A stretch of 64,000 bases of DNA, from contig OZ251223.1 of the NCBI GenBank assembly GCA_965240325.2, positions 1,860,001-1,924,000 on the forward strand, written 5' to 3'. Position 1 is the stretch's first letter; each line of letters begins with the position of its first letter. The translations under genes and the position numbers were made by a program. The notes beneath the pieces were generated by a model. The model was not told the origin of the DNA and ran no database searches. It saw nothing but the letters and a program-made list of their open reading frames with translations. Shown one piece after another: positions 1 to 64,000 of this stretch. This DNA is from Rebecca billardiae RCC1528. Lineage: Eukaryota > Protista > Haptophyta.

Positions 1-1928
1 GCGAGACGCAGCCGCTCGAGCTGCACCGAGAGGACGAGCGAGGAGGGCTGCAGCGCGGCGGGCACGGGCTCGCCGAGGCCGCTCGCGACGGCGTCCGAGG
101 CGGGCGCGATGCTCAGCGCGGCGATCGTGTCCAGCCCCGTCACGTTGAGCGTGGTGATGTCCACGGACACGTTGGCCACGTGCAGCAGCGGCAGCGCGAG
201 GCCGAGCAGCGGCGGCAGCTGCGCGGGGATCACCTCGACGCCGCCATCCGCGCGGCCGCTCAGCTCGCGCGCGGCGTGGTTGAGCGCGGTCAGCGCCGCG
301 CTCCCGGCGCCGAGGCGCTCGTTCAGCGCCGCCGACGCGCGCGCGACCACGGGCACCGCCTCCCATCGCAGCGCGTCCGCTGGCGACGGCGGTGGCGGAG
401 GCGGCGGCGGCACCGCAGCTCGCACGTCGCACTCCACGCGCCCGCCCGCCGCCACGCCGTCGAGCAGCTCGCCGAGCAGCGGCCCCACGTTGCTGCTGAG
501 CAGCGAGATGATGGCGCTCGAGAGCCCGGCGGCGAGCACCCCTTCGCCGGGGGCGAGGACCACGCCGAGCATGTTGTTCATCAGCTCGATGAACGACGCC
601 ATCAGCTCGTCCGCCCCGCCAGAGATGCGGACCTCGAGCCCGCTGAGCGGCGCCATGCTCGCGTTGAGGAAGCCCAGGCTGCCCGCGTCGACCGAGCGCA
701 GCGCGCACGCCGCGAGGCGCGAGAGCGCGTCGTTGTCGAGCAGCTGGTCGCCCGCCAGCCGCTCGATCACCTCGGGCAGCACGGGGAGGTTTAGATCGAA
801 CGCGAGGTTGATCTCGCTCAGCTCGACCTCGAGCGTCAGCGGCACGCACAGCCTGGCGGCCTCGCCCAGCATGCCGGACATGTCCACGTGGGTCGCGAGC
901 GAGATGCCCATGCGCAAGCCCTCGAGGCCAACCTCGAACGCGAGGCCAGCCCGAGACTCGGGCATCGGCTGCAGCACGCGCAGGTGCGAGAGGGAGTCGA
1001 TCCCGCCGAGCGACATCGACGTCACGTTGATCCTCAGCCCGAGCATGCCGAAGATGTCGGTGCCGTCGCCAGCGTCGAGATTGGCGAAGGTGATGTTGTC
1101 GAGGCCGAGCGCGCCGAGCGTCGACGGGCCGAGCGTGAGCTCCGGCGCCAAGCCCAGCACGGGGATCGCGGTGCGCACGAGCGTGGGCAGGCTGAGCCGG
1201 AGCGGGTCGTTCAGCGCGGCGTTCAACGCAGCGGCCGTGTTGGCGACGGCCGGCACGTCCACCCATGCGTACGCCGTGGGCGAGGCGGGTGGGGCGAGCG
1301 ACGCCGCGTCCGCCCCGAGGGCCTGCCCCAGCGTCGCGCTCAGGTCGCCGAACGCCAAGCCCGCGAAGAGCCCCTCCACGCCGGCGCACAGCTCCGGCCC
1401 GATGCTCCCCGTGATCTGGTCGGCAAAGTAGTTGGCGAAGAGGCTGACGAGGAAGTTGAAGGGCAGCCCCGTCAGCTGGAGGGTGTCGGTGGCCAGGTTC
1501 GCCGCGCATTGCGTCAGCGCCAAGCCCGTGGGCGGTCCACCGCCGGCGTCCTCGACGAGCTCGAGGCCGAGCGCAAACGAGGAGTCAGCAATGACCAGGT
1601 TGAGCGTGCCATCGCCCGCGAGGGAGCCGCCGTTGTCGAAGCTGAAGCCGCCGGCGCACGTGATAGTCAGCCCGGTCAAATCAACCTGAAAGCCCCGCCC
1701 ACCGTTCGTCGACTCGCTCGTCAGCTGGTCGATCCCGAGCGAGCCGCACACAAAGTTGTTCAGCCCAAAGGTGAAATCCCCGTCGCCAGAGACGGGGAGC
1801 TCGTCCAGCGTGAGCTCGAAGCTGGCGAGCGCGTCTGCGAGATCTACATTCGTCGACGGGCACGCACCGCGCACGCCGACGGGGACGCTCACCCAGAGCG
1901 CGACGGCGGCCGCGGCGAGAACGCGCAT
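1..1928 (-). CDS. Secreted/surface protein with ~300-aa internal repeats, possibly BPI/TULIP-like; 3'-partial
   Basis: Hand translation from ATG 1928 gives MRVLAAAAVALWVSVPVGVRGACPSTNVDLADALASFELTLDELPV..., open for >640 codons to the window edge (absent from the ORF track because it has no stop). It has a hydrophobic N-terminus and G/C-ending codons. Motifs recur: SPTAYAWVDVPAVANTAAALN / SPADALRWEAVPVVARASAALN and INVTSMSLGGIDSL / VDITTLNVTGLDTI. The TULIP call is inference. Confidence 0.8.
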   Translation of the reverse strand, partial: MRVLAAAAVALWVSVPVGVRGACPSTNVDLADALASFELTLDELPVSGDGDFTFGLNNFVCGSLGIDQLTSESTNGGRGFQVDLTGLTITCAGGFSFDNGGSLAGDGTLNLVIADSSFALGLELVEDAGGGPPTGLALTQCAANLATDTLQLTGLPFNFLVSLFANYFADQITGSIGPELCAGVEGLFAGLAFGDLSATLGQALGADAASLAPPASPTAYAWVDVPAVANTAAALNAALNDPLRLSLPTLVRTAIPVLGLAPELTLGPSTLGALGLDNITFANLDAGDGTDIFGMLGLRINVTSMSLGGIDSLSHLRVLQPMPESRAGLAFEVGLEGLRMGISLATHVDMSGMLGEAARLCVPLTLEVELSEINLAFDLNLPVLPEVIERLAGDQLLDNDALSRLAACALRSVDAGSLGFLNASMAPLSGLEVRISGGADELMASFIELMNNMLGVVLAPGEGVLAAGLSSAIISLLSSNVGPLLGELLDGVAAGGRVECDVRAAVPPPPPPPPSPADALRWEAVPVVARASAALNERLGAGSAALTALNHAARELSGRADGGVEVIPAQLPPLLGLALPLLHVANVSVDITTLNVTGLDTIAALSIAPASDAVASGLGEPVPAALQPSSLVLSVQLERLRL

Positions 1929-1983
1929 GGCCTTGGGCCACGAGACGACCAGTGGCCGCCCCTCGTGTTCGCGCCCTCCGCTC

Positions 1984-2199
1984 TGGTGCGATAAACACCG
2001 AAGGCTGGTGGCAGCTTACTAATCAGAAGATGGCTCAAACAACCAGAGGTCACACACACCATGCATCGTGCCCGGACCGTGCGCGGTCCGGCAGTGCGCA
2101 GACTCACAGTGGACCGGATGTTCTTCCGGGTGAGGCGGCACTCGCCGCCGCAAGGAAAAGCGCATCAGCAGGCGGCTCCGAGTCGCAGCTGCATCGCGT
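1984..2199 (+). repeat. Terminal repeat A1 (216 bp)
   Basis: Identical by eye to 6217-6432. Confidence 0.95.
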
Positions 2200-2269
2200 T
2201 GCGTTCCCCCCCGGGGGCGCGGCGACGGCCTCGGCGAGCGTGCCCTTGGGGCCGCAGCTGGGCTCGCAC

Positions 2270-5200
2270 AGCGACATGGCCCAGTCCTCGTGGCGCGATG
2301 GCCCGCGGGGATCGGGCCTCCCCCGACCGCCGGCTCTTCGCGGGTCGGCGAGGGTTGCCAACAACCTGCAACCGAGAAGCGCTCGTTGCATTCCGCGGCG
2401 CTGCCGCAGACGGTCGGGGCGAGCGTGCCCTCGGGGCCACCGTCGGTGTCTCATGGAGACAGGGTCCAGCCCTCGTGGCTCGATGGCCCGCTGGCGCTCT
2501 GGCCTACCTCAGTCGGCCCTTCGGGAGTCTGTGAGGGTTGCCTGCAACCTGCAACCGGGAAGCTCACGCCGCATATCGCGGTGCTGCAGCGGACGGTCTG
2601 GGCGTGTGCGCCCTTGTGGCCGCCGCCGTTGTCTCATGGAGACAGGGTCCAGCCCTTGTGGCTCGATGGCCCGCTGGTGCTCTGGCCTGCCTCAGTCGGC
2701 TCTTCGTGAGTCGGTGAGGGTTGCCTGCAACCTGCAACCGGGAAGCTCACGCTGCATATCGCGGTGCTGCAGTGGACGGTCTGGGCGTGTGCGCCCTCGT
2801 GGCCGCCGCCGTTGTCTCATGGAGACAGGGTCCAGCCCTCGTGGCTCGATGGCCCGCTGGTGCTCTGGCCTACCTCAGTCGGTCCTTCGGGAGTCGGTGA
2901 GGGTCGCCTGCACCTGCAACCGGGAAGCTCACGCAGCATACAGCTGTGCTGCAGCGGCCGGTTTGGGTGTGTGTGCCCTTGTGGCCGCCGCCGTTGTCTC
3001 ATGGAGACAGGGTCCAGCCCTCGTGGCTCGATGGCTCGCTGGTGCTCTGGCCTGCCTCAGTCGGCCCTTCGGGAGTCGGTGGGGGTTGCCAGCAACCTGC
3101 AACCGGGAAGCGTGCGCAGCATGTCGCTGTGCTGCAGCGGACGGTCTGGGCGTGTGTGCCCTTGTGGCCGCCGCCGTTGTCTCATGGAGACAGGGTCCAG
3201 CCCTCGTGGCTCGATGGCCCGCTGGTGCTCTGGCCTACCTCAGTCGGCCCTTCGGGAGTCGGTGAGGGTCGCCTGCACCTGCAACCGGGAAGCTCACGCC
3301 GCATACAGCGGTGCTGCAGCGGCCGGTTTGGGTGTGTGTGCCCTTGTGGCCGCTGCCGTTGTCTCATGGAGACAGGGCCCAGCCCTCGTGGCTCGATGGC
3401 TCGCTGGTGCTCTGGCCTACCTCGGTCGGCCCTTCGGGAGTCGGTGACGGTTGCCTGCAACCTGCAACCGGGAAGCTCACGCCGCATGTTGCTGTGCTGC
3501 AGCGGACGGTCTGGGCGTGTGTGCTCTCGTGGCCGCCGCCTTTGTCTCATGGAGACAGGGTCCAGCCCTCGTGGCTCGATGGCCCGCTGGTGCTCTGGCC
3601 TACCTCAGTCGGCCCTTCGGGAGTCGGTGAGGGTCGCCTGCACCTGCAACCGGGAAGCTCACGCCGCATACAGCTGTGCTGCAGCGGCCGGTTTGGGTGT
3701 GTGTGCCCTTGTGGCCGCCGCCGTTGTCTCATGGAGACAGGGCCCAGCCCTCGTGGCTCGATGGCTCGCTGGTGCTCTGGCCTACCTCGGTCGGCCCTTC
3801 GGGAGTCGGTGAGGGTTGCCTGCAGCCTGCAACCGGGAAGCTCACGCCGCATGTCGCTGTGCTGCAGCGGACGGTCTGGGCGTGTGTGCTCTCGTGGCCG
3901 CCGCCTTTGTCTCATGAAGACAGGGTCCAGCCCTTGTGGCTCGATGGCTCGCTGGTGCTCTGGCCTACCTCAGTCGACCCTTCGGGAGTCGGTGAGGGTT
4001 GCCCCCAACCTGCAACCGGGAAGCTCACGCCGCATGTCGCGGTGCTGCAGCGGGCGGTCTGGGCATGTGCGCCCTCGTGGCCGCCGCCGTTGTCTCGCGG
4101 AGACAGGGTCCAGCCCTCGTGGCTCGATGGCCGGCTGGTGCGCTGGCCTACCTCAGTCGGCCCTTCGGCAGTCGGTGAGGGTTGCCTGCAACCTGCAACC
4201 AGGAAGCTCGTCACGCGCAGCATACTGCTGCGCTGTAGCTGACTGTCTGGGCGTGTGTGCCCTCTTGGCCGCCGCCGTTCGGTCTCATGAAGACAGACAG
4301 GGTCCAGCCAGCGTGGCTCGATGGCCCGCTGATGCTCTGGCCTACCTCAGTCCCGGGCTCTTCGTGAGTCGGTGAGGGTTGCCCGCAACCGCCTGCAACC
4401 TGGAAGCTCACGCAGCATTACATTGCGGTGCTGAGGCGCTGCGGACGGTCTGGGCGTGTGTGCCCTGGTGGCCCGGCCGGCGCAGTTGTCTCACATGCTG
4501 AGACAGGGTCCGTCAGCAGGCCCGTGTGGCTCGATGGCCCGCTGATGCTCGGGCCTACCTCAGTCCCGGGCTCTTCGTAAGTCGGTGAGGGTTGCCTGCA
4601 ACCGCCTGCAACCTGGAAGCTCACGCAGCACAATGCGCAAGGCGGTGCTGAGGCGCAGACCGGTTACTGTGTGTGTGTGCCCTCGTGGCCGCCACACGGT
4701 TGTCTCTGATTATGACAAGTAACTGCTATGCGAACGGACAGGGTCCAGCCGGCGTGGCTCGATGGCCCGCAGATGCTTGGGCCTACCTCAGTCCAGGGCT
4801 CTCACGTGAGTCGGTGAGGGCGTTGCCTGCAACCGCCTGTCACAACTCCTGGAAGCTCACGCTGACACGCAGCACATTGCATTGCTGTTGCGCGGACGGT
4901 CTGGGCGTGTGCGCACTGGTGGCCACCGCCGTCATGTCTCATGGAGACAGGGCCCCAGTCATCTTGGCTTGATGGCCCGCTGGTGCTCGGGCCTCCCTCA
5001 GTCAGCTCTTCGTGAGTCGTCGGTGAGGGTTATAGCCTGCGCAACCTTTATTACCTCATATTCGACCCTTCGTGCGTCTGTGAGGGTTGCATGCCTGCGA
5101 CTTGCAGCTGAAAAGCTCGCGCAGCATCACTGCAGCATGCAGCGGTGGCTGCAGCTTACGGTCTGGGCATGAGTGTGCCCTCTTGGCAGCTGCGTTGTCT

Positions 5201-5490
5201 CATGGAGACAGGGCCCAGCCCTTGTGGCTCGATGGCCAGCTGGTGCTCGGGCCTCCCTCAGTCGGCCCTCCGGGAGTCGGTGAGGCTGGCCGAGTGCAGC
5301 CTGCAACCAGGACTGGCTCATGCTGCATACTGAAGCTGGGCTGCAGCGGGCGCGGGTCCGGTCAGTGGGCGTGCGCCCTCTGGGCAGTTATCTCCTCATG
5401 GAGATAGGTTTCAGCCCTCGTGGCTCGATGGCCAGCTGGTGCTCGGGCCTACCTCACTCGGCTCTTCGTGAGTCGGTGAGGGGTGCCTGC
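2270..5490 (+). repeat. Tandem array of ~17 units of 182-183 bp
   Basis: The anchor tcatggagacagggtccag recurs at 2451, 2634, 2817, 2999, 3182, 3364, 3547, 3729, 3912 and 4095, then in degenerate lengthened units at 4285, 4491, ~4705, 4939, 5200 and 5396. Confidence 0.95.
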
Positions 5491-5883
5491 ATCAAGGCGC
5501 GAGCAGTTCGCGTGCGCTGGACTGACTCGTGCGCACTAGCTGTGGGGCATGCCATTGCGCACACCGGCGGTCAATGGACCGACTCGCCAGCAGGGAGGCA
5601 GGACTACTCGAACGAGGGACTGCCCCCGCTGCCGCAGCCAGTGCCAGCAGTGGCACTGGCAGCGCAGATAGCACCTGATGGTGCTATCTGGCCGGTGATG
5701 GCCATCAGGCGCGCGTGCTCCACTGATGCATGCGGCACTGTGCTGCATCATACATACTATGCAGCGAGCAGGCCAGAAGTGGCCGAGCAGACCTCTGCAG
5801 TCTCCCTGTGCGCCATCTGAGGCAGCGATGGGAAGGGATGACGCCGGGTGCGGGCAACCGCAGTGGCCAGGAGGGCAATCAAT

Positions 5884-6218
5884 GGGGCTAGGGCGGCCAC
5901 ACGCCCGCACTCACACCCAGCCGACGCGGCTGCTGCCGACAGTGCAGTGCCGGTCGGCAGGATGAATGCGGGCGGAGGGGCCGTCCGTTCCTGGCAATGC
6001 CTCATCCCTCTAATCCCATGCAAGCCTCCGCTTAAGGCGGCAGGCAAGGCATAGGGTCTGCTCATCTCTATTCCATATATGCTGATCATCAGCAGCTGGA
6101 TAAGTGATATGGTTGATTGGCTGACAGCCACGTCAGCGGCGCCGTTGAGGCCCATTTGAGATGGGCAGCGCAGCTGACTCAGTCAGGGGACCTGGTTGAC
6201 CCAGATGCCTGATTAGTG
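5884..6218 (+). repeat. Repeat B1 (335 bp)
   Basis: Identical by eye to 9787-10121. Confidence 0.95.
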
Positions 6219-6432
6219 GTGCGATAAACACCGAAGGCTGGTGGCAGCTTACTAATCAGAAGATGGCTCAAACAACCAGAGGTCACACACACCATGCATC
6301 GTGCCCGGACCGTGCGCGGTCCGGCAGTGCGCAGACTCACAGTGGACCGGATGTTCTTCCGGGTGAGGCGGCACTCGCCGCCGCAAGGAAAAGCGCATCA
6401 GCAGGCGGCTCCGAGTCGCAGCTGCATCGCGT
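6217..6432 (+). repeat. Repeat A2 (216 bp)
   Basis: Copy of 1984-2199, abutting B1 with a shared TG. Confidence 0.95.
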
Positions 6433-6874
6433 CCCACCCAACCCACCCTACACAAGGAAGCTGCAGTGCAGTCATATCGTCTACTCATCATTGGACGTGT
6501 GATCCCCACCTGAGTCTGACCCTGCCTTGCGCTTCCCGCGGCCGTCGCCAGCCTTCGGCTTTGCTTCTGCTGCACATGGAGGAAGCGGCACCTCACCTTG
6601 GGGCAGCTGCCGCTCCGCTGGAACGAGTGGCACACGCCCGTGACTGGTCGTCTCGGAGCGCTGGCACAAGGGCCGTGTCGTTCACCTCGTCCAGCACCAT
6701 GTGCTCAGGGAGCAGGGCACGCGCACTGCTCACGCCCCTCCGGCGATGGCACGGATGCCCCGGCGGCGAGGGCGTCCGAGAACTGCGGGAACGGCGGCAC
6801 TTGGCCGCCGGAGATCTCTCCGAGTGCCCGGGGAGCTTCTTCGAGGCGTTGAGCGGCCCGGGCAGCGCATCAGC

Positions 6875-7568
6875 AGCGCATCAGCAGGCGGCTCCGAGTC
6901 GCAGCTGCATCGCGTTGCGTTGCCCCCCGGGGGCGCGGCGACGGCCTCGGCGAGCGTGCCCTTGGGGCCGCAGCTGGGCTCGCACAGCGACATGGCCCAG
7001 TCCTCGTGGCGCGATGGCCCGCGGGGATCGGGCCTCCCCCGACCGCCGGCTCTTCGCGGGTCGGCGAGGGTTGCCAACAACCTGCAACCGAGAAGCGCTC
7101 GTTGCATTCCGCGGCGCTGCCGCAGACGGTCGGGGCGTACGTGCCCTCGGGGCCACTGTCGGTGTCTCATGGAGACAGGGTCCAGCCCTCGTGGCTCGAT
7201 GGCCCGCTGGCGCTCTGGCCTACCTCAGTCGGCCCTTCGGGAGTCTGTGAGGGTTGCCTGCAACCTGCAACAGGGAAGCTCACGCCGCATATCGCGGTGC
7301 TGCAGCGGACGGTCTGGGCGTGTGCGCCCTTGTGGCCGCCGCCGTTGTCTCATGGAGACAGGGTCCAGCCCTTGTGGCTCGATGGCCCGCTGGTGCTCTG
7401 GCCTGCCTCAGTCGGCTCTTCGTGAGTCGGTGAGGGTTGCCTGCAACCTGCAACCGGGAAGCTCACGCCGCATATCGCGGTGCTGCAGCGGACGGTCTGG
7501 GCGTGTGCGCCCTTGTGGCCGCCGCCGTCGTCTCATGGAGACAGGGTCCAGCCCTCGTGGCTCGATGG
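6875..7568 (+). repeat. Second copy of 2159-2852, including ~3-4 units of the 183-bp repeat
   Basis: Near-identical at a constant offset of 4716 bp. Confidence 0.9.
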
Positions 7569-7899
7569 ATTCGTCGGGCGCCAGCGGCGCGTCGGCGGGG
7601 TTGGGGACGGCTGCCATCGGGGCGCTCGCTGCGCGGCGGCTGATTTCCCGCCCGCGGGCCGCGGCCCCGGCCGCACGGTGACCCTGCGCACCCCGGACAC
7701 CCGGGGTCTTTCGGTCCCGGACGGCCGTCGCACATGCGGCATGGCGGCCGGTGAGTTCGGCGTCGCAGCGGACGCACAGCGCCGGGAGGCGGTGCGCGCG
7801 CAACGCGACGTTATGCGCCGGCCGCCCGTCCACCAGGCGGCGACGTCGGTCATCCCAGGCATGGTGGTGGCCACCGCATACCAGCGGCCGACGCTCAAG

Positions 7900-9485
7900 C
7901 AGCAGCAGTGGCACTCCCAGGATCGAGGCCGCGTGCCAGATGGAGCATCCCTTCAACTCGCCTGTGCTCGGCCTGGCACTCGACATGCGCGCGGCGGCCT
8001 CGTGGATCTGTGCACCAAGAGGCACCTCGGTCCACGACGCCCGACTGGCTTGGTTCCACACCGTGAGAGGTGGCGGACAGCCTGTCTGGCTGGTCGGCTG
8101 AACTGCGTCAGCTCGGACCGGGTTCCATCCGCCGACCCGAGTGGGTCTTCGGAGCGCGGAATGGTAAGACCGTCGGCAAGCCCCATGTGGCTTTCATTTG
8201 GTCTGCGGTGTCCAGTGCGTGGGCAATTGCGCGGACAGCGGAGTCTTCCGAGCAGATGCGCAGCACGCCTGCCTCCGAGTGGCGGACCTGGATCACGCCG
8301 GGTAAGATGCAGCGGTGGAGGAGCAACTCCAATCCCAGGCTGCCGGCGCCGCTCACCCAGACGTCCTTGAAGCACTGTGGGCCCGCACCCAGCAGGAGGT
8401 GCAGGACTGATGGCCGGCGGAGATCGGCTCGTCGCCAGACGTCGATCGCCTCTTCGGCAGGCACAAGTGGCGTGCCCATGATCCGCCTCGGGGTGCCACA
8501 AGGCGGCAGGGTCAGCCTGTGCGACAACGCCAAGGCCTCCTTGCACAACTCGTGTACAACGTTGCACGAACGGCTTCGGTGCACCTTGGGCGATTTCCCG
8601 GCAGGGGCGGCTGCCCTGGTCAGCGACGTGCTGGGACAGCTGGGCCACTCTGGATGGTCTATGATGCTGGGCATCGAGGACATGGAAGCAGGGTGTCGCC
8701 GGATCCAGTGCTCTCAGCCACGATTCACGTTGCTCGCGCACTGGGACCCATTCCGCTGACGTGTGGTGTTCTTTCGTCTCCAGGGGTCAACTCTGGCCTG
8801 AAGAGCGCGGTCATCCAATTCAATCGCCTGGCTGAGTTCGTCACCAGGGTCGCAGTGCTGGCGCTTCCCATCTGTGTGGGGCACTACTTTGAGTAGGGCT
8901 TTGCTGTGTGTGAGCCCACTTTTGCGAAAGGAGGGCAGGGGCTGCTGGTGGACCTGGGCCTCCTTATGGGCTTCCAGTTCAACCAGGCCAAGTCTGGTGA
9001 AAACCTTCCTAAGGGTCATACACGACTTCTCTGCTTTTGCTCGCAGCAGCGAGCTCAGGTGCAGCGTGCACGCTGACAGGATCTCTTTGCTGGTGGATAC
9101 CATCGAAGCCATCCTTGCGGCAGGTTGCATTGCCAAACAGTCGGACATGGGCAGCCTTCTGGGCAAGCTGCAGTGGGCTTCTTACCGCTTCGGCAGGGCC
9201 GCCCTGCAGCCTCTGTTCAGCAGGGCTCTCTCTGGGAAGGATCACTTCCAGCACTAGTTGGGGGCAGTGATGGACTCTGGCCTATCTATGGCCTCTCTCC
9301 TATTCATGGCCGTCATGCTGGGGGCCCTGCGCCCCCGGGTCTTCCGCTTCCGAAAGCACAGGCTCGTCAACACGAGTGCCTTGGCAGGTCTGCTCACTGG
9401 CTACTCTGGTGTGCGCGACTTGGCCCACATCGTGCACTCGTTCTGGGCCTTGGCAGCTGCTTTGCGCTGTGAGGTCTGGTTGACT
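7900..9485 (+). pseudogene. Frameshifted DIRS/Ngaro-type reverse transcriptase / RNase H (pol) remnant
   Basis: Motifs appear in order across frames: EHPF..LDMRAA; RLGVPQGGRVSLCDNAKASLHN; GIEDMEAGCRRI..FTLLAHWDP; GVNSGLKSAVIQFNRL; HYFE* at 8882-8896 (in place of YxDD); SLLGKLQWASYRFGRAALQPL; VNTSALAGLLTGYSGVRDLAHIVHSFW..EVW (RNase H). It carries several stops and frameshifts. Confidence 0.8.
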
Positions 9486-9786
9486 ATGGGCAAGTACATG
9501 GTCGCGGCCACGCGGGTGTCGGGGACGCTGCAGCGTGCTGCAGGCCCTCGCCCTGTCACCTGGCAGCCGGCATCAACGCCAGGTGGGCAGGTGTCAGGGC
9601 AGGGCAGGGCTGGCGGCCCGCGGCGTGCCCGGCCTGGCCGGGCACGCCGTCAGCGGATAGGATCCGGCAGGACGTGAGCTCAGCTCCCTCCTGTCGGCGG
9701 CCGTCCGCAGGGCTGCTGGCAGCGGTGCTGGGCCTGTTGAGGGCTGCGGCACCGAGGTCGCCCGCCCGAGGGCGGGCGACAGGGGA

Positions 9787-10121
9787 GGGGCTAGGGCGGC
9801 CACACGCCCGCACTCACACCCAGCCGACGCGGCTGCTGCCGACAGTGCAGTGCCGGTCGGCAGGATGAATGCGGGCGGAGGGGCCGTCCGTTCCTGGCAA
9901 TGCCTCATCCCTCTAATCCCATGCAAGCCTCCGCTTAAGGCGGCAGGCAAGGCATAGGGTCTGCTCATCTCTATTCCATATATGCTGATCATCAGCAGCT
10001 GGATAAGTGATATGGTTGATTGGCTGACAGCCACGTCAGCGGCGCCGTTGAGGCCCATTTGAGATGGGCAGCGCAGCTGACTCAGTCAGGGGACCTGGTT
10101 GACCCAGATGCCTGATTAGTG
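9787..10121 (+). repeat. Terminal repeat B2 (335 bp)
   Basis: Copy of 5884-6218. Confidence 0.95.
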
Positions 10122-10403
10122 AAGATGCGGGTATGATAGACATGGCGGTGCCGCGCGGTGGCAGTAGTGGGAGGCGCTCATCTTCTCTCCCTTCTATGCA
10201 ACCAGATATGCAGAACTCAAATGTGCACATACGAGTTCTACCCACCCATCCACGTCATTTAATACGGGAACGACGGTTCGTCCGATTTGCAGCAGAAAAA
10301 AATCCCCGCCCTTGTTTTCTTCCAAACGCCTTGATCCCAGCGGAGCCCACCGGAACTCCATCGTGCGGAGGCGGCCGCCGCCGCTCAGCCGCTCTGAGAG
10401 GGC

Positions 10404-12777
10404 ATGGCCGCCGTGTGCAACTCCTTCGCGAAGAGCTGGCCGTACGTGCACGCGCAGCTCGTCGCGTCGCGAGATGAGCCGCCGGCGGCGCCCCCGGCGC
10501 CCCCTTTGACCACCACGCCGCCGCTCGACGCGCCGCCGCCCGATCCACCGTCGGAGGTCCAGCAAGTCCTCGACGTCGACGCGTCGCTCCTCGAAGAGCA
10601 AGAGGAGGAGGAGCCGCCGCCGCAGCGCGGCTGGTTCGGGCGCTTCGTTGGCAACGCGGTCTCGGCGACGAAGCACTACGGCGGCCGCGCCGCCGAGCTC
10701 GGCGGCACGGCCGCGCTGACGGTCGGATCTGCCGTGGGCGAGACCGTGCTGACGGTGCGCGACAAGCTGGCGCGCGACGAGATGCACAGCGGCGGCGGTG
10801 CCGCGGGCGCGTCCGCCCCCGAGTCGGCGGAGGCCGCTCCGGGCGCCGACGCCGAGGCCAACCCGCAGATCAAGGGTCTCTTCAACCGCGTCGCGGACGG
10901 CGGGGACCACGCGTCTGCGGCCGAAGTGAGCGAGCGCCTCGGCTGGGTGTGTGCATCGCGCCGCGCGCCGCGGCGGGGAGCGCGCAGCCCTCGCGCGCTC
11001 GCGTCCCGTGCGCCATATAGCACCGCGCGCTCGCGCGTCCCGCACGGCGCGGCGGCGTGCCGACGCTGCCCCCGCGCGGCGCGTGCGCGCGCGAGCAGGG
11101 CGTTCGCGGCCTCGCGCAGCGCTCTGCGCACGTGGTCGGCGCGGTGGCGAGCACGACCAAGCACGTCGCGACCGACCTGCGGCAGAAGGTGGCGGTGACC
11201 GCGCACAACACGCGTGCCCGGCTCGGCGCCGCCGACGGCGTCGAGTCCACCACGCACACCTTCAAGTCGCGCTTCGACAGCCACGGCGGCGCGGCGGCCC
11301 TGGGCAACCTCGAGGCGAGCTCGCTCAAGCAGCTCGAGCACATGCGCGCGCTGCAGGCGGAGCTGCCCGCGGAGCAGCGCGGGGCGGTGGACTCGGCGTT
11401 CATGCTGCTGCACTCGACGCTCGATCTGCCCATGGAGATCGACGGCGAGGTGCGCGCGCGCCGCCGCGCGCGCGCCGCTCGGCTGCGTGGGCGCTGGCAG
11501 CAGCGCTGCCCGGTGCAGCTGCGCGCGCCACCCCCGCGCCCCGCGCCTTACCGCGCGCGCGCCGTGCCGCGCCGCGCCCCTCAGGCCTTCTCCGAGCCCG
11601 CCGACCCGCTGGTTGCGACGTCAGCCGCGGCGAGTGGCGCCGTCAAGGCGCTCGATGAGGCGGCTGAGCGCTACGTCAAGGACCTGGGCACGCTCACCAT
11701 GCACTACTCGCGGCGTGTGCAGACGCTGCAGCAGCAGGCGGTGGCCGCGGCGGCAGAGGCGGAGGCGGACTCGGGGGAGCAGGCCGCGCGCGACGAGACG
11801 GGCGCCGCGCAGCAGGTGCGCCTCGCGGTGTACGCGCGCCGCGCCGTGGTCAACTCCGCGACGGACACGCTGGACAAGTTCTCCGACCTCAGCCTGCACA
11901 GCCTCGGCGAGCTGAGCGCGCTCGGCGCCAAGGCACTGGTCGAGCTCGAGCTCGAGTTTGGGCGCGCGGCGCACGGCCCGGCGCAGGAGGAGGCGGGCGT
12001 GCTCGAGACGCTCGTGCCCGCGCGTGCGGGCGCGGTGAGGTGCGCGGCGCGCGCGCGCGCGCGCGCGCGCCGCCGCCTGCGCTCGCGCCGCGCGCCACTG
12101 CGCCGGGCACGCGCGCGTGCCGTGCGTGCAGCTCGAGATTCATCGCCCTCACGCACGCGTGCGCCGTCCGCGCCGCCGCCCGCGCCGCCGTCCACACCGC
12201 CGGCCGTGCCGCGCGCAGGCTGGTCGCCCACTCGGTCGTCAGCCAGCTGAAGCGCATGCGCGCCGAGTTCGGCGCGGCGGTGGTGCAGGTCTGCACCGAG
12301 GCGAAGGACCTGTGTGCGCACCCGTTCGACGAGGACGACACGGAGTCGGGCCTCGCCCCGCTCGACGCCAAGTCGTCTGAGTTCAGCACCGGCCTCGAGG
12401 TGGACTTGGGTAGCGCCGCTGGGCTGATGCAGGACGGCGTGCAGTACATGCTGCCCATCATCAAGGCGCTCACGCTCGAGGCGATGCAGCCCGCGCCGAT
12501 CGCGCCCAGCGCGGATCCCGTGCCGGCCGAGGCGGCGCTCGCATCCGAACCGCCGCTGCCCGCGCAGCCGGCGCAGCCGGCGCAGCCGGCGCCGCTGGTC
12601 GACGTCCCGCCGCCGCCGAGTGGCGACGCGACGCCCGCCCAGCCGCTGGTGGACATCCCGTCGCCGCCGAGTGGCGACGCGACGCCCGCCCAGCCGCTGG
12701 TGGACATCCCGTCGCCGCCAAGTGGCGACGCGACGCCCGCCCAGCCGTCGCCTCCTGTCACCGAGTCACTCATCTGA
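10404..12777 (+). CDS. FAM114A/DUF719-like protein, join(10404..10925,11099..11449,11585..12039,12219..12777), 628 aa
   Basis: Three GT-AG introns join the ORF fragments in frame. Motifs RFDSHGGAAALGNLEASS, SLHSLGELSALG and LMQDGVQYMLPII resemble FAM114A blocks (recognised from memory). The gene structure is better supported than the family call. Confidence 0.65.
12592..12744 (+). repeat. Coding 51-bp x3 repeat (PLVD[VI]P[PS]PPSGDATPAQ)
   Basis: Three near-identical 17-aa units in the last exon. Confidence 0.9.
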
Positions 12778-15501
12778 ACCTTGCGGGGATGCACACGGTG
12801 CACTATGGCTGTCGCGCCGCGGCGCGGCCGTATGATTCGCTACTTGGCATCATCCTCGCTGCTCACCGCCGGCATGAGGCTGATGGTGATCGGGCCTGCC
12901 TGCACGACGCGACATTCGTCGTATTCGTCTCGTCATCACTCACAGCTGAGGACCAGCGCCCGGATCGCGATTCGGCGCCGCGACCTGCGGTCTGTGCGGA
13001 GTGCGGTCTGCGGAGTGCGGGGCCGCCCCTCGGCCTCGCCGGGCGCCTCGGCGTCCTGCCGGGCCTGCGCAGACAGCGTCGGCCCTGCGCTGTCAGCGCT
13101 GTGCGCTGCCATCAGGGACCATGCAGGGTCGCACTCCGCCAGCGGCCGTACTCGGCGACGCCCCTCGTCCGAGCGACAGACGACGTCAACCGGTGCAGCA
13201 CTGTTTCACAAACTCAAAGCCCGTAGCGGCTGCGGATCAGCGGAGATCCGTCCGCAGTGCTGGCCATAATTCCATCCATAAAGACTGGCCGCTTCGGCGG
13301 CTCTCTGGCATAGCTTGTTCCTGACTGCGCCAGGTCCGAGCCTGGTCGCCTACCGTGAAATCGACGCAAAACAATATATATATATATTCGCGCTTTTGCG
13401 GAAACGCGGGGCCGCGCCGGCGCCGGCGGCCGGCCGCCCGTCAGGCTGGCGTGCACCGCTGGCGAAACGCACTGGGGGCTGACCACTCGGACCTTCGGCC
13501 GTCAGGCAGGAGGTCGTGTACCGCCCGCGCGCCGTGGCCTCGCACGGCGCGGAGAGGCCGATCCAGGGGGCGACAGCCGCTTGGGCGCGGTCGACCTTGA
13601 CGCCCTCGAGGCGCCCACAGCGCCGAACGACCCTGCACGGCTGCCGCGCGCGAGCGCGTTCAAAACGGCCTCCATCGAGGCTCTCTGCCGCGGCCAGTCT
13701 TTATGCTCACTCTCACGTCGACCCATTCTATGATTTAACGACACAGGTAGGACGGCGCAGGTCTCGACCGTGTCGGCGGGTCTTTAATAATATTATAATA
13801 ACGTTTATTATTATAATATGACTCTGAAGGTTCGTCCGAGGCTACACCATCGTCCGCCATGACCAGCCACTGACCAAGTAGGCGAGGACATCATCCACCA
13901 GCTGCTGACCAAGTAGGGGACGGCCTTGCCGACGCCAACATGCTCACTCGCCTTTGATTTGGTACCCGCCATGCATCTCCCCGGTGGGCCTGACGACGTC
14001 GACGACGACAACAACGACGTCCACCATGGCGACCTGAACATCAACGTGCTCACACCACTGCCACTGCTGCAAGCTTCGACCAGTACCACTACAGACGAAT
14101 CAGGAGAGCTGCGCCCTCGTGCCTGTGTCTTTAAATCATAGAATTAGTCTCGGAGCAGCGGACTGATAGAGCAAGCGGAACACTAAATCTGCGCGCGCGT
14201 TGCTATGCCGCGGCCTCGCGCTCTGAATAGTGCGAAACCGCGCGGATTCCCAGCTCAGGCGGACTCTGAACCTGATAGCTCCGAGGATCAGGAAGAGTGA
14301 AGGCTTACTGGCCGGAGGCGAAGAGTGCCAACATGCAGTAAGCCACCCGCGCGCCCTGCACGCGCTCGAGCTCGGCGTCGTCATCTTGCGCAGCTGCCAC
14401 CGCCGCTATCTTGCCGTTCTCAAGCTTCGTTGGTCATGGTGTCGCGCTCGTGCTTCAGATGGCATCATGCGTGGCGCGGCATGGTGCTGGGTCAGGGAAT
14501 GGGCGGCGGGCACTCACTGCGGAAGGGCAAGCACGACAGCGGCGCGCGACCGCATCCGAGACGAGCACGAGCGGATGTGCGGCGAGACTGTGTGATACCA
14601 TCTAGACGACCACTGAGTCGTGCAAGTCCCTGCAGAAGTGGCCGTGCTCGGGGCCGGCCACTGCTGTTACGCTGTGAATCGACCACTCAACCGCTGGCCG
14701 ACTCGGACTGCCGTCACACTACTGACACACTGCGCAGCCGCAAGGGCCCTTGCCGCAGCGATGGTGCGAGTGCTGACCGGATGACCATCTTCAATCTGAA
14801 CGCCCGTGGCCGCGTCTCGCGAGCCAGAACGCTCGCCGGCTTGCCTGCGCCCGCCGGCTCGAGCGCCCCGACAACACCGACGCACCAGCCCGCTCGGGCG
14901 AGCTCCCATCTATCCACTGAAACCGGTTCGTTCTCATGTGATACACAGATCTCGCGGTCAAACGTCCGGTATCTGAGCCGCTCGCCACCACTACTATATT
15001 GTCTGCAGCCTGAACCGTGTAATATTGTGTACGTTGATGAATCAGAGTGAACTGCAGGCTTTATTATATATTATCATAGAATCATGTTCCGCTTGATATC
15101 ATTAGTAGAGGCATAGAGCACAGCACGTTCTGGCTCAGCCTTTCAGTCATTGATGAGCCTGATAAATATGAGCCTCGCGGTCATCGTGCACTCATCGATC
15201 GATTATTTGTAGGTAAATGAGCGTTTGTGGCTGAGTTCGAATATTACAGTTTACTATGATTTAACGTGCACACTTGGTTAAAGGCGTATGTGATGGGTGT
15301 GTGAAAAATACCGCCCCATGAATAATCTAGGGGTAAAGCGAAGTTTCATGACTATGCTGACGTATCCATACGTACCGGTACGCCTCTCAGTGACGAACGC
15401 TTCGCGCAGAGCATCTTCATCAGACTGCGAAGAACCAGCACGCGAGTGTCTTCGTCTCGTCAAGCCCAACACGTCACACGACACCAACGGCGCTCGCTGC
15501 G

Positions 15502-18500
15502 ATGGCGGCGCACGATGTGGTGCACACCGCCTCGCGTCTGCGCGCGACGACCGCGGCTTGCCCGCCTGCGATCCTCGCTCTTCTCTCGCTAGCAAGCGGC
15601 TGGTACTCGTTGCCGTCGCGTGCGGTTGCGTTACCTCCTCCAGATGGCGGCGAGCGCATCTTCGCTCACATCCCCGCCACCGTGCCGGGCTCGTGCGTCG
15701 AGTCACCTGGAGTTGAACGGCCGGCGTGGAACACAACGCCAAGCTCTGTCTGCCCGTCGCCTTACGCCTCACTCTCTTGGCACGGTCACGTCGCGAGCGC
15801 ATCCCCTCATCATCACGCGACGGCCGGTCGCCCGTCGTTGCCGTCATCATCCATCATCATCAACCACGACAAGGTCTGGTGCCCACGGGGGGTGGACCCT
15901 GTGGGCGCTCGGCGTGCCACTGCAGAGGCCCCAGCCGCGGCGCCGCCACCCTCGCAGCCGCCGAGCCCGCCACCATCGCCGCCGCGGAGCCTGCCGCCGA
16001 GCCTGCCGCCCTCCCCGACATCCCCATCGCCGTCGCCCCCGCCAGCGCCGCCACCGGCGCCCCCGCCCTCGCCGCCACCGAGCCCGCCGCCCTCGCCGCC
16101 GCCGCCGAGCCCGCAGCCGTCGCCATCCCCGTCGTCGCCACCATCGCCGCCTCCGCCGAGCCCGCCGCCCTCGCCACCACCCTCGCCGCCACCTTTGCCG
16201 CCGCACAGCCCGCCGCCAAACCCGCCACTGTCGCCGCCACAGAGCCCGCCAACCTCGCCGCCGCCGCCCGTGAGCGTGCCGAGCCCGCCGCCGTCGCCAC
16301 CGCCGTCGCCGACGCCATCGCCGACGCCATCGCCGACGCCGCCCTCGCCCCCGCCCCCGCCGCCGCCAAGCCCACCACCGTCACCACCGCCGAGCCCGCC
16401 GCCAAACCCGCCGCTACCGCCGCGCGCTGCGTCATTCCCGCCGCCATCGCCGCCATCGCCACCGCCGTCGCCGCCGCCGAGCCCACCGCCCTCGCCGCCG
16501 CCGCCCGTGGGTGTGCCGATCCCGCCGCCGTCGCCGCCGCCGTCACCACCGCCCTCGCCGCCGCCGCCCGTGGGTGTGTCGAGCCTGCCGCCGTCGCCGC
16601 CGCCGTCACCACCGCCATCACCGCCGCCCTCGCCGCCGCCGCCGTCGCCACCGCCCTCGCCGCCGCCAAAGCCGCCACCACCGCCGCGCGCTGCGACATT
16701 CCCACCGCCGCCACCGCCGTCGCCACCGCCGTCGCTGCCGCCGAGCCCGCCGCCCTCGCCGCCGCCGCCCGTGGGTGTGCCGAGCCCGCCGCCGTCGCCG
16801 CCGCCGTCACCGCAGCCCTCGCCGCCGCCCTCGCCCCGGCCGCCTCCGTCCCAGCCGCCCTCGCCGCCGCCCTCGCCACAGCCGTCTCTACGGCCGCCGC
16901 CGTCTCTGCGGCCACCGCCGCCGCCACCGTCGACGCCACCGAGCCCACCTCCGAGCTCGCCGCCTTCGCCGCCACCCTCGCCGCCACCGCCGTTGCCGCC
17001 GCCGTCGCCGCTACCAAGCCCGCCGCCGTCACCCCCGCCGCTGCCGCCGCGCGCTGCGCCATTCCCGCCGCCATCGCCGCCATCGCCACCGCCGCCGCCG
17101 AGCCCGCCGCCGAGCCCGCCGCCGAGCCCGCCGCCGAGCCCGCTGCCGAGCCCGCCGCCCATGCCACCACCGCCCGCACCGCCGTCGTCGCCACCCTCAC
17201 CGCCGCCGTCACCGCCGCCGAGCGCGCCGCCGCCGAGCCCGCCGCCAAGCCCTTCGCCTTTGCCGCCGCCGAGCCCACCGCCATCTAGGCAGCCGTCCCC
17301 GCCGCCGTCGCCGCCGCCGACCCCTCCGCCGCCGAGCCCAACGCCATGCACGCCGCCGTCCCCGCCGCCGTCTCCACCGCCGTCGCCGCCACCGTCGCCG
17401 CCGCCCACTCCGCCACCCCCGCTGGTGCCGGTGTTGCCATGCCCACCGCCGCCGTCGCCGCTGCCGAGCCCACCGCTGCCGACCCCGTCACCGAGCCCGC
17501 CGCCGAGCCCACCACCGTCGCCGTCACCGCCACCGTCGCCACCAGCGAGGCTGCCGCCCAGCCGGCCGCCGCCCTCGCCGCCGCTCAGCCCGCCTCCACC
17601 GTCGCCACCGCGCATGTCGCCGCCCAGCCAGCCATCGTCACCGCCGCCTCCGAGGCCGTTCGTCGCGGCCGCACTCGAGCGCGCGCTCTTCGCCGGGGCA
17701 GCAGACGGCGTGCCCGCCGGCGTCCTGGACCTTGGCGGCTTGGCCGTCTGCTCGACGGGCGGCGCAGCGTCCACGTCCACCACACCCTTCATCTCCACCG
17801 TGGGCGCGCGGAATGGTCCAGCTGCCGCGACCGGCGGATCGGCGCACGTCCTCGTGCTCGCAAACAGCAGCAGCCTGCAGGACGGCGCCACGCGCATGAG
17901 CACCTGGCCAATGATCACGACGCTTGGCGCGGGCGGCGGGAGCACGCAGTTTGGCGTCGGGATTGCCAACACGCCCGCTCTCCTCTCGGGCGCGGAATCC
18001 ATCCAGCGCGCCCGCGCTGTCGTCGCCCTCATCGCCGGCACGCCGTACGCAGAAGACGGCGACTCCGCGTGTGTTTGCCTTCTTCTCACCCGCTGGCTTG
18101 GTCGAGCCGGCATCACTGTGCTGGCGCTGATGTTCTGGCGGGGCTCACGGTGCTGGCGCGTGCTGGTGAGCGTGGTCCTCCTCAAATGGCGCTCACCGTC
18201 CTGTCGACCGGTACGTCCAGCCCCTGTCTGTCTGCAGACCTGCGGCGCGGCCGTGCGGCGCCACGGCGCTCGTCGCGCAATCGCGCCCCTTCTCATCCGC
18301 GCGCCAATCCCACCTCACCCTCGCCTCGCCTCGCCGCATCGACACGCGCGCAGGTGCGGCCACAGGCGCGAGCGCCGCCCGGTCGCGGACGCGGCATCAG
18401 CAACGCGCTCGCGGGCGTTCGTGCCATGCCAGTCCTCGCCGCGTGCCTGTTTCTCCTGCCGATCGGCGCCGCCAACCCGAGCCTCGTCCGCGACGACACC

Positions 18501-18507
18501 GTGCTGA
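15502..18507 (+). CDS. Pro/Ser-rich (extensin-like) ORF with degenerate FG-GAP-like end; separate gene, relic or 5' exon of the giant gene
   Basis: 1001-aa ORF, also open in copy 2. It has a weak hydrophobic N-terminus (AILALLSLASGWYSL), ~570 aa of SP-rich sequence and QFGVGIAN..ALIAGTP. A candidate in-frame intron lies at 18211-18353. Confidence 0.5.
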   Translation: MAAHDVVHTASRLRATTAACPPAILALLSLASGWYSLPSRAVALPPPDGGERIFAHIPATVPGSCVESPGVERPAWNTTPSSVCPSPYASLSWHGHVASASPHHHATAGRPSLPSSSIIINHDKVWCPRGVDPVGARRATAEAPAAAPPPSQPPSPPPSPPRSLPPSLPPSPTSPSPSPPPAPPPAPPPSPPPSPPPSPPPPSPQPSPSPSSPPSPPPPSPPPSPPPSPPPLPPHSPPPNPPLSPPQSPPTSPPPPVSVPSPPPSPPPSPTPSPTPSPTPPSPPPPPPPSPPPSPPPSPPPNPPLPPRAASFPPPSPPSPPPSPPPSPPPSPPPPVGVPIPPPSPPPSPPPSPPPPVGVSSLPPSPPPSPPPSPPPSPPPPSPPPSPPPKPPPPPRAATFPPPPPPSPPPSLPPSPPPSPPPPVGVPSPPPSPPPSPQPSPPPSPRPPPSQPPSPPPSPQPSLRPPPSLRPPPPPPSTPPSPPPSSPPSPPPSPPPPLPPPSPLPSPPPSPPPLPPRAAPFPPPSPPSPPPPPSPPPSPPPSPPPSPLPSPPPMPPPPAPPSSPPSPPPSPPPSAPPPSPPPSPSPLPPPSPPPSRQPSPPPSPPPTPPPPSPTPCTPPSPPPSPPPSPPPSPPPTPPPPLVPVLPCPPPPSPLPSPPLPTPSPSPPPSPPPSPSPPPSPPARLPPSRPPPSPPLSPPPPSPPRMSPPSQPSSPPPPRPFVAAALERALFAGAADGVPAGVLDLGGLAVCSTGGAASTSTTPFISTVGARNGPAAATGGSAHVLVLANSSSLQDGATRMSTWPMITTLGAGGGSTQFGVGIANTPALLSGAESIQRARAVVALIAGTPYAEDGDSACVCLLLTRWLGRAGITVLALMFWRGSRCWRVLVSVVLLKWRSPSCRPVRPAPVCLQTCGAAVRRHGARRAIAPLLIRAPIPPHPRLASPHRHARRCGHRRERRPVADAASATRSRAFVPCQSSPRACFSCRSAPPTRASSATTPC

Positions 18508-21500
18508 CTGCTTCGGGAACCGTCGAAATGGGCTTAGGTTCCACATTCCTCGGGGATCTCGACGGCGACAGCGTTTCCGAGGCGCTGCTGTGCGATTGGG
18601 GAGATGCCGCCTACACTGGTGCATGCTACGTGTTCTTCCTCGATGCCGCTGGGGGCGTGGTCGGCTCGCCGCAGAAGATCTCAAAGTCGCAAGGCTGGAC
18701 GGGCGCGCCCCTCTCCACGGGCGGCCATTTCGGCGTGGACGCGCGTGGCCTCGGCGACCTCGATGGCGACGGAGTGCCCGACGCGATCGTCGGCGCCTCG
18801 AACGCCGATGAGGCGTACGTGCTCCTCCTCACCACAGCAGGCACGGTCAAGAGCCACACGCGCATCGCGAGCGGCGCAGGTGGCAAGGCTGCATTCACTG
18901 CCTCGTCCGGCTTCGGCTACGGCATAGGGGCGCTCGGTGATGTGGTGCGTGGGCCACCGCGCGCTCGCCCACGACGCGCTACTCCGGCGATCGCCTCGGA
19001 GCCTCTCGTCACGCGCTGATAGTTCACACCCCTGGTACACGTGCTCCCTGCGCCCGTGCGCAGGACGGCGACGGCGTCATCGACGTACTCGTGAGCGCGC
19101 ACTACGACAGCCAAGTGAATGCTGGCGCTGGGGCCGCATACGTGCTCTTCCTCAACACGGACGGCACGGTCAAGGCGGAGCAGAAGATTTTCGGCTCCGA
19201 CTTGGTCGGGAACGACAGGTTTGGCATGTCGTGCGCGGGCATCGGCGACTGGGACGCGGACGGCACGCCCGACGCCGCCGTGGGCTCGGCTGCTGACGCG
19301 AAGACGGGCGCGGTGTACATGCTGATGCTCAACTCAGACGGCAGCGTCAAGCAGGAGCACAAGCTGAGCGCGAGCAGCGGGGGAGTGACCGGCCTCGTCG
19401 CATCCAGCTACTTTGGCACGGGCGTCGCGTGCACCGGCGGCACCGTGCTCGACCTCAATGGCGACGGTGTCGGCGATCTTCTCGTCGGTGCCATGCATGA
19501 GTCTTCGAGGGCAGGCGCGGTGTACGTGCTGTACATGCAGCCAGACGGCACCGTGCTCAATCAGCACAAGATCAGCACGGCGGACACGCGCGGGCTCAGC
19601 GCGGGTATCCTCTCCGGCTCGCAATTTGGCCCGCGGATGGACGTGGACGACTACAATGGCGACGGCATGGCAGATGTCCTCATCGGCGCACCGGCCGCAA
19701 GTGGTGGTGGGCGAGTGCATCTCGCCACGCTCGTGCTGAACGAGCCAGCTCCGCCTCCGAGCCCGCCGGCGAGCCCACCGCCGCCCTCCCAGCCGCCCTC
19801 ACCACCGCCAACTCCACCGCCCTCGCCGCCGCCCAGCCCACCTCCGTCGCCCCCCCCCAGCCCGCCGCCGCCGAGCCCGCCGCCGCTCCGGCTGTACAGC
19901 ACCTTCCCGGCCGTGCGCGTGCTGGACGGCACTGAGCCTGGCGGCAGCGTGCAGGCTGGAGATGGGTTCGGCGCCAGCGTGGCGTTCATACCGGAGCTGG
20001 CCGCGGCGCAGGCTGGCGGCGGGCCCGTCGACCTGGCGCTCATCATCGGCGCACCTCGCGACGATGACACCGGCACGGACAACGGCGCGATCTACGTGGC
20101 GTACCTCAACGGCACCAGCCTCGTGGATGCGCCCGCGCAGCTGACCAAGGTGACGAGCACCCTGGCGAACGATCCGAGCTTAAATCGCTTCGGCGGTGAC
20201 GCTGTTCTGAGCGTGCCGGCGCTCGTGGGCCCCGGCGCCACGCCGCCAGCGGGCAGCGTGGCGGCCGTCCTAGCCCACTCGCAGGACGGCGTGACATTGG
20301 CTCAGCAAGGCTCGATCACGGTGACGTACTTCCGGGCGGACTTTACTATTGCCGGGCAGCACAAGCTCGAGCACAACACCAACGGCGCGCCGAGCCTCCA
20401 CGCACGCGCATTTTTCGGCAGAGCCATGGCGAACGTCGAGGAGTTGGCGGCTGCGTGTGGCAGCGTGGCGGTGCTCGCAGTCGGCTCCGCAGGCGCGGAG
20501 TGGGAAGGGCGTGTCGGCTCGATCTACATCATGTCGCTGGGGGCCGACGGCAAGGGCGACGGCACCCTGCTTCTGGAGATTGGCGGCAGCGGCGGGCTGA
20601 ACGGTGGGCCGGCGCTTCAGACGGGGGTAGGTACAGCCTCGGTGTTCGGTGCTGCTGTGGCGTCGTTGCCAGGGCTTGCTGCTGCGAGCGGCATCTCTGG
20701 CGCCGTCGCGGCCGTCGCCGTCGGCGACATATCCGATGACACGGGCGGCTCGAACCGCGGCGCGGTGTACATCCTCTTTCTGCGCGTCGATGGCACCGCC
20801 ATTTCTGGCTCGACCGTGCTGCTCGCGCACGGCGCCGATGGTGTGCCCGACCTTGCGGATGAGGACAAATTTGGGCGCACCCTTGCGTGCGTCGGCGACT
20901 TGAACGGCGACGGCGTGCCTGACCTCGCGGTCGGCGCTCCGGGCACAGACACAGCCACCCCTGCTGAGACGGGCACTGGCGCAGTGTACGTGCTGCTTCT
21001 CAACGCCGACGGCACCGCCAAGGGCGGCACCACCAGCATCATCATAGACAACGTTGATGGGGCGCCCAACCTCCCGGCGGGCGCAGGGTTTGGACTGGCT
21101 CTGGCTGCACTCGGTGACGTCGACGGTGATGGCTACGTGGAGCTCGCAGTGGGCGGTGGCATTGCCGGCGGCTCGTCAGCGGTCTACATTGTGCAGCTCA
21201 CGCCGCCGTCGCCGTCTCCTCCACCACCGTCGCCACCGTCGCCACCGCCGAGCCCGCCGCCATCTCCACCGCCCTCGCCGCCGCCCAGCCCGCCACCGCC
21301 GCCCTCACCACCCCCATCTCCACCGCCCTCGCCGCCGCCCAGCCCGCCACCACCCTCACCGCCACCCTCACCGCCACCCTCGCCGCCACCCAGTCCACCG
21401 TCGCCGCCCTCGCCACCACCGTCGCCGCCCTCGCCACCACCGTCGCCACCACCCAGCCCGCCGCTGCCGAGCCCACCACCTTCGCCGCCGCCGAGCCCAC

Positions 21501-24500
21501 CACCCTCACCGCCGCCGGCGCCTCCGCCTCTGGTCGCGCAGTCCCTCTTGGAGCTCGACGGCAGCGGCTGGCAGCTCGTGCGCCGCGTCTCGCCGAGCGC
21601 GGGCACGTGGCATCCTGCGACCGACAACCTGGCGGGCACCGCCGTGTACGGCACTCCCGGCGGCGCGACGGCCGACGTGACCTTCTCGGTCGCCTTCCCT
21701 CCGTTCAACGAGTTCCTCTTTGCGACGGGCGACGGCACGAAGTGGATCATCTGCACGCGCGACGCGGCGATCGGCGACTACTACAATAACGAGCTGAGGC
21801 CCATCCTGCTCGCGTCGAGCGGCGTCACACAGGCCCGGTGGTACAACCGTGCGGGAGTTCCGGAGGACCCGTGGATCTCGACGACCGATCATCAGAACGC
21901 TGCGTCCGCTGGGGGCATACTGTACGGTGAGGCCTCCACAACGCTTCACTTGTCCGCGCTGACTGCAAACAACGGCGCCAACGTGTACGTGCGCGTCCTC
22001 GCACCCCCATCACCACCGCCGAGCCCGCCACCACCGCCGAGCCCGCCACCATCGCCACCACCAAGCCCGCCGCCCAGCCCACCGCCGAGCCCGCCGCCGA
22101 GCCCGCCGCCGAGCCCCCCGCCGAGCCCGCCGCCGAGCCCGCCGCCGAGCCCCCCGCCAAGCCCACCACCTTCGCCGCCGCCAAGCCCGCCGCCAAGCCC
22201 GCCGCCAAGCCCGCCACCTTCGCCCCCACCAAGCCCGCCGCCCAGCCCACCACCTTCGCCGCCGCCGAGCCCGCCGCCGAGCCCGCCGCCGAGCCCGCCG
22301 CCGAGCCCGCCGCCGAGCCCGCCGCCGAGCCCGCCGCCGAGCCCCCCGCCAAGCCCACCACCTTCGCCGCCGCCAAGCCCGCCGCCAAGCCCGCCGCCAA
22401 GCCCGCCACCTTCGCCCCCACCAAGCCCGCCGCCCAGCCCACCACCTTCGCCGCCGCCGAGCCCGCCGCCCAGCCCGCCGCCGAGCCCGCCACCTTCGCC
22501 CCCACCAAGCCCGCCGCCCAGCCCACCGCCGAGCCCGCCGCCGAGCCCGCCGCCGAGCCCGCCGCCGAGCCCGCCGCCGAGCCCGCCGCCGAGCCCCCCG
22601 CCAAGCCCACCACCTTCGCCGCCGCCAAGCCCGCCGCCAAGCCCGCCGCCAAGCCCGCCACCTTCGCCCCCACCAAGCCCGCCGCCCAGCCCACCACCTT
22701 CGCCGCCGCCGAGCCCGCCGCCGAGCCCGCCGCCGAGCCCGCCGCCGAGCCCGCCGCCGAGCCCGCCGCCGAGCCCGCCGCCGAGCCCGCCGCCAAGCCC
22801 ACCACCTTCGCCGCCGCCAAGCCCGCCGCCAAGCCCGCCGCCAAGCCCGCCACCTTCGCCCCCACCAAGCCCGCCGCCGAGCCCACCGCCGAGCCCGCCG
22901 CCGAGCCCGCCGCCGAGCCCGCCGCCAAGCCCGCCACCTTCGCCCCCACCAAGCCCGCCGCCCAGCCCACCACCTTCGCCGCCGCCGAGCCCGCCGCCGA
23001 GCCCGCCGCCGAGCCCGCCGCCGAGCCCGCCGCCGAGCCCCCCGCCAAGCCCACCACCTTCGCCGCCGCCAAGCCCGCCGCCAAGCCCGCCGCCAAGCCC
23101 GCCACCTTCGCCCCCACCAAGCCCGCCGCCCAGCCCACCGCCGAGCCCGCCGCCGAGCCCGCCGCCGAGCCCCCCGCCAAGCCCACCACCTTCGCCGCCG
23201 CCAAGCCCGCCGCCAAGCCCGCCGCCAAGCCCGCCACCTTCGCCCCCACCAAGCCCGCCGCCAAGCCCACCGCCGAGCCCGCCGCCGAGCCCGCCGCCGA
23301 GCCCGCCGCCGAGCCCGCCGCCGAGCCCGCCGCCGAGCCCCCCGCCAAGCCCACCACCTTCGCCGCCGCCAAGCCCGCCGCCAAGCCCGCCGCCAAGCCC
23401 GCCACCTTCGCCCCCACCAAGCCCGCCGCCCAACCCACCGCCGAGCCCGCCGCCGAGCCCGCCGCCGAGCCCCCCGCCAAGCCCACCACCTTCGCCGCCG
23501 CCAAGCCCGCCGCCAAGCCCGCCGCCAAGCCCGCCACCTTCGCCCCCACCAAGCCCGCCGCCCAGCCCACCACCTTCGCCGCCACCGAGCCCGCCACCCA
23601 GCCCGCCGCCGAGCCCGCCACCTTCGCCGCCGCCGAGCCCGCCGCCGAGCCCGCCTCCCAACCCGCCGCCGAGCCCGCCGCCGAGCCCGCCGCCGAGCCC
23701 GCCACCTTCGCCGCCGCCGAGCCCGCCGCCGAGCCCGCCGCCAAGCCCGCCACCTTCGCCCCCACCAAGCCCGCCGCCCAGCCCACCACCTTCGCCGCCG
23801 CCGAGCCCGCCGCCGAGCCCGCCGCCGAGCCCGCCGCCGAGCCCGCCGCCGAGCCCCCCGCCGAGCCCACCACCTTCGCCGCCGCCAAGCCCGCCGCCAA
23901 GCCCGCCGCCAAGCCCGCCACCTTCGCCCCCACCAAGCCCGCCGCCCAGCCCACCGCCGAGCCCGCCGCCGAGCCCGCCGCCGAGCCTTCCGCCGAGCCC
24001 GCCGCCTTCGCCGCCGCCGAGCCCGCCACCCAACCCGCCGCCGAGCCCGCCGCCGAGCCCGCCGCCCAGCCCACCGCCGAGCCCACCGCCGAGCCCGCCG
24101 CCGAGCCCGCCGCCGAGCCCGCCGCCGAGCCCGCCGCCGAGCCCGCCGCCAAAGCCGCCGCCGAGCCCGCCGCCGAGCCCGCCACCATCACCTCCGCCGC
24201 CACCACCACCAAGCCCGCCGCTGAGTCCGCCGCCGTCGCCACCACCCAGTCCACCACCCCCGTCGCCGAGCCCACCACCGCTGCCGCCTCCGCCGTCGCC
24301 GCCAGCCACCACGCCCTCCGCCCCACAGCCAGCGCCGCCGCCGCCGCCGCCACGCGCGATGGGCCGCGCGTACGACGGCTACCTCGGGGACTGCATCGTC
24401 TTCGTCGACCTCGACGCCGACCTTCGACTCGACGCGGACGAGCCGTTCGCCGCCACCGACGCGAGCGGCGGCTTCCCGCTGCTCAACGCGGACGGGCGGT

Positions 24501-27500
24501 ACGGCGCCGCGCCGTACGTGCTGCTCGCCGAGGCGGGCGGCGCGTGCGTCGACTCCGACTCCGGGCTGGACGTGAAGATCCCGCTGATGGCGGGCGCGGG
24601 GCAGACGGCCATCTCGTCGATGACGACGGTCGTGCTCCTCGCCGCGCGCGCGCTCGAGGCGCGCGGCGTCGGCGCGCCCGCGCTCGCCCTGCTCTCCTCT
24701 GGCGGCGGCGCGCCCAGCGAGGCGGCCGCGTCCGACCTCGAGCTCGCGACCGAGCTCGCGGTCGGCGGCTGCCTGCAGCTGGACGTGGGCGCGGCCGGCG
24801 GGCTGGACGACCCGTTCCCCGAGCTGTGGCTCGGCGGCGAGCAGGCCGCGCCCAAGGCGGAGCTCGTGCAGCAGACGGCGGTGCTGCACGCCGTGACGAC
24901 GCTCGTCGCGGGCGCGCTCGCCGCGTACGACTCTGGCGACTCGGCGCAGGCCGCGTCCGCGGAGGCGATGCGCCCGCACGCGGTGAGCGTGCAGCAGGCG
25001 ATGGCCACGCTGATGGCGGACGCGCTCGAGGCCGGGCTGCGCGCCGCGGCGCTCAATCTGACCAGCGGCGCGCCTCTCGGTGGGGCCAGTACCGGCGCTG
25101 CGCCGCCCAACGTGTCGTGCGCGCTCGACCTCGGCTCGGAGGCGACGGTGGAGGCGGTCGTGTCGCGCGCGAGCGCGCAGCAGCTCGGCGCGAGCGTGCA
25201 GCCGCCGGCCGAGACGGTGGCGCCGCTCTCGTCGCTGGTCTCCTCCACCGTGCGCGCGACGCGGTCGTTCGTGCAGCCCGCTGCCGCCGCGGTGCGCGCC
25301 TCGCCCAACGCCACGGCCAACGCCACCGCCGCCGCGTCGGCCTACGTGCAGCGCGTGAGCGCGGGCGCTCGGCTCGTGCAGTCGACGCTGCTCGCGATGG
25401 TCGCGCCGCCGCTCGCGACGCTGGGGCGCGAGATGCGCGCGCAAAACGCGACGTCTCCGCCGCTCGCTGGCGCGAACACAAGCAACGCCACGGCGCTCAA
25501 CGCAACCGATGGCACGCCTGCCGCCGGCGGCGGCGCGGGCTCGTCCGCGCTGCTCGCCTCGACGGTGGCCGCTCTGCAGGAGATTGCAATCTCGGTGGGC
25601 GTGGCCGATGGCACTACCGGCACGCCCGCCGCGCTCGAGAGCGAGCTGGGCAGCGTGGCGCCAGCTGGCTGCCCGCCGACGGCGTGGTGTGCGGCGCTCG
25701 CCGCCGCGCTGCACCCGCCGCGGCTGCTGCGCGCGCGCTTCAACGGCCAGGCGACGGCGCTGCGGCTGCAGTTTGACGCGCAGCCGACCGACCGCGCGGG
25801 CATGGCGGCGGGCGTGCAGCCGTGCAGCATTGTGCTCGACGATGCGACGCTCGCGCGCGTGCGCGGCGCGGCGGAGGCGGAGCCGGGCTGCTTCTGGGAG
25901 GACGACAGCACGCTCGTCGTGCAGCTGGACAGCCGCACCGCTCTGCTCCCCGGCGATGCCGTGGGCATCCGCGCCGACGCGCTGCGGCCGCGCGGCAGCG
26001 CGCAGCCGTGCCCGCACGAGCTGTGCGCGCCCGCGGCGCAGGTGACCATCCCGGCACAGCCCGCGGCGGCGTGCGTCGGCGGATGCCCGGTGCCCGTGGC
26101 GGTGCTCGCGGGGCCGACGACGGTGTCGTCCTGCCCGTATCAGCCCATTCTGCTGCGCTCGACCGGCTCATCCGCCGGCGGCGTCGCTGCGCCCGAGTAC
26201 TCCTGGTCCGTCAACGCGACGGGCGCGGCAGCGCTCGCGCCCGCCGCCGCGGCGGCGCTCGTCTCTCGAGTGGCGGCGGCGCGCGGGCCGAGCCTGAGCG
26301 TGGAGCTGCCGCCGGGCGCTGAGTTTGCCTTCGAGCTCCGGCTCGTCTCGTTCCTCGGCTTCGCCTCCGCGCCCGCCGCCGCCACCGTCGTCCGCACCGC
26401 CTCGCTCTCGCCGACGGTCGTGCTGCTCGGCCCGGCGGTGCAGACGGTGGCGCGGCCGGGCGCACAGCACGTGCTGCTCGTGCGCGCCGAGCCTGCGTCG
26501 TGCTGGCCGGCGGCGACGTCGCGTCAGATTCAGTTCCAGTGGGCTGTGCGCGCCGCGCAGCCCGCCGACGGCTCCGCCGGCCCCACGCCGCCGCCGCCCT
26601 TCGACGCGGCGACGGCAGGCACGCGCGCGCAGCTCGAGTTGGCTCCCTTCTCGCTGCGTGCCGGCTACCGGTATGAGCTCGAGCTCACGGCGACGATGGC
26701 GGCGGACGCGGCGGCGAGCGCGAGCGCGCGTGTGGAGCTGCTCGTGGGCACGGCGCCCGTCCGCGCCGCCATCGCCTCGGGCGACCGCACCGCCTCGCTC
26801 GAGGCGGACGCCATCGTGTTTGACGGCTCGGCCTCTGCCGACGGCAACACGGGCGGCTCAGACGGCCTTGCCTTCGCGTGGACGGTCGTGAGCGCGGGCG
26901 GCGGCAGCGACGAGCCGCCGCCGCCGCCGCTCGCGTCGGTGTCCGGCACGGCTTCGAATGCGTCGTACTTCTCGCTCGCGCCCGCTCAGCTCGGCCTGGC
27001 CGCGGGCGAGTACGACGTCCGCCTCGCCGTCTCGAGCGCGGACGGGCGCGCGGCCACGGCCAGCGTGCGGCTCACGCTCGTGCCGGGTGCTGTGCCGCAG
27101 CTTGCGCTGGCGCTCAGTGGGGACGGGCGCGGGAAGTACAACGAGGCTTGGGACTCGCCCGGCGAGTCCATCTCGGTGCTCGCGACGCCGGACATCGGCG
27201 TGCCCGCGGCCGAGGCCGCTGACGAGCCCGCCCTCGCGTACCGCTGGAGCGTCGCCGAGATGGTCGACGGCGTGGCCGCGCCCGCGCGCCGCGCCGACGG
27301 CCGCCCGCTCGACCTCGCAGACGCGCGCACGGCCACGACGACGGGCGACGCGAAGCGCGCTCTCGTCTTCCGGCCGGGCGTGCTCGTCCCCGGGGTGACG
27401 TACGCGCTCACGCTCGAGGTGACGGGCGCCGCGAATCCCGCCGTCTCGCGCCTCGTTGTCGTGATGAATCGCCCTCCCTACGGCGGCACCCTCGTGGTGT

Positions 27501-30500
27501 CGCCCGCCGCGGCGCGCGCGTTCGAAAACGTCGCGCTGATGGCGGCCGGCTGGACGGACGACGAGGCTGAGGATCTGCCGCTGCGGTACGCGTTCGGGTA
27601 CGTGCGGGCAGGCACAGCGGCCCAGCAGCAGCTCACAGCCGCGTCCTCGCTCGAGCCCTCCGCCTCCGCCGTGCTGCCCGAGGGCGAGCACAACGCGACG
27701 CTCGCCGTGACCGACCAGTTTGGCGGCGTGGCGAGGGCGAGCGCGCGCGCGCGCGTGCTGCCGCTGCCGCCGGCCAACCGCACAGCGGAGGCGGCGGACA
27801 GGCAGGTGAGCGCGGCGCAGAGTGCGCTTGACGAGGGCGATGCCAACCTTGCGCTGCAGCTCGTCGTCGCCGTCGCAGATGCCATGCTGCCCGCCGTCAC
27901 CGTGGCCAACGCCACCGACGCACGCGCCCTCACCGCCAGCCTGTTGTCACTCACGGCAGCGCTCGCAGCCGCTGGCGTGGCTGAGCTCGACGGCGGGCGG
28001 GCGGCGTTGTCGAATGCGGTCGCCTCGGCGCTCGCCGAGCCACGCGCGCTCTCCGCCGACTCGCAGCTCGACGGCCTCGCGCAGCTCGCCGCCCTCGTCG
28101 AGGGCGCGCCGTCGGCAGTCGGCATTGACGAGACGACCTCTGTCAATGTCGGCCGCGGCATTGACTCGGTCCTCGTCGCAGCCGCTCCCGGCGGCGGCGG
28201 CACCGGCACCTCGCCGAGCGCGGGGGCGGGGCTGGCGATAGACGAGGCAGTGCGGGGCTCCGCACGCACGCTCTCCGACGGGCTGCTCCTCGGTGTGCTC
28301 CCGGGCGAGCGCGCGCGCGACTTTGTCGGCGAGCGGCTTAGCCTGAGCTCGGCGCGAGAGTTTGCCGCCTCGGTCGAGAACTCGACCGTCGATGTGGCCG
28401 GCGGGCGCGGCACGGTGAGCCTACCGGTGGGCGTGCTCGGCGGCAGCTCGGTGAGCGGCGACGCGGTGGATGTGCAGCTCGTGCTGCTCCAGCGCAACGT
28501 GCACGACGACCCGCGAGACCGCCCGGGCGACCTTGCCGTCGCGCGCGGCGGCGGCGGCATCCAGTACGGCCTGGGCGAGCAGCGCGCGCTCTACTCGCCG
28601 CTCTTCGGCGTGACGCTCGTGGACGCGCGGTCGCGCGCGCCGTTGTGGATTCGCGGGCTGTCGACGTCGATCACCATCACCATCCCGCTGCTCGGCGTGG
28701 ACGAGCTGCCGTCGCTCGGCGACTCGCCGCGCGCCACCGGCGTGTGCGCGGACGCGAGCGAGTGCGCGCCGCCCGGCGACGAGCCGCGCGGCAGCTGCAT
28801 CGCGCCGCCGGAAGTCAACGCCTCCGCTGGCGACAGCGGAGGCGGCGGCGGCGGTGCATGCGAGTGCAACGCGGGCTTTGCGGGGGCGGCGTGCGACGAG
28901 CTGCAGACCTGCCACTTTTGGAACGAGACCTCGCGCCGCTGGTCCTCCGAAGGCTGCCGCGCCGTCGGCGTGAGCGCCGGCGCGCTCGTGTGCGCGTGCG
29001 ACCACCTCACCGACTTCGTCGCCCTCGGCGTCGCGATCGAGAGCGTCGCGGCGGGCGAGGACTCGGGCGAGGTCGCAGTGAACCGAATCGAGACTGAGGG
29101 CTTCGAGGGCGAGTCGCCGAGCGGCGTGGTCCAGGAGGTGGCCGGGCGGCTTGCGGCCAACTTTTGGGGCGTGGTCGTCGTGTGCGTCGTGCTCGGGCCG
29201 ATGCTGCTGCTGCTCCTCGTCGCGCACCGCGTCGACCTGCAGATCGAGCGGCAGCCGTCGGTGCCGCAGTGGAAGCTGCGCGCGGCAAAGTCCATCTGGT
29301 GGCGCGCGGGGGCGCACATGCTCACGCGCTCGACGCTCACCTCGTGGCTCACGCGGCTGCCGGGCGACCCGGTGAGCGCGAAGATGCGCGTGCTGCTGCT
29401 GATGAACGTGACGCTGGTCGAGCTCTTCGTGATGGCGCTCTTCATCGGCCAGGAAGAGGACCTCTCCGCGACGCAGCTGATCGTGAGCGTGGCGGTGGGC
29501 ATCGCGTCGGGCTACCCGTACGAGGCCTTCTTCCTCGAGCGGCTCCTCGAGTGGAGCGTGCGCAGGCGCGGGCTGCTCGAGGAGCGGCCGGACGGCGTCG
29601 ACCCGGCGGACGCGCAGACGCGCCGCGCCGCGCTGCGCATGGCGGAGGTGATCGAGCCGACGAGCGCAGCGAGCGGCGCGGCCGCCGCGGCGGCGGCAGC
29701 ACGGGGCGCGGTGCAGGGCACGGCCCACGCCGCGGCGCACGACGCGCACCTCGACCGGCACCGCGCCCACCAGCCCAAGGGCAGTGAGACAGACAGTAGC
29801 GAGCCCGTCGCGCACAAGGTGCGGTATGTGCGGCCTCAGAACGTCAAGCTGATCGAGGCGGACGTGACGGCGGCCGACGAGACGGCGGGGGAGGAGACCA
29901 TCGGCACGCCCTCGCCTCCGCCCTCGCCGAGCGCGCAGCCCTCACCCATGCCTCTGCCCCGGCCCCAGTCCCTCGGAGTGATGGCCTACCTCGGGGGCGG
30001 CCCCACTGAGGCGCACCCGCCGTCGCCCAGCCCGCGGCCCTTGCCCTTGCCTCGGCCGCAGTCGCTCGGCGGGATGGCCCACCTCGGCGGCGCCTCCGCC
30101 GCGTCGCCGGTCGTGCCGCGCCGCGCGGCGGATTCGGGCGCGCGTGACAGTAGTGGCGCGGGGGCGAAGCCGCGCGCGCGCGTGCGCCGCGCGAGCTCGG
30201 TGATTGATCTGGGCCTTGACCTGGGCCTGACGATGGTCAGCGACGCCGACCTGCCGCCGGGCGCGATGGCGGTGAGCATGCCCGACCAGGCGCTCATCTC
30301 CATCCCGACGAACGAGGGGCAGATCGTCGGCTTCTTCGTCGCGCGCACGTGGCAGGAGACCGTGATCAAGACGGTGATCCCTCCGCCCAACAGGCCGTCC
30401 ATCCTCTCCGAGATGGCGGGCGTGCGGCTCCACTTTGACCGCGGGCAGCACGAGCTGCTGGAGGAGGCGCACCGCACGCTCGACTTCCACGACGGCGTGC

Positions 30501-31384
30501 CCGACGTGCGCTTCGTGCAGGCCGAGCGCGTGTACCGCCGCACCCCGATCCCTGCGGAAGAGGCGCAGCGCACGTACGGCCTCGTCAGCATGCGCACACA
30601 CGCGCGGCGCGGCTCAATGACGGCCGGAGGTGCGGCCAACAGGGCGCGTCGGGGCAGCCTGACGGCCGGCCTGGGGCTCGGAGGAGACAAGGAGAGCGTG
30701 CCGATGGTCAAGATGGTGCAGGTGGTGCACCTCACCAGCCCGTACATCGACGGCCGCCAGATCCTGCCCGCCGACGTGATCGCGCAGTCCAACGTGGCCG
30801 CTGTCGCCGCCCTCGAAGCATACAACCAGGGGTCCGCCCACGCGCACAGCCACCGCCACCGCCGCGGGCACGGGCGCGCCGCGGACGCCGAGCTCGGCGA
30901 GGCCGAAGCAGCGGCCGCGGGGATGGGTGCAGCGGCCGCGAGCGCGCACGCCGAGCCGGTGACACGGCATCGCGTGCACGAGCGCGTGCGCCTCACGCGC
31001 TCCGAGCTGGAGCACGCGCAGTGGTGGTCGAACAAGCCGAAGAGGTGGAAGCTGCGGACGGCGACCACGGTGAACGTGCTCCTCATCTGCGCCGTGGCGT
31101 GCCTGCTGCTCGCCTTCTCCATCCTCGGCGGCGCGGGCGTGCGTGACCCCGACCTGTGGCGGCAGGAGATCCTGGTCGCGTGGCTCATCGAGCTCGGGTT
31201 CAAGCTCGCGCTCATCGAGCCGGGCGTCGTGCTCGCGCGGCTGATCATCGACCTCTTTGTGAGGACGTGCGTGCCAGAGGCGTACCGCGACTGGGCGATC
31301 GAGGTGTTCGTCGAGCCGTTCCTCCACCAGCTGCGCAAGCCGAAGAAGCTCATCAGAGATATCCTCGGCTTCGACTTGTGCTAG
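18426..31384 (+). CDS. Giant polycystin-1/REJ-like GPS receptor, paralogue 1; join(18426..18944,19064..31384), 4279 aa
   Basis: Signal peptide MPVLAACLFLLPIGAA. The intron gtgcgt..gcgcag restores GDV|DGDG. Two FG-GAP/DxDGDG propellers (~18470-19740, ~19890-21200), a fibrinogen-like module (~21540-22000), (SPPP)n, DGYL..FVDLDAD..EP..TD, REJ (NRPPYGGTLVVSP..GWTDD..LPLRYAFGY), EGF (CECNAGFAGAAC), GPS CHFWN..WSSEGC..CACDHLTDF (28910-29017) and five hydrophobic helices. Confidence 0.9.
22004..24352 (+). repeat. Coding 12-bp minisatellite encoding (SPPP)n, ~780 aa
   Basis: ccgagcccgccg units with recurring higher-order codon blocks (ccaccaccttcgccgccgccaagc). Confidence 0.95.
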
Positions 31385-31556
31385 CTGGGCGTGCCCTGCT
31401 GCACGCGCGTCAACACGACGGCGCCGTGGGCCGGGTATGCGCACGCGCACACCGCCGAGTGCGGCGGGGTGATTTGCGAATACTGTACCAGGTATGAAAC
31501 GCGTGGTGGGCTTGCCACATTCTGATGAAGATCTGCTCCCTCACCCGCTCCCGCGC

Positions 31557-32371
31557 TCCACCGCGCGCAGACGCTTGCGCAGCAGGATTGTGTTTGCAAG
31601 GCTCTCGAGCAGCAACGTCGGCGCAGCAGCAACCGGGTGCCTCACCGGGGCTGTGTGCTTGTTGCCGACATCACTCATCGTCAGTCGAGGCGCCCTCACT
31701 CATCAATCTCATCATGATGCTGATGAGTCTGTTGACTACTGTATAATACTGTCAGTGTCGTCAATTGTCGTCAGCAGCGCGCAGTCAAATAAGCCGCGCA
31801 AAGCGCGCACGCTGCGCTGCTGCCTGCTGCCATCACATGCATAGAGAGACGACGAGAGACGATAGAGCGCACGCAGAGAGCTACTAGCAGAGACTCATCA
31901 TCGTCATCGAGAGAGAGTAGAGGCGCGATAGATCGATCGCGACGAGTATAGTCAGCACATTGCGCCGCCATCGGTTAAGATGTTTGAGTAATCTAGCTTA
32001 CGACTACGAGTACGAGGCCCGCTGCTGAGCTGCTAGCGCGCAGCATTCTACTATGAGCATCATACACCAGCTAGCTGCTCTATGAAGCCTGACGAGTAGC
32101 GCTGACGACAAGCTCAGAGCTATCGTGGCCTGCGCCACTGCCAGCAGCTTGAAGTCTGCTGCATGAAGACTGCCCGCCGCGTTGTCATCATCATTCGTCT
32201 GCTTGCGCAGCAGGATTGTGTTTGCAAGGCTCTCGAGCAGCAACGTCGGCGCAGCAGCAACCGGGTGCCTCACCGGGGCTGTGTGATTATTGCCGACATC
32301 ACTCATCGTCAGTCGAGGCGCCCTCACTCATCAATCTCATCATGATGCTGATGAGTCTGTTGACTACTGTA
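31557..32371 (+). repeat. Duplicated 3'-intergenic unit R (~1.3 copies, resumes at ~34053-34165)
   Basis: Matches 51680-51944+56989-57768 and 57769-58484. Second unit is interrupted at 32372. Confidence 0.85.
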
Positions 32372-34052
32372 CAGTTTATTTGTTTTAACGTGCGTAAGGC
32401 TCACGGTGGCAGGTTGCCGCGCCATCCTTCATCGCACGCTCTCCGAAGAGAGACCTGGAAACTGGGGGTATGGCGGGCCGTAGGTCCGCCCCTTGTAGTG
32501 CCCGGGAAAAAGATAAGAAAAAGAAAAGGAAAAAAGAAAATCGTCTCGCAAAGAAAAGAAAATCGCCTCGCTCACTGCCGGATCGCTTCGCTCACTACCG
32601 GGCGCCCTCGCAGCTCCCGGTGGGGACGCTCGGCCGAAAACATCTCGGCCATGGCGCGGAGCGCGTGGGCGGCGCGCGCCAAATCCAACGCCGGCGTGGA
32701 CATCGCGCGGGGATTCCCGAGACGTGCTTTCGCCCGATTCGCGATTGCTGCCCTCGTCGTCTCGCGTGCAGGTCGAACGAGGGCCAAATCGACCCGATTG
32801 GAGCAGTACGCTCGGTGCGTCGACACGATCGTGCGACCTGGGGCGATCCTCGCCCGACGTGCACGTCGAAAGCTCGCACCGGCCATAGCATCATGCGCTG
32901 CGCACGATGACCGCCTCGCGCGATCCACCGTCGCGCGTCGGGCTCGGTGCGAGAAAGCCCTCATCACGAGGCGTCTCGCGGGCGGGAAGCGCCATCGCAC
33001 GCGACGACGCAAGATTTGGCGCGGCCTCTGAACTCGATCGCCGGAATCCGCGCACCGGACTCAGTCATTGCTCGCGGTCCGGTCCCTCAGCCGAAGCCCA
33101 CGTCCGGCCTGCATGGCGTCGACGGTGACCAATGCGACGGAAGCGCAGCGCCAACGGCGTACGACGCGCAGCGGACGCACCTCCCGGGTCTGTCGCCGTG
33201 GCAGCAACCGCGTCATCGCGAGTTGGCGACCCTCGCCGCAGCGCGACACAGACAAGCCCGTGATGCCATCCGCAGAGAGATGAATCGTCGAGCATGCAAC
33301 ATCGACGCGCCATCCTCGTCCATGGCGCAGGCGCTGCGGGACGAGGCGGAAGTCGTCACGCCGGTGACGGATGCGCTGCGATTCGTGTGCCCGCGTGAGC
33401 AGCGCTTGCTCACTCTCGATCGCGAGTGGCACACGCTGTCGCTGTGCGCGCGCGCGCGCACAACCAACAGCTCCGAGCACGCGAGCGCCAGACCTGTCGA
33501 AGATGCGAAGAGCGACGACCGCGTGAACGTCAACGCGCTCGTGCTCAGCGTGGTGGCCGTGTACGACGTCAACGCGACCTGCGCCGAGCCCATCATGCCT
33601 GGAGCCGACATCGACAAGCATCCTCGCGACGACCGCTCTCGGCTGGCGGCAGGAGGACATGCACATGATCTACTCTGGCGGCTTGATCTACTCTGGCGGC
33701 TTCGTCGGCGGCGAGGCGCTCGATTACGCCATCGCGGTCGACATGCGGCACATACAGCGCGTACCCGCGCTCGCGCGGAGCAACGGGCTACCCGCCCCGC
33801 CCCGTGCTGCACATTCCCTCGTGGGTGTGGGCCTCGCTGATGCGCATACAATACTCTAAGAGAGTACACAGACCGTGAGACGTGTGTACATCACGTCGGG
33901 GAGCCAACTTCACGTGTCACTGGTCCTTGCACTCGACTGTCCGTCACCCACGGCCACGAGCGAATGTGGAAAGACACGAGCCCGCAAAGGATACATTGCG
34001 ACAGCACTGGCACGGCCCGCCGACCCCCCCGCCCGCCAGGGCACAGTACACA
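32372..34052. other. ~1.7-kb insertion of unknown class in unit R, with degenerate coding-like segments
   Basis: R sequence stops at ctactgta (32371) and resumes near taata..gtgtcgtcaattgtc. It is absent from the other R copies. There is an A-rich tract at 32507-32560 and no convincing TIR/TSD. Confidence 0.55.
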
Positions 34053-35061
34053 TAATAATTCGATGTTACTGTCTGAACGGTGTCGTCAATTGTCAGGCAG
34101 CGCGCAGTCAAAGCCGCGCAAAGCGCGCACGCTGCGCTGCTGCCTGCTGCCATCACATGCATAGTCTGAGTCGTGCAAGTCCCTGCAGAAGTGGCCGTGC
34201 TCGGGGCCGGCCACTGCTGTTACGCTGTGAATCGACCACTCTTAGAACTGGCTGACTTAGACCGAGTGCCGTCACACTACTGGTCAACACACTGCGCAGC
34301 CGCAAGGGCCCTTGCCGCAGCGATGGTGCGAGTGCTGACCGGATGACCATCTTCAATCTGAACGCCCGTGGCCGCGTCTCGCGAGCCAGAACGCTCGCCG
34401 GCTTGCCTGCGCCCGCCGGCTCGAGCGCCCCGACAACACCGACGCACCAGCCCGCTCGGGCGAGCTCCCATCTATCCACTGAAACCGGTTCGTTCTCATG
34501 TGATACACAGATCTCGCGGTCAACCGTCCGGTATCTGAGCCGCTCGCCACCACTACTATAATGTCTGCAGCCTGAACCGTGTAATATTGTGTACGTTGAT
34601 GAATCAGAGTGAACTGCAGGCTTTATTAGATTAGAATCATGTTCCGCTTGATATCATTAGAGGCATAGAGCACAGCACGTTCTGGCTCAGCCTTTCAGTC
34701 ATTGATGAGCCTGATAAATATGAGCCTCGCGGTCATCGTGCAGACGTGCACTCATCGATCGATTATTTGTAGGTAAATGAGCGTTTGTGGCTGAGTTCGA
34801 ATATTACAGTTTACTATGATTTAACGTGCACACTTGGTTAAAGGCGTATGTGATGGGGGTGTGAAAAATACCGCCCCATGAATAATCTAGGGGTAAAGCG
34901 AAGTTTCATGACTATGCTGACGTATCCATACGTACCGGTACGCCTCTCAGTGACGAACGCTTCGCGCAGAGCATCTTCATCAGACTGCGAAGAACCAGCA
35001 CGCGAGTGTCTTCGTCTCGTCAAGCCCAACACGTCACACGCCACCAACGGCGCTCGCTGCG

Positions 35062-38000
35062 ATGGCGGCGCACGATGTGGTGCACACCGCCTCGCGTCTG
35101 CGCGCGACGACCGCGGCTTGCCCGCCTGCGATCCTCGCTCTTCTCTCGCTAGCAAGCGGCTGGTACTCGTTGCCGTCGCGTGCGGTTGCGTTACCTCCTC
35201 CAGATGGCGGCGAGCGCATCTTCGCTCACATCCCCGCCACCGTGCCGGGCTCGTGCGTCGAGTCACCTGGAGTTGAACGGCCGGCGTGGAACACAACGCC
35301 AAGCTCTGTCTGCCCGTCGCCTTACGCCTCACTCTCTTGGCACGGTCACGTCGCGAGCGCATCCCCTCATCATCACGCGACGGCCGGTCGCCCGTCGTTG
35401 CCGTCATCATCCATCATCATCAACCACGACAAGGTCTGGTGCCCACGGGGGGTGGACCCTGTGGGCGCTCGGCGTGCCACTGCAGAGGCCCCAGCCGCGG
35501 CGCCGCCACCCTCGCAGCCGCCGAGCCCGCCACCATCGCCGCCGCGGAGCCTGCCGCCGAGCCTGCCGCCCTCCCCGACATCCCCATCGCCGTCGCCCCC
35601 GCCAGCGCCGCCACCGGCGCCCCCGCCCTCGCCGCCACCGAGCCCGCCGCCCTCGCCGCCGCCGCCGAGCCCGCAGCCGTCGCCATCCCCGTCGTCGCCA
35701 CCATCGCCGCCTCCGCCGAGCCCGCCGCCCTCGCCACCACCCTCGCCGCCACCTTTGCCGCCGCACAGCCCGCCGCCAAACCCGCCACTGTCGCCGCCAC
35801 AGAGCCCGCCAACCTCGCCGCCGCCGCCCGTGAGCGTGCCGAGCCCGCCGCCGTCGCCACCGCCGTCGCCGACGCCATCGCCGACGCCATCGCCGACGCC
35901 GCCCTCGCCCCCGCCCCCGCCGCCGCCAAGCCCACCACCGTCACCACCGCCGAGCCCGCCGCCAAACCCGCCGCTACCGCCGCGCGCTGCGTCATTCCCG
36001 CCGCCATCGCCGCCATCGCCACCGCCGTCGCCGCCGCCGAGCCCACCGCCCTCGCCGCCGCCGCCCGTGGGTGTGCCGATCCCGCCGCCGTCGCCGCCGC
36101 CGTCACCACCGCCCTCGCCGCCGCCGAGCCCACCGCCCTCGCCGCCGCCGCCCGTGGGTGTGTCGAGCCTGCCGCCGTCGCCGCCGCCGTCACCACCGCC
36201 ATCACCGCCGCCCTCGCCGCCGCCGCCGTCGCCACCGCCCTCGCCGCCGCCAAAGCCGCCACCACCGCCGCGCGCTGCGACATTCCCACCGCCACCGCCG
36301 CCGTCGCCACCGCCGTCGCTGCCGCCGAGCCCGCCGCCCTCGCCGCCACCGCCCGTGGGTGTGCCGAGCCCGCCGCCGTCGCCGCCGCCGTCACCGCAGC
36401 CCTCGCCGCCGCCCTCGCCCCGGCCGCCTCCGTCCCAGCCGCCCTCGCCGCCGCCCTCGCCACAGCCGTCTCTGCGGCCACCGCCGTCTCTGCGGCCACC
36501 GCCGCCGCCACCGTCGACGCCACCGAGCCCACCTCCGAGCTTGCCGCCTTCGCCGCCACCCTCGCCGCCACCGCCGTTGCCGCCGCCGTCGCCGCTACCA
36601 AGCCCGCCGCCGTCACCCCTGCCGCTGCCGCCGCGCGCTGCGCCATTCCCGCCGCCATCGCCGCCATCGCCACCGCCGCCGCCGAGCCCGCCGCCGAGCT
36701 CGCCGCCGAGCCCGCCGCCGAGCCCGCTGCCGAGCCCGCCGCCCATGCCACCACCGCCCGCACCGCCGTCGTCGCCACCCTCACCGCCGCCGTCACCGCC
36801 GCCGAGCGCGCCGCCGCCGAGCCCGCCGCCAAGCCCTTCGCCTTTGCCGCCGCCGAGCCCACCGCCATCCAGGCAGCCGTCCCCGCCGCCGTCGCCGCCG
36901 CCGACCCCTCCGCCGCCGAGCCCAACGCCATGCACGCCGCCGTCCCCGCCGCCGTCTCCACCGCCGTCGCCGCCACCGTCGCCGCCGCCCACTCCGCCAC
37001 CCCCGCTGGTGCCGGTGTTGCCATGCCCACCGCCGCCGTCGCCGCTGCCGAGCCCACCGCTGCCGACCCCGTCACCGAGCCCGCCGCCGAGCCCACCACC
37101 GTCGCCGTCACCGCCACCGTCGCCACCAGCGAGGCTGCCGCCCAGCCGGCCGCCGCCCTCGCCGCCGCTCAGCCCGCCTCCACCGTCGCCACCGCGCATG
37201 TCGCCGCCCAGCCAGCCATCGTCACCGCCGCCTCCGAGGCCGTTCGTCGCGGCCGCACTCGAGCGCGCGCTCTTCGCCGGGGCAGCAGACGGCGTGCCCG
37301 CCGGCGTCCTGGACCTTGGCGGCTTGGCCGTCTGCTCGACGGGCGGCGCAGCGTCCACGTCCAGCACACCCTTCATCTCCACCGTGGGCGCGCGGAATGG
37401 TCCAGCTGCCGCGACCGGCGGATCGGTGCACGTCCTCGTGCTCGCAAACAGCAGCAGCCTGCAGGACGGCGCCACGCGCATGAGCACCTGGCCAATGATC
37501 ACGACGCTTGGCGCGGGCGGCGGGAGCACGCAGTTTGGCGTCGGGATTGCCAACACGCCCGCTCTCCTCTCGGGCGCGGAATCCATCCAGCGCGCCCGCG
37601 CTGTCGTCGCCCTCATCGCCGGCACGCCGTACGCAGAAGACGGCGACTCCGCGTGTGTTTGCCTTCTTCTCACCCGCTGGCTTGGTCGAGCCGGCATCAC
37701 TGTGCTGGCGCTGATGTTCTGGCGGGGCTCACGGTGCTGGCGCGTGCTGGTGAGCGTGGTCCTCCTCAAATGGCGCTCACCGTCCTGTCGACCGGTACGT
37801 CCAGCCCCTGTCTGTCTGCAGACCTGCGGCGCGGCCGTGCGGCGCCACGGCGCTCGTCGCGCAATCGCGCCCCTTCTCATCCGCGCGCCAATCCCACCTC
37901 ACCCTCGCCTCGCCTCGCCGCATCGACACGCGCGCAGGTGCGGCCACAGGCGCGAGCGCCGCCCGGTCGCGGACGCGGCATCAGCAACGCGCTCGCGGGC

Positions 38001-38091
38001 GTTCGTGCCATGCCAGTCCTCGCCGCGTGCCTGTTTCTCCTGCCGATCGGCGCCGCCAACCCGAGCCTCGTCCGCGACGACACCGTGCTGA
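35062..38091 (+). CDS. Pro/Ser-rich ORF, copy 2 (1009 aa)
   Basis: Near-identical to 15502-18507 with an in-frame 24-bp insertion. A candidate in-frame intron lies at 37795-37937. Confidence 0.5.
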   Translation: MAAHDVVHTASRLRATTAACPPAILALLSLASGWYSLPSRAVALPPPDGGERIFAHIPATVPGSCVESPGVERPAWNTTPSSVCPSPYASLSWHGHVASASPHHHATAGRPSLPSSSIIINHDKVWCPRGVDPVGARRATAEAPAAAPPPSQPPSPPPSPPRSLPPSLPPSPTSPSPSPPPAPPPAPPPSPPPSPPPSPPPPSPQPSPSPSSPPSPPPPSPPPSPPPSPPPLPPHSPPPNPPLSPPQSPPTSPPPPVSVPSPPPSPPPSPTPSPTPSPTPPSPPPPPPPSPPPSPPPSPPPNPPLPPRAASFPPPSPPSPPPSPPPSPPPSPPPPVGVPIPPPSPPPSPPPSPPPSPPPSPPPPVGVSSLPPSPPPSPPPSPPPSPPPPSPPPSPPPKPPPPPRAATFPPPPPPSPPPSLPPSPPPSPPPPVGVPSPPPSPPPSPQPSPPPSPRPPPSQPPSPPPSPQPSLRPPPSLRPPPPPPSTPPSPPPSLPPSPPPSPPPPLPPPSPLPSPPPSPLPLPPRAAPFPPPSPPSPPPPPSPPPSSPPSPPPSPLPSPPPMPPPPAPPSSPPSPPPSPPPSAPPPSPPPSPSPLPPPSPPPSRQPSPPPSPPPTPPPPSPTPCTPPSPPPSPPPSPPPSPPPTPPPPLVPVLPCPPPPSPLPSPPLPTPSPSPPPSPPPSPSPPPSPPARLPPSRPPPSPPLSPPPPSPPRMSPPSQPSSPPPPRPFVAAALERALFAGAADGVPAGVLDLGGLAVCSTGGAASTSSTPFISTVGARNGPAAATGGSVHVLVLANSSSLQDGATRMSTWPMITTLGAGGGSTQFGVGIANTPALLSGAESIQRARAVVALIAGTPYAEDGDSACVCLLLTRWLGRAGITVLALMFWRGSRCWRVLVSVVLLKWRSPSCRPVRPAPVCLQTCGAAVRRHGARRAIAPLLIRAPIPPHPRLASPHRHARRCGHRRERRPVADAASATRSRAFVPCQSSPRACFSCRSAPPTRASSATTPC

Positions 38092-41000
38092 CTGCTTCGG
38101 GAACCGTCCAAATCGGCCTCGGTTCCACATTCCTCGGGGATCTCGACGGCGACAGCGTTTCCGAGGCGCTGCTGTGCGATTGGGCAGATGCCGACGGTGG
38201 CGCCAACACTGGTGCATGCCACGTGTTCTTCCTCGATGCCGCTGGGGGCGTGGTCGGCTCGCCGCAGAAGATCTCAAAGTCGCAAGGCTGGACGGGCGCG
38301 CCCCTCTCCGCGGGCGGCCTTTTCGGCGCGGACGCGCGTGGCCTCGGCGACCTCGATGGCGACGGTGTGCCCGACGCGATCGTCAGCGCCGTCATCGCCG
38401 ATGAGGCGTACGTGCTCCTCCTCACCACAGCAGGCACGGTCAAGAGCCACACGCGCATCGCGAGCGGCGAAGGTGGCAAGGCTGCATTCACCGCATCGTC
38501 CAACTTTGGCCGCGGCATAGGCGTGCTCGGTGATGTGGTGCGTGGGCCACCGCGCGTTCGCCCACGACGCGCTACTCCGGCGATCGCCTCGGAGCCTCTC
38601 GTCACGCGCTGATAGTACACACCCCTGGTACACGTGCGCGCACGACTCCCTGCGCTCCTGCGCAGGACGGAGACGGCGTCATCGACGTACTCGTGAGCGC
38701 GAGCGCCGACAGCCAAGTGAATGCTGACGCTGGGGCCGCATACGTGCTCTTCCTCAACACGGACGGCGCCGTCAAGGCGGAGCAGAAGATTTTCGGCTCC
38801 GACTTGGTCGCATACGACAGGTTTGGCTTCTCGTGCGCGGGCATCGGCGACTGGGACGCGGACGGCACGCCCGACGCCGCCGTGGGCTCGCGTGCTGACG
38901 CGGATACGGGCGCGGTGTACATGCTGATGCTCAACTCAGACGGCAGCGTCAAGCAGGAGCACAAGCTGAGCGCGAGCAGCGGGGGAGTGACCGGCGTCGT
39001 CGCATCCAGCTTCTTTGGCACGGGCATCGCGTGCACCGGCGGCACCGTGCTCGACCTCAATGGCGACGGCGTCGGCGATCTTCTCGTCGGTGCCATGTAT
39101 GAGTCTTCGAGGGCAGGCGCGGTGTACGTGCTGTACATGCAGCCAGACGGCACCGTGCTCAATCAGCACAAGATCAGCACGGCGGACACGCGCGGGCTCA
39201 GCGCGGGTATCCTCTCCGGCTCGCAATTTGGCCGGCAGATGGACGTGGACGACTACAACGGCGACGGCATGGCAGATGTCCTCATCGGCGCACCGGCCGC
39301 GGGTAGTGGGCGAGTGCATCTCGCCACGCTCGTGCTGAACGAGCCAGCTCCGCCTCCGAGCCCGCCGCCGAGCCCGCCGCCTTCGCCGCCGCCGAGCCCG
39401 CCGCTGAGCCCGCCGCCGAGCCCGCCACCATCACCTCCGCCGCCGCCACCACCAAGCCCGCCGCCGAGCCCGCCGCCGAGCCTCGTCCACGACGACACCG
39501 TGCTGACTGCTTCGGGAACCGTCGAAATCGGCCTTGGTTCCACATTCCTCGGGGATCTCGACGGCGACAGCGTTTCCGAGGCGCTGCTGTGCGATTGGGG
39601 AGATGCCGCCTACACTGGTGCATGCTACGTGTTCTTCCTCGATGCCGCTGGGGCCGTGGTCGGCTCGCCGCAGAAGATCTCAAAGTCGCAAGGCTGGACG
39701 GGCGCGCCCCTCTCCACGGGCGGCCATTTCGGCGTGGACGCGCGTGGCCTCGGCGACCTCGATGGCGACGGAGTGCCCGACGCGATCGTCGGCGCCCCGA
39801 ACGCCGATGAGGCGTACGTGCTCCTCCTCACCACAGCAGGCACGGTCAAGAGCCACACGCGCATCGCGAGCGGCGCAGGTGGCAAGGCTGCATTCACTGC
39901 CTCGTCCGGCTTCGGCTACGGCATAGGGGTGCTCGGTGATGTGGTACGCGCGCCACCGCGCGTTCGCCCACGACGCGCTACTCCGGCGATCGCCTCGGAG
40001 CCTCTCGTCACGCGCTGATAGTACACACCCCTGGTACACGTGCTCCCTGCGCCCCTGCGCAGGACGGCGACGGCGTCATCGACGTACTCGTGAGCGCGCA
40101 CTACGACAGCCAAGTGAATGCTGGCGCTGGGGCCGCATACGTGCTCTTCCTCAACACGGACGGCACCGTCAAGGCGGAGCAGAAGATTTTCGGCTCCGAC
40201 TTGGTCGCGAACGACAGGTTTGGCATGTCGTGCGCGGGCATCGGCGACTGGGACGCGGACGGCACGCCCGACGCCGCCGTGGGCTCGGCTGCTGACGCGA
40301 AGACGGGCGCGGTGTACATGCTGATGCTCAACTCAGACGGCAGCGTCAAGCAGGAGCACAAGCTGAGCGCGAGCAGCGGGGGAGTGACCGGCCTCGTCGC
40401 ATCCAGCTACTTTGGCACGGGCGTCGCGTGCACCGGCGGCACCGTGCTCGACCTCAATGGCGACGGTGTCGGCGATCTTCTCGTCGGTGCCATGCATGAG
40501 TCTTCGAGGGCAGGCGCGGTGTACGTGCTGTACATGCAGTCAGACGGCACCGTGCTCAATCAGCACAAGATCAGCACGGCGGACACGCGCGGGCTCAGCG
40601 CGGGTATCCTCTCCGGCTCGAAATTTGGCCCGCGGATGGACGTGGACGACTACAATGGCGACGGCATGGCAGATGTCCTCATCGGCGCACCGGGCGCGAG
40701 TGGTGGGCGAGTGCATCTCGCCACGCTCGTGCTGAACGAGCCAGCTCCGCCTCCGAGCCCGCCGGCGAGCCCACCGCCGCCCTCCCAGCCGCCCTCACCA
40801 CCGCCAACTCCACCGCCCTCGCCGCCGCCCAGCCCGCCACCGCCACCCTCACCACCCCCATCTCCACCGCCCTCGCCGCCACCCAGCCCGCCACCGCCGC
40901 CCTCGCCACCGCCATCTCCACCGCCCTCGCCGCCGCCGGCGCCTCCGCCTCTGGTCGCGCAGTCTCTCTTGGAGCTCGACGGCGGCGGCTGGCAGCTCGT

Positions 41001-44000
41001 GCGCCGCGTCTCGCCGAGCGCGGGCACGTGGCATCCAGCGACGGACACCCTGGCGGGCACCGACGTGTACGGCACGCCCGGCGGCGCGACGGCCGACGTG
41101 ACCTTCTCGGTCGCCTTCCCTCCGTTCAACGAGTTCCTCTTTGCGACGGGCGACGGCACGAAGTGGATCATCTGCACGCGCGACGCGGCGATCGGCGACT
41201 ACTACAATAACGAGCTGAGGCCCATCCTGCTCGCGTCGAGCGGCGTCACACAGGCCCGGTGGCTCAACCGTGCGGGAAATCCGGAGGACCCGTGGATCTC
41301 GACGACCGATCATGTGCAGGCTCATCCTACTGGGGGCATACTGTACGGCGAGGACTCCATAACGCTTTACTTGTCCGCGCTGACTGCAAACAACGGCGCC
41401 AACGTGTACGTGCGCTTCCGCCCGGCCGAGGTGCTCGATGGCGGCGGCTGGCAGCTCGTGCGCCGCGTCTCGCCGAGCGCGGGCACGTGGCATCCAGCGA
41501 CGGACACCCTGGCGGGCACCGACGTGTACGGCACGCCCGGCGGCGCGACGGCCGACGTGACCTTCTCGGTCGCCTTCCCTCCGTTCAACGAGTTCCTCTT
41601 TGCGACGGGCGACGGCACGAAGTGGATCATCTGCACGCGCGACGCGGCGATCGGCGACTACTACAATAACGAGCTGAGACCCATCCTGCTCGCGTCGAGC
41701 GGCGTCACACAGGCCCGGTGGCTCAACCGTGCGGGAAATCCGGAGGACCCGTGGATCTCGACGACCGATCATGTGCAGGCTCATCCTACTGGGGGCATAC
41801 TGTACGGCGAGAACTCCATAACGCTTTACTTGTCCGCGCTGACTGCAAACAACGGCGCCAACGTGTACGTGCGCTTCCGCGAACCACCGCCGCCAAGCCC
41901 ACCACCATTGCCGCCACCTAGTCCACCGTCGTCACCTCCGCCGCCATCACCACCGAGCCCGCCACCGAGCCCGCCACCTAACCCTCCACCTTCGCCCCCA
42001 CCGAGCCCGCCGCCCAGCCCGCCGCCGAGCCCGCCACCCAAACCGCCGCCGAGCCCGCCGCCGAGCCCGCCGCCGAGCCCGCCGCCGAGCCCGCCACCTT
42101 CGCCGCCGCCGAGCCCGCCGCCGAGCCCGCCACCATCACCTCCGCCGCCGCCACCACCAAGCCCGCCGCCGAGCCCGCCGCCGAGCCCCCCGCCAAGCCC
42201 ACCACCTTCGCCGCCGCCAAGCCCGCCGCCAAGCCCGCCGCCAAGCCCACCACCTTCGCCCCCACCAAGCCCGCCGCCCAGCCCACCACCTTCGCCGCCG
42301 CCGAGCCCGCCGCCAAGCCCGCCACCATCACCTCCGCCGCCGCCACCACCAAGCCCGCCGCCGAGCCCGCCGCCGAGCCCCCCGCCAAGCCCACCACCTT
42401 CGCCGCCGCCAAGCCCGCCGCCGAGCCCGCCGCCAAGCCCGCCACCTTCGCCCCCACCAAGCCCGCCGCCCAGCCCACCACCTTCGCCGCCACCGAGCCC
42501 GCCACCCAGCCCGCCGCCGAGCCCGCCACCCAACCCGCCGCCGAGCCCGCCGCCAAGCCCGCCGCCGAGCCCGCCTCCCAACCCGCCGCCGAGCCCGCCG
42601 CCGAGCCCGCCGCCGAGCCCGCCACCTTCACCGCCGCCGCCACCACCCAGCCCGCCGCCGAGCCCGCCACCCAGCCCGCCGCCGAGCACGCCACCGAGCC
42701 CGCCACCGATCCCGCCGCCGAGCCCGCCACCCAGCCCGCCGCCGAGGCCGCCACCGAGCCCGCCGCCGAGCCCGCCGCCGAGCCCGCCGCCGAGCCCGCC
42801 GCCGAGCCCGCCGCCGAGCCCGCCGCCGAGCCCGCCGCCGAGCCCGCCGCCGAGCCCGCCGCCGAGCCCGCCGCCGAGCCCGCCGCCTTCGCCGCCGCCG
42901 AGCCCGCCGCCGAGCCCGCCACCATCACCTCCGCCGCCGCCACCACCAAGCCCGCCGCCGAGCCCGCCGCCGAGCCCGCCGCCAAGCCCGCCACCTTCGC
43001 CCCCACCAAGCCCGCCGCCCAGCCCACCACCTTCGCCGCCGCCGAGCCCGCCGCCAAGCCCGCCACCATCACCTCCGCCGCCGCCACCACCAAGCCCGCC
43101 GCCGAGCCCGCCGCCGAGCCCCCCGCCAAGCCCACCACCTTCGCCGCCGCCAAGCCCGCCGCCGAGCCCGCCGCCAAGCCCGCCACCTTCGCCCCCACCA
43201 AGCCCGCCGCCCAGCCCACCACCTTCGCCGCCACCGAGCCCGCCACCCAGCCCGCCGCCGAGCCCGCCACCCAACCCGCCGCCGAGCCCGCCGCCAAGCC
43301 CGCCGCCGAGCCCGCCTCCCAACCCGCCGCCGAGCCCGCCGCCGAGCCCGCCGCCGAGCCCGCCACCTTCACCGCCGCCGAGCCCGCCGCCGAGCCCGCC
43401 GCCAAGCCCGCCACCTTCGCCCCCACCAAGCCCGCCGCCCAGCCCACCACCTTCGCCGCCACCGAGCCCGCCACCCAGCCCGCCGCCGAGCCCGCCACCC
43501 AACCCGCCGCCGAGCCCGCCGCCAAGCCCGCCGCCGAGCCCGCCTCCCAACCCGCCGCCGAGCCCGCCGCCGAGCCCGCCGCCGAGCCCGCCACCTTCGC
43601 CGCCGCCGAGCCCGCCGCCGAGCCCGCCGCCAAGCCCGCCACCTTCGCCCCCACCAAGCCCGCCGCCCAGCCCACCACCTTCGCCGCCGCCGAGCCCGCC
43701 GCCGAGCCCGCCGCCGAGCCCGCCGCCGAGCCCGCCGCCGAGCCCCCCGCCAAGCCCACCACCTTCGCCGCCGCCAAGCCCGCCGCCAAGCCCGCCGCCA
43801 AGCCCGCCACCTTCGCCCCCACCAAGCCCGCCGCCCAGCCCACCGCCGAGCCCGCCGCCGAGCCCGCCACCCAGCCCGCCGCCGAGCCCGCCACCCAACC
43901 CGCCGCCAAGCCCGCCGCCAAGCCCGCCGCCGAGCCCGCCTCCCAACCCGCCGCCGAGCCCGCCGCCGAGCCCGCCGCCGAGCCCGCCGCCGAGCCCGCC

Positions 44001-47000
44001 GCCGAGCCCGCCGCCGAGCCCGCCGCCGAGCTCACCGCCGAGCCCGCCGCCGAGCCCGCCGCCGAGCCCGCCGCCGAGCCCGCCGCCGAGCCCGCCGCCA
44101 AAGCCGCCGCCGAGCCCGCCGCCGAGCCCGCCACCATCACCTCCGCCGCCGCCACCACCAAGCCCGCCGCCGAGCCCGCCGCCGAGCCTTCCGCCAAGCC
44201 CACCACCTTCGCCGCCGCCAAGCCCGCCGCCAAGCCTGCCGCCAAGCCCGCCACCTTCGCCCCCACCAAGCCCGCCTCCCAGCCCACCGCCGAGCCCGCC
44301 GCCGAGCCCGCCACCATCACCTCCGCCGCCACCACCACCAAGCCCGCCGCTGAGTCCGCCGCCGTCGCCACCACCCAGTCCACCACCCCCGTCGCCGAGC
44401 CCACCACCGCTGCCGCCTCCGCCGTCGCCGCCAGCCACCACGCCCTCCGCCCCACAGCCAGCGCCGCCGCCGCCGCCGCCACGCGCGATGGGCCGCGCGT
44501 ACGACGGCTACCTCGGGGACTGCATCGTCTTCGTCGACCTCGACGCCGACCTTCGACTCGACGCGGACGAGCCGTTCGCCGCCACCGACGCGAGCGGCGG
44601 CTTCCCGCTGCTCAACGCGGACGGGCGGTACGGCGCCGCGCCGTACGTGCTGCTCGCCGAGGCGGGCGGCGCGTGCGTCGACTCCGACTCCGGGCTGGAC
44701 GTGAAGATCCCGCTGATGGCGGGCGCGGGGCAGACGGCCATCTCGTCGATGACGACGGTCGTGCTCCTCGCCGCGCGCGCGCTCGAGGCGCGCGGCGTCG
44801 GCGCGCCCGCGCTCGCCCTGCTCTCCTCTGGCGGCGGCGCGCCCAGCGAGGCGGCCGCGTCCGACCTCGAGCTCGCGACCGAGCTCGCGGTCGGCGGCTG
44901 CCTGCAGCTGGACGTGGGCGCGGCCGGCGGGCTGGACGACCCGTTCCCCGAGCTGTGGCTCGGCGGCGAGCAGGCCGCGCCCAAGGCGGAGCTCGTGCAG
45001 CAGACGGCGGTGCTGCACGCCGTGACGACGCTCGTCGCGGGCGCGCTCGCCGCGTACGACTCTGGCGACTCGGCGCAGGCCGCGTCCGCGGAGGCGATGC
45101 GCCCGCACGCGGTGAGCGTGCAGCAGGCGATGGCCACGCTGATGGCGGACGCGCTCGAGGCCGGGCTGCGCGCCGCGGCGCTCAATCTGACCAGCGGCGC
45201 GCCTCTCGGTGGGGCCAGTACCGGCGCTGCGCCGCCCAACGTGTCGTGCGCGCTCGACCTCGGCTCGGAGGCGACGGTGGAGGCGGTCGTGTCGCGCGCG
45301 AGCGCGCAGCAGCTCGGCGCGAGCGTGCAGCCGCCGGCCGAGACGGTGGCGCCGCTCTCGTCGCTGGTCTCCTCCACCGTGCGCGCGACGCGGTCGTTCG
45401 TGCAGCCCGCCGCCGCCGCGGTGCGCGCCTCGCCCAACGCCACGGCCAACGCCACCGCCGCCGCGTCGGCCTACGTGCAGCGCGTGAGCGCGGGCGCTCG
45501 GCTCGTGCAGTCGACGCTGCTCGCGATGGTCGCGCCGCCGCTCGCGACGCTGGGGCGCGAGATGCGCGCGCCGAACGCGACGTCTCCGCCGCTCGCTGGC
45601 GCGAACACAAGCAACGCCACGGCGCTCAACGCAACCGACGGCACGCCTGCCGCCGGCGGCGGCGCGGGCTCGTCCGCGCTGCTCGCCTCGACGGTGGCCG
45701 CTCTGGAGGAGATTGCAATCTCGGTGGGCGTGGCCGATGGCACTACCGGCACGCCCGCCGCGCTCGAGAGCGAGCTGGGCAGCGTGGCGCCAGCTGGCTG
45801 CCCGCCGACGGCGTGGTGCGCGGCGCTCGCCGCCGCGCTGCACCCGCCGCGGCTGCTGCGCGCGCGCTTCAACGGCCAGGCGACGGCGCTGCGGCTGCAG
45901 TTTGACGCGCAGCCGACCGACCGCGCGGGCATGGCGGCGGGCGTGCAGCCGTGCAGCATTGTGCTCGACGATGCGACGCTCGCGCGCGTGCGCGGCGCGG
46001 CGGAGGCGGAGCCGGGCTGCTTCTGGGAGGACGACAGCACGCTCGTCGTGCAGCTGGACAGCCGCACCGCCCTGCGCCCCGGCGATGCCGTGGGCATCCG
46101 CGCCGACGCGCTGCGGCCGCGCGGCAGCGCGCAGCCATGCCCGCACGAGCTGTGCGCGCCCGCGGCGCAGGTGACCATCCCGGCACAGCCCGCGGCGGCG
46201 TGCGTCGGCGGATGCCCGGTGCCCGTGGCGGTGCTCGCGGGGCCGACGACGGTGTCGTCCTGCCCGTATCAGCCCATTCTGCTGCGCTCGACCGGCTCGT
46301 CCGCCGGCGGCGTCGCTGCGCCCGAGTACTCCTGGTCCGTCAACGCGACGGGCGCGGCAGCGCTCGCGCCCGCCGCCGCGGCGGCGCTCGTCTCTCGAGT
46401 GGCGGCGGCGCGCGGGCCGAGCCTGAGCGTGGAGCTGCCGCCGGGCGCTGAGTTTGCCTTCGAGCTCCGGCTGGTCTCGTTCCTCGGCTTCGCCTCCGCG
46501 CCCGCCGCCGCCACCGTCGTCCGCACCGCCTCGCTCTCGCCGACGGTCGCGCTGCTCGGCCCGGCGGTGCAGACGGTGGCGCGGCCGGGCGCAAAGCACG
46601 TGCTGCTCGCGCGCGCCGAGCCTGCGTCGTGCTGGCCGGCGGCGACGTCGCGTCAGATTCAGTTTCAGTGGGCTGTGCGCGCCGCGCAGCCCGCCGACGG
46701 CTCCGCCGGCCCCACGCCGCTGCCGCCCTTTGACGCGGCGACGGCGGGCACGCGCGCGCAGCTCGAGTTGGCTCCCTTCTCGCTGCGTGCCGGCTACCGG
46801 TATGAGCTCGAGCTCACGGCGACGATGGCGGCGGACGCGGCGGCGAGCGCGAGCGCGCGTGTGGAGCTGCTCGTGGGCACGGCGCCCGTGAGCGCCGCCA
46901 TCGGCTCGGGCGACCGCACCGCCTCGCTCGAGGCGGACGCCATCGTGTTTGACGGCTCGGCCTCTGCCGACGGCAACACGGGCGGCTCAGACGGCCTTGC

Positions 47001-50000
47001 CTTCGCGTGGACGGTCGTGAGCGCGGGCGGCGGCAGCGACGAGCCGCCGCCGCCGCCGCTCGCGTCAGTGTCCGGCACGGCTTCGAATGCGTCGTACTTC
47101 TCGCTCGCGCCCGCTCAGCTCGGCCTGGCCGCGGGCGAGTACGACGTCCGCCTCGCCGTCTCGAGTGCGGACGGGCGCGCGGCCACGGCCAGCGTGCGGC
47201 TCACGCTCGTGCCGGGCGCTGTGCCGCAGCTTGCGCTGGCGCTCGGTGGGGACGGGCGCGGGAAGTACAACGAGGCTTGGGACTCGCCCGGCGAGTCCAT
47301 CTCGGTGCTCGCGACGCCGGACATCGGCGTGCCCGCGGCCGAGGCCGCTGACGAGCCCGCCCTCGCGTACCGCTGGAGCGTCGCCGAGATGGTCGACGGC
47401 GTGGCCGCGCCCGCGCGCCGCGCCGACGGCCGCCCGCTCGACCTCGCAGACGCGCGCACGGCCACGACGACGGGCGACGCGAAGCGCGCTCTCGTCTTCC
47501 GGCCGGGCGTGCTCGTCCCCGGGGTGACGTACGCGCTCACGCTCGAGGTGACGGGCGCCGCGAATCCCGCCGTCTCGCGCCTCGTTGTCGTGATGAATCG
47601 CCCTCCGTATGGCGGCACCCTCGTGGTGTCGCCCGCCGCGGCGCGCGCGTTCGAAAACGTCGCGCTGATCGCGGCCGGCTGGACGGACGACGAGGCTGAG
47701 GATCTGCCGCTGCGGTACGCGTTCGGGTACGTGCGGGCAGGCACAGCGGCCCAGCAGCAGCTCACAGCCGCGTCCTCGCTCGAGCCCACCGCCTCCGCCG
47801 TGCTGCCCGAGGGCGAGCACAACGCGACGCTCGCCGTGACCGACCAGTTTGGCGGCGTGGCGAGGGCGAGCGCGCGCGCGCGCGTGCTGCCGCTGCCGCC
47901 GGCCAACCGCACAGCGGAGGCGGCGGACAGGCAGGTGAGCGCGGCGCAGAGCGCGCTCGACGAGGGCGATGTCAACCTTGCGCTGCAGCTCGTCGTCGCC
48001 GTCGCAGATGCCATGCTGCCCGCCGTCACCGCGGCCAACGCCACCGACGCGCGCGCCCTCACCGCCAGCCTGTTGTCACTCACAGCAGCGCTCGCAGCCG
48101 CTGGCGTGGCTGAGCTCGACGGCGGGCGGGCGGCGTTGTCGAATGCGGTCGGCTCGGCGCTCGCCGAGCCACGCGCGCTCTCCGCCGACTCGCAGCTCGA
48201 CGGCCTCGCGCAGCTCGCCGCCCTCGTCGAGGGCGCGCCGTCGGCAGTCGGCATTGACGAGACGACCTCTGTCAATGTCGGCCGCGGCATCGACTCGGTC
48301 CTCGTCGCAGCCGCTCCCGGCGGCGGCGACGGCGGCACCCCGCCGAGCGCGGGGGCAGCGCTGGCGATAGACGAGGCAGTGCGGGGCTCCGCACGCACGC
48401 TCTCCGACGGGCTGCTCCTCGGTGTGCTCCCGGGCGAGCGCGCGCGCGACTTTGTCGGCGAGCGGCTGAGCCTGAGCTCGGCGCGAGAGTTTGCCGCCTC
48501 GGTCGAGAACTCGACCGTCGATGTGGCCGGCGGGCGCGGCACGGTGAGCCTACCGGTGGGCGTGCTCGGCGGCAGCTCGGTGAGCGGCGACGCGGTGGAT
48601 GTGCAGCTCGTGCTGCTCCAGCGCAACGTGCACGACGACCCGCGAGACCGCCCGGGCGACCTTGCCGTCGCGCGCGGCGGCGGCGGCATCCAGTACGGCC
48701 TGGGCGAGCAGCGCGCGCTCTACTCGCCGCTCTTCGGCGTGACGCTCGTGGACGCGCGGTCGCGCGCGCCGTTGTGGATTCGCGGGCTGTCGACGTCGAT
48801 CACCATCACCATCCCGCTGCTCGGCGTGGACGAGCTGCCGTCGCTCGGCGACTCGCCGCGCGCCACCGGCGTGTGCGCGGACGCGAGCGAGTGCGCGCCG
48901 CCCGGCGACGAGCCGCGCGGCAGCTGCATCGCGCCGCCGGAAGTCAACGCCTCCGCTGGCGACAGCGGAGGCGGCGGCGGCGGTGCATGCGAGTGCAACG
49001 CGGGCTTTGCGGGGGCGGCGTGCGACGAGCTGCAGACCTGCCACTTCTGGAACGAGACCTCGCGCCGCTGGTCCTCCGAAGGCTGCCGCGCCGTCGGCGT
49101 GAGCGCGGGCGCGCTCGTGTGCGCGTGCGACCACCTCACCGACTTCGTCGCCCTCGGCGTCGCGATCGAGAGCGTCGCGGCGGGCGAGGACTCCGGCGAG
49201 GTCGCGGTGAACCGAATCGAGACTGAGGGCTTCGAGGGCGAGTCGCCGAGCGGCGTGGTCCAGGAGGTGGCCGGGCGGCTTGCGGCCAACTTTTGGGGCG
49301 TGGTCGTCGTGTGCGTCGTGCTCGGGCCGATGCTGCTGCTGCTCCTCGTCGCGCACCGCGTCGACCTGCAGATCGAGCGGCAGCCGTCGGTGCCGCAGTG
49401 GAAGCTGCGCGCGGCAAAGTCCATCTGGTGGCGCGCGGGGGCGCACATGCTCACGCGCTCGACGCTCACCTCGTGGCTCACGCGGCTGCCGGGCGACCCG
49501 GTGAGCGCGAAGATGCGCGTGCTGACGCTGATGAACGTGACGCTGGTCGAGCTCTTCGTGATGGCGCTCTTCATCGGCCAGGCGGAGGACCTCTCCGCGA
49601 CGCAGCTGATCGTGAGCGTGGCGGTGGGCATCGCGTCGGGCTACCCGTACGAGGCCTTCTTCCTCGAGCGGCTGCTCGAGTGGAGCGTGCGCAGGCGCGG
49701 GCTGCTCGAGGAGCGGCCGGACGGCGTCGACCCGGCGGACGCGCACACGCGCCGCGCCGCGCTGCGCATGGCGGAGGTGATCGAGCCGACGAGCGCAGCG
49801 AGCGGCGCGGCCGCCGCGGCGGCGGCAGCACGGGGCGCGGTGCAGGGCACGGCCCACGCCGCGGCGCACGACGCGCACCTCGACCGGCACCGCGCCCACC
49901 AGCCCAAGGGCAGCGAGACAGACAGTAGCGAGCCCGTCGCGCACAAGGTGCGGTACGTGCGGCCTCAGAACGTCAAGCTGATCGAGGCGGACGCGACGGC

Positions 50001-51513
50001 GGCCGACGAGACGGCGGGGGAGGAGACCATTGGCACGCCCTCGCCTCCGCCCTCGCCGAGCGCGCAGCCCTCACCCATGCCTCTGCCCCGGCCCCAGTCC
50101 CTCGGAGTGATGGCCTACCTCGGGGGCGGCCCCACTGAGGCGCACCCGCCGTCGCCCAGCCCGCGGCCCTTGCCCTTGCCTCGGCCGCAGTCGCTCGGCG
50201 GGATGGCCCACCTCGGCGGCGCCTCCGCCGCGTCGCCGGTCGTGCCGCGCCGCGCGGCGGATTCGGGCGCGCGTGACAGTAGTGGCGCGGGGGCGAAGCC
50301 GCGCGCGCGCGTGCGCCGCGCGAGCTCGGTGATTGATCTGGGCCTTGACCTGGGCCTGACGATGGTCAGCGACGCCGACCTGCCGCCGGGCGCGATGGCG
50401 GTGAGCATGCCCGACCAGGCGCTCATCTCCATCCCGACGAACGAGGGGCAGATCGTCGGCTTCTTCGTCGCGCGCACGTGGCACGAGACCGTGATCAAGA
50501 CGGTGATCCCTCCGCCCAACAGGCCGTCCATCCTCTCCGAGATGGCGGGCGTGCGGCTCCACTTTGACCGCGGGCAGCACGAGCTGCTGGAGGAGGCGCA
50601 CCGCACGCTCGACTTCCACGACGGCGTGCCCGACGTGCGCTTCGTGCAGGCCGAGCGCGTGTACCGCCGCAACCCGATCCCTGCGGAAGAGGCGCAGCGC
50701 ACGTACGGCATCGTCAGCATGCGCACACACGCGCGGCGCGGCTCAATGACGGCCGGAGGTGCGGCCAACAGGGCGCGTCGGGGCAGCCTGACGGCCGGCC
50801 TGGGGCTCGGAGGAGACAAGGAGAGCGTGCCGATGGTCAAGATGGTGCAGGTCGTGCACCTCACCAGCCCGTACATCGACGGCCGCCAGATCCTGCCCGC
50901 CGACGTGATCGCGCAGTCCAACGTGGCCGCTGTCGCCGCCCTCGAGGCGTACAACCTGGGGTCCGCCCACGCGCACAGCCACCGCCACCGCCGCGGGCAC
51001 GGGCGCGCCGCGGACGCCGAGCTCGGCAAGGCCGAAGCAGCGGCCGCGGGGATGGGTGCAGCGGGCGCGAGCGCGCACGCCGAGCCGGTGACACGGCATC
51101 GCGTGCACGAGCGCGTGCGCCTCACGCGCTCCGAGCTGGAGCACGCGCAGTGGTGGTCGAACAAGCCGAAGAGGTGGAAGCTGCGGACGGCGACCACGGT
51201 GAACGTGCTCCTCATCTGCGCCGTGGCGTGCCTGCTGCTCGCCTTCTCCATCCTCGGCGGCGCGGGCGTGCGTGACCCCGACCTGTGGCGGCAGGAGATC
51301 CTGGTCGCGTGGCTCATCGAGCTCGGGTTCAAGCTCGCGCTCATCGAGCCGGGCGTCGTGCTCGCGCGGCTGATCATCGACCTCTTTGTGAGGACGTGCG
51401 TGCCAGAGGCGTACCGCGACTGGGCGATCGAGGTGTTCGTCGAGCCGTTCCTCCACCAGCTGCGCAAGCCGAAGAAGCTCCTCAGAGATATCCTCGGCTT
51501 CGACTTGTGCTAG
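38010..51513 (+). CDS. Giant polycystin-1/REJ-like GPS receptor, paralogue 2; join(38010..38537,38666..39943,40063..51513), 4418 aa
   Basis: Same signal peptide as paralogue 1. Two homologous phase-0 GT-AG introns. Variant propeller A', propeller A, two tandem fibrinogen-like modules (459-bp period), (SPPP)n, REJ, EGF, GPS (49039-49146) and 5 TM. Confidence 0.9.
41884..44481 (+). repeat. Coding 12-bp minisatellite encoding (SPPP)n, ~865 aa
   Basis: As in paralogue 1, but with a different block arrangement, including SPPPPPPP units. Confidence 0.95.
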
Positions 51514-52283
51514 CTGGGCGTGCCCTGCTGCACGCGCGTCAACACGACGGCGCCGTGGGCCGGGTATGCGCACGCGCACACCGCCGAGTGTGGCGGGGTG
51601 ATTCGCGAATACCAGGTATGAAACGCGTGGTGGGCTTGCCACGTTCTGATGAAGATCTGCTCCCCCACCCGCTCCCGCGCTCCACCGCGCGCAGACGCTT
51701 GCGCAGCAGGGTTGTGTTTGCAAGGCTCTCGAGCAGCAACGTCGGCGCAGCGGCAATCGGGTGCCTCGTCACCGGGGCTGTGTGCTTGTTGCCGACATCA
51801 CTCATCGTCAGTCGAGGCGCCCTCACGCATCATGATGCTGAGGAGTCTGTTGACTACTGCTGTATCATACTGTCATCGTCAATTGTCAGCAGCGCGCAGT
51901 CAAAGCCGCAGCAACTAGCGCGCACCCTGCGCTGCTGCCTGCTGGAGGAGGTTGAGGAGTCGTGCCAACAGCTCTAAAGGGGTACGCATTTCAGCTACAG
52001 ATCCAGCGTGATGTACCCCTTTCCCCTATTTAGAGCGTGGAACGCCCTAGCTTCAATTATAACATATATTTTCATTAATGAAGGTATCCCCTTATTGCAC
52101 ATATTTATTTATCGGATGACAAGTAGAACGTATTTATTATATATACGTATATATACTTTTATTGTATGGCGGGCCGTTGATATATTTTTAAAAAAACAAA
52201 GCGCTGCTGTAGTAGCCTCTGCTAGTTTATATATACGTGCATATTTGGAATATTTACTTTTTAATATTATACTCACAGTAATG

Positions 52284-52432
52284 AGAATATAGAGAATAGT
52301 TGAGAATGATGAGAATAATTGAGAATAATTAGAACAAGTTCGAATGTAATAATTGATCAGTTAATGATAATATGAGAAAAATGAGAAAATGAGAAAATGA
52401 GAAAATGGGAAAATGAGAATATTGAGAATAAT
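52284..52432 (+). repeat. AT-rich (tgagaata/tgagaaaa)n microsatellite in the left arm of the element
   Basis: Repeated tgagaataat and tgagaaaa units. Confidence 0.8.
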
Positions 52433-52600
52433 ACAGCAATGATGGAATATTCAGATTGACGATAGCGACGAGCACGCGCGTGACGCGCGCGTGTTCATTT
52501 GCGAGAGAAATGCGTTTCGATTGCGGCGGTTGCTCAGTAAAATGGTTACACAGTAGAGCAACTCACGTGCGCGCAAGCCGATCGTTCGCCAGGTAGCAGC

Positions 52601-53790
52601 CCGATATTTTCGGCGGGAATTTAAACTGATAATGCATCCTCGCAGTTTCTCAGCGCGGATTTGAGGCTTGCAAAAAGACAGCGGCTATTTTCGGCGGGAT
52701 TTTCTAGCAGTGCCTATGCTCCCGCTCATTTCCGGTGACTTCTGGACTGGCAGTAGTGCTCCGATATTTTCGGCGGGAATTTAAACTGATAATGCATCCG
52801 CTCAGTTTCTCAGCGCGGATTTGAGGCTTGCAAAAAGACAGCGGCTATTTTCGGCGGGATTTTCTAGCAGTGCCTATGCTCCCGCTCATTTCCGGAGACT
52901 TCTGGACTGGCAGTAGTGCTCCGATATTTTCGGCGGGAATTCAATCTATGAATGCATCCGCTCAGTTTCTCATCGCGAATCTGAAGCCGACAGACAGGCA
53001 GCAACTATTTTCGGCGGGATTTTCTAGCAGAGCCTATGGTCCCGCTCATTTTCCGGAGACTTTTGGACTGGCAGCAGTGCTCCGATATTTTCGGCGGGAA
53101 TTCAAACTATGAATGCATCCGCTCAGTTTCTCAGCGCGATTCTAAAGCCGACAGACAGGCAGCAACTATTTTCGGCGGGATTTTCTAGCAGAGTCTATGG
53201 TCCCGCTCATTTTCCGGAGACTTTTGGACTGGCAGCAGTGCTCCGATATTTTCGGCGGGAATTCAAACTATGAATGCATCCGCTCAGTTTCTCAGCGCGA
53301 TTCTAAAGCCGGCAGAAAGGCAGCAAGTATTTCCGGCGGGATTTTCTAGCAGAGCCTATGCTCCCGCTCATTTTCCAGAGACTTTTGGACTGGCAGCAGT
53401 GCTGAAATATTTTTGGCGGGAATTCAAACTAAGAATGCATTCGCTCAGTTTCTCAGCGCGAATCTGAAGCCGGCAGAAAGGCAGCAACTATTCTCGGCGG
53501 GATGTTCGGGATTTTCTAGCAGTGCCTATGCTCCCGCTCATTTTCCGGAGACGTTTGGACTGGCAGCAGTGCTCCGATATTTTCGGCGGGAGTTCAAACT
53601 AAGAATGCATCCGCTCATTTTCTCAGCGCGAATCTGAAGCCGGCAGAAAGGCAGCAACTATTCTCGGCGGGATTTTCGGGATTTTCTAGCAGTGCCTATG
53701 CTCCCGCTCGTCATTTTCCGGAGACTTTTGGACCTGCAGCCGTGCTCCGATATTTTCGGCGGGAATTGTGCTGATGATGCATCCGCTCGT
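52601..53790 (+). repeat. ~160-bp satellite x ~7 (dimer of ~80-bp monomers)
   Basis: ccgatattttcggcgggaat at 52601, 52761, 52921, 53082, 53243 and onward. Each unit has two ttttcggcggga and two ccgctca motifs. Confidence 0.92.
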
Positions 53791-53820
53791 TCTCAGCACT
53801 GATTTGCTCATCGCACCTCT

Positions 53821-55580
53821 GCTTTGGCATCGTCCAGGCTCAGGTTACATGGTTTTGCGGGCACGAGGTAACCACACCTGGGCCACCGCGCCAGCCAGCT
53901 CGAGTGCTGCTGCTCGGCGCATCGCCTCGGCTTTGGCATCCGGGCTCAGGTTACATGGTTTTGCGGACACGAGGTAACCACACCTGGGCCACCGCGCCAG
54001 CCCGCTGGACTGCTGCTGCTCGGCTCATCGCCTTGCGGCTTTGGCATCCGGGCTCAGGTTACATGGTTTTGCGGGCACGAGGTAACCGCACCTGGGCCAC
54101 CGCGCCAGCCAGCTCGAGTGCTGCCGCTCGGCTCACCGCCTCGGCTTTGGCATCCGGGCTCAGGTTACATGGTTTTGCGGGCACGAGGTAACCACACCTG
54201 GGCCACCGCGCCAGCCAGCTCGAGTGCTGCTGCTCGGCTCACCGCTTCGGCTTTGGCATCCGGGCTCAGGTTACATGGTTTTGCGGGCACGAGGTAACCG
54301 CACCTGGGCCACCGCGCCAGCCAGCTCGACTGCTGCTGCTCGGCTCACCGCCTCGGCTTTGGCATCCGGGCTCAGGTTACATGGTTTTGCGGGCACGAGG
54401 TAACCACACCTGGGCCACCGCGCCAGCCCGCTGGACTGCTGCTGCTCGGCTCATGGCCTGGCGGCTTTGGCATCGGGGCTCAGGTTACATGGTTTTGCGG
54501 ACACGAGGTGACCACACCTGGGCCACCGCGCCAGCCAGCTCGAGTGCTGCCGCTCGGCTCACCGCCTCGGCTTTGGCATCCGGGCTCAGGTTACATGGTT
54601 TTGCGGACACGAGGTAACCGCACCTGGGCCACCGCGCCAGCCAGCTCGAGTGCTGCCGCTCGGCTCACCGCCTCGGCTTTGGCATCCGGGCTCAGGTTAC
54701 ATGGTTTTGCGGGCACGAGGTAACCGCACCTGGACCACCGCGCCAGCCAGCTCGAGTGCTGCTGCTCGGCTCATCGCCTCGGCTTTGGCATCCGGGCTCA
54801 GGTTACATGGTTTTGTGGACACGAGGTAACCACACCTGGGCCACCGCGCCAGCCAGCTCGAGTGCTGCTGCTCGGCTCACCCGCCTCGGCTTTGGCATCC
54901 GGGCTCAGGTTACATGGTTTTGCGGGCACGAGGTAACCACACCTGGGCCACCGCGCCAGCCAGCTCGAGTGCTGCCGCTGGGCTCACCCGCCTCGGCTTT
55001 GGCATCCGGGCTCAGGTTACATGGTTTTGCGGACACGAGGTAACCACACCTGGGCCACCGCGCCAGCCAGCTCGAGTGCTGCTGCTCGGCTCATCGCCTC
55101 GGCTTTGCATCCGGGCTCAGGTTACATGGTTTTGCGGACACGAGGTAACCACACCTGGGCCACCGCGCCAGCCAGCTCGAGTGCTGCTGCTCGGCTCACC
55201 GCCTCGGCTTTGGCATCCGGGCTCAGGTTACATGGTTTTGCGGACACGAGGTAACCACACCTGGGCCACCGCGCCAGCCAGCTCGAGTGCTGCTGCTCGG
55301 CTCATCGCCTCGGCTTTGCATCCGGGCTCAGGTTACATGGTTTTGCGGACACGAGGTAACCGCACCTGGGCCACCGCGCCAGCCAGCTCGAGTGCTGCTG
55401 CTCGGCTCACCGCCTCGGCTTTGCATCCGGGCTCAGGTTACATGGTTTTGCTGGCACGAGGTAACCACACCTGGGCCACCGCGCTGAGCCAGCTCGAGTG
55501 CTGCTGCTCGGCTCATCGCCTGCTCTGCTTTGCCATCCAGGCTCAGGTTACATGGTTTTGGGGGCACGATGAGGTAACGC
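53821..55580 (+). repeat. ~106-bp satellite x17
   Basis: ggttacatggttttg occurs 17 times from 53843 to 55546 at 105-110-bp spacing. Confidence 0.95.
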
Positions 55581-55676
55581 TACTTTACACCGCCCGGGCC
55601 CGCACGTCAGCCAGTGCGGGCACCCGCTCACTCAGAACTTGGCTAAAATTAGATGGCACCGCATGAGTGATGGGCG

Positions 55677-56018
55677 GGGCGGTAGCACCGAGGAGCGGCG
55701 ATAGCACCGAGGAGCGGTAGCACCAAGCAGTGCAGGGGCGAACTGTTCAGCGCCGTAGCAAACAATATCTCGGCGTCGAGGTCTGGATGAACAACTCTGC
55801 GCTGCATGTGCGCTGGCGGTGGTCAAACCGTCGACTCATTGTGGGGGGGCTGCGCCCCCCCACACCCCCCCGCTCATTTCTAAATCACTCCTGGGGCGGT
55901 AGCACCGAGGAGCGGTAGCACCGAGGAGCGGTAGCACCAAGCAGTGCAGGGGCGAACTGTTCAGCGTCGTAGCAAACAATTTCTCGGCTTCGAGGTCTGG
56001 AACAGCTCTGCGCTGCAT
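55677..56018 (+). repeat. ~130-bp imperfect direct repeat with internal ggtagcaccgaggagc units
   Basis: 55677-55808 and 55894-56018. Confidence 0.8.
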
Positions 56019-57067
56019 ATGCGCGTGCGATTGCCTGAGCCTCGTACGTCGTAGCACCTCGTCTTCGATCACCGCGCGCCGAGCACGTCGGTGCAGTTTG
56101 CTCCGACCCGCAAAGGCCGGCGCATGCTCGAGACAAGCGATTCTCTCCGCATATGATTGCGCGGGAGCCATCGAGTACAACGCGGCCAAGTGACTGGAAG
56201 ATGCTTACTTGAGGGGCACTTATCGACGACGAGGTCGCCGCCAGCGCGGCCCAGGCATTCACCGTGAGGTGAACTGATGTCTATAGCTACTCCTAAGCCA
56301 CGCTGTCAGCCGTCAGTGATTGAATTGCCCTTGCTGTAGCGGCCCTGGCGCGCGCACTTGCGGGGCGGCGAGGTGCGCGGCGTCGCCATCCTGCCGCGTA
56401 AAAAGGTATGTAACCTGAAAACCTCTCGACCACGTAACTTGGGAGTTGGGAAGATTTGATCGGGCGACCCGGATAAAGCGCGCAGGCCGGATCAGATGGG
56501 CAAGCAAATGTGTATATATATATATGTAATGATGATGCGAATCTAATTGAATCCAAGACGGAAATGTACACGCTTGTCTCTGGGATACAGTAAGTGTTCT
56601 AATTGCGCCTGGAGTACTTTTCTGACGCGAATAATAAATGACGGCATTTATTATAATAATAATGATTATAATTATAATAATACGCAGTATTAATGTACCT
56701 ACCCCATATGTACAAAATCAAAACAACTACGCGAATAATACATGGTATTTGTAAAAAAAATTAACACTACGCAATGTAATATTTTTAAAACATTGTAATA
56801 TATGATCTGAAAAATACTACACCATATTTAATTCGGTTGCGATGTTTTTCTGCAGCACAGTAACCTGCTCGGGTTGCAGCAGCGCGGCGTGAGGGACAGG
56901 ATTACCCGTCTAATAAGTGTACATAGTAGAACACCTGCTATCGGGCCAATTGTGAATGCTGTATTTGGCACAACTCCTCAACCTCTACGCCTGCTGCCAT
57001 CATCACATGCATAGTAGAGCTAGAGACGACGACGTTGGCGAGCCGAGACCGGATACGGGATGATAGA

Positions 57068-57138
57068 TTTTTTAAAATTCCCCTCTATAACGGGCTCCGG
57101 GTGATCAGACTGGCGGCCGAAGCCTCCAGCCCTACCCT
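57068..57138 (-). mobile_element. 71-bp 5'-truncated retroposed fragment, TSD ATAGA
   Basis: Reverse complement of the 3' end of 57202-57385, with an A-rich tail. ataga at 57063-57067 and 57139-57143. Absent from other R copies. Confidence 0.65.
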
Positions 57139-57201
57139 ATAGAGCGCGCGTATTATAGAGAGAGCTCTGCTAGTAGCAGAGACTCCATCAGCATCGAGAG
57201 A

Positions 57202-57385
57202 CCCCCGCCCCCTCTGGAGGCGGGCTGTCCACAGTGGAGTGGTGTCAAGGCACTTGGTGTCTCGGTCAGTGGTTTGAGGTTGGGTGAGGGTGGTGGTTGG
57301 TTGGGGGCTGGCCAGGGTAGGGCTGGAGGCTTCGGCCGCCAGTCTGATCACCCGGAGCCCGTTATAAAGGCGGGGAATTTTAAAA
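57202..57385 (+). mobile_element. 184-bp SINE-like or truncated non-LTR insertion, TSD GAGAGA
   Basis: Ends in aattttaaaa. gagaga at 57196-57201 and 57386-57391. Absent from other R copies. Confidence 0.65.
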
Positions 57386-57768
57386 GAGAGAGGCGCGCGA
57401 TAGATCGATCATCGCGACGAGTAGCAGCAGTCAGCACATTGGACTCGATCATTATAGCAGATTTATTAGAGATCTAGTAGTAGTAGCTTACTAGCTACGA
57501 CTGCTACGACGACTAAGATAACGAGCGGCCGCCCGCGCCGTGCTGAGCCGCGTGCTACTGCCGCGGCAGCATTGCGGCTTCAGATTCTATGAGCCGATGG
57601 CATACACCGCCAGCTAGCTGCTCTATGAAGCCTGACGAGTAGCGCTGACGACGAGCTCAGAGCTATCGTGGCCTGCGCCACTGCCAGCAGCTTGAAGTGT
57701 GCTGCATGAAGACTGCCCGCCGCGTTGTCATCATCATTCGTCTGCAGCCGGCGATGCCTGCCTCGTGC

Positions 57769-58484
57769 TCCACCGCGCGCAGACGCTTGCGCAGCAGGAT
57801 TGTGTTTGCAAGGCTCTCGAGCAGCAACGTCGGCGCAGCAGCAACCGGGTGCCTCGTCACCGGGGCTGTGTGGTTATTGCCGACATCACTCATCGTCAGT
57901 CGAGGCGCCCCCACTCATCAATCTCATCATGATGCTGATGAGTCTGTTGACTATGCTGTATAATACTGTCAGTGTCGTCACTGATTTAGTCAGCATCATC
58001 AGCGCGGAGTCAAAGCCGCAAAGCGCGCACGCTGCGCTGCTGCCTGCTGCCATCACAATTCACATGCATGATTTATTGCATCGTCTAGAGAGACGACGAG
58101 AGACGATAGAGCGCGCGCAGAGAGCTACTACTGGCAGAGACTCATCATCGTCATCGAGAGAGAGTATAGAGGCGCGACGATAGATCGATCGCGACGAGTA
58201 TAGCAGTCAGCACATATTGCGCCATGATGTTTTAAGATCGAGATCTACGACGACTACGAGGCCCGCTGCTGAGCTGCTAGCGCCGAGCATTATTCTACTA
58301 TGAGCATTATACGTACTAGCTACACTCCAGCTAGCTGCTCTATGAAGCCTGACGAGTAGCGCTGACGACGAGCTCAGAGCTATCGTGGCCTGCGCCACTG
58401 CCAGCAGCTTGAAGTCTGCTGCATGAAGACTGCCCGCCGCGTTGTCATCATCATTCGTCTGCAGCCGGCGATGCCTGCCTCGTG
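57769..58484 (+). repeat. Unit R (~715 bp) including the last ~10 codons and stop of CWC22
   Basis: tcattcgtctgcagccggcgatgcctgcctcgtg occurs at ~57735-57768 and 58451-58484. Confidence 0.85.
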
Positions 58485-61400
58485 CGTTTTGTCGGACGCT
58501 CGTGCTGGGCGTCGTCTGCAGAGGCAGCGACACCTGCATCCTTGTCCGGCGTGGGCGAATGGACGCGCTTGCGATCGTCAGCCAAGCCTCCTTCCGGAGA
58601 GCGCTCTTTCCTGTCCGGCTTGCCCTCGCGCCGCTTGTCGCGAGCTTCGCTGCCGCTGCTGCTGCCGCTCGAGCCGCGGCGTGCCCTGCCACCTCCGCGC
58701 CGCCGCTTCCCACTGCTCCGGGTGTCGCCTGAGCTGCCACTCGAGCCACTCGAGCCAGAGCTACCGGAGCTCCTGGTAGAGCCGCTGCTCCCGCTACTGC
58801 CACGACTGCCGCTGCTGCCGCTGCTGCCGCTGCTGCCGCTGCTGCCGCTGCTGCCGCGACTGCGACTGCGGCTGCGGCTGCGGCTGCGGCTGCGGCTGCG
58901 GCTGCGGCTGCGGCTGCGGCTGCGGCTGCGGCTGTCGCTGTCGCTGTCGCTGCCACTGCCGCTGCCGCTGGTGCTGCCGCTGCTGCCGCTGCTGCCGCTG
59001 CTGCCGCTGCTGCCGCTGCTGCCGCTGCTGCCACGGCTACCACTGCTGCTGGTGCTGCCGCTGCTGCTGGTGCTGCCGCTGCTGCCGCTGCCACCAGAGG
59101 AGGAGGAGGAGGACGACGACGAGGAGGACGAGGAGCCACTGCTGCCACGCCTTGCCGGCGGTGGCGGCGGTGGCGGCGGTGCCTGGCGCTGCTGCGCGAG
59201 CATGAGCTTGGGCGCGTTCTTCAGGTGCTCGCGCAGCCCGTCGGTCAGCCCACCAAGCCCTGCGGGCGCACACGCACGCCACGCCCCAGGGGCCACGCCC
59301 GCCACGGTGAGAGGGCGGCGCCGGGCGCACAGGCGCGCGCGCACGCAACCGGGCGGGGGCCGCACCGATCGAGGTGAAGAAGTTGATTGCAAAGCGCGTG
59401 TTCTTCGGGTTGTCGAACGGGAAGAGGCCCTCGAACGACGGCGCCATCTGCTCCTCGTTGAGACGCGCGCGGAGCGTCTTCAGGCCGAGGAACTCCGAGA
59501 GCTGCGCCAGGCGGCGGGGCGGGCGCGGGGGGCGCGAGCCGTGAGCCGCCGGCGCGCATCGGTGGCACGCACGGCGCGCGCCTCGAGGGGAGGGGGGCGC
59601 GCGCACCTGCTGGAAGAGGATCTTGACGAAGATGCGCGAGGACGACGTGGTCTCCTCCTCGGAGAGCCGGATGTACTCGAGCAGCGTCCACGGCATCGCG
59701 TCCGAGTGCAGCAGGTGCGCGAAGAACTTTGCGATGTTGCGCAGCTTGTTGGTCTCGAGCCGGTGGATCATCGTGTACTGCTTCGCAAAGCACTCGTCGA
59801 AGAGCAGCTGGTACCGCCGGTTGATGCGGCAGAAGCGCTCGCCGAGCATGCCGTAGAACTCGAGGTACGTGCGCTCCTGCGAGCAGCACTCGAGCAGCAT
59901 CGTGCAGATCTCGATCTCCTCGCCCTCCCTGTGGTGGCGCGGCGCGCACACGCACGCGGCGCGCGCGGGCTCAGCGGCGCTCCGCCGCCCGCGCCAGGCC
60001 GCGGCGCGCGCGCGCTCGGCGGTCCGCCCGCGCGGGAGGCGCGCGGCGCGCGCACCGGAGCTTGAGCTTGCACAGCTTGTGCGCGCACTCGTCCACGATC
60101 GCCGAGCTCATGATGGTGAGGTAGATGGTGCGTCGCAGGTTGACGACGTCCTGCTCCGACTTGTCAATGATGCCGCGCGTGCCGTCCGGCCGGAGGCCCT
60201 CGGCCTGCGCGGCGGCGTCGTCGTCGTCGCTCTCGTCGTCGTCGTCGTCGTCGTCCTCCTCGCCGCTCTCCTCCTCGCTCTCCTCCCCCAGGATCTCCTT
60301 GCGCAGCGCGCCGTACTTGGCCTCGTTCGCCTCGTACTCCGGGTCGAGGCTGAAGTAGTCGAGCCGCTCCTCGAGCTCGAGCTCGTCGTCCAGCATCAGC
60401 TCGTGCGTGATCTGGTCGTCGGCGTCGACGATGTCGAGGGCGGGCACCACGCCCGGGTGCTCCGCGAACTTGGCCTTGCGCTTCGCGAAGAGCTGCTCGA
60501 TCGTGTACTGCACGCGCTTGTCGAGCTGCCCCTCATGCAGCACGGCGCGCAGCCGCTCAAAGACGTGCGTCAGCCCGGCGGGCGAGACCTCGGAGAGCGT
60601 GTGCCCGACCTCGGTGGCGAAGGTGCACGCGATCTCGACGGAGTGGTCGGTGGGTTGCTCCAGCATCACCGTGAGGATCTGCAGCGCGAGGATCTCGTGC
60701 GCCACCTGCTGGTTCACCAGGTGCGCGATGAAGCGGCACAGCGTGAGGCACATGCCCTTGTCGTTGCGCTTGAACGCGCGCCGGAACTGGCTGATGACGC
60801 GCTTGAGCAGGAGCTCGCCGATCTCGGGCATCTTGGTGTTCACCACGGCGATCAGCGCCGCGTACACGTTCGTGAACGCGGGCGACGCCATCTGCGACTT
60901 GAGCAGCGAGCGCACGAGCAGCGCGCGGCCGCGCACGATGTTCTCCCCAAAGAGCTCGAGCACGATGCCCTTCAGGTTGGTCACGTTCACCTTGTTCACC
61001 AGGCCTGCGGGGGCGACGCGCGGTGGCGTGGGTGTGAGCCGTGAGCGCCGGCGGCGCGGCGCGGCGCGCGGGCGCGGCGCGCCCGCCACCGCGCGCGCTG
61101 CGCTGCGCCGCACCGTTGATGGACTTCTTGAGCGCCTCCCACGTCATCCGCTGGTACTCGGCCGAGCTCTTGTCCTGCACGTCGCGCATCATCTGCGCGA
61201 GCTTGTACGGCGGGATGTACACGCCGCCCGTCCGCCCGCCGCCGCGCCCCTCGCCCCCCGCCGCGCGCTCGAGGGCGACCTTCGTCGGGTCCTCGGGCAT
61301 GGGCTTGTCGCGCTCGCGCGCGCGCGTCACCTTGGAGCCGTTCTGCTCCGGCTCGCGCGGCTGCGCGGGCCGCGGGCTCGCCGGGCGCTCGTCGTCGGGG

Positions 61401-61693
61401 GCACGCGCATCGTCGTCGGGCATGCGGCGCTCTGTGCGCTCGGCACCACCCTTCGGCCTAGAGCCCTCCTCGTCCGCAAAGTGCACCCTCGGCCGAGCCG
61501 CACCCTCGGCGCGCGCGCGAGACTTCTTGCGAGCGCCAGCCGCGGCATCCGGCTCGCTGCCCGAGCGGCTGCCCGAGCCATCGCTGCTCGACCCAGACGA
61601 GGACGAGCTCCCGCTGCTTCCGCTCCGACCGTCCTTTGCGCCGCCTGCGCCGCCGCCATCATCGTCGTCGTCGTCCCGGTGGCTGCCTCGCAT
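58451..61693 (-). CDS. CWC22: Pre-mRNA splicing factor CWC22; complement(join(58451..59259,59366..59501,59607..59928,60056..61004,61114..61693)), 931 aa
   Basis: [33 protein letters not shown] (MIF4G), [49 protein letters not shown] and [18 protein letters not shown] (MA3), then a Ser/RS-rich tail. Four GT-AG introns join in frame. Confidence 0.97.
58795..59090 (-). repeat. Coding microsatellites encoding (SSG)n and (SR)n in the CWC22 tail
   Basis: (gctgccgct)n and (ctgcgg)n tracts on the + strand. Confidence 0.9.
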
Positions 61694-62422
61694 GGCGCAC
61701 GCGGCTGCGCGCCAGCCCTGTCTCTGTCGCTTTGTCTTGTGGACACGGGCTCCGGACTTTACAACTTGCAAGATGGAGCCCGGGCGTGGTCCGGAAACTC
61801 GTCACTGACTCAGTCTGCAGTCAGTCAGTCACAACTTCCAACTGTCGATCGTACAGGAAGTAGTTCGTAACAATCTGACCGACCGACGGCGACGCGTCGC
61901 AAAGAGCTATCATTGATCGACGTACGTCACTCTGCGCCAGCCCGATGTCGTAGAGAAGACCGCTTCGTCGCCAATCGTCGGCCTCGGCGGCCTCGGTCTC
62001 GGCCTCGGCCGGTGACTCGATAGTCGGTGAGGTGACTGATGGTGACAGGTGAGTCAGGCCGCGCCGCGTGGACGCGCGTCGGGACGTGGTGCGTCACTCC
62101 GCGCTCCGCAGGCGCTGGCAGCGCCGGGCCTGGCCTTCCGGTGCTGCAGCTGCCGGCCTGCCGGCCGTCACGACACACCACTGCCTTCGTCGGCGTGGCA
62201 CATCGGCGGCGTCCCACGACACAAAGTAACAGTGCAGCCCGTCTGGTGCCGTCGGGCGCCAGACGGGTGGCTCCTTGTGCCTCGCAGCCGTGCAGCCGGC
62301 AGCGCAGATGTTTTGTACCACTGTGCTTCATCACTCACTTTGTGCTCGCTCAGGCTCTAATGGCGCTGTCCTCCACACGCCAGCGCGTGCCGCCGCCCTC
62401 CGACCGCGGAGCGCCGCGCTGC

Positions 62423-63437
62423 TCAGCACGCGCAGTTCTGCGACCCTGGCTTCTCCTTTTGGTCGTTGAGGTCGATTGTGTCCGGCAGGTAGCTGCGCGC
62501 GCGAGCACGCGGCGTGCGCGGTCGGGCGGGCGGGCGGTGCCGGTCCGTCAAGGGAAGCCGCGCCGCGCGGGGCGGGGCGGGCGGGCGGGGCGGGCGGCGC
62601 GCACATGTCCTCCTCCTGCTCCTGTTTGAGCGCATTCTTCGCGATCACCTGGAACGCCTGCTCCACGTTGATGTTGTCCTTGGCGCTCGTCTCGAAGAAG
62701 GGGATGTTTCCCTTGGCCTGGCACCACGAGAGCGCGCGCTTCTGCGACACCTGCTCGGCAGCGCGCGCGCGCGCGCGGGTGTGTGTGGGCGGGTGCGGCC
62801 GGGCGCGGCGGCGAGGTACGAGCAGCGGCGCGGTGTGCGGCGCGGCGGTGCGCCGCGCGCAGTGCGTACGATGCGCGTGTCCATATCGACCTTGTTGCCG
62901 AGGACGACGAACGGGAAGTTGTCAGGGTCGCGCGGCCCCGCCTGGATGAGGAACTCGTCGCGCCAGCTGTCAAGGTTCTCGAACGTCTTGGCGACGTTGA
63001 CGTCGAAGACGAGCACACACGAGTCCGCACCCCGGTAGAAGGCCACGCCGAGGCTCTGAAACCTCTCCTGCCCTGCAGTGTCCCAGATCTGCGCGGGCGT
63101 GCGCACCGGGCACGCGCATGCTTTGCCTCAGAGCCGCCCAGCACCGGAGGCGAAGGGGGCGCGGGGGGCGGACCTGCATGGTGACTAGCCTGTCGTCGAT
63201 AGTGACCTCTTTCGTCAGGAAGTCAGCCCCAATCGTCGCCTTGTACTGGTTGCTGAACTTCTTGTTCACGTACCTGCGCGCCCGGGGCGCGGAGGGCGGT
63301 CAGGCCCCAGCGCGCGCGCGCGCGTGGGGCCGGGCTGCGCGCGGGCGGCTTGTCACGCACTGGTTCATCAGGCTCGTCTTGCCGACACCACTGTCACCAA
63401 GGATGATCACCTTCAACAGCACCTTCTTGCCCGGCAT
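62423..63437 (-). CDS. RAB7: Rab7 GTPase; complement(join(62423..62492,62605..62750,62870..63088,63174..63273,63361..63437)), 203 aa
   Basis: [75 protein letters not shown] and C-terminal CAC. Four GT-AG introns join in frame. Confidence 0.97.
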
Positions 63438-63617
63438 CGTGCGGGCGGGTGTCCGCCCGCAAGCAGCGATTCGTCACGAGCGTGCGGGTCCTTGGACCGT
63501 GGAGATACCCCAGCAAGCAAGCGCTGACCAACCGGCGGTGCGGGCGATGGCCGCCAAACGCGCGAGCGGCTCAAGGGCTTGTGCACCGCTTGCAAGAAGG
63601 GTCTGCGTCGCGCACGG
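63438..63617. promoter_or_regulatory. Inferred compact bidirectional promoter between RAB7 and CNX1
   Basis: Only 180 bp separate the divergent ATGs. Position-based inference only. Confidence 0.5.
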
Positions 63618-64000
63618 ATGATCTCGATCGACGAGGCCGTCGACATCGCCCTCGCGCACGCCGCGCGGCTGGAGCCGGTGCGGCTGCGGCTCGACGAGGC
63701 GCTCGACTGCGTGATAGCCGAGGACGTGCGCGCGGCGCAGCCGCATCCCCCCTTCCGAGCCTCCATCAAGGACGGGTACGCGGTGCGCGCGGGTGACGTG
63801 CTGAGCGCCGGGACCGAGCTCGACGTGGTCGGCGACAGCCGCGCGGGTTGCCGCGAGCCGCCGCGAATCGAGGCGGGCCAGGCGTGTTACGTGACCACGG
63901 GCGCGCCTGTCCCCGCCGGCGCCGACGCCGTCGTCGAGGTCGAGCGCACGACGCTCACCGGGGCTGACGGCGGCCGGCGCGTTTGCATCCAGCGCGTGCC
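63618..64000 (+). CDS. CNX1: Molybdopterin molybdenumtransferase (CNX1 E-domain / gephyrin E / MoeA), 3'-partial
   Basis: Hand translation: MISIDEAVDIAL..VIAEDVRAAQPHPPFRASIKDGYAVR..YVTTGAPVPAGADAVVEVE, open to the window edge. Confidence 0.92.
   Translation, partial: MISIDEAVDIALAHAARLEPVRLRLDEALDCVIAEDVRAAQPHPPFRASIKDGYAVRAGDVLSAGTELDVVGDSRAGCREPPRIEAGQACYVTTGAPVPAGADAVVEVERTTLTGADGGRRVCIQRV

Follow-up and report, generated by a model that had tools for sequence, protein, structure and literature searches.

The propeller heads of integrin alpha subunits are formed by FG-GAP repeats (PF01839) with DxDGDG calcium hairpins; they have seven blades and stand on thigh and calf leg domains that lead to a single GFFKR-bearing membrane helix, and the alpha subunit forms a heterodimer with a beta subunit. 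In the structural work on integrins by Springer in 1997 and by Xiong et al. in 2001, the calcium hairpins reportedly lie on the lower face of the propeller, and ligands touch the 4-1 and 2-3 loops of its upper face. FG-GAP/VCBS proteins from bacteria and environmental sequences, mostly Actinomycetota and Planctomycetota metagenomes, are the closest database relatives of the head described here (41-50% identity), but they have neither a REJ-GPS base nor an SPPP rod, and none is near enough to serve as an outgroup. A third group of described relatives, which includes Polycystin-1, PKDREJ and suREJ, shares with our locus a REJ domain and a GPS motif (CDHLTDF) ahead of the membrane segments; a PLAT domain and an 11-helix or channel-like membrane part are further marks of that group. 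Positive selection on the extracellular parts of REJ-GPS proteins has been reported in sea urchin, primates and the brown alga Ectocarpus (PMC4700764).

The window analysed here, 64,000 nucleotides of contig OZ251223.1 from the haptophyte Rebecca billardiae, contains two tandem copies of a giant surface-receptor gene of about 20 kb apiece. The encoded architecture comprises a probable signal peptide, one or more FG-GAP heads, linkers and a rod of Ser-Pro-Pro-Pro, a REJ domain, a GPS motif and putative membrane helices. In copy 1, Pfam matched REJ over 440 of 452 profile positions (PF02010, E=1.9e-30) and GPS with E=8.1e-10 (PF01825); CACDHLTDF, which includes the GPS sequence HL/T, occurs in both gene copies. 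Pfam scans of 19064-21400, 40063-42099 and 24821-31381 returned, besides FG-GAP families, REJ and GPS, one weak sub-threshold match to WD40, and in these regions neither PLAT nor a channel domain was matched at E<=0.01. Like integrins, the receptor combines FG-GAP repeats with DxDGDG calcium hairpins in its head; unlike them, it has six blades, is only 14-20% identical in sequence, and yielded no Pfam match to the leg domains (Integrin_alpha2), its base being REJ-GPS. With six blades and this base, it is not an integrin. From the Polycystin-1/REJ family it differs in having FG-GAP propellers as heads, mounted on a Ser-Pro rod, in place of lectin or PKD domains. The features to which we refer below are, in window coordinates:

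18477..19756, + strand: propeller A1 of gene copy 1 (exons 18477-18944 and 19064-19756, intron 18945-19063)
36907..38108, + strand: upstream flank plus the head's initial 48 nt, near-identical to copy 1
38010..38060, + strand: probable start codon and, read from a hydrophobic stretch, probable signal peptide (MPVLAACLFLLPIGAA) in gene copy 2; same sequence as copy 1 at 18426
38061..38537, + strand: exon-1 part of propeller A', with blades 1 and 2 and the beginning of blade 3 (alignment, AlphaFold2)
38538..38665, + strand: phase-0 intron of A', GTGCGT...GCGCAG, 128 nt, GT..AG, with in-frame TGA and TAG
38666..39355, + strand: exon-2 part of propeller A', from the remainder of blade 3 through blade 6 (Pfam, AlphaFold2, Foldseek)
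39356..39475, + strand: Ser-Pro linker L' from A' to A2 (three-way alignment, translation), meeting A2 via the shared words CCGAGCC
39476..40752, + strand: propeller A2 (exons 39476-39943 and 40063-40752, intron 39944-40062)
40753..51513, + strand: remainder of gene copy 2 (linker, two W-rich modules, long SPPP rod, REJ, GPS, membrane part), from the open reading frame
about 46654-48000, + strand: REJ of copy 2, from the Pfam position in copy 1 moved by an ungapped offset of 20129
about 49036-49146, + strand: GPS of copy 2, placed by the same offset

An initial annotation had compared the first head of copy 2, A', with a single propeller A. A' does differ from A, but A exists twice, as A1 in copy 1 and as A2 directly behind A'. 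A1 and A2 are 98.2% identical over 1370 nt, and A' and A2 are 92-93% identical. A2 begins its linker in the same L1-type manner as A1, and the linker behind A' differs; on this alignment A2 is the true counterpart of A1, and A' is an extra, and probably the older, head module. At neutral sites (silent and intronic) the A' branch carries 11 changes against about 6 and 3 on the other two. The span earlier given to A', 38058-39340 with about 425 residues, includes the 128-nt intron with its in-frame stops, and the spliced head has about 389 codons.

All three heads have six FG/calcium-loop repeats between signal peptide and linker. A' is intact: its frame is free of stops, the length of each of its two exonic indels is divisible by three, and its splice sites are retained; splicing regenerates a perfect GDVDGDGVID calcium loop. 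Intactness alone says little, because an open frame would survive 48 random substitutions in 34% of cases. Its intron has an A'-specific insertion of 9 nt and only 1 A'-specific substitution, compared with 3 each in A1 and A2. In Pfam searches the exon-2 part of A' matched FG-GAP with 69.9 bits (PF01839, cut-off 22.1, E=1.4e-19); the exon-1 part gave no FG-GAP match, and that of A1 scored 21.0 bits, just below the cut-off.

The assembler might have joined, within the repetitive Ser-Pro DNA, either two gene copies or two alleles of the same head, and the junctions do lie in low-complexity SPPP-coding DNA. However, the differences between the heads are in-frame substitutions, unlike error-type indels, the junction is unique and keeps the reading frame, the assembly consists of just 41 contigs, and tandem head modules are also carried by other genes of the R. 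billardiae genome. We therefore consider an assembly artefact very improbable.

The exons of A' contain 46 substitutions specific to it, compared with 6 in A1 and 5 in A2 (relative-rate test, p about 1e-8), in a comparison of three sequences whose long branch is unrooted. They replace 29 residues over about 386 codons, to which an insertion of 3 residues is added, in agreement with the approximately 30 amino-acid changes first noticed; relative to A1 alone, A' has 32 replacements and is one residue shorter near the C-terminus. All eight motif changes initially listed are present: WGDAAY>WADADGGAN, TGGHFGV>AGGLFGA, GASN>SAVI, SGFGY>SNFGR, AHYD>ASAD, GNDRFGM>AYDRFGF, AADAK>RADAD and FGPR>FGRQ. 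A2 itself varies at two of them, with GAPN where A1 has GASN and ANDRFGM where A1 has GNDRFGM. The DxDGDG loops are indeed unchanged in protein sequence, with no replacements and 4 silent changes across the six loops, and the flanking DNA is near-identical as noted, with 2 mismatches in the upstream 1200 nt compared with 57 in the next 1200 nt. Divergence in this flank is no more than a tenth of that at silent sites of the gene body, which between copies 1 and 2 has dS 0.0207, dN 0.0067 and omega 0.32; the flank was therefore recently homogenised or recently shared.

Two protein searches for an outgroup, with the exon-2 piece and with the long open reading frame (region 1-225), found no relative above 50% identity. 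The next paralogues of A' in the assembly, 41-51% identical, polarise few sites and are mostly uninformative at the loop sites. Judging from them, the A side may be where some of the differences (R235, D239) arose.

To place the changes on the fold, we used structure prediction and searches on the separate exons and on the open stretch 38666-39943. AlphaFold2 modelled the exon-1 part with a mean pLDDT of 85.6 and strands at 18-26, 35-40, 51-56, 69-71, 88-96, 105-110, 115-121 and 127-134, and the exon-2 part with pLDDT 93-97 across residues 1-210. These strands are consistent with six blades of four strands each, and the best Foldseek matches of the predicted fold in the PDB were the propellers of alphaV, alpha5, alphaIIb and alpha4 (E about 1e-12).

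On this model the changes are concentrated where the initial annotation had seen them, around the FG and post-GA loops; from the AlphaFold2 secondary structure, these correspond to the 4-1 loops before strand A and the 2-3 loops after strand B. Of the 29 replacements, 21 fall in these top loops, which make up 31-33% of the codons; in a partition drawn after the changes had been seen, the enrichment has p=1e-5 initially and p=5e-6 after revision with AlphaFold2. None of the 29 is in a calcium loop (p=0.013). In the predicted structure the changed loops lie opposite the calcium hairpins, as expected for the upper face that they had been said to form, and they are equivalent to the 4-1/2-3 loops with which integrins contact ligands. 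By this analogy, the top face of A' is a putative ligand-binding face.

Across the whole domain, comparison of A' with A by the NG86 method gave dN 0.049-0.050 and dS 0.038-0.045, and omega for A' was 0.88-1.3, thus about 1, compared with 0.32 for the gene body. The ratio of replacement to silent changes was 36:10 in A' and 31:36 in the gene body (Fisher p=0.0009). Outside the top loops, omega in A' was 0.33-0.51, matching the gene body, which together with the sparing of the calcium loops leads us to reject pure neutral decay; as judged from these rates, the scaffold of strands, calcium hairpins and bottom loops is still under purifying selection. In the top loops, omega was 2.5 when the silent rate was shared domain-wide, and omega=1 was rejected (LRT 7.4, p=0.0065). 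The earlier proposal of positive selection is moderately supported by this, but computed on the loops' own silent sites omega was 1.9-2.0, an excess over 1 that is not significant (p=0.15-0.17).

The substitutions in A' are also clustered. Adjacent changes no more than 3 nt apart number 15 where 5.6 are expected (p=5e-5), and 8 codons changed more than once where 1.9 are expected; one example is 38492-38522, with 8 changes in 31 nt, 4 of them silent. The gene body likewise has an excess of adjacent changes (9 of 66 gaps of 3 nt or less), and the apparent omega is therefore inflated by multi-nucleotide mutation. Transitions and transversions on the A' branch (23:23) do not differ significantly from those in the gene body (40:27).

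This clustering bears on relaxed constraint, under which an intact A2 behind A' would make the binding loops of A' dispensable, so that they drift neutrally and multi-nucleotide mutation lifts omega above 1. The scaffold would then be kept, since misfolding of a domain in so large a secreted protein would do harm. The whole-domain omega around 1, the test on the loops' own silent sites and the excess of multi-hit codons and adjacent changes are all in line with this, as are the loss of the exon-1 Pfam match and the replacement G109S, which alters a GAP-motif glycine conserved in at least 90% of homologues. Against it stands the rejection of omega=1 under the shared-rate model. Moreover, when multi-hit codons are collapsed into single events, 23 top codons have changed compared with 9.3 expected, still about 2.5 times the neutral expectation (conditional binomial p 0.005). 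Many of the changes are radical, exchanging aromatic or charged residues, and A' has kept its frame, its splice sites and its calcium loops. Relaxed constraint is thus a possible but somewhat unlikely account, and positive selection is moderately supported as the preferable reading over relaxation combined with multi-nucleotide mutation.

Tight patches that contain silent changes, such as 38492-38522, could also have been copied in by short-tract gene conversion or templated patch repair from a donor that has since been lost, was left unassembled or lies on the other haplotype. In searches of the 72-Mb assembly (41 contigs) with the full A' DNA and at the protein level, however, we found no further copy above about 50% protein identity. 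Neither did the six largest patches (24-27 nt, at most 3 mismatches, whole genome) have a match in an FG-GAP context, and whole-genome searches with two A' pieces of 71-72 nt gave chance matches only. One match, 22 nt exact and spanning the 9-nt insertion, is at C37:136822; this site and C29:196798 are in Ala/Asp/Gly/Pro-rich low-complexity coding DNA, unrelated to the heads, and C19:1359319 is outside any FG-GAP context; we take all three as chance hits. In addition, the four silent changes in the calcium loops are isolated in otherwise unaltered sequence, as expected from ordinary point mutation. With no donor in the assembly and no plausible source for the largest patches, the conversion from a third paralogue that had been suggested is unsupported, and we consider templated replacement in general quite unlikely.

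The arrangement of a near-identical A2 next to the changed A' further recalls the template and variable repeats of diversity-generating retroelements, in which a variable repeat undergoes programmed hypermutation, and the per-base rate of change is highest at A (6.7%, compared with 2.8-4.2% at the other bases). Yet the substitutions arise from all four bases (A 13, C 10, G 15, T 8), by which adenine-directed mutagenesis is rejected; furthermore, indels are present, the changes cover 1.2 kb across an intron, and no reverse transcriptase is linked to the locus. Such a mechanism is hardly credible here. The description of the loops as hypervariable was likewise an overstatement, since what we see is a single diverged copy and no variable system has been demonstrated.

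The reading we prefer is that the outer head A' was selected for an altered binding surface after duplication, yielding a receptor with two different heads, to which we assign a probability of roughly 0.5. Gene copy 2 carries two heads in series, an outer A' and an inner A2, with A' as a 1415-nt extra module that arose by tandem duplication of the head, presumably mediated by short matches between the linker and the first codons of the head. Purifying selection would have held the scaffold of A', its top loops would have gained amino-acid replacements about 2.5 times faster than silent changes, and selection would have remodelled the top face into a changed putative ligand surface. Both the order of these events and selection rather than relaxation as their driver are what we infer from the substitution pattern. 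Since both head introns are in phase 0 and the internal exon 38666-39943 has 1278 nt, a multiple of three, it is also conceivable that skipping of this exon could produce a predicted hybrid single head.

That binding surfaces diverge after domain duplication is well known, as is the fast evolution of REJ proteins in their extracellular parts, and A' looks like an ordinary example of a new surface gained by a duplicated binding domain; it departs from the REJ family in that the accelerated part is the propeller and not the REJ region. A much broader reading, which we regard as unlikely, is that recurrent positive selection diversifies the top loops on the outermost heads of a family of roughly 100 rod-mounted REJ-GPS receptors in R. 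billardiae. The family would then serve as a repertoire for recognising mates, prey, viruses or kin, in which A' and A2 would be a freshly made receptor of two specificities. What the comparison provides is a residue-level map of which face of the propeller head may vary and which stays fixed, and the variable face is where one would first look for ligand binding in this large family of giant, rod-borne REJ-GPS receptors, as yet uncharacterised. Should the loop changes be adaptive, A' and A2 constitute a natural experiment, two heads 92-93% identical that differ almost only on one face, and the pair could be used to find the ligands of these receptors.

The sequence analyzed lies on contig 3 of a very GC-rich, 72-Mb eukaryotic assembly of 41 contigs. 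A segment of about 20 kb forms a tandem pair in it (copy 1, ~14613-31829; copy 2, ~34166-51944; window positions here and below), and each copy carries one giant gene with the following parts, in order:

Part 1: N-terminus, short and hydrophobic, probably a signal peptide
Part 2: FG-GAP propeller
Part 3: Ser-Pro-Pro-Pro linkers and a rod of >1000 residues
Part 4: REJ domain (E=1.9e-30)
Part 5: GPS motif (E=8.1e-10; sequence CDHLTDF)
Part 6: hydrophobic segments following the GPS motif

The propeller is interrupted by a phase-0 GT..AG intron carrying in-frame stops, and a perfect GDVDGDGVID calcium loop is regained once this intron is spliced out. The propeller head is found in three copies:

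18477-19756: head A1, gene copy 1
38061-39355: head A', the outer head of gene copy 2
39476-40752: head A2, gene copy 2, separated from A' by a 120-nt linker

The two genes also differ by entire modules (19885-21332 versus 40753-41900), with all breakpoints located within SPPP-coding linkers. A second FG-GAP propeller (B), unrelated to A, is present in gene copy 1 and absent from gene copy 2, and a W-rich module occurs twice in gene copy 2. Located 5' of each head is a long Ser-Pro-rich open frame (15502-17900 and 35062-37480) that has a hydrophobic N-terminus of its own and ends in a short FG-GAP-like tail; it is either a separate gene within the duplicated unit or upstream exons. G+C is 0.47-0.53 at 52000-54000 and 56000-58000, and 0.65-0.84 in the remaining window.

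A' has the appearance of a real, intact extra head module, and we consider an assembly artefact very improbable. On contig C10 of the same assembly (2815001-2835000, open frame 8662-19998 of these 20 kb), a giant LRR and FG-GAP protein contains three successive six-blade propeller modules of 429 residues each, every one flanked by SPPP linkers and all three seemingly identical as proteins. Tandem head modules are therefore common in this genome and usually undiverged, unlike A' and A2. The internal exon 38666-39943 of gene copy 2 is 1278 nt long, a multiple of three, and both adjoining head introns are in phase 0; as judged from the sequence, skipping it would fuse A' blades 1-3a in frame to A2 blades 3b-6.

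Over 1158 aligned exon sites, 46 substitutions are specific to A', 6 to A1 and 5 to A2, with 2 three-way differences (relative-rate test, p ~1e-8). Codons were counted by script on exon codons from the window, and because the intron is in phase 0, no codon is affected by counting exons separately. The A' protein has 29 specific replacements and a DGG insertion, which include all motif changes listed in the initial annotation; the length of ~425 aa given there counts the intron, and the spliced head has ~389 codons. Its description of the DxDGDG loops as unchanged holds for the protein, with 0 replacements and 4 silent changes across the six calcium loops, as does that of the upstream flank as near-identical (2 differences from copy 1 in the 1200 nt before 38108, 57 in the next 1200 nt).

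For searches and structure prediction the head exons were taken separately, unjoined; one natural uninterrupted open stretch, 38666-39943 (A' exon 2, linker and A2 exon 1), was folded as such. AlphaFold2 yielded confident four-stranded blades, with pLDDT 93-97 across the A' part of this stretch and a mean of 85.6 for A' exon 1. Among PDB structures, integrin alpha propellers match best (E ~1e-12, TM 0.45-0.50). The DxDGDG hairpin connects strands A and B in every blade, so the 4-1 loops (preceding strand A, pre-FG) and 2-3 loops (following strand B, post-GA) lie on the opposite face, which in integrin structures is the upper, ligand-contacting one. Of the 29 replacements, 21 fall in these top loops, which comprise 31-33% of codons (p=1e-5; p=5e-6 with AlphaFold-revised boundaries), so that the proposed concentration around them is borne out. 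Five further replacements are in strand A, four of them among its first three residues; G109S replaces the glycine of the GAP motif, one replacement is in strand C and one in a bottom loop. The residue two past the Phe of FG is changed in four of six blades.

Selection was analyzed on three sequences (A1, A2, A'), with a top-loop partition that follows a structural rule and was set after the data had been seen.

Selection measures for the gene body and head A'
Gene bodies of copies 1 and 2 compared over 6399 ungapped nt (NG86): dS 0.0207, dN 0.0067, omega 0.32
A' against either A1 or A2 (NG86): dS 0.038-0.045, dN 0.049-0.050, omega 1.1-1.3
Entire head (maximum likelihood, GY94): omega 0.88-1.0; p=0.0003-0.0016 vs 0.32; not different from 1
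Non-top codons (GY94): omega 0.36-0.51, equal to gene body
Top loops with a silent rate of their own (GY94): omega 1.9-2.0, p=0.15-0.17 vs 1
Top loops, single domain-wide silent rate (GY94): omega_top 2.5, omega_rest 0.33-0.43, LRT 7.4, p=0.0065

The A' scaffold thus evolves like the remaining gene, and its top-face loops are remodelled. Positive selection, as initially proposed, is supported in the top loops when one silent rate is shared across the domain, the usual assumption of site models, but falls short of significance when the loops are given their own. With changed codons counted once, 23 top codons compare with 9.3 expected from silent and intron sites (conditional binomial p 0.005). 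We give a probability of about 0.5 to adaptive change of the putative binding surface following head duplication.

The substitutions in A' are clumped, with 15 neighbour distances ≤3 nt (5.6 expected, p=5e-5) and 8 codons changed more than once (1.9 expected). Adjacent changes are likewise over-represented in the gene body (24701-31100 vs 44830-51229): among 66 neighbour distances, 9 are ≤3 nt where we estimate ~2, suggesting that multi-nucleotide mutation or micro-conversion is frequent in this genome. Multi-nucleotide mutation, which inflates omega-type tests of selection, is therefore at work here, and its combination with relaxed constraint on the loops of a redundant head is a possible, if more doubtful, source of the pattern.

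Conversion from a third paralogue, the other initial proposal, found no support. With the full A' DNA as query, only A', A1 and A2 were found as close copies in the assembly; other DNA matches were short (35-257 nt, 67-95%) and mostly at conserved calcium-loop codons, and the next protein-level paralogues had 41-51% identity. Searches with the six largest patches of A'-specific changes, including the 9-nt insertion, at ≤3 mismatches yielded only self matches and chance matches in unrelated DNA, and no FG-GAP donor. A 22-nt exact match spanning the insertion and encoding the same ADADGGA (contig C37, 136822-136845, within the examined stretch 135800-137900) lies in Ala/Asp/Gly/Glu-rich low-complexity coding DNA, not FG-GAP; it is probably due to chance, and a templated insertion is conceivable. 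Conversion from an unseen donor is accordingly unlikely. Substitutions start from each of A, C, G and T, by which adenine-directed mutagenesis is ruled out; programmed hypermutation has a very small probability.

A1 and A2 share 98.2% identity over 1370 nt, and the linker that follows them begins with ~90 nt common to both, unlike the linker after A'. The counterpart of A1 is A2, not A', and this accounts for the sharp divergence boundary. Copy 2 aligns to copy 1 at ~99% throughout once a unit of 1415 nt, made up of the A' body, the linker and a repeat of the head start, is counted as an insertion; the junction words CCGAGCC occur both in the linker and in the first codons of the head. On neutral sites, silent and intron taken together, 11 changes fall on the A' branch, ~6 on A1 and 3 on A2; with the intron considered by itself, A' shows the lowest number (1 vs 3 and 3). 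These small numbers are more in keeping with a somewhat older duplicate, either lost from copy 1 or left distinct while conversion kept A1 and A2 similar, than with an abrupt burst of change in a young A'. Flank divergence between the copies (0.17-0.4%) is far below the body dS of 0.021 and very uneven along the 20 kb, stretches of 800-1200 nt with 0-2 differences adjoining others with 1-2.7% (36907-38108, 15523-16422, 24300-25100). The two tandem genes are, on this evidence, still being homogenised, and recent conversion tracts are suggested.

The protein may work in the manner of integrin-type propeller heads, but it is not an integrin: its propeller has six blades, leg domains are missing and the base is of the REJ-GPS type. 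Fast-changing extracellular parts have already been reported for REJ-GPS proteins in sea urchin, primates and Ectocarpus (PMC4700764), and the pattern in A' is therefore of a known type, in a gene family that appears to be undescribed.
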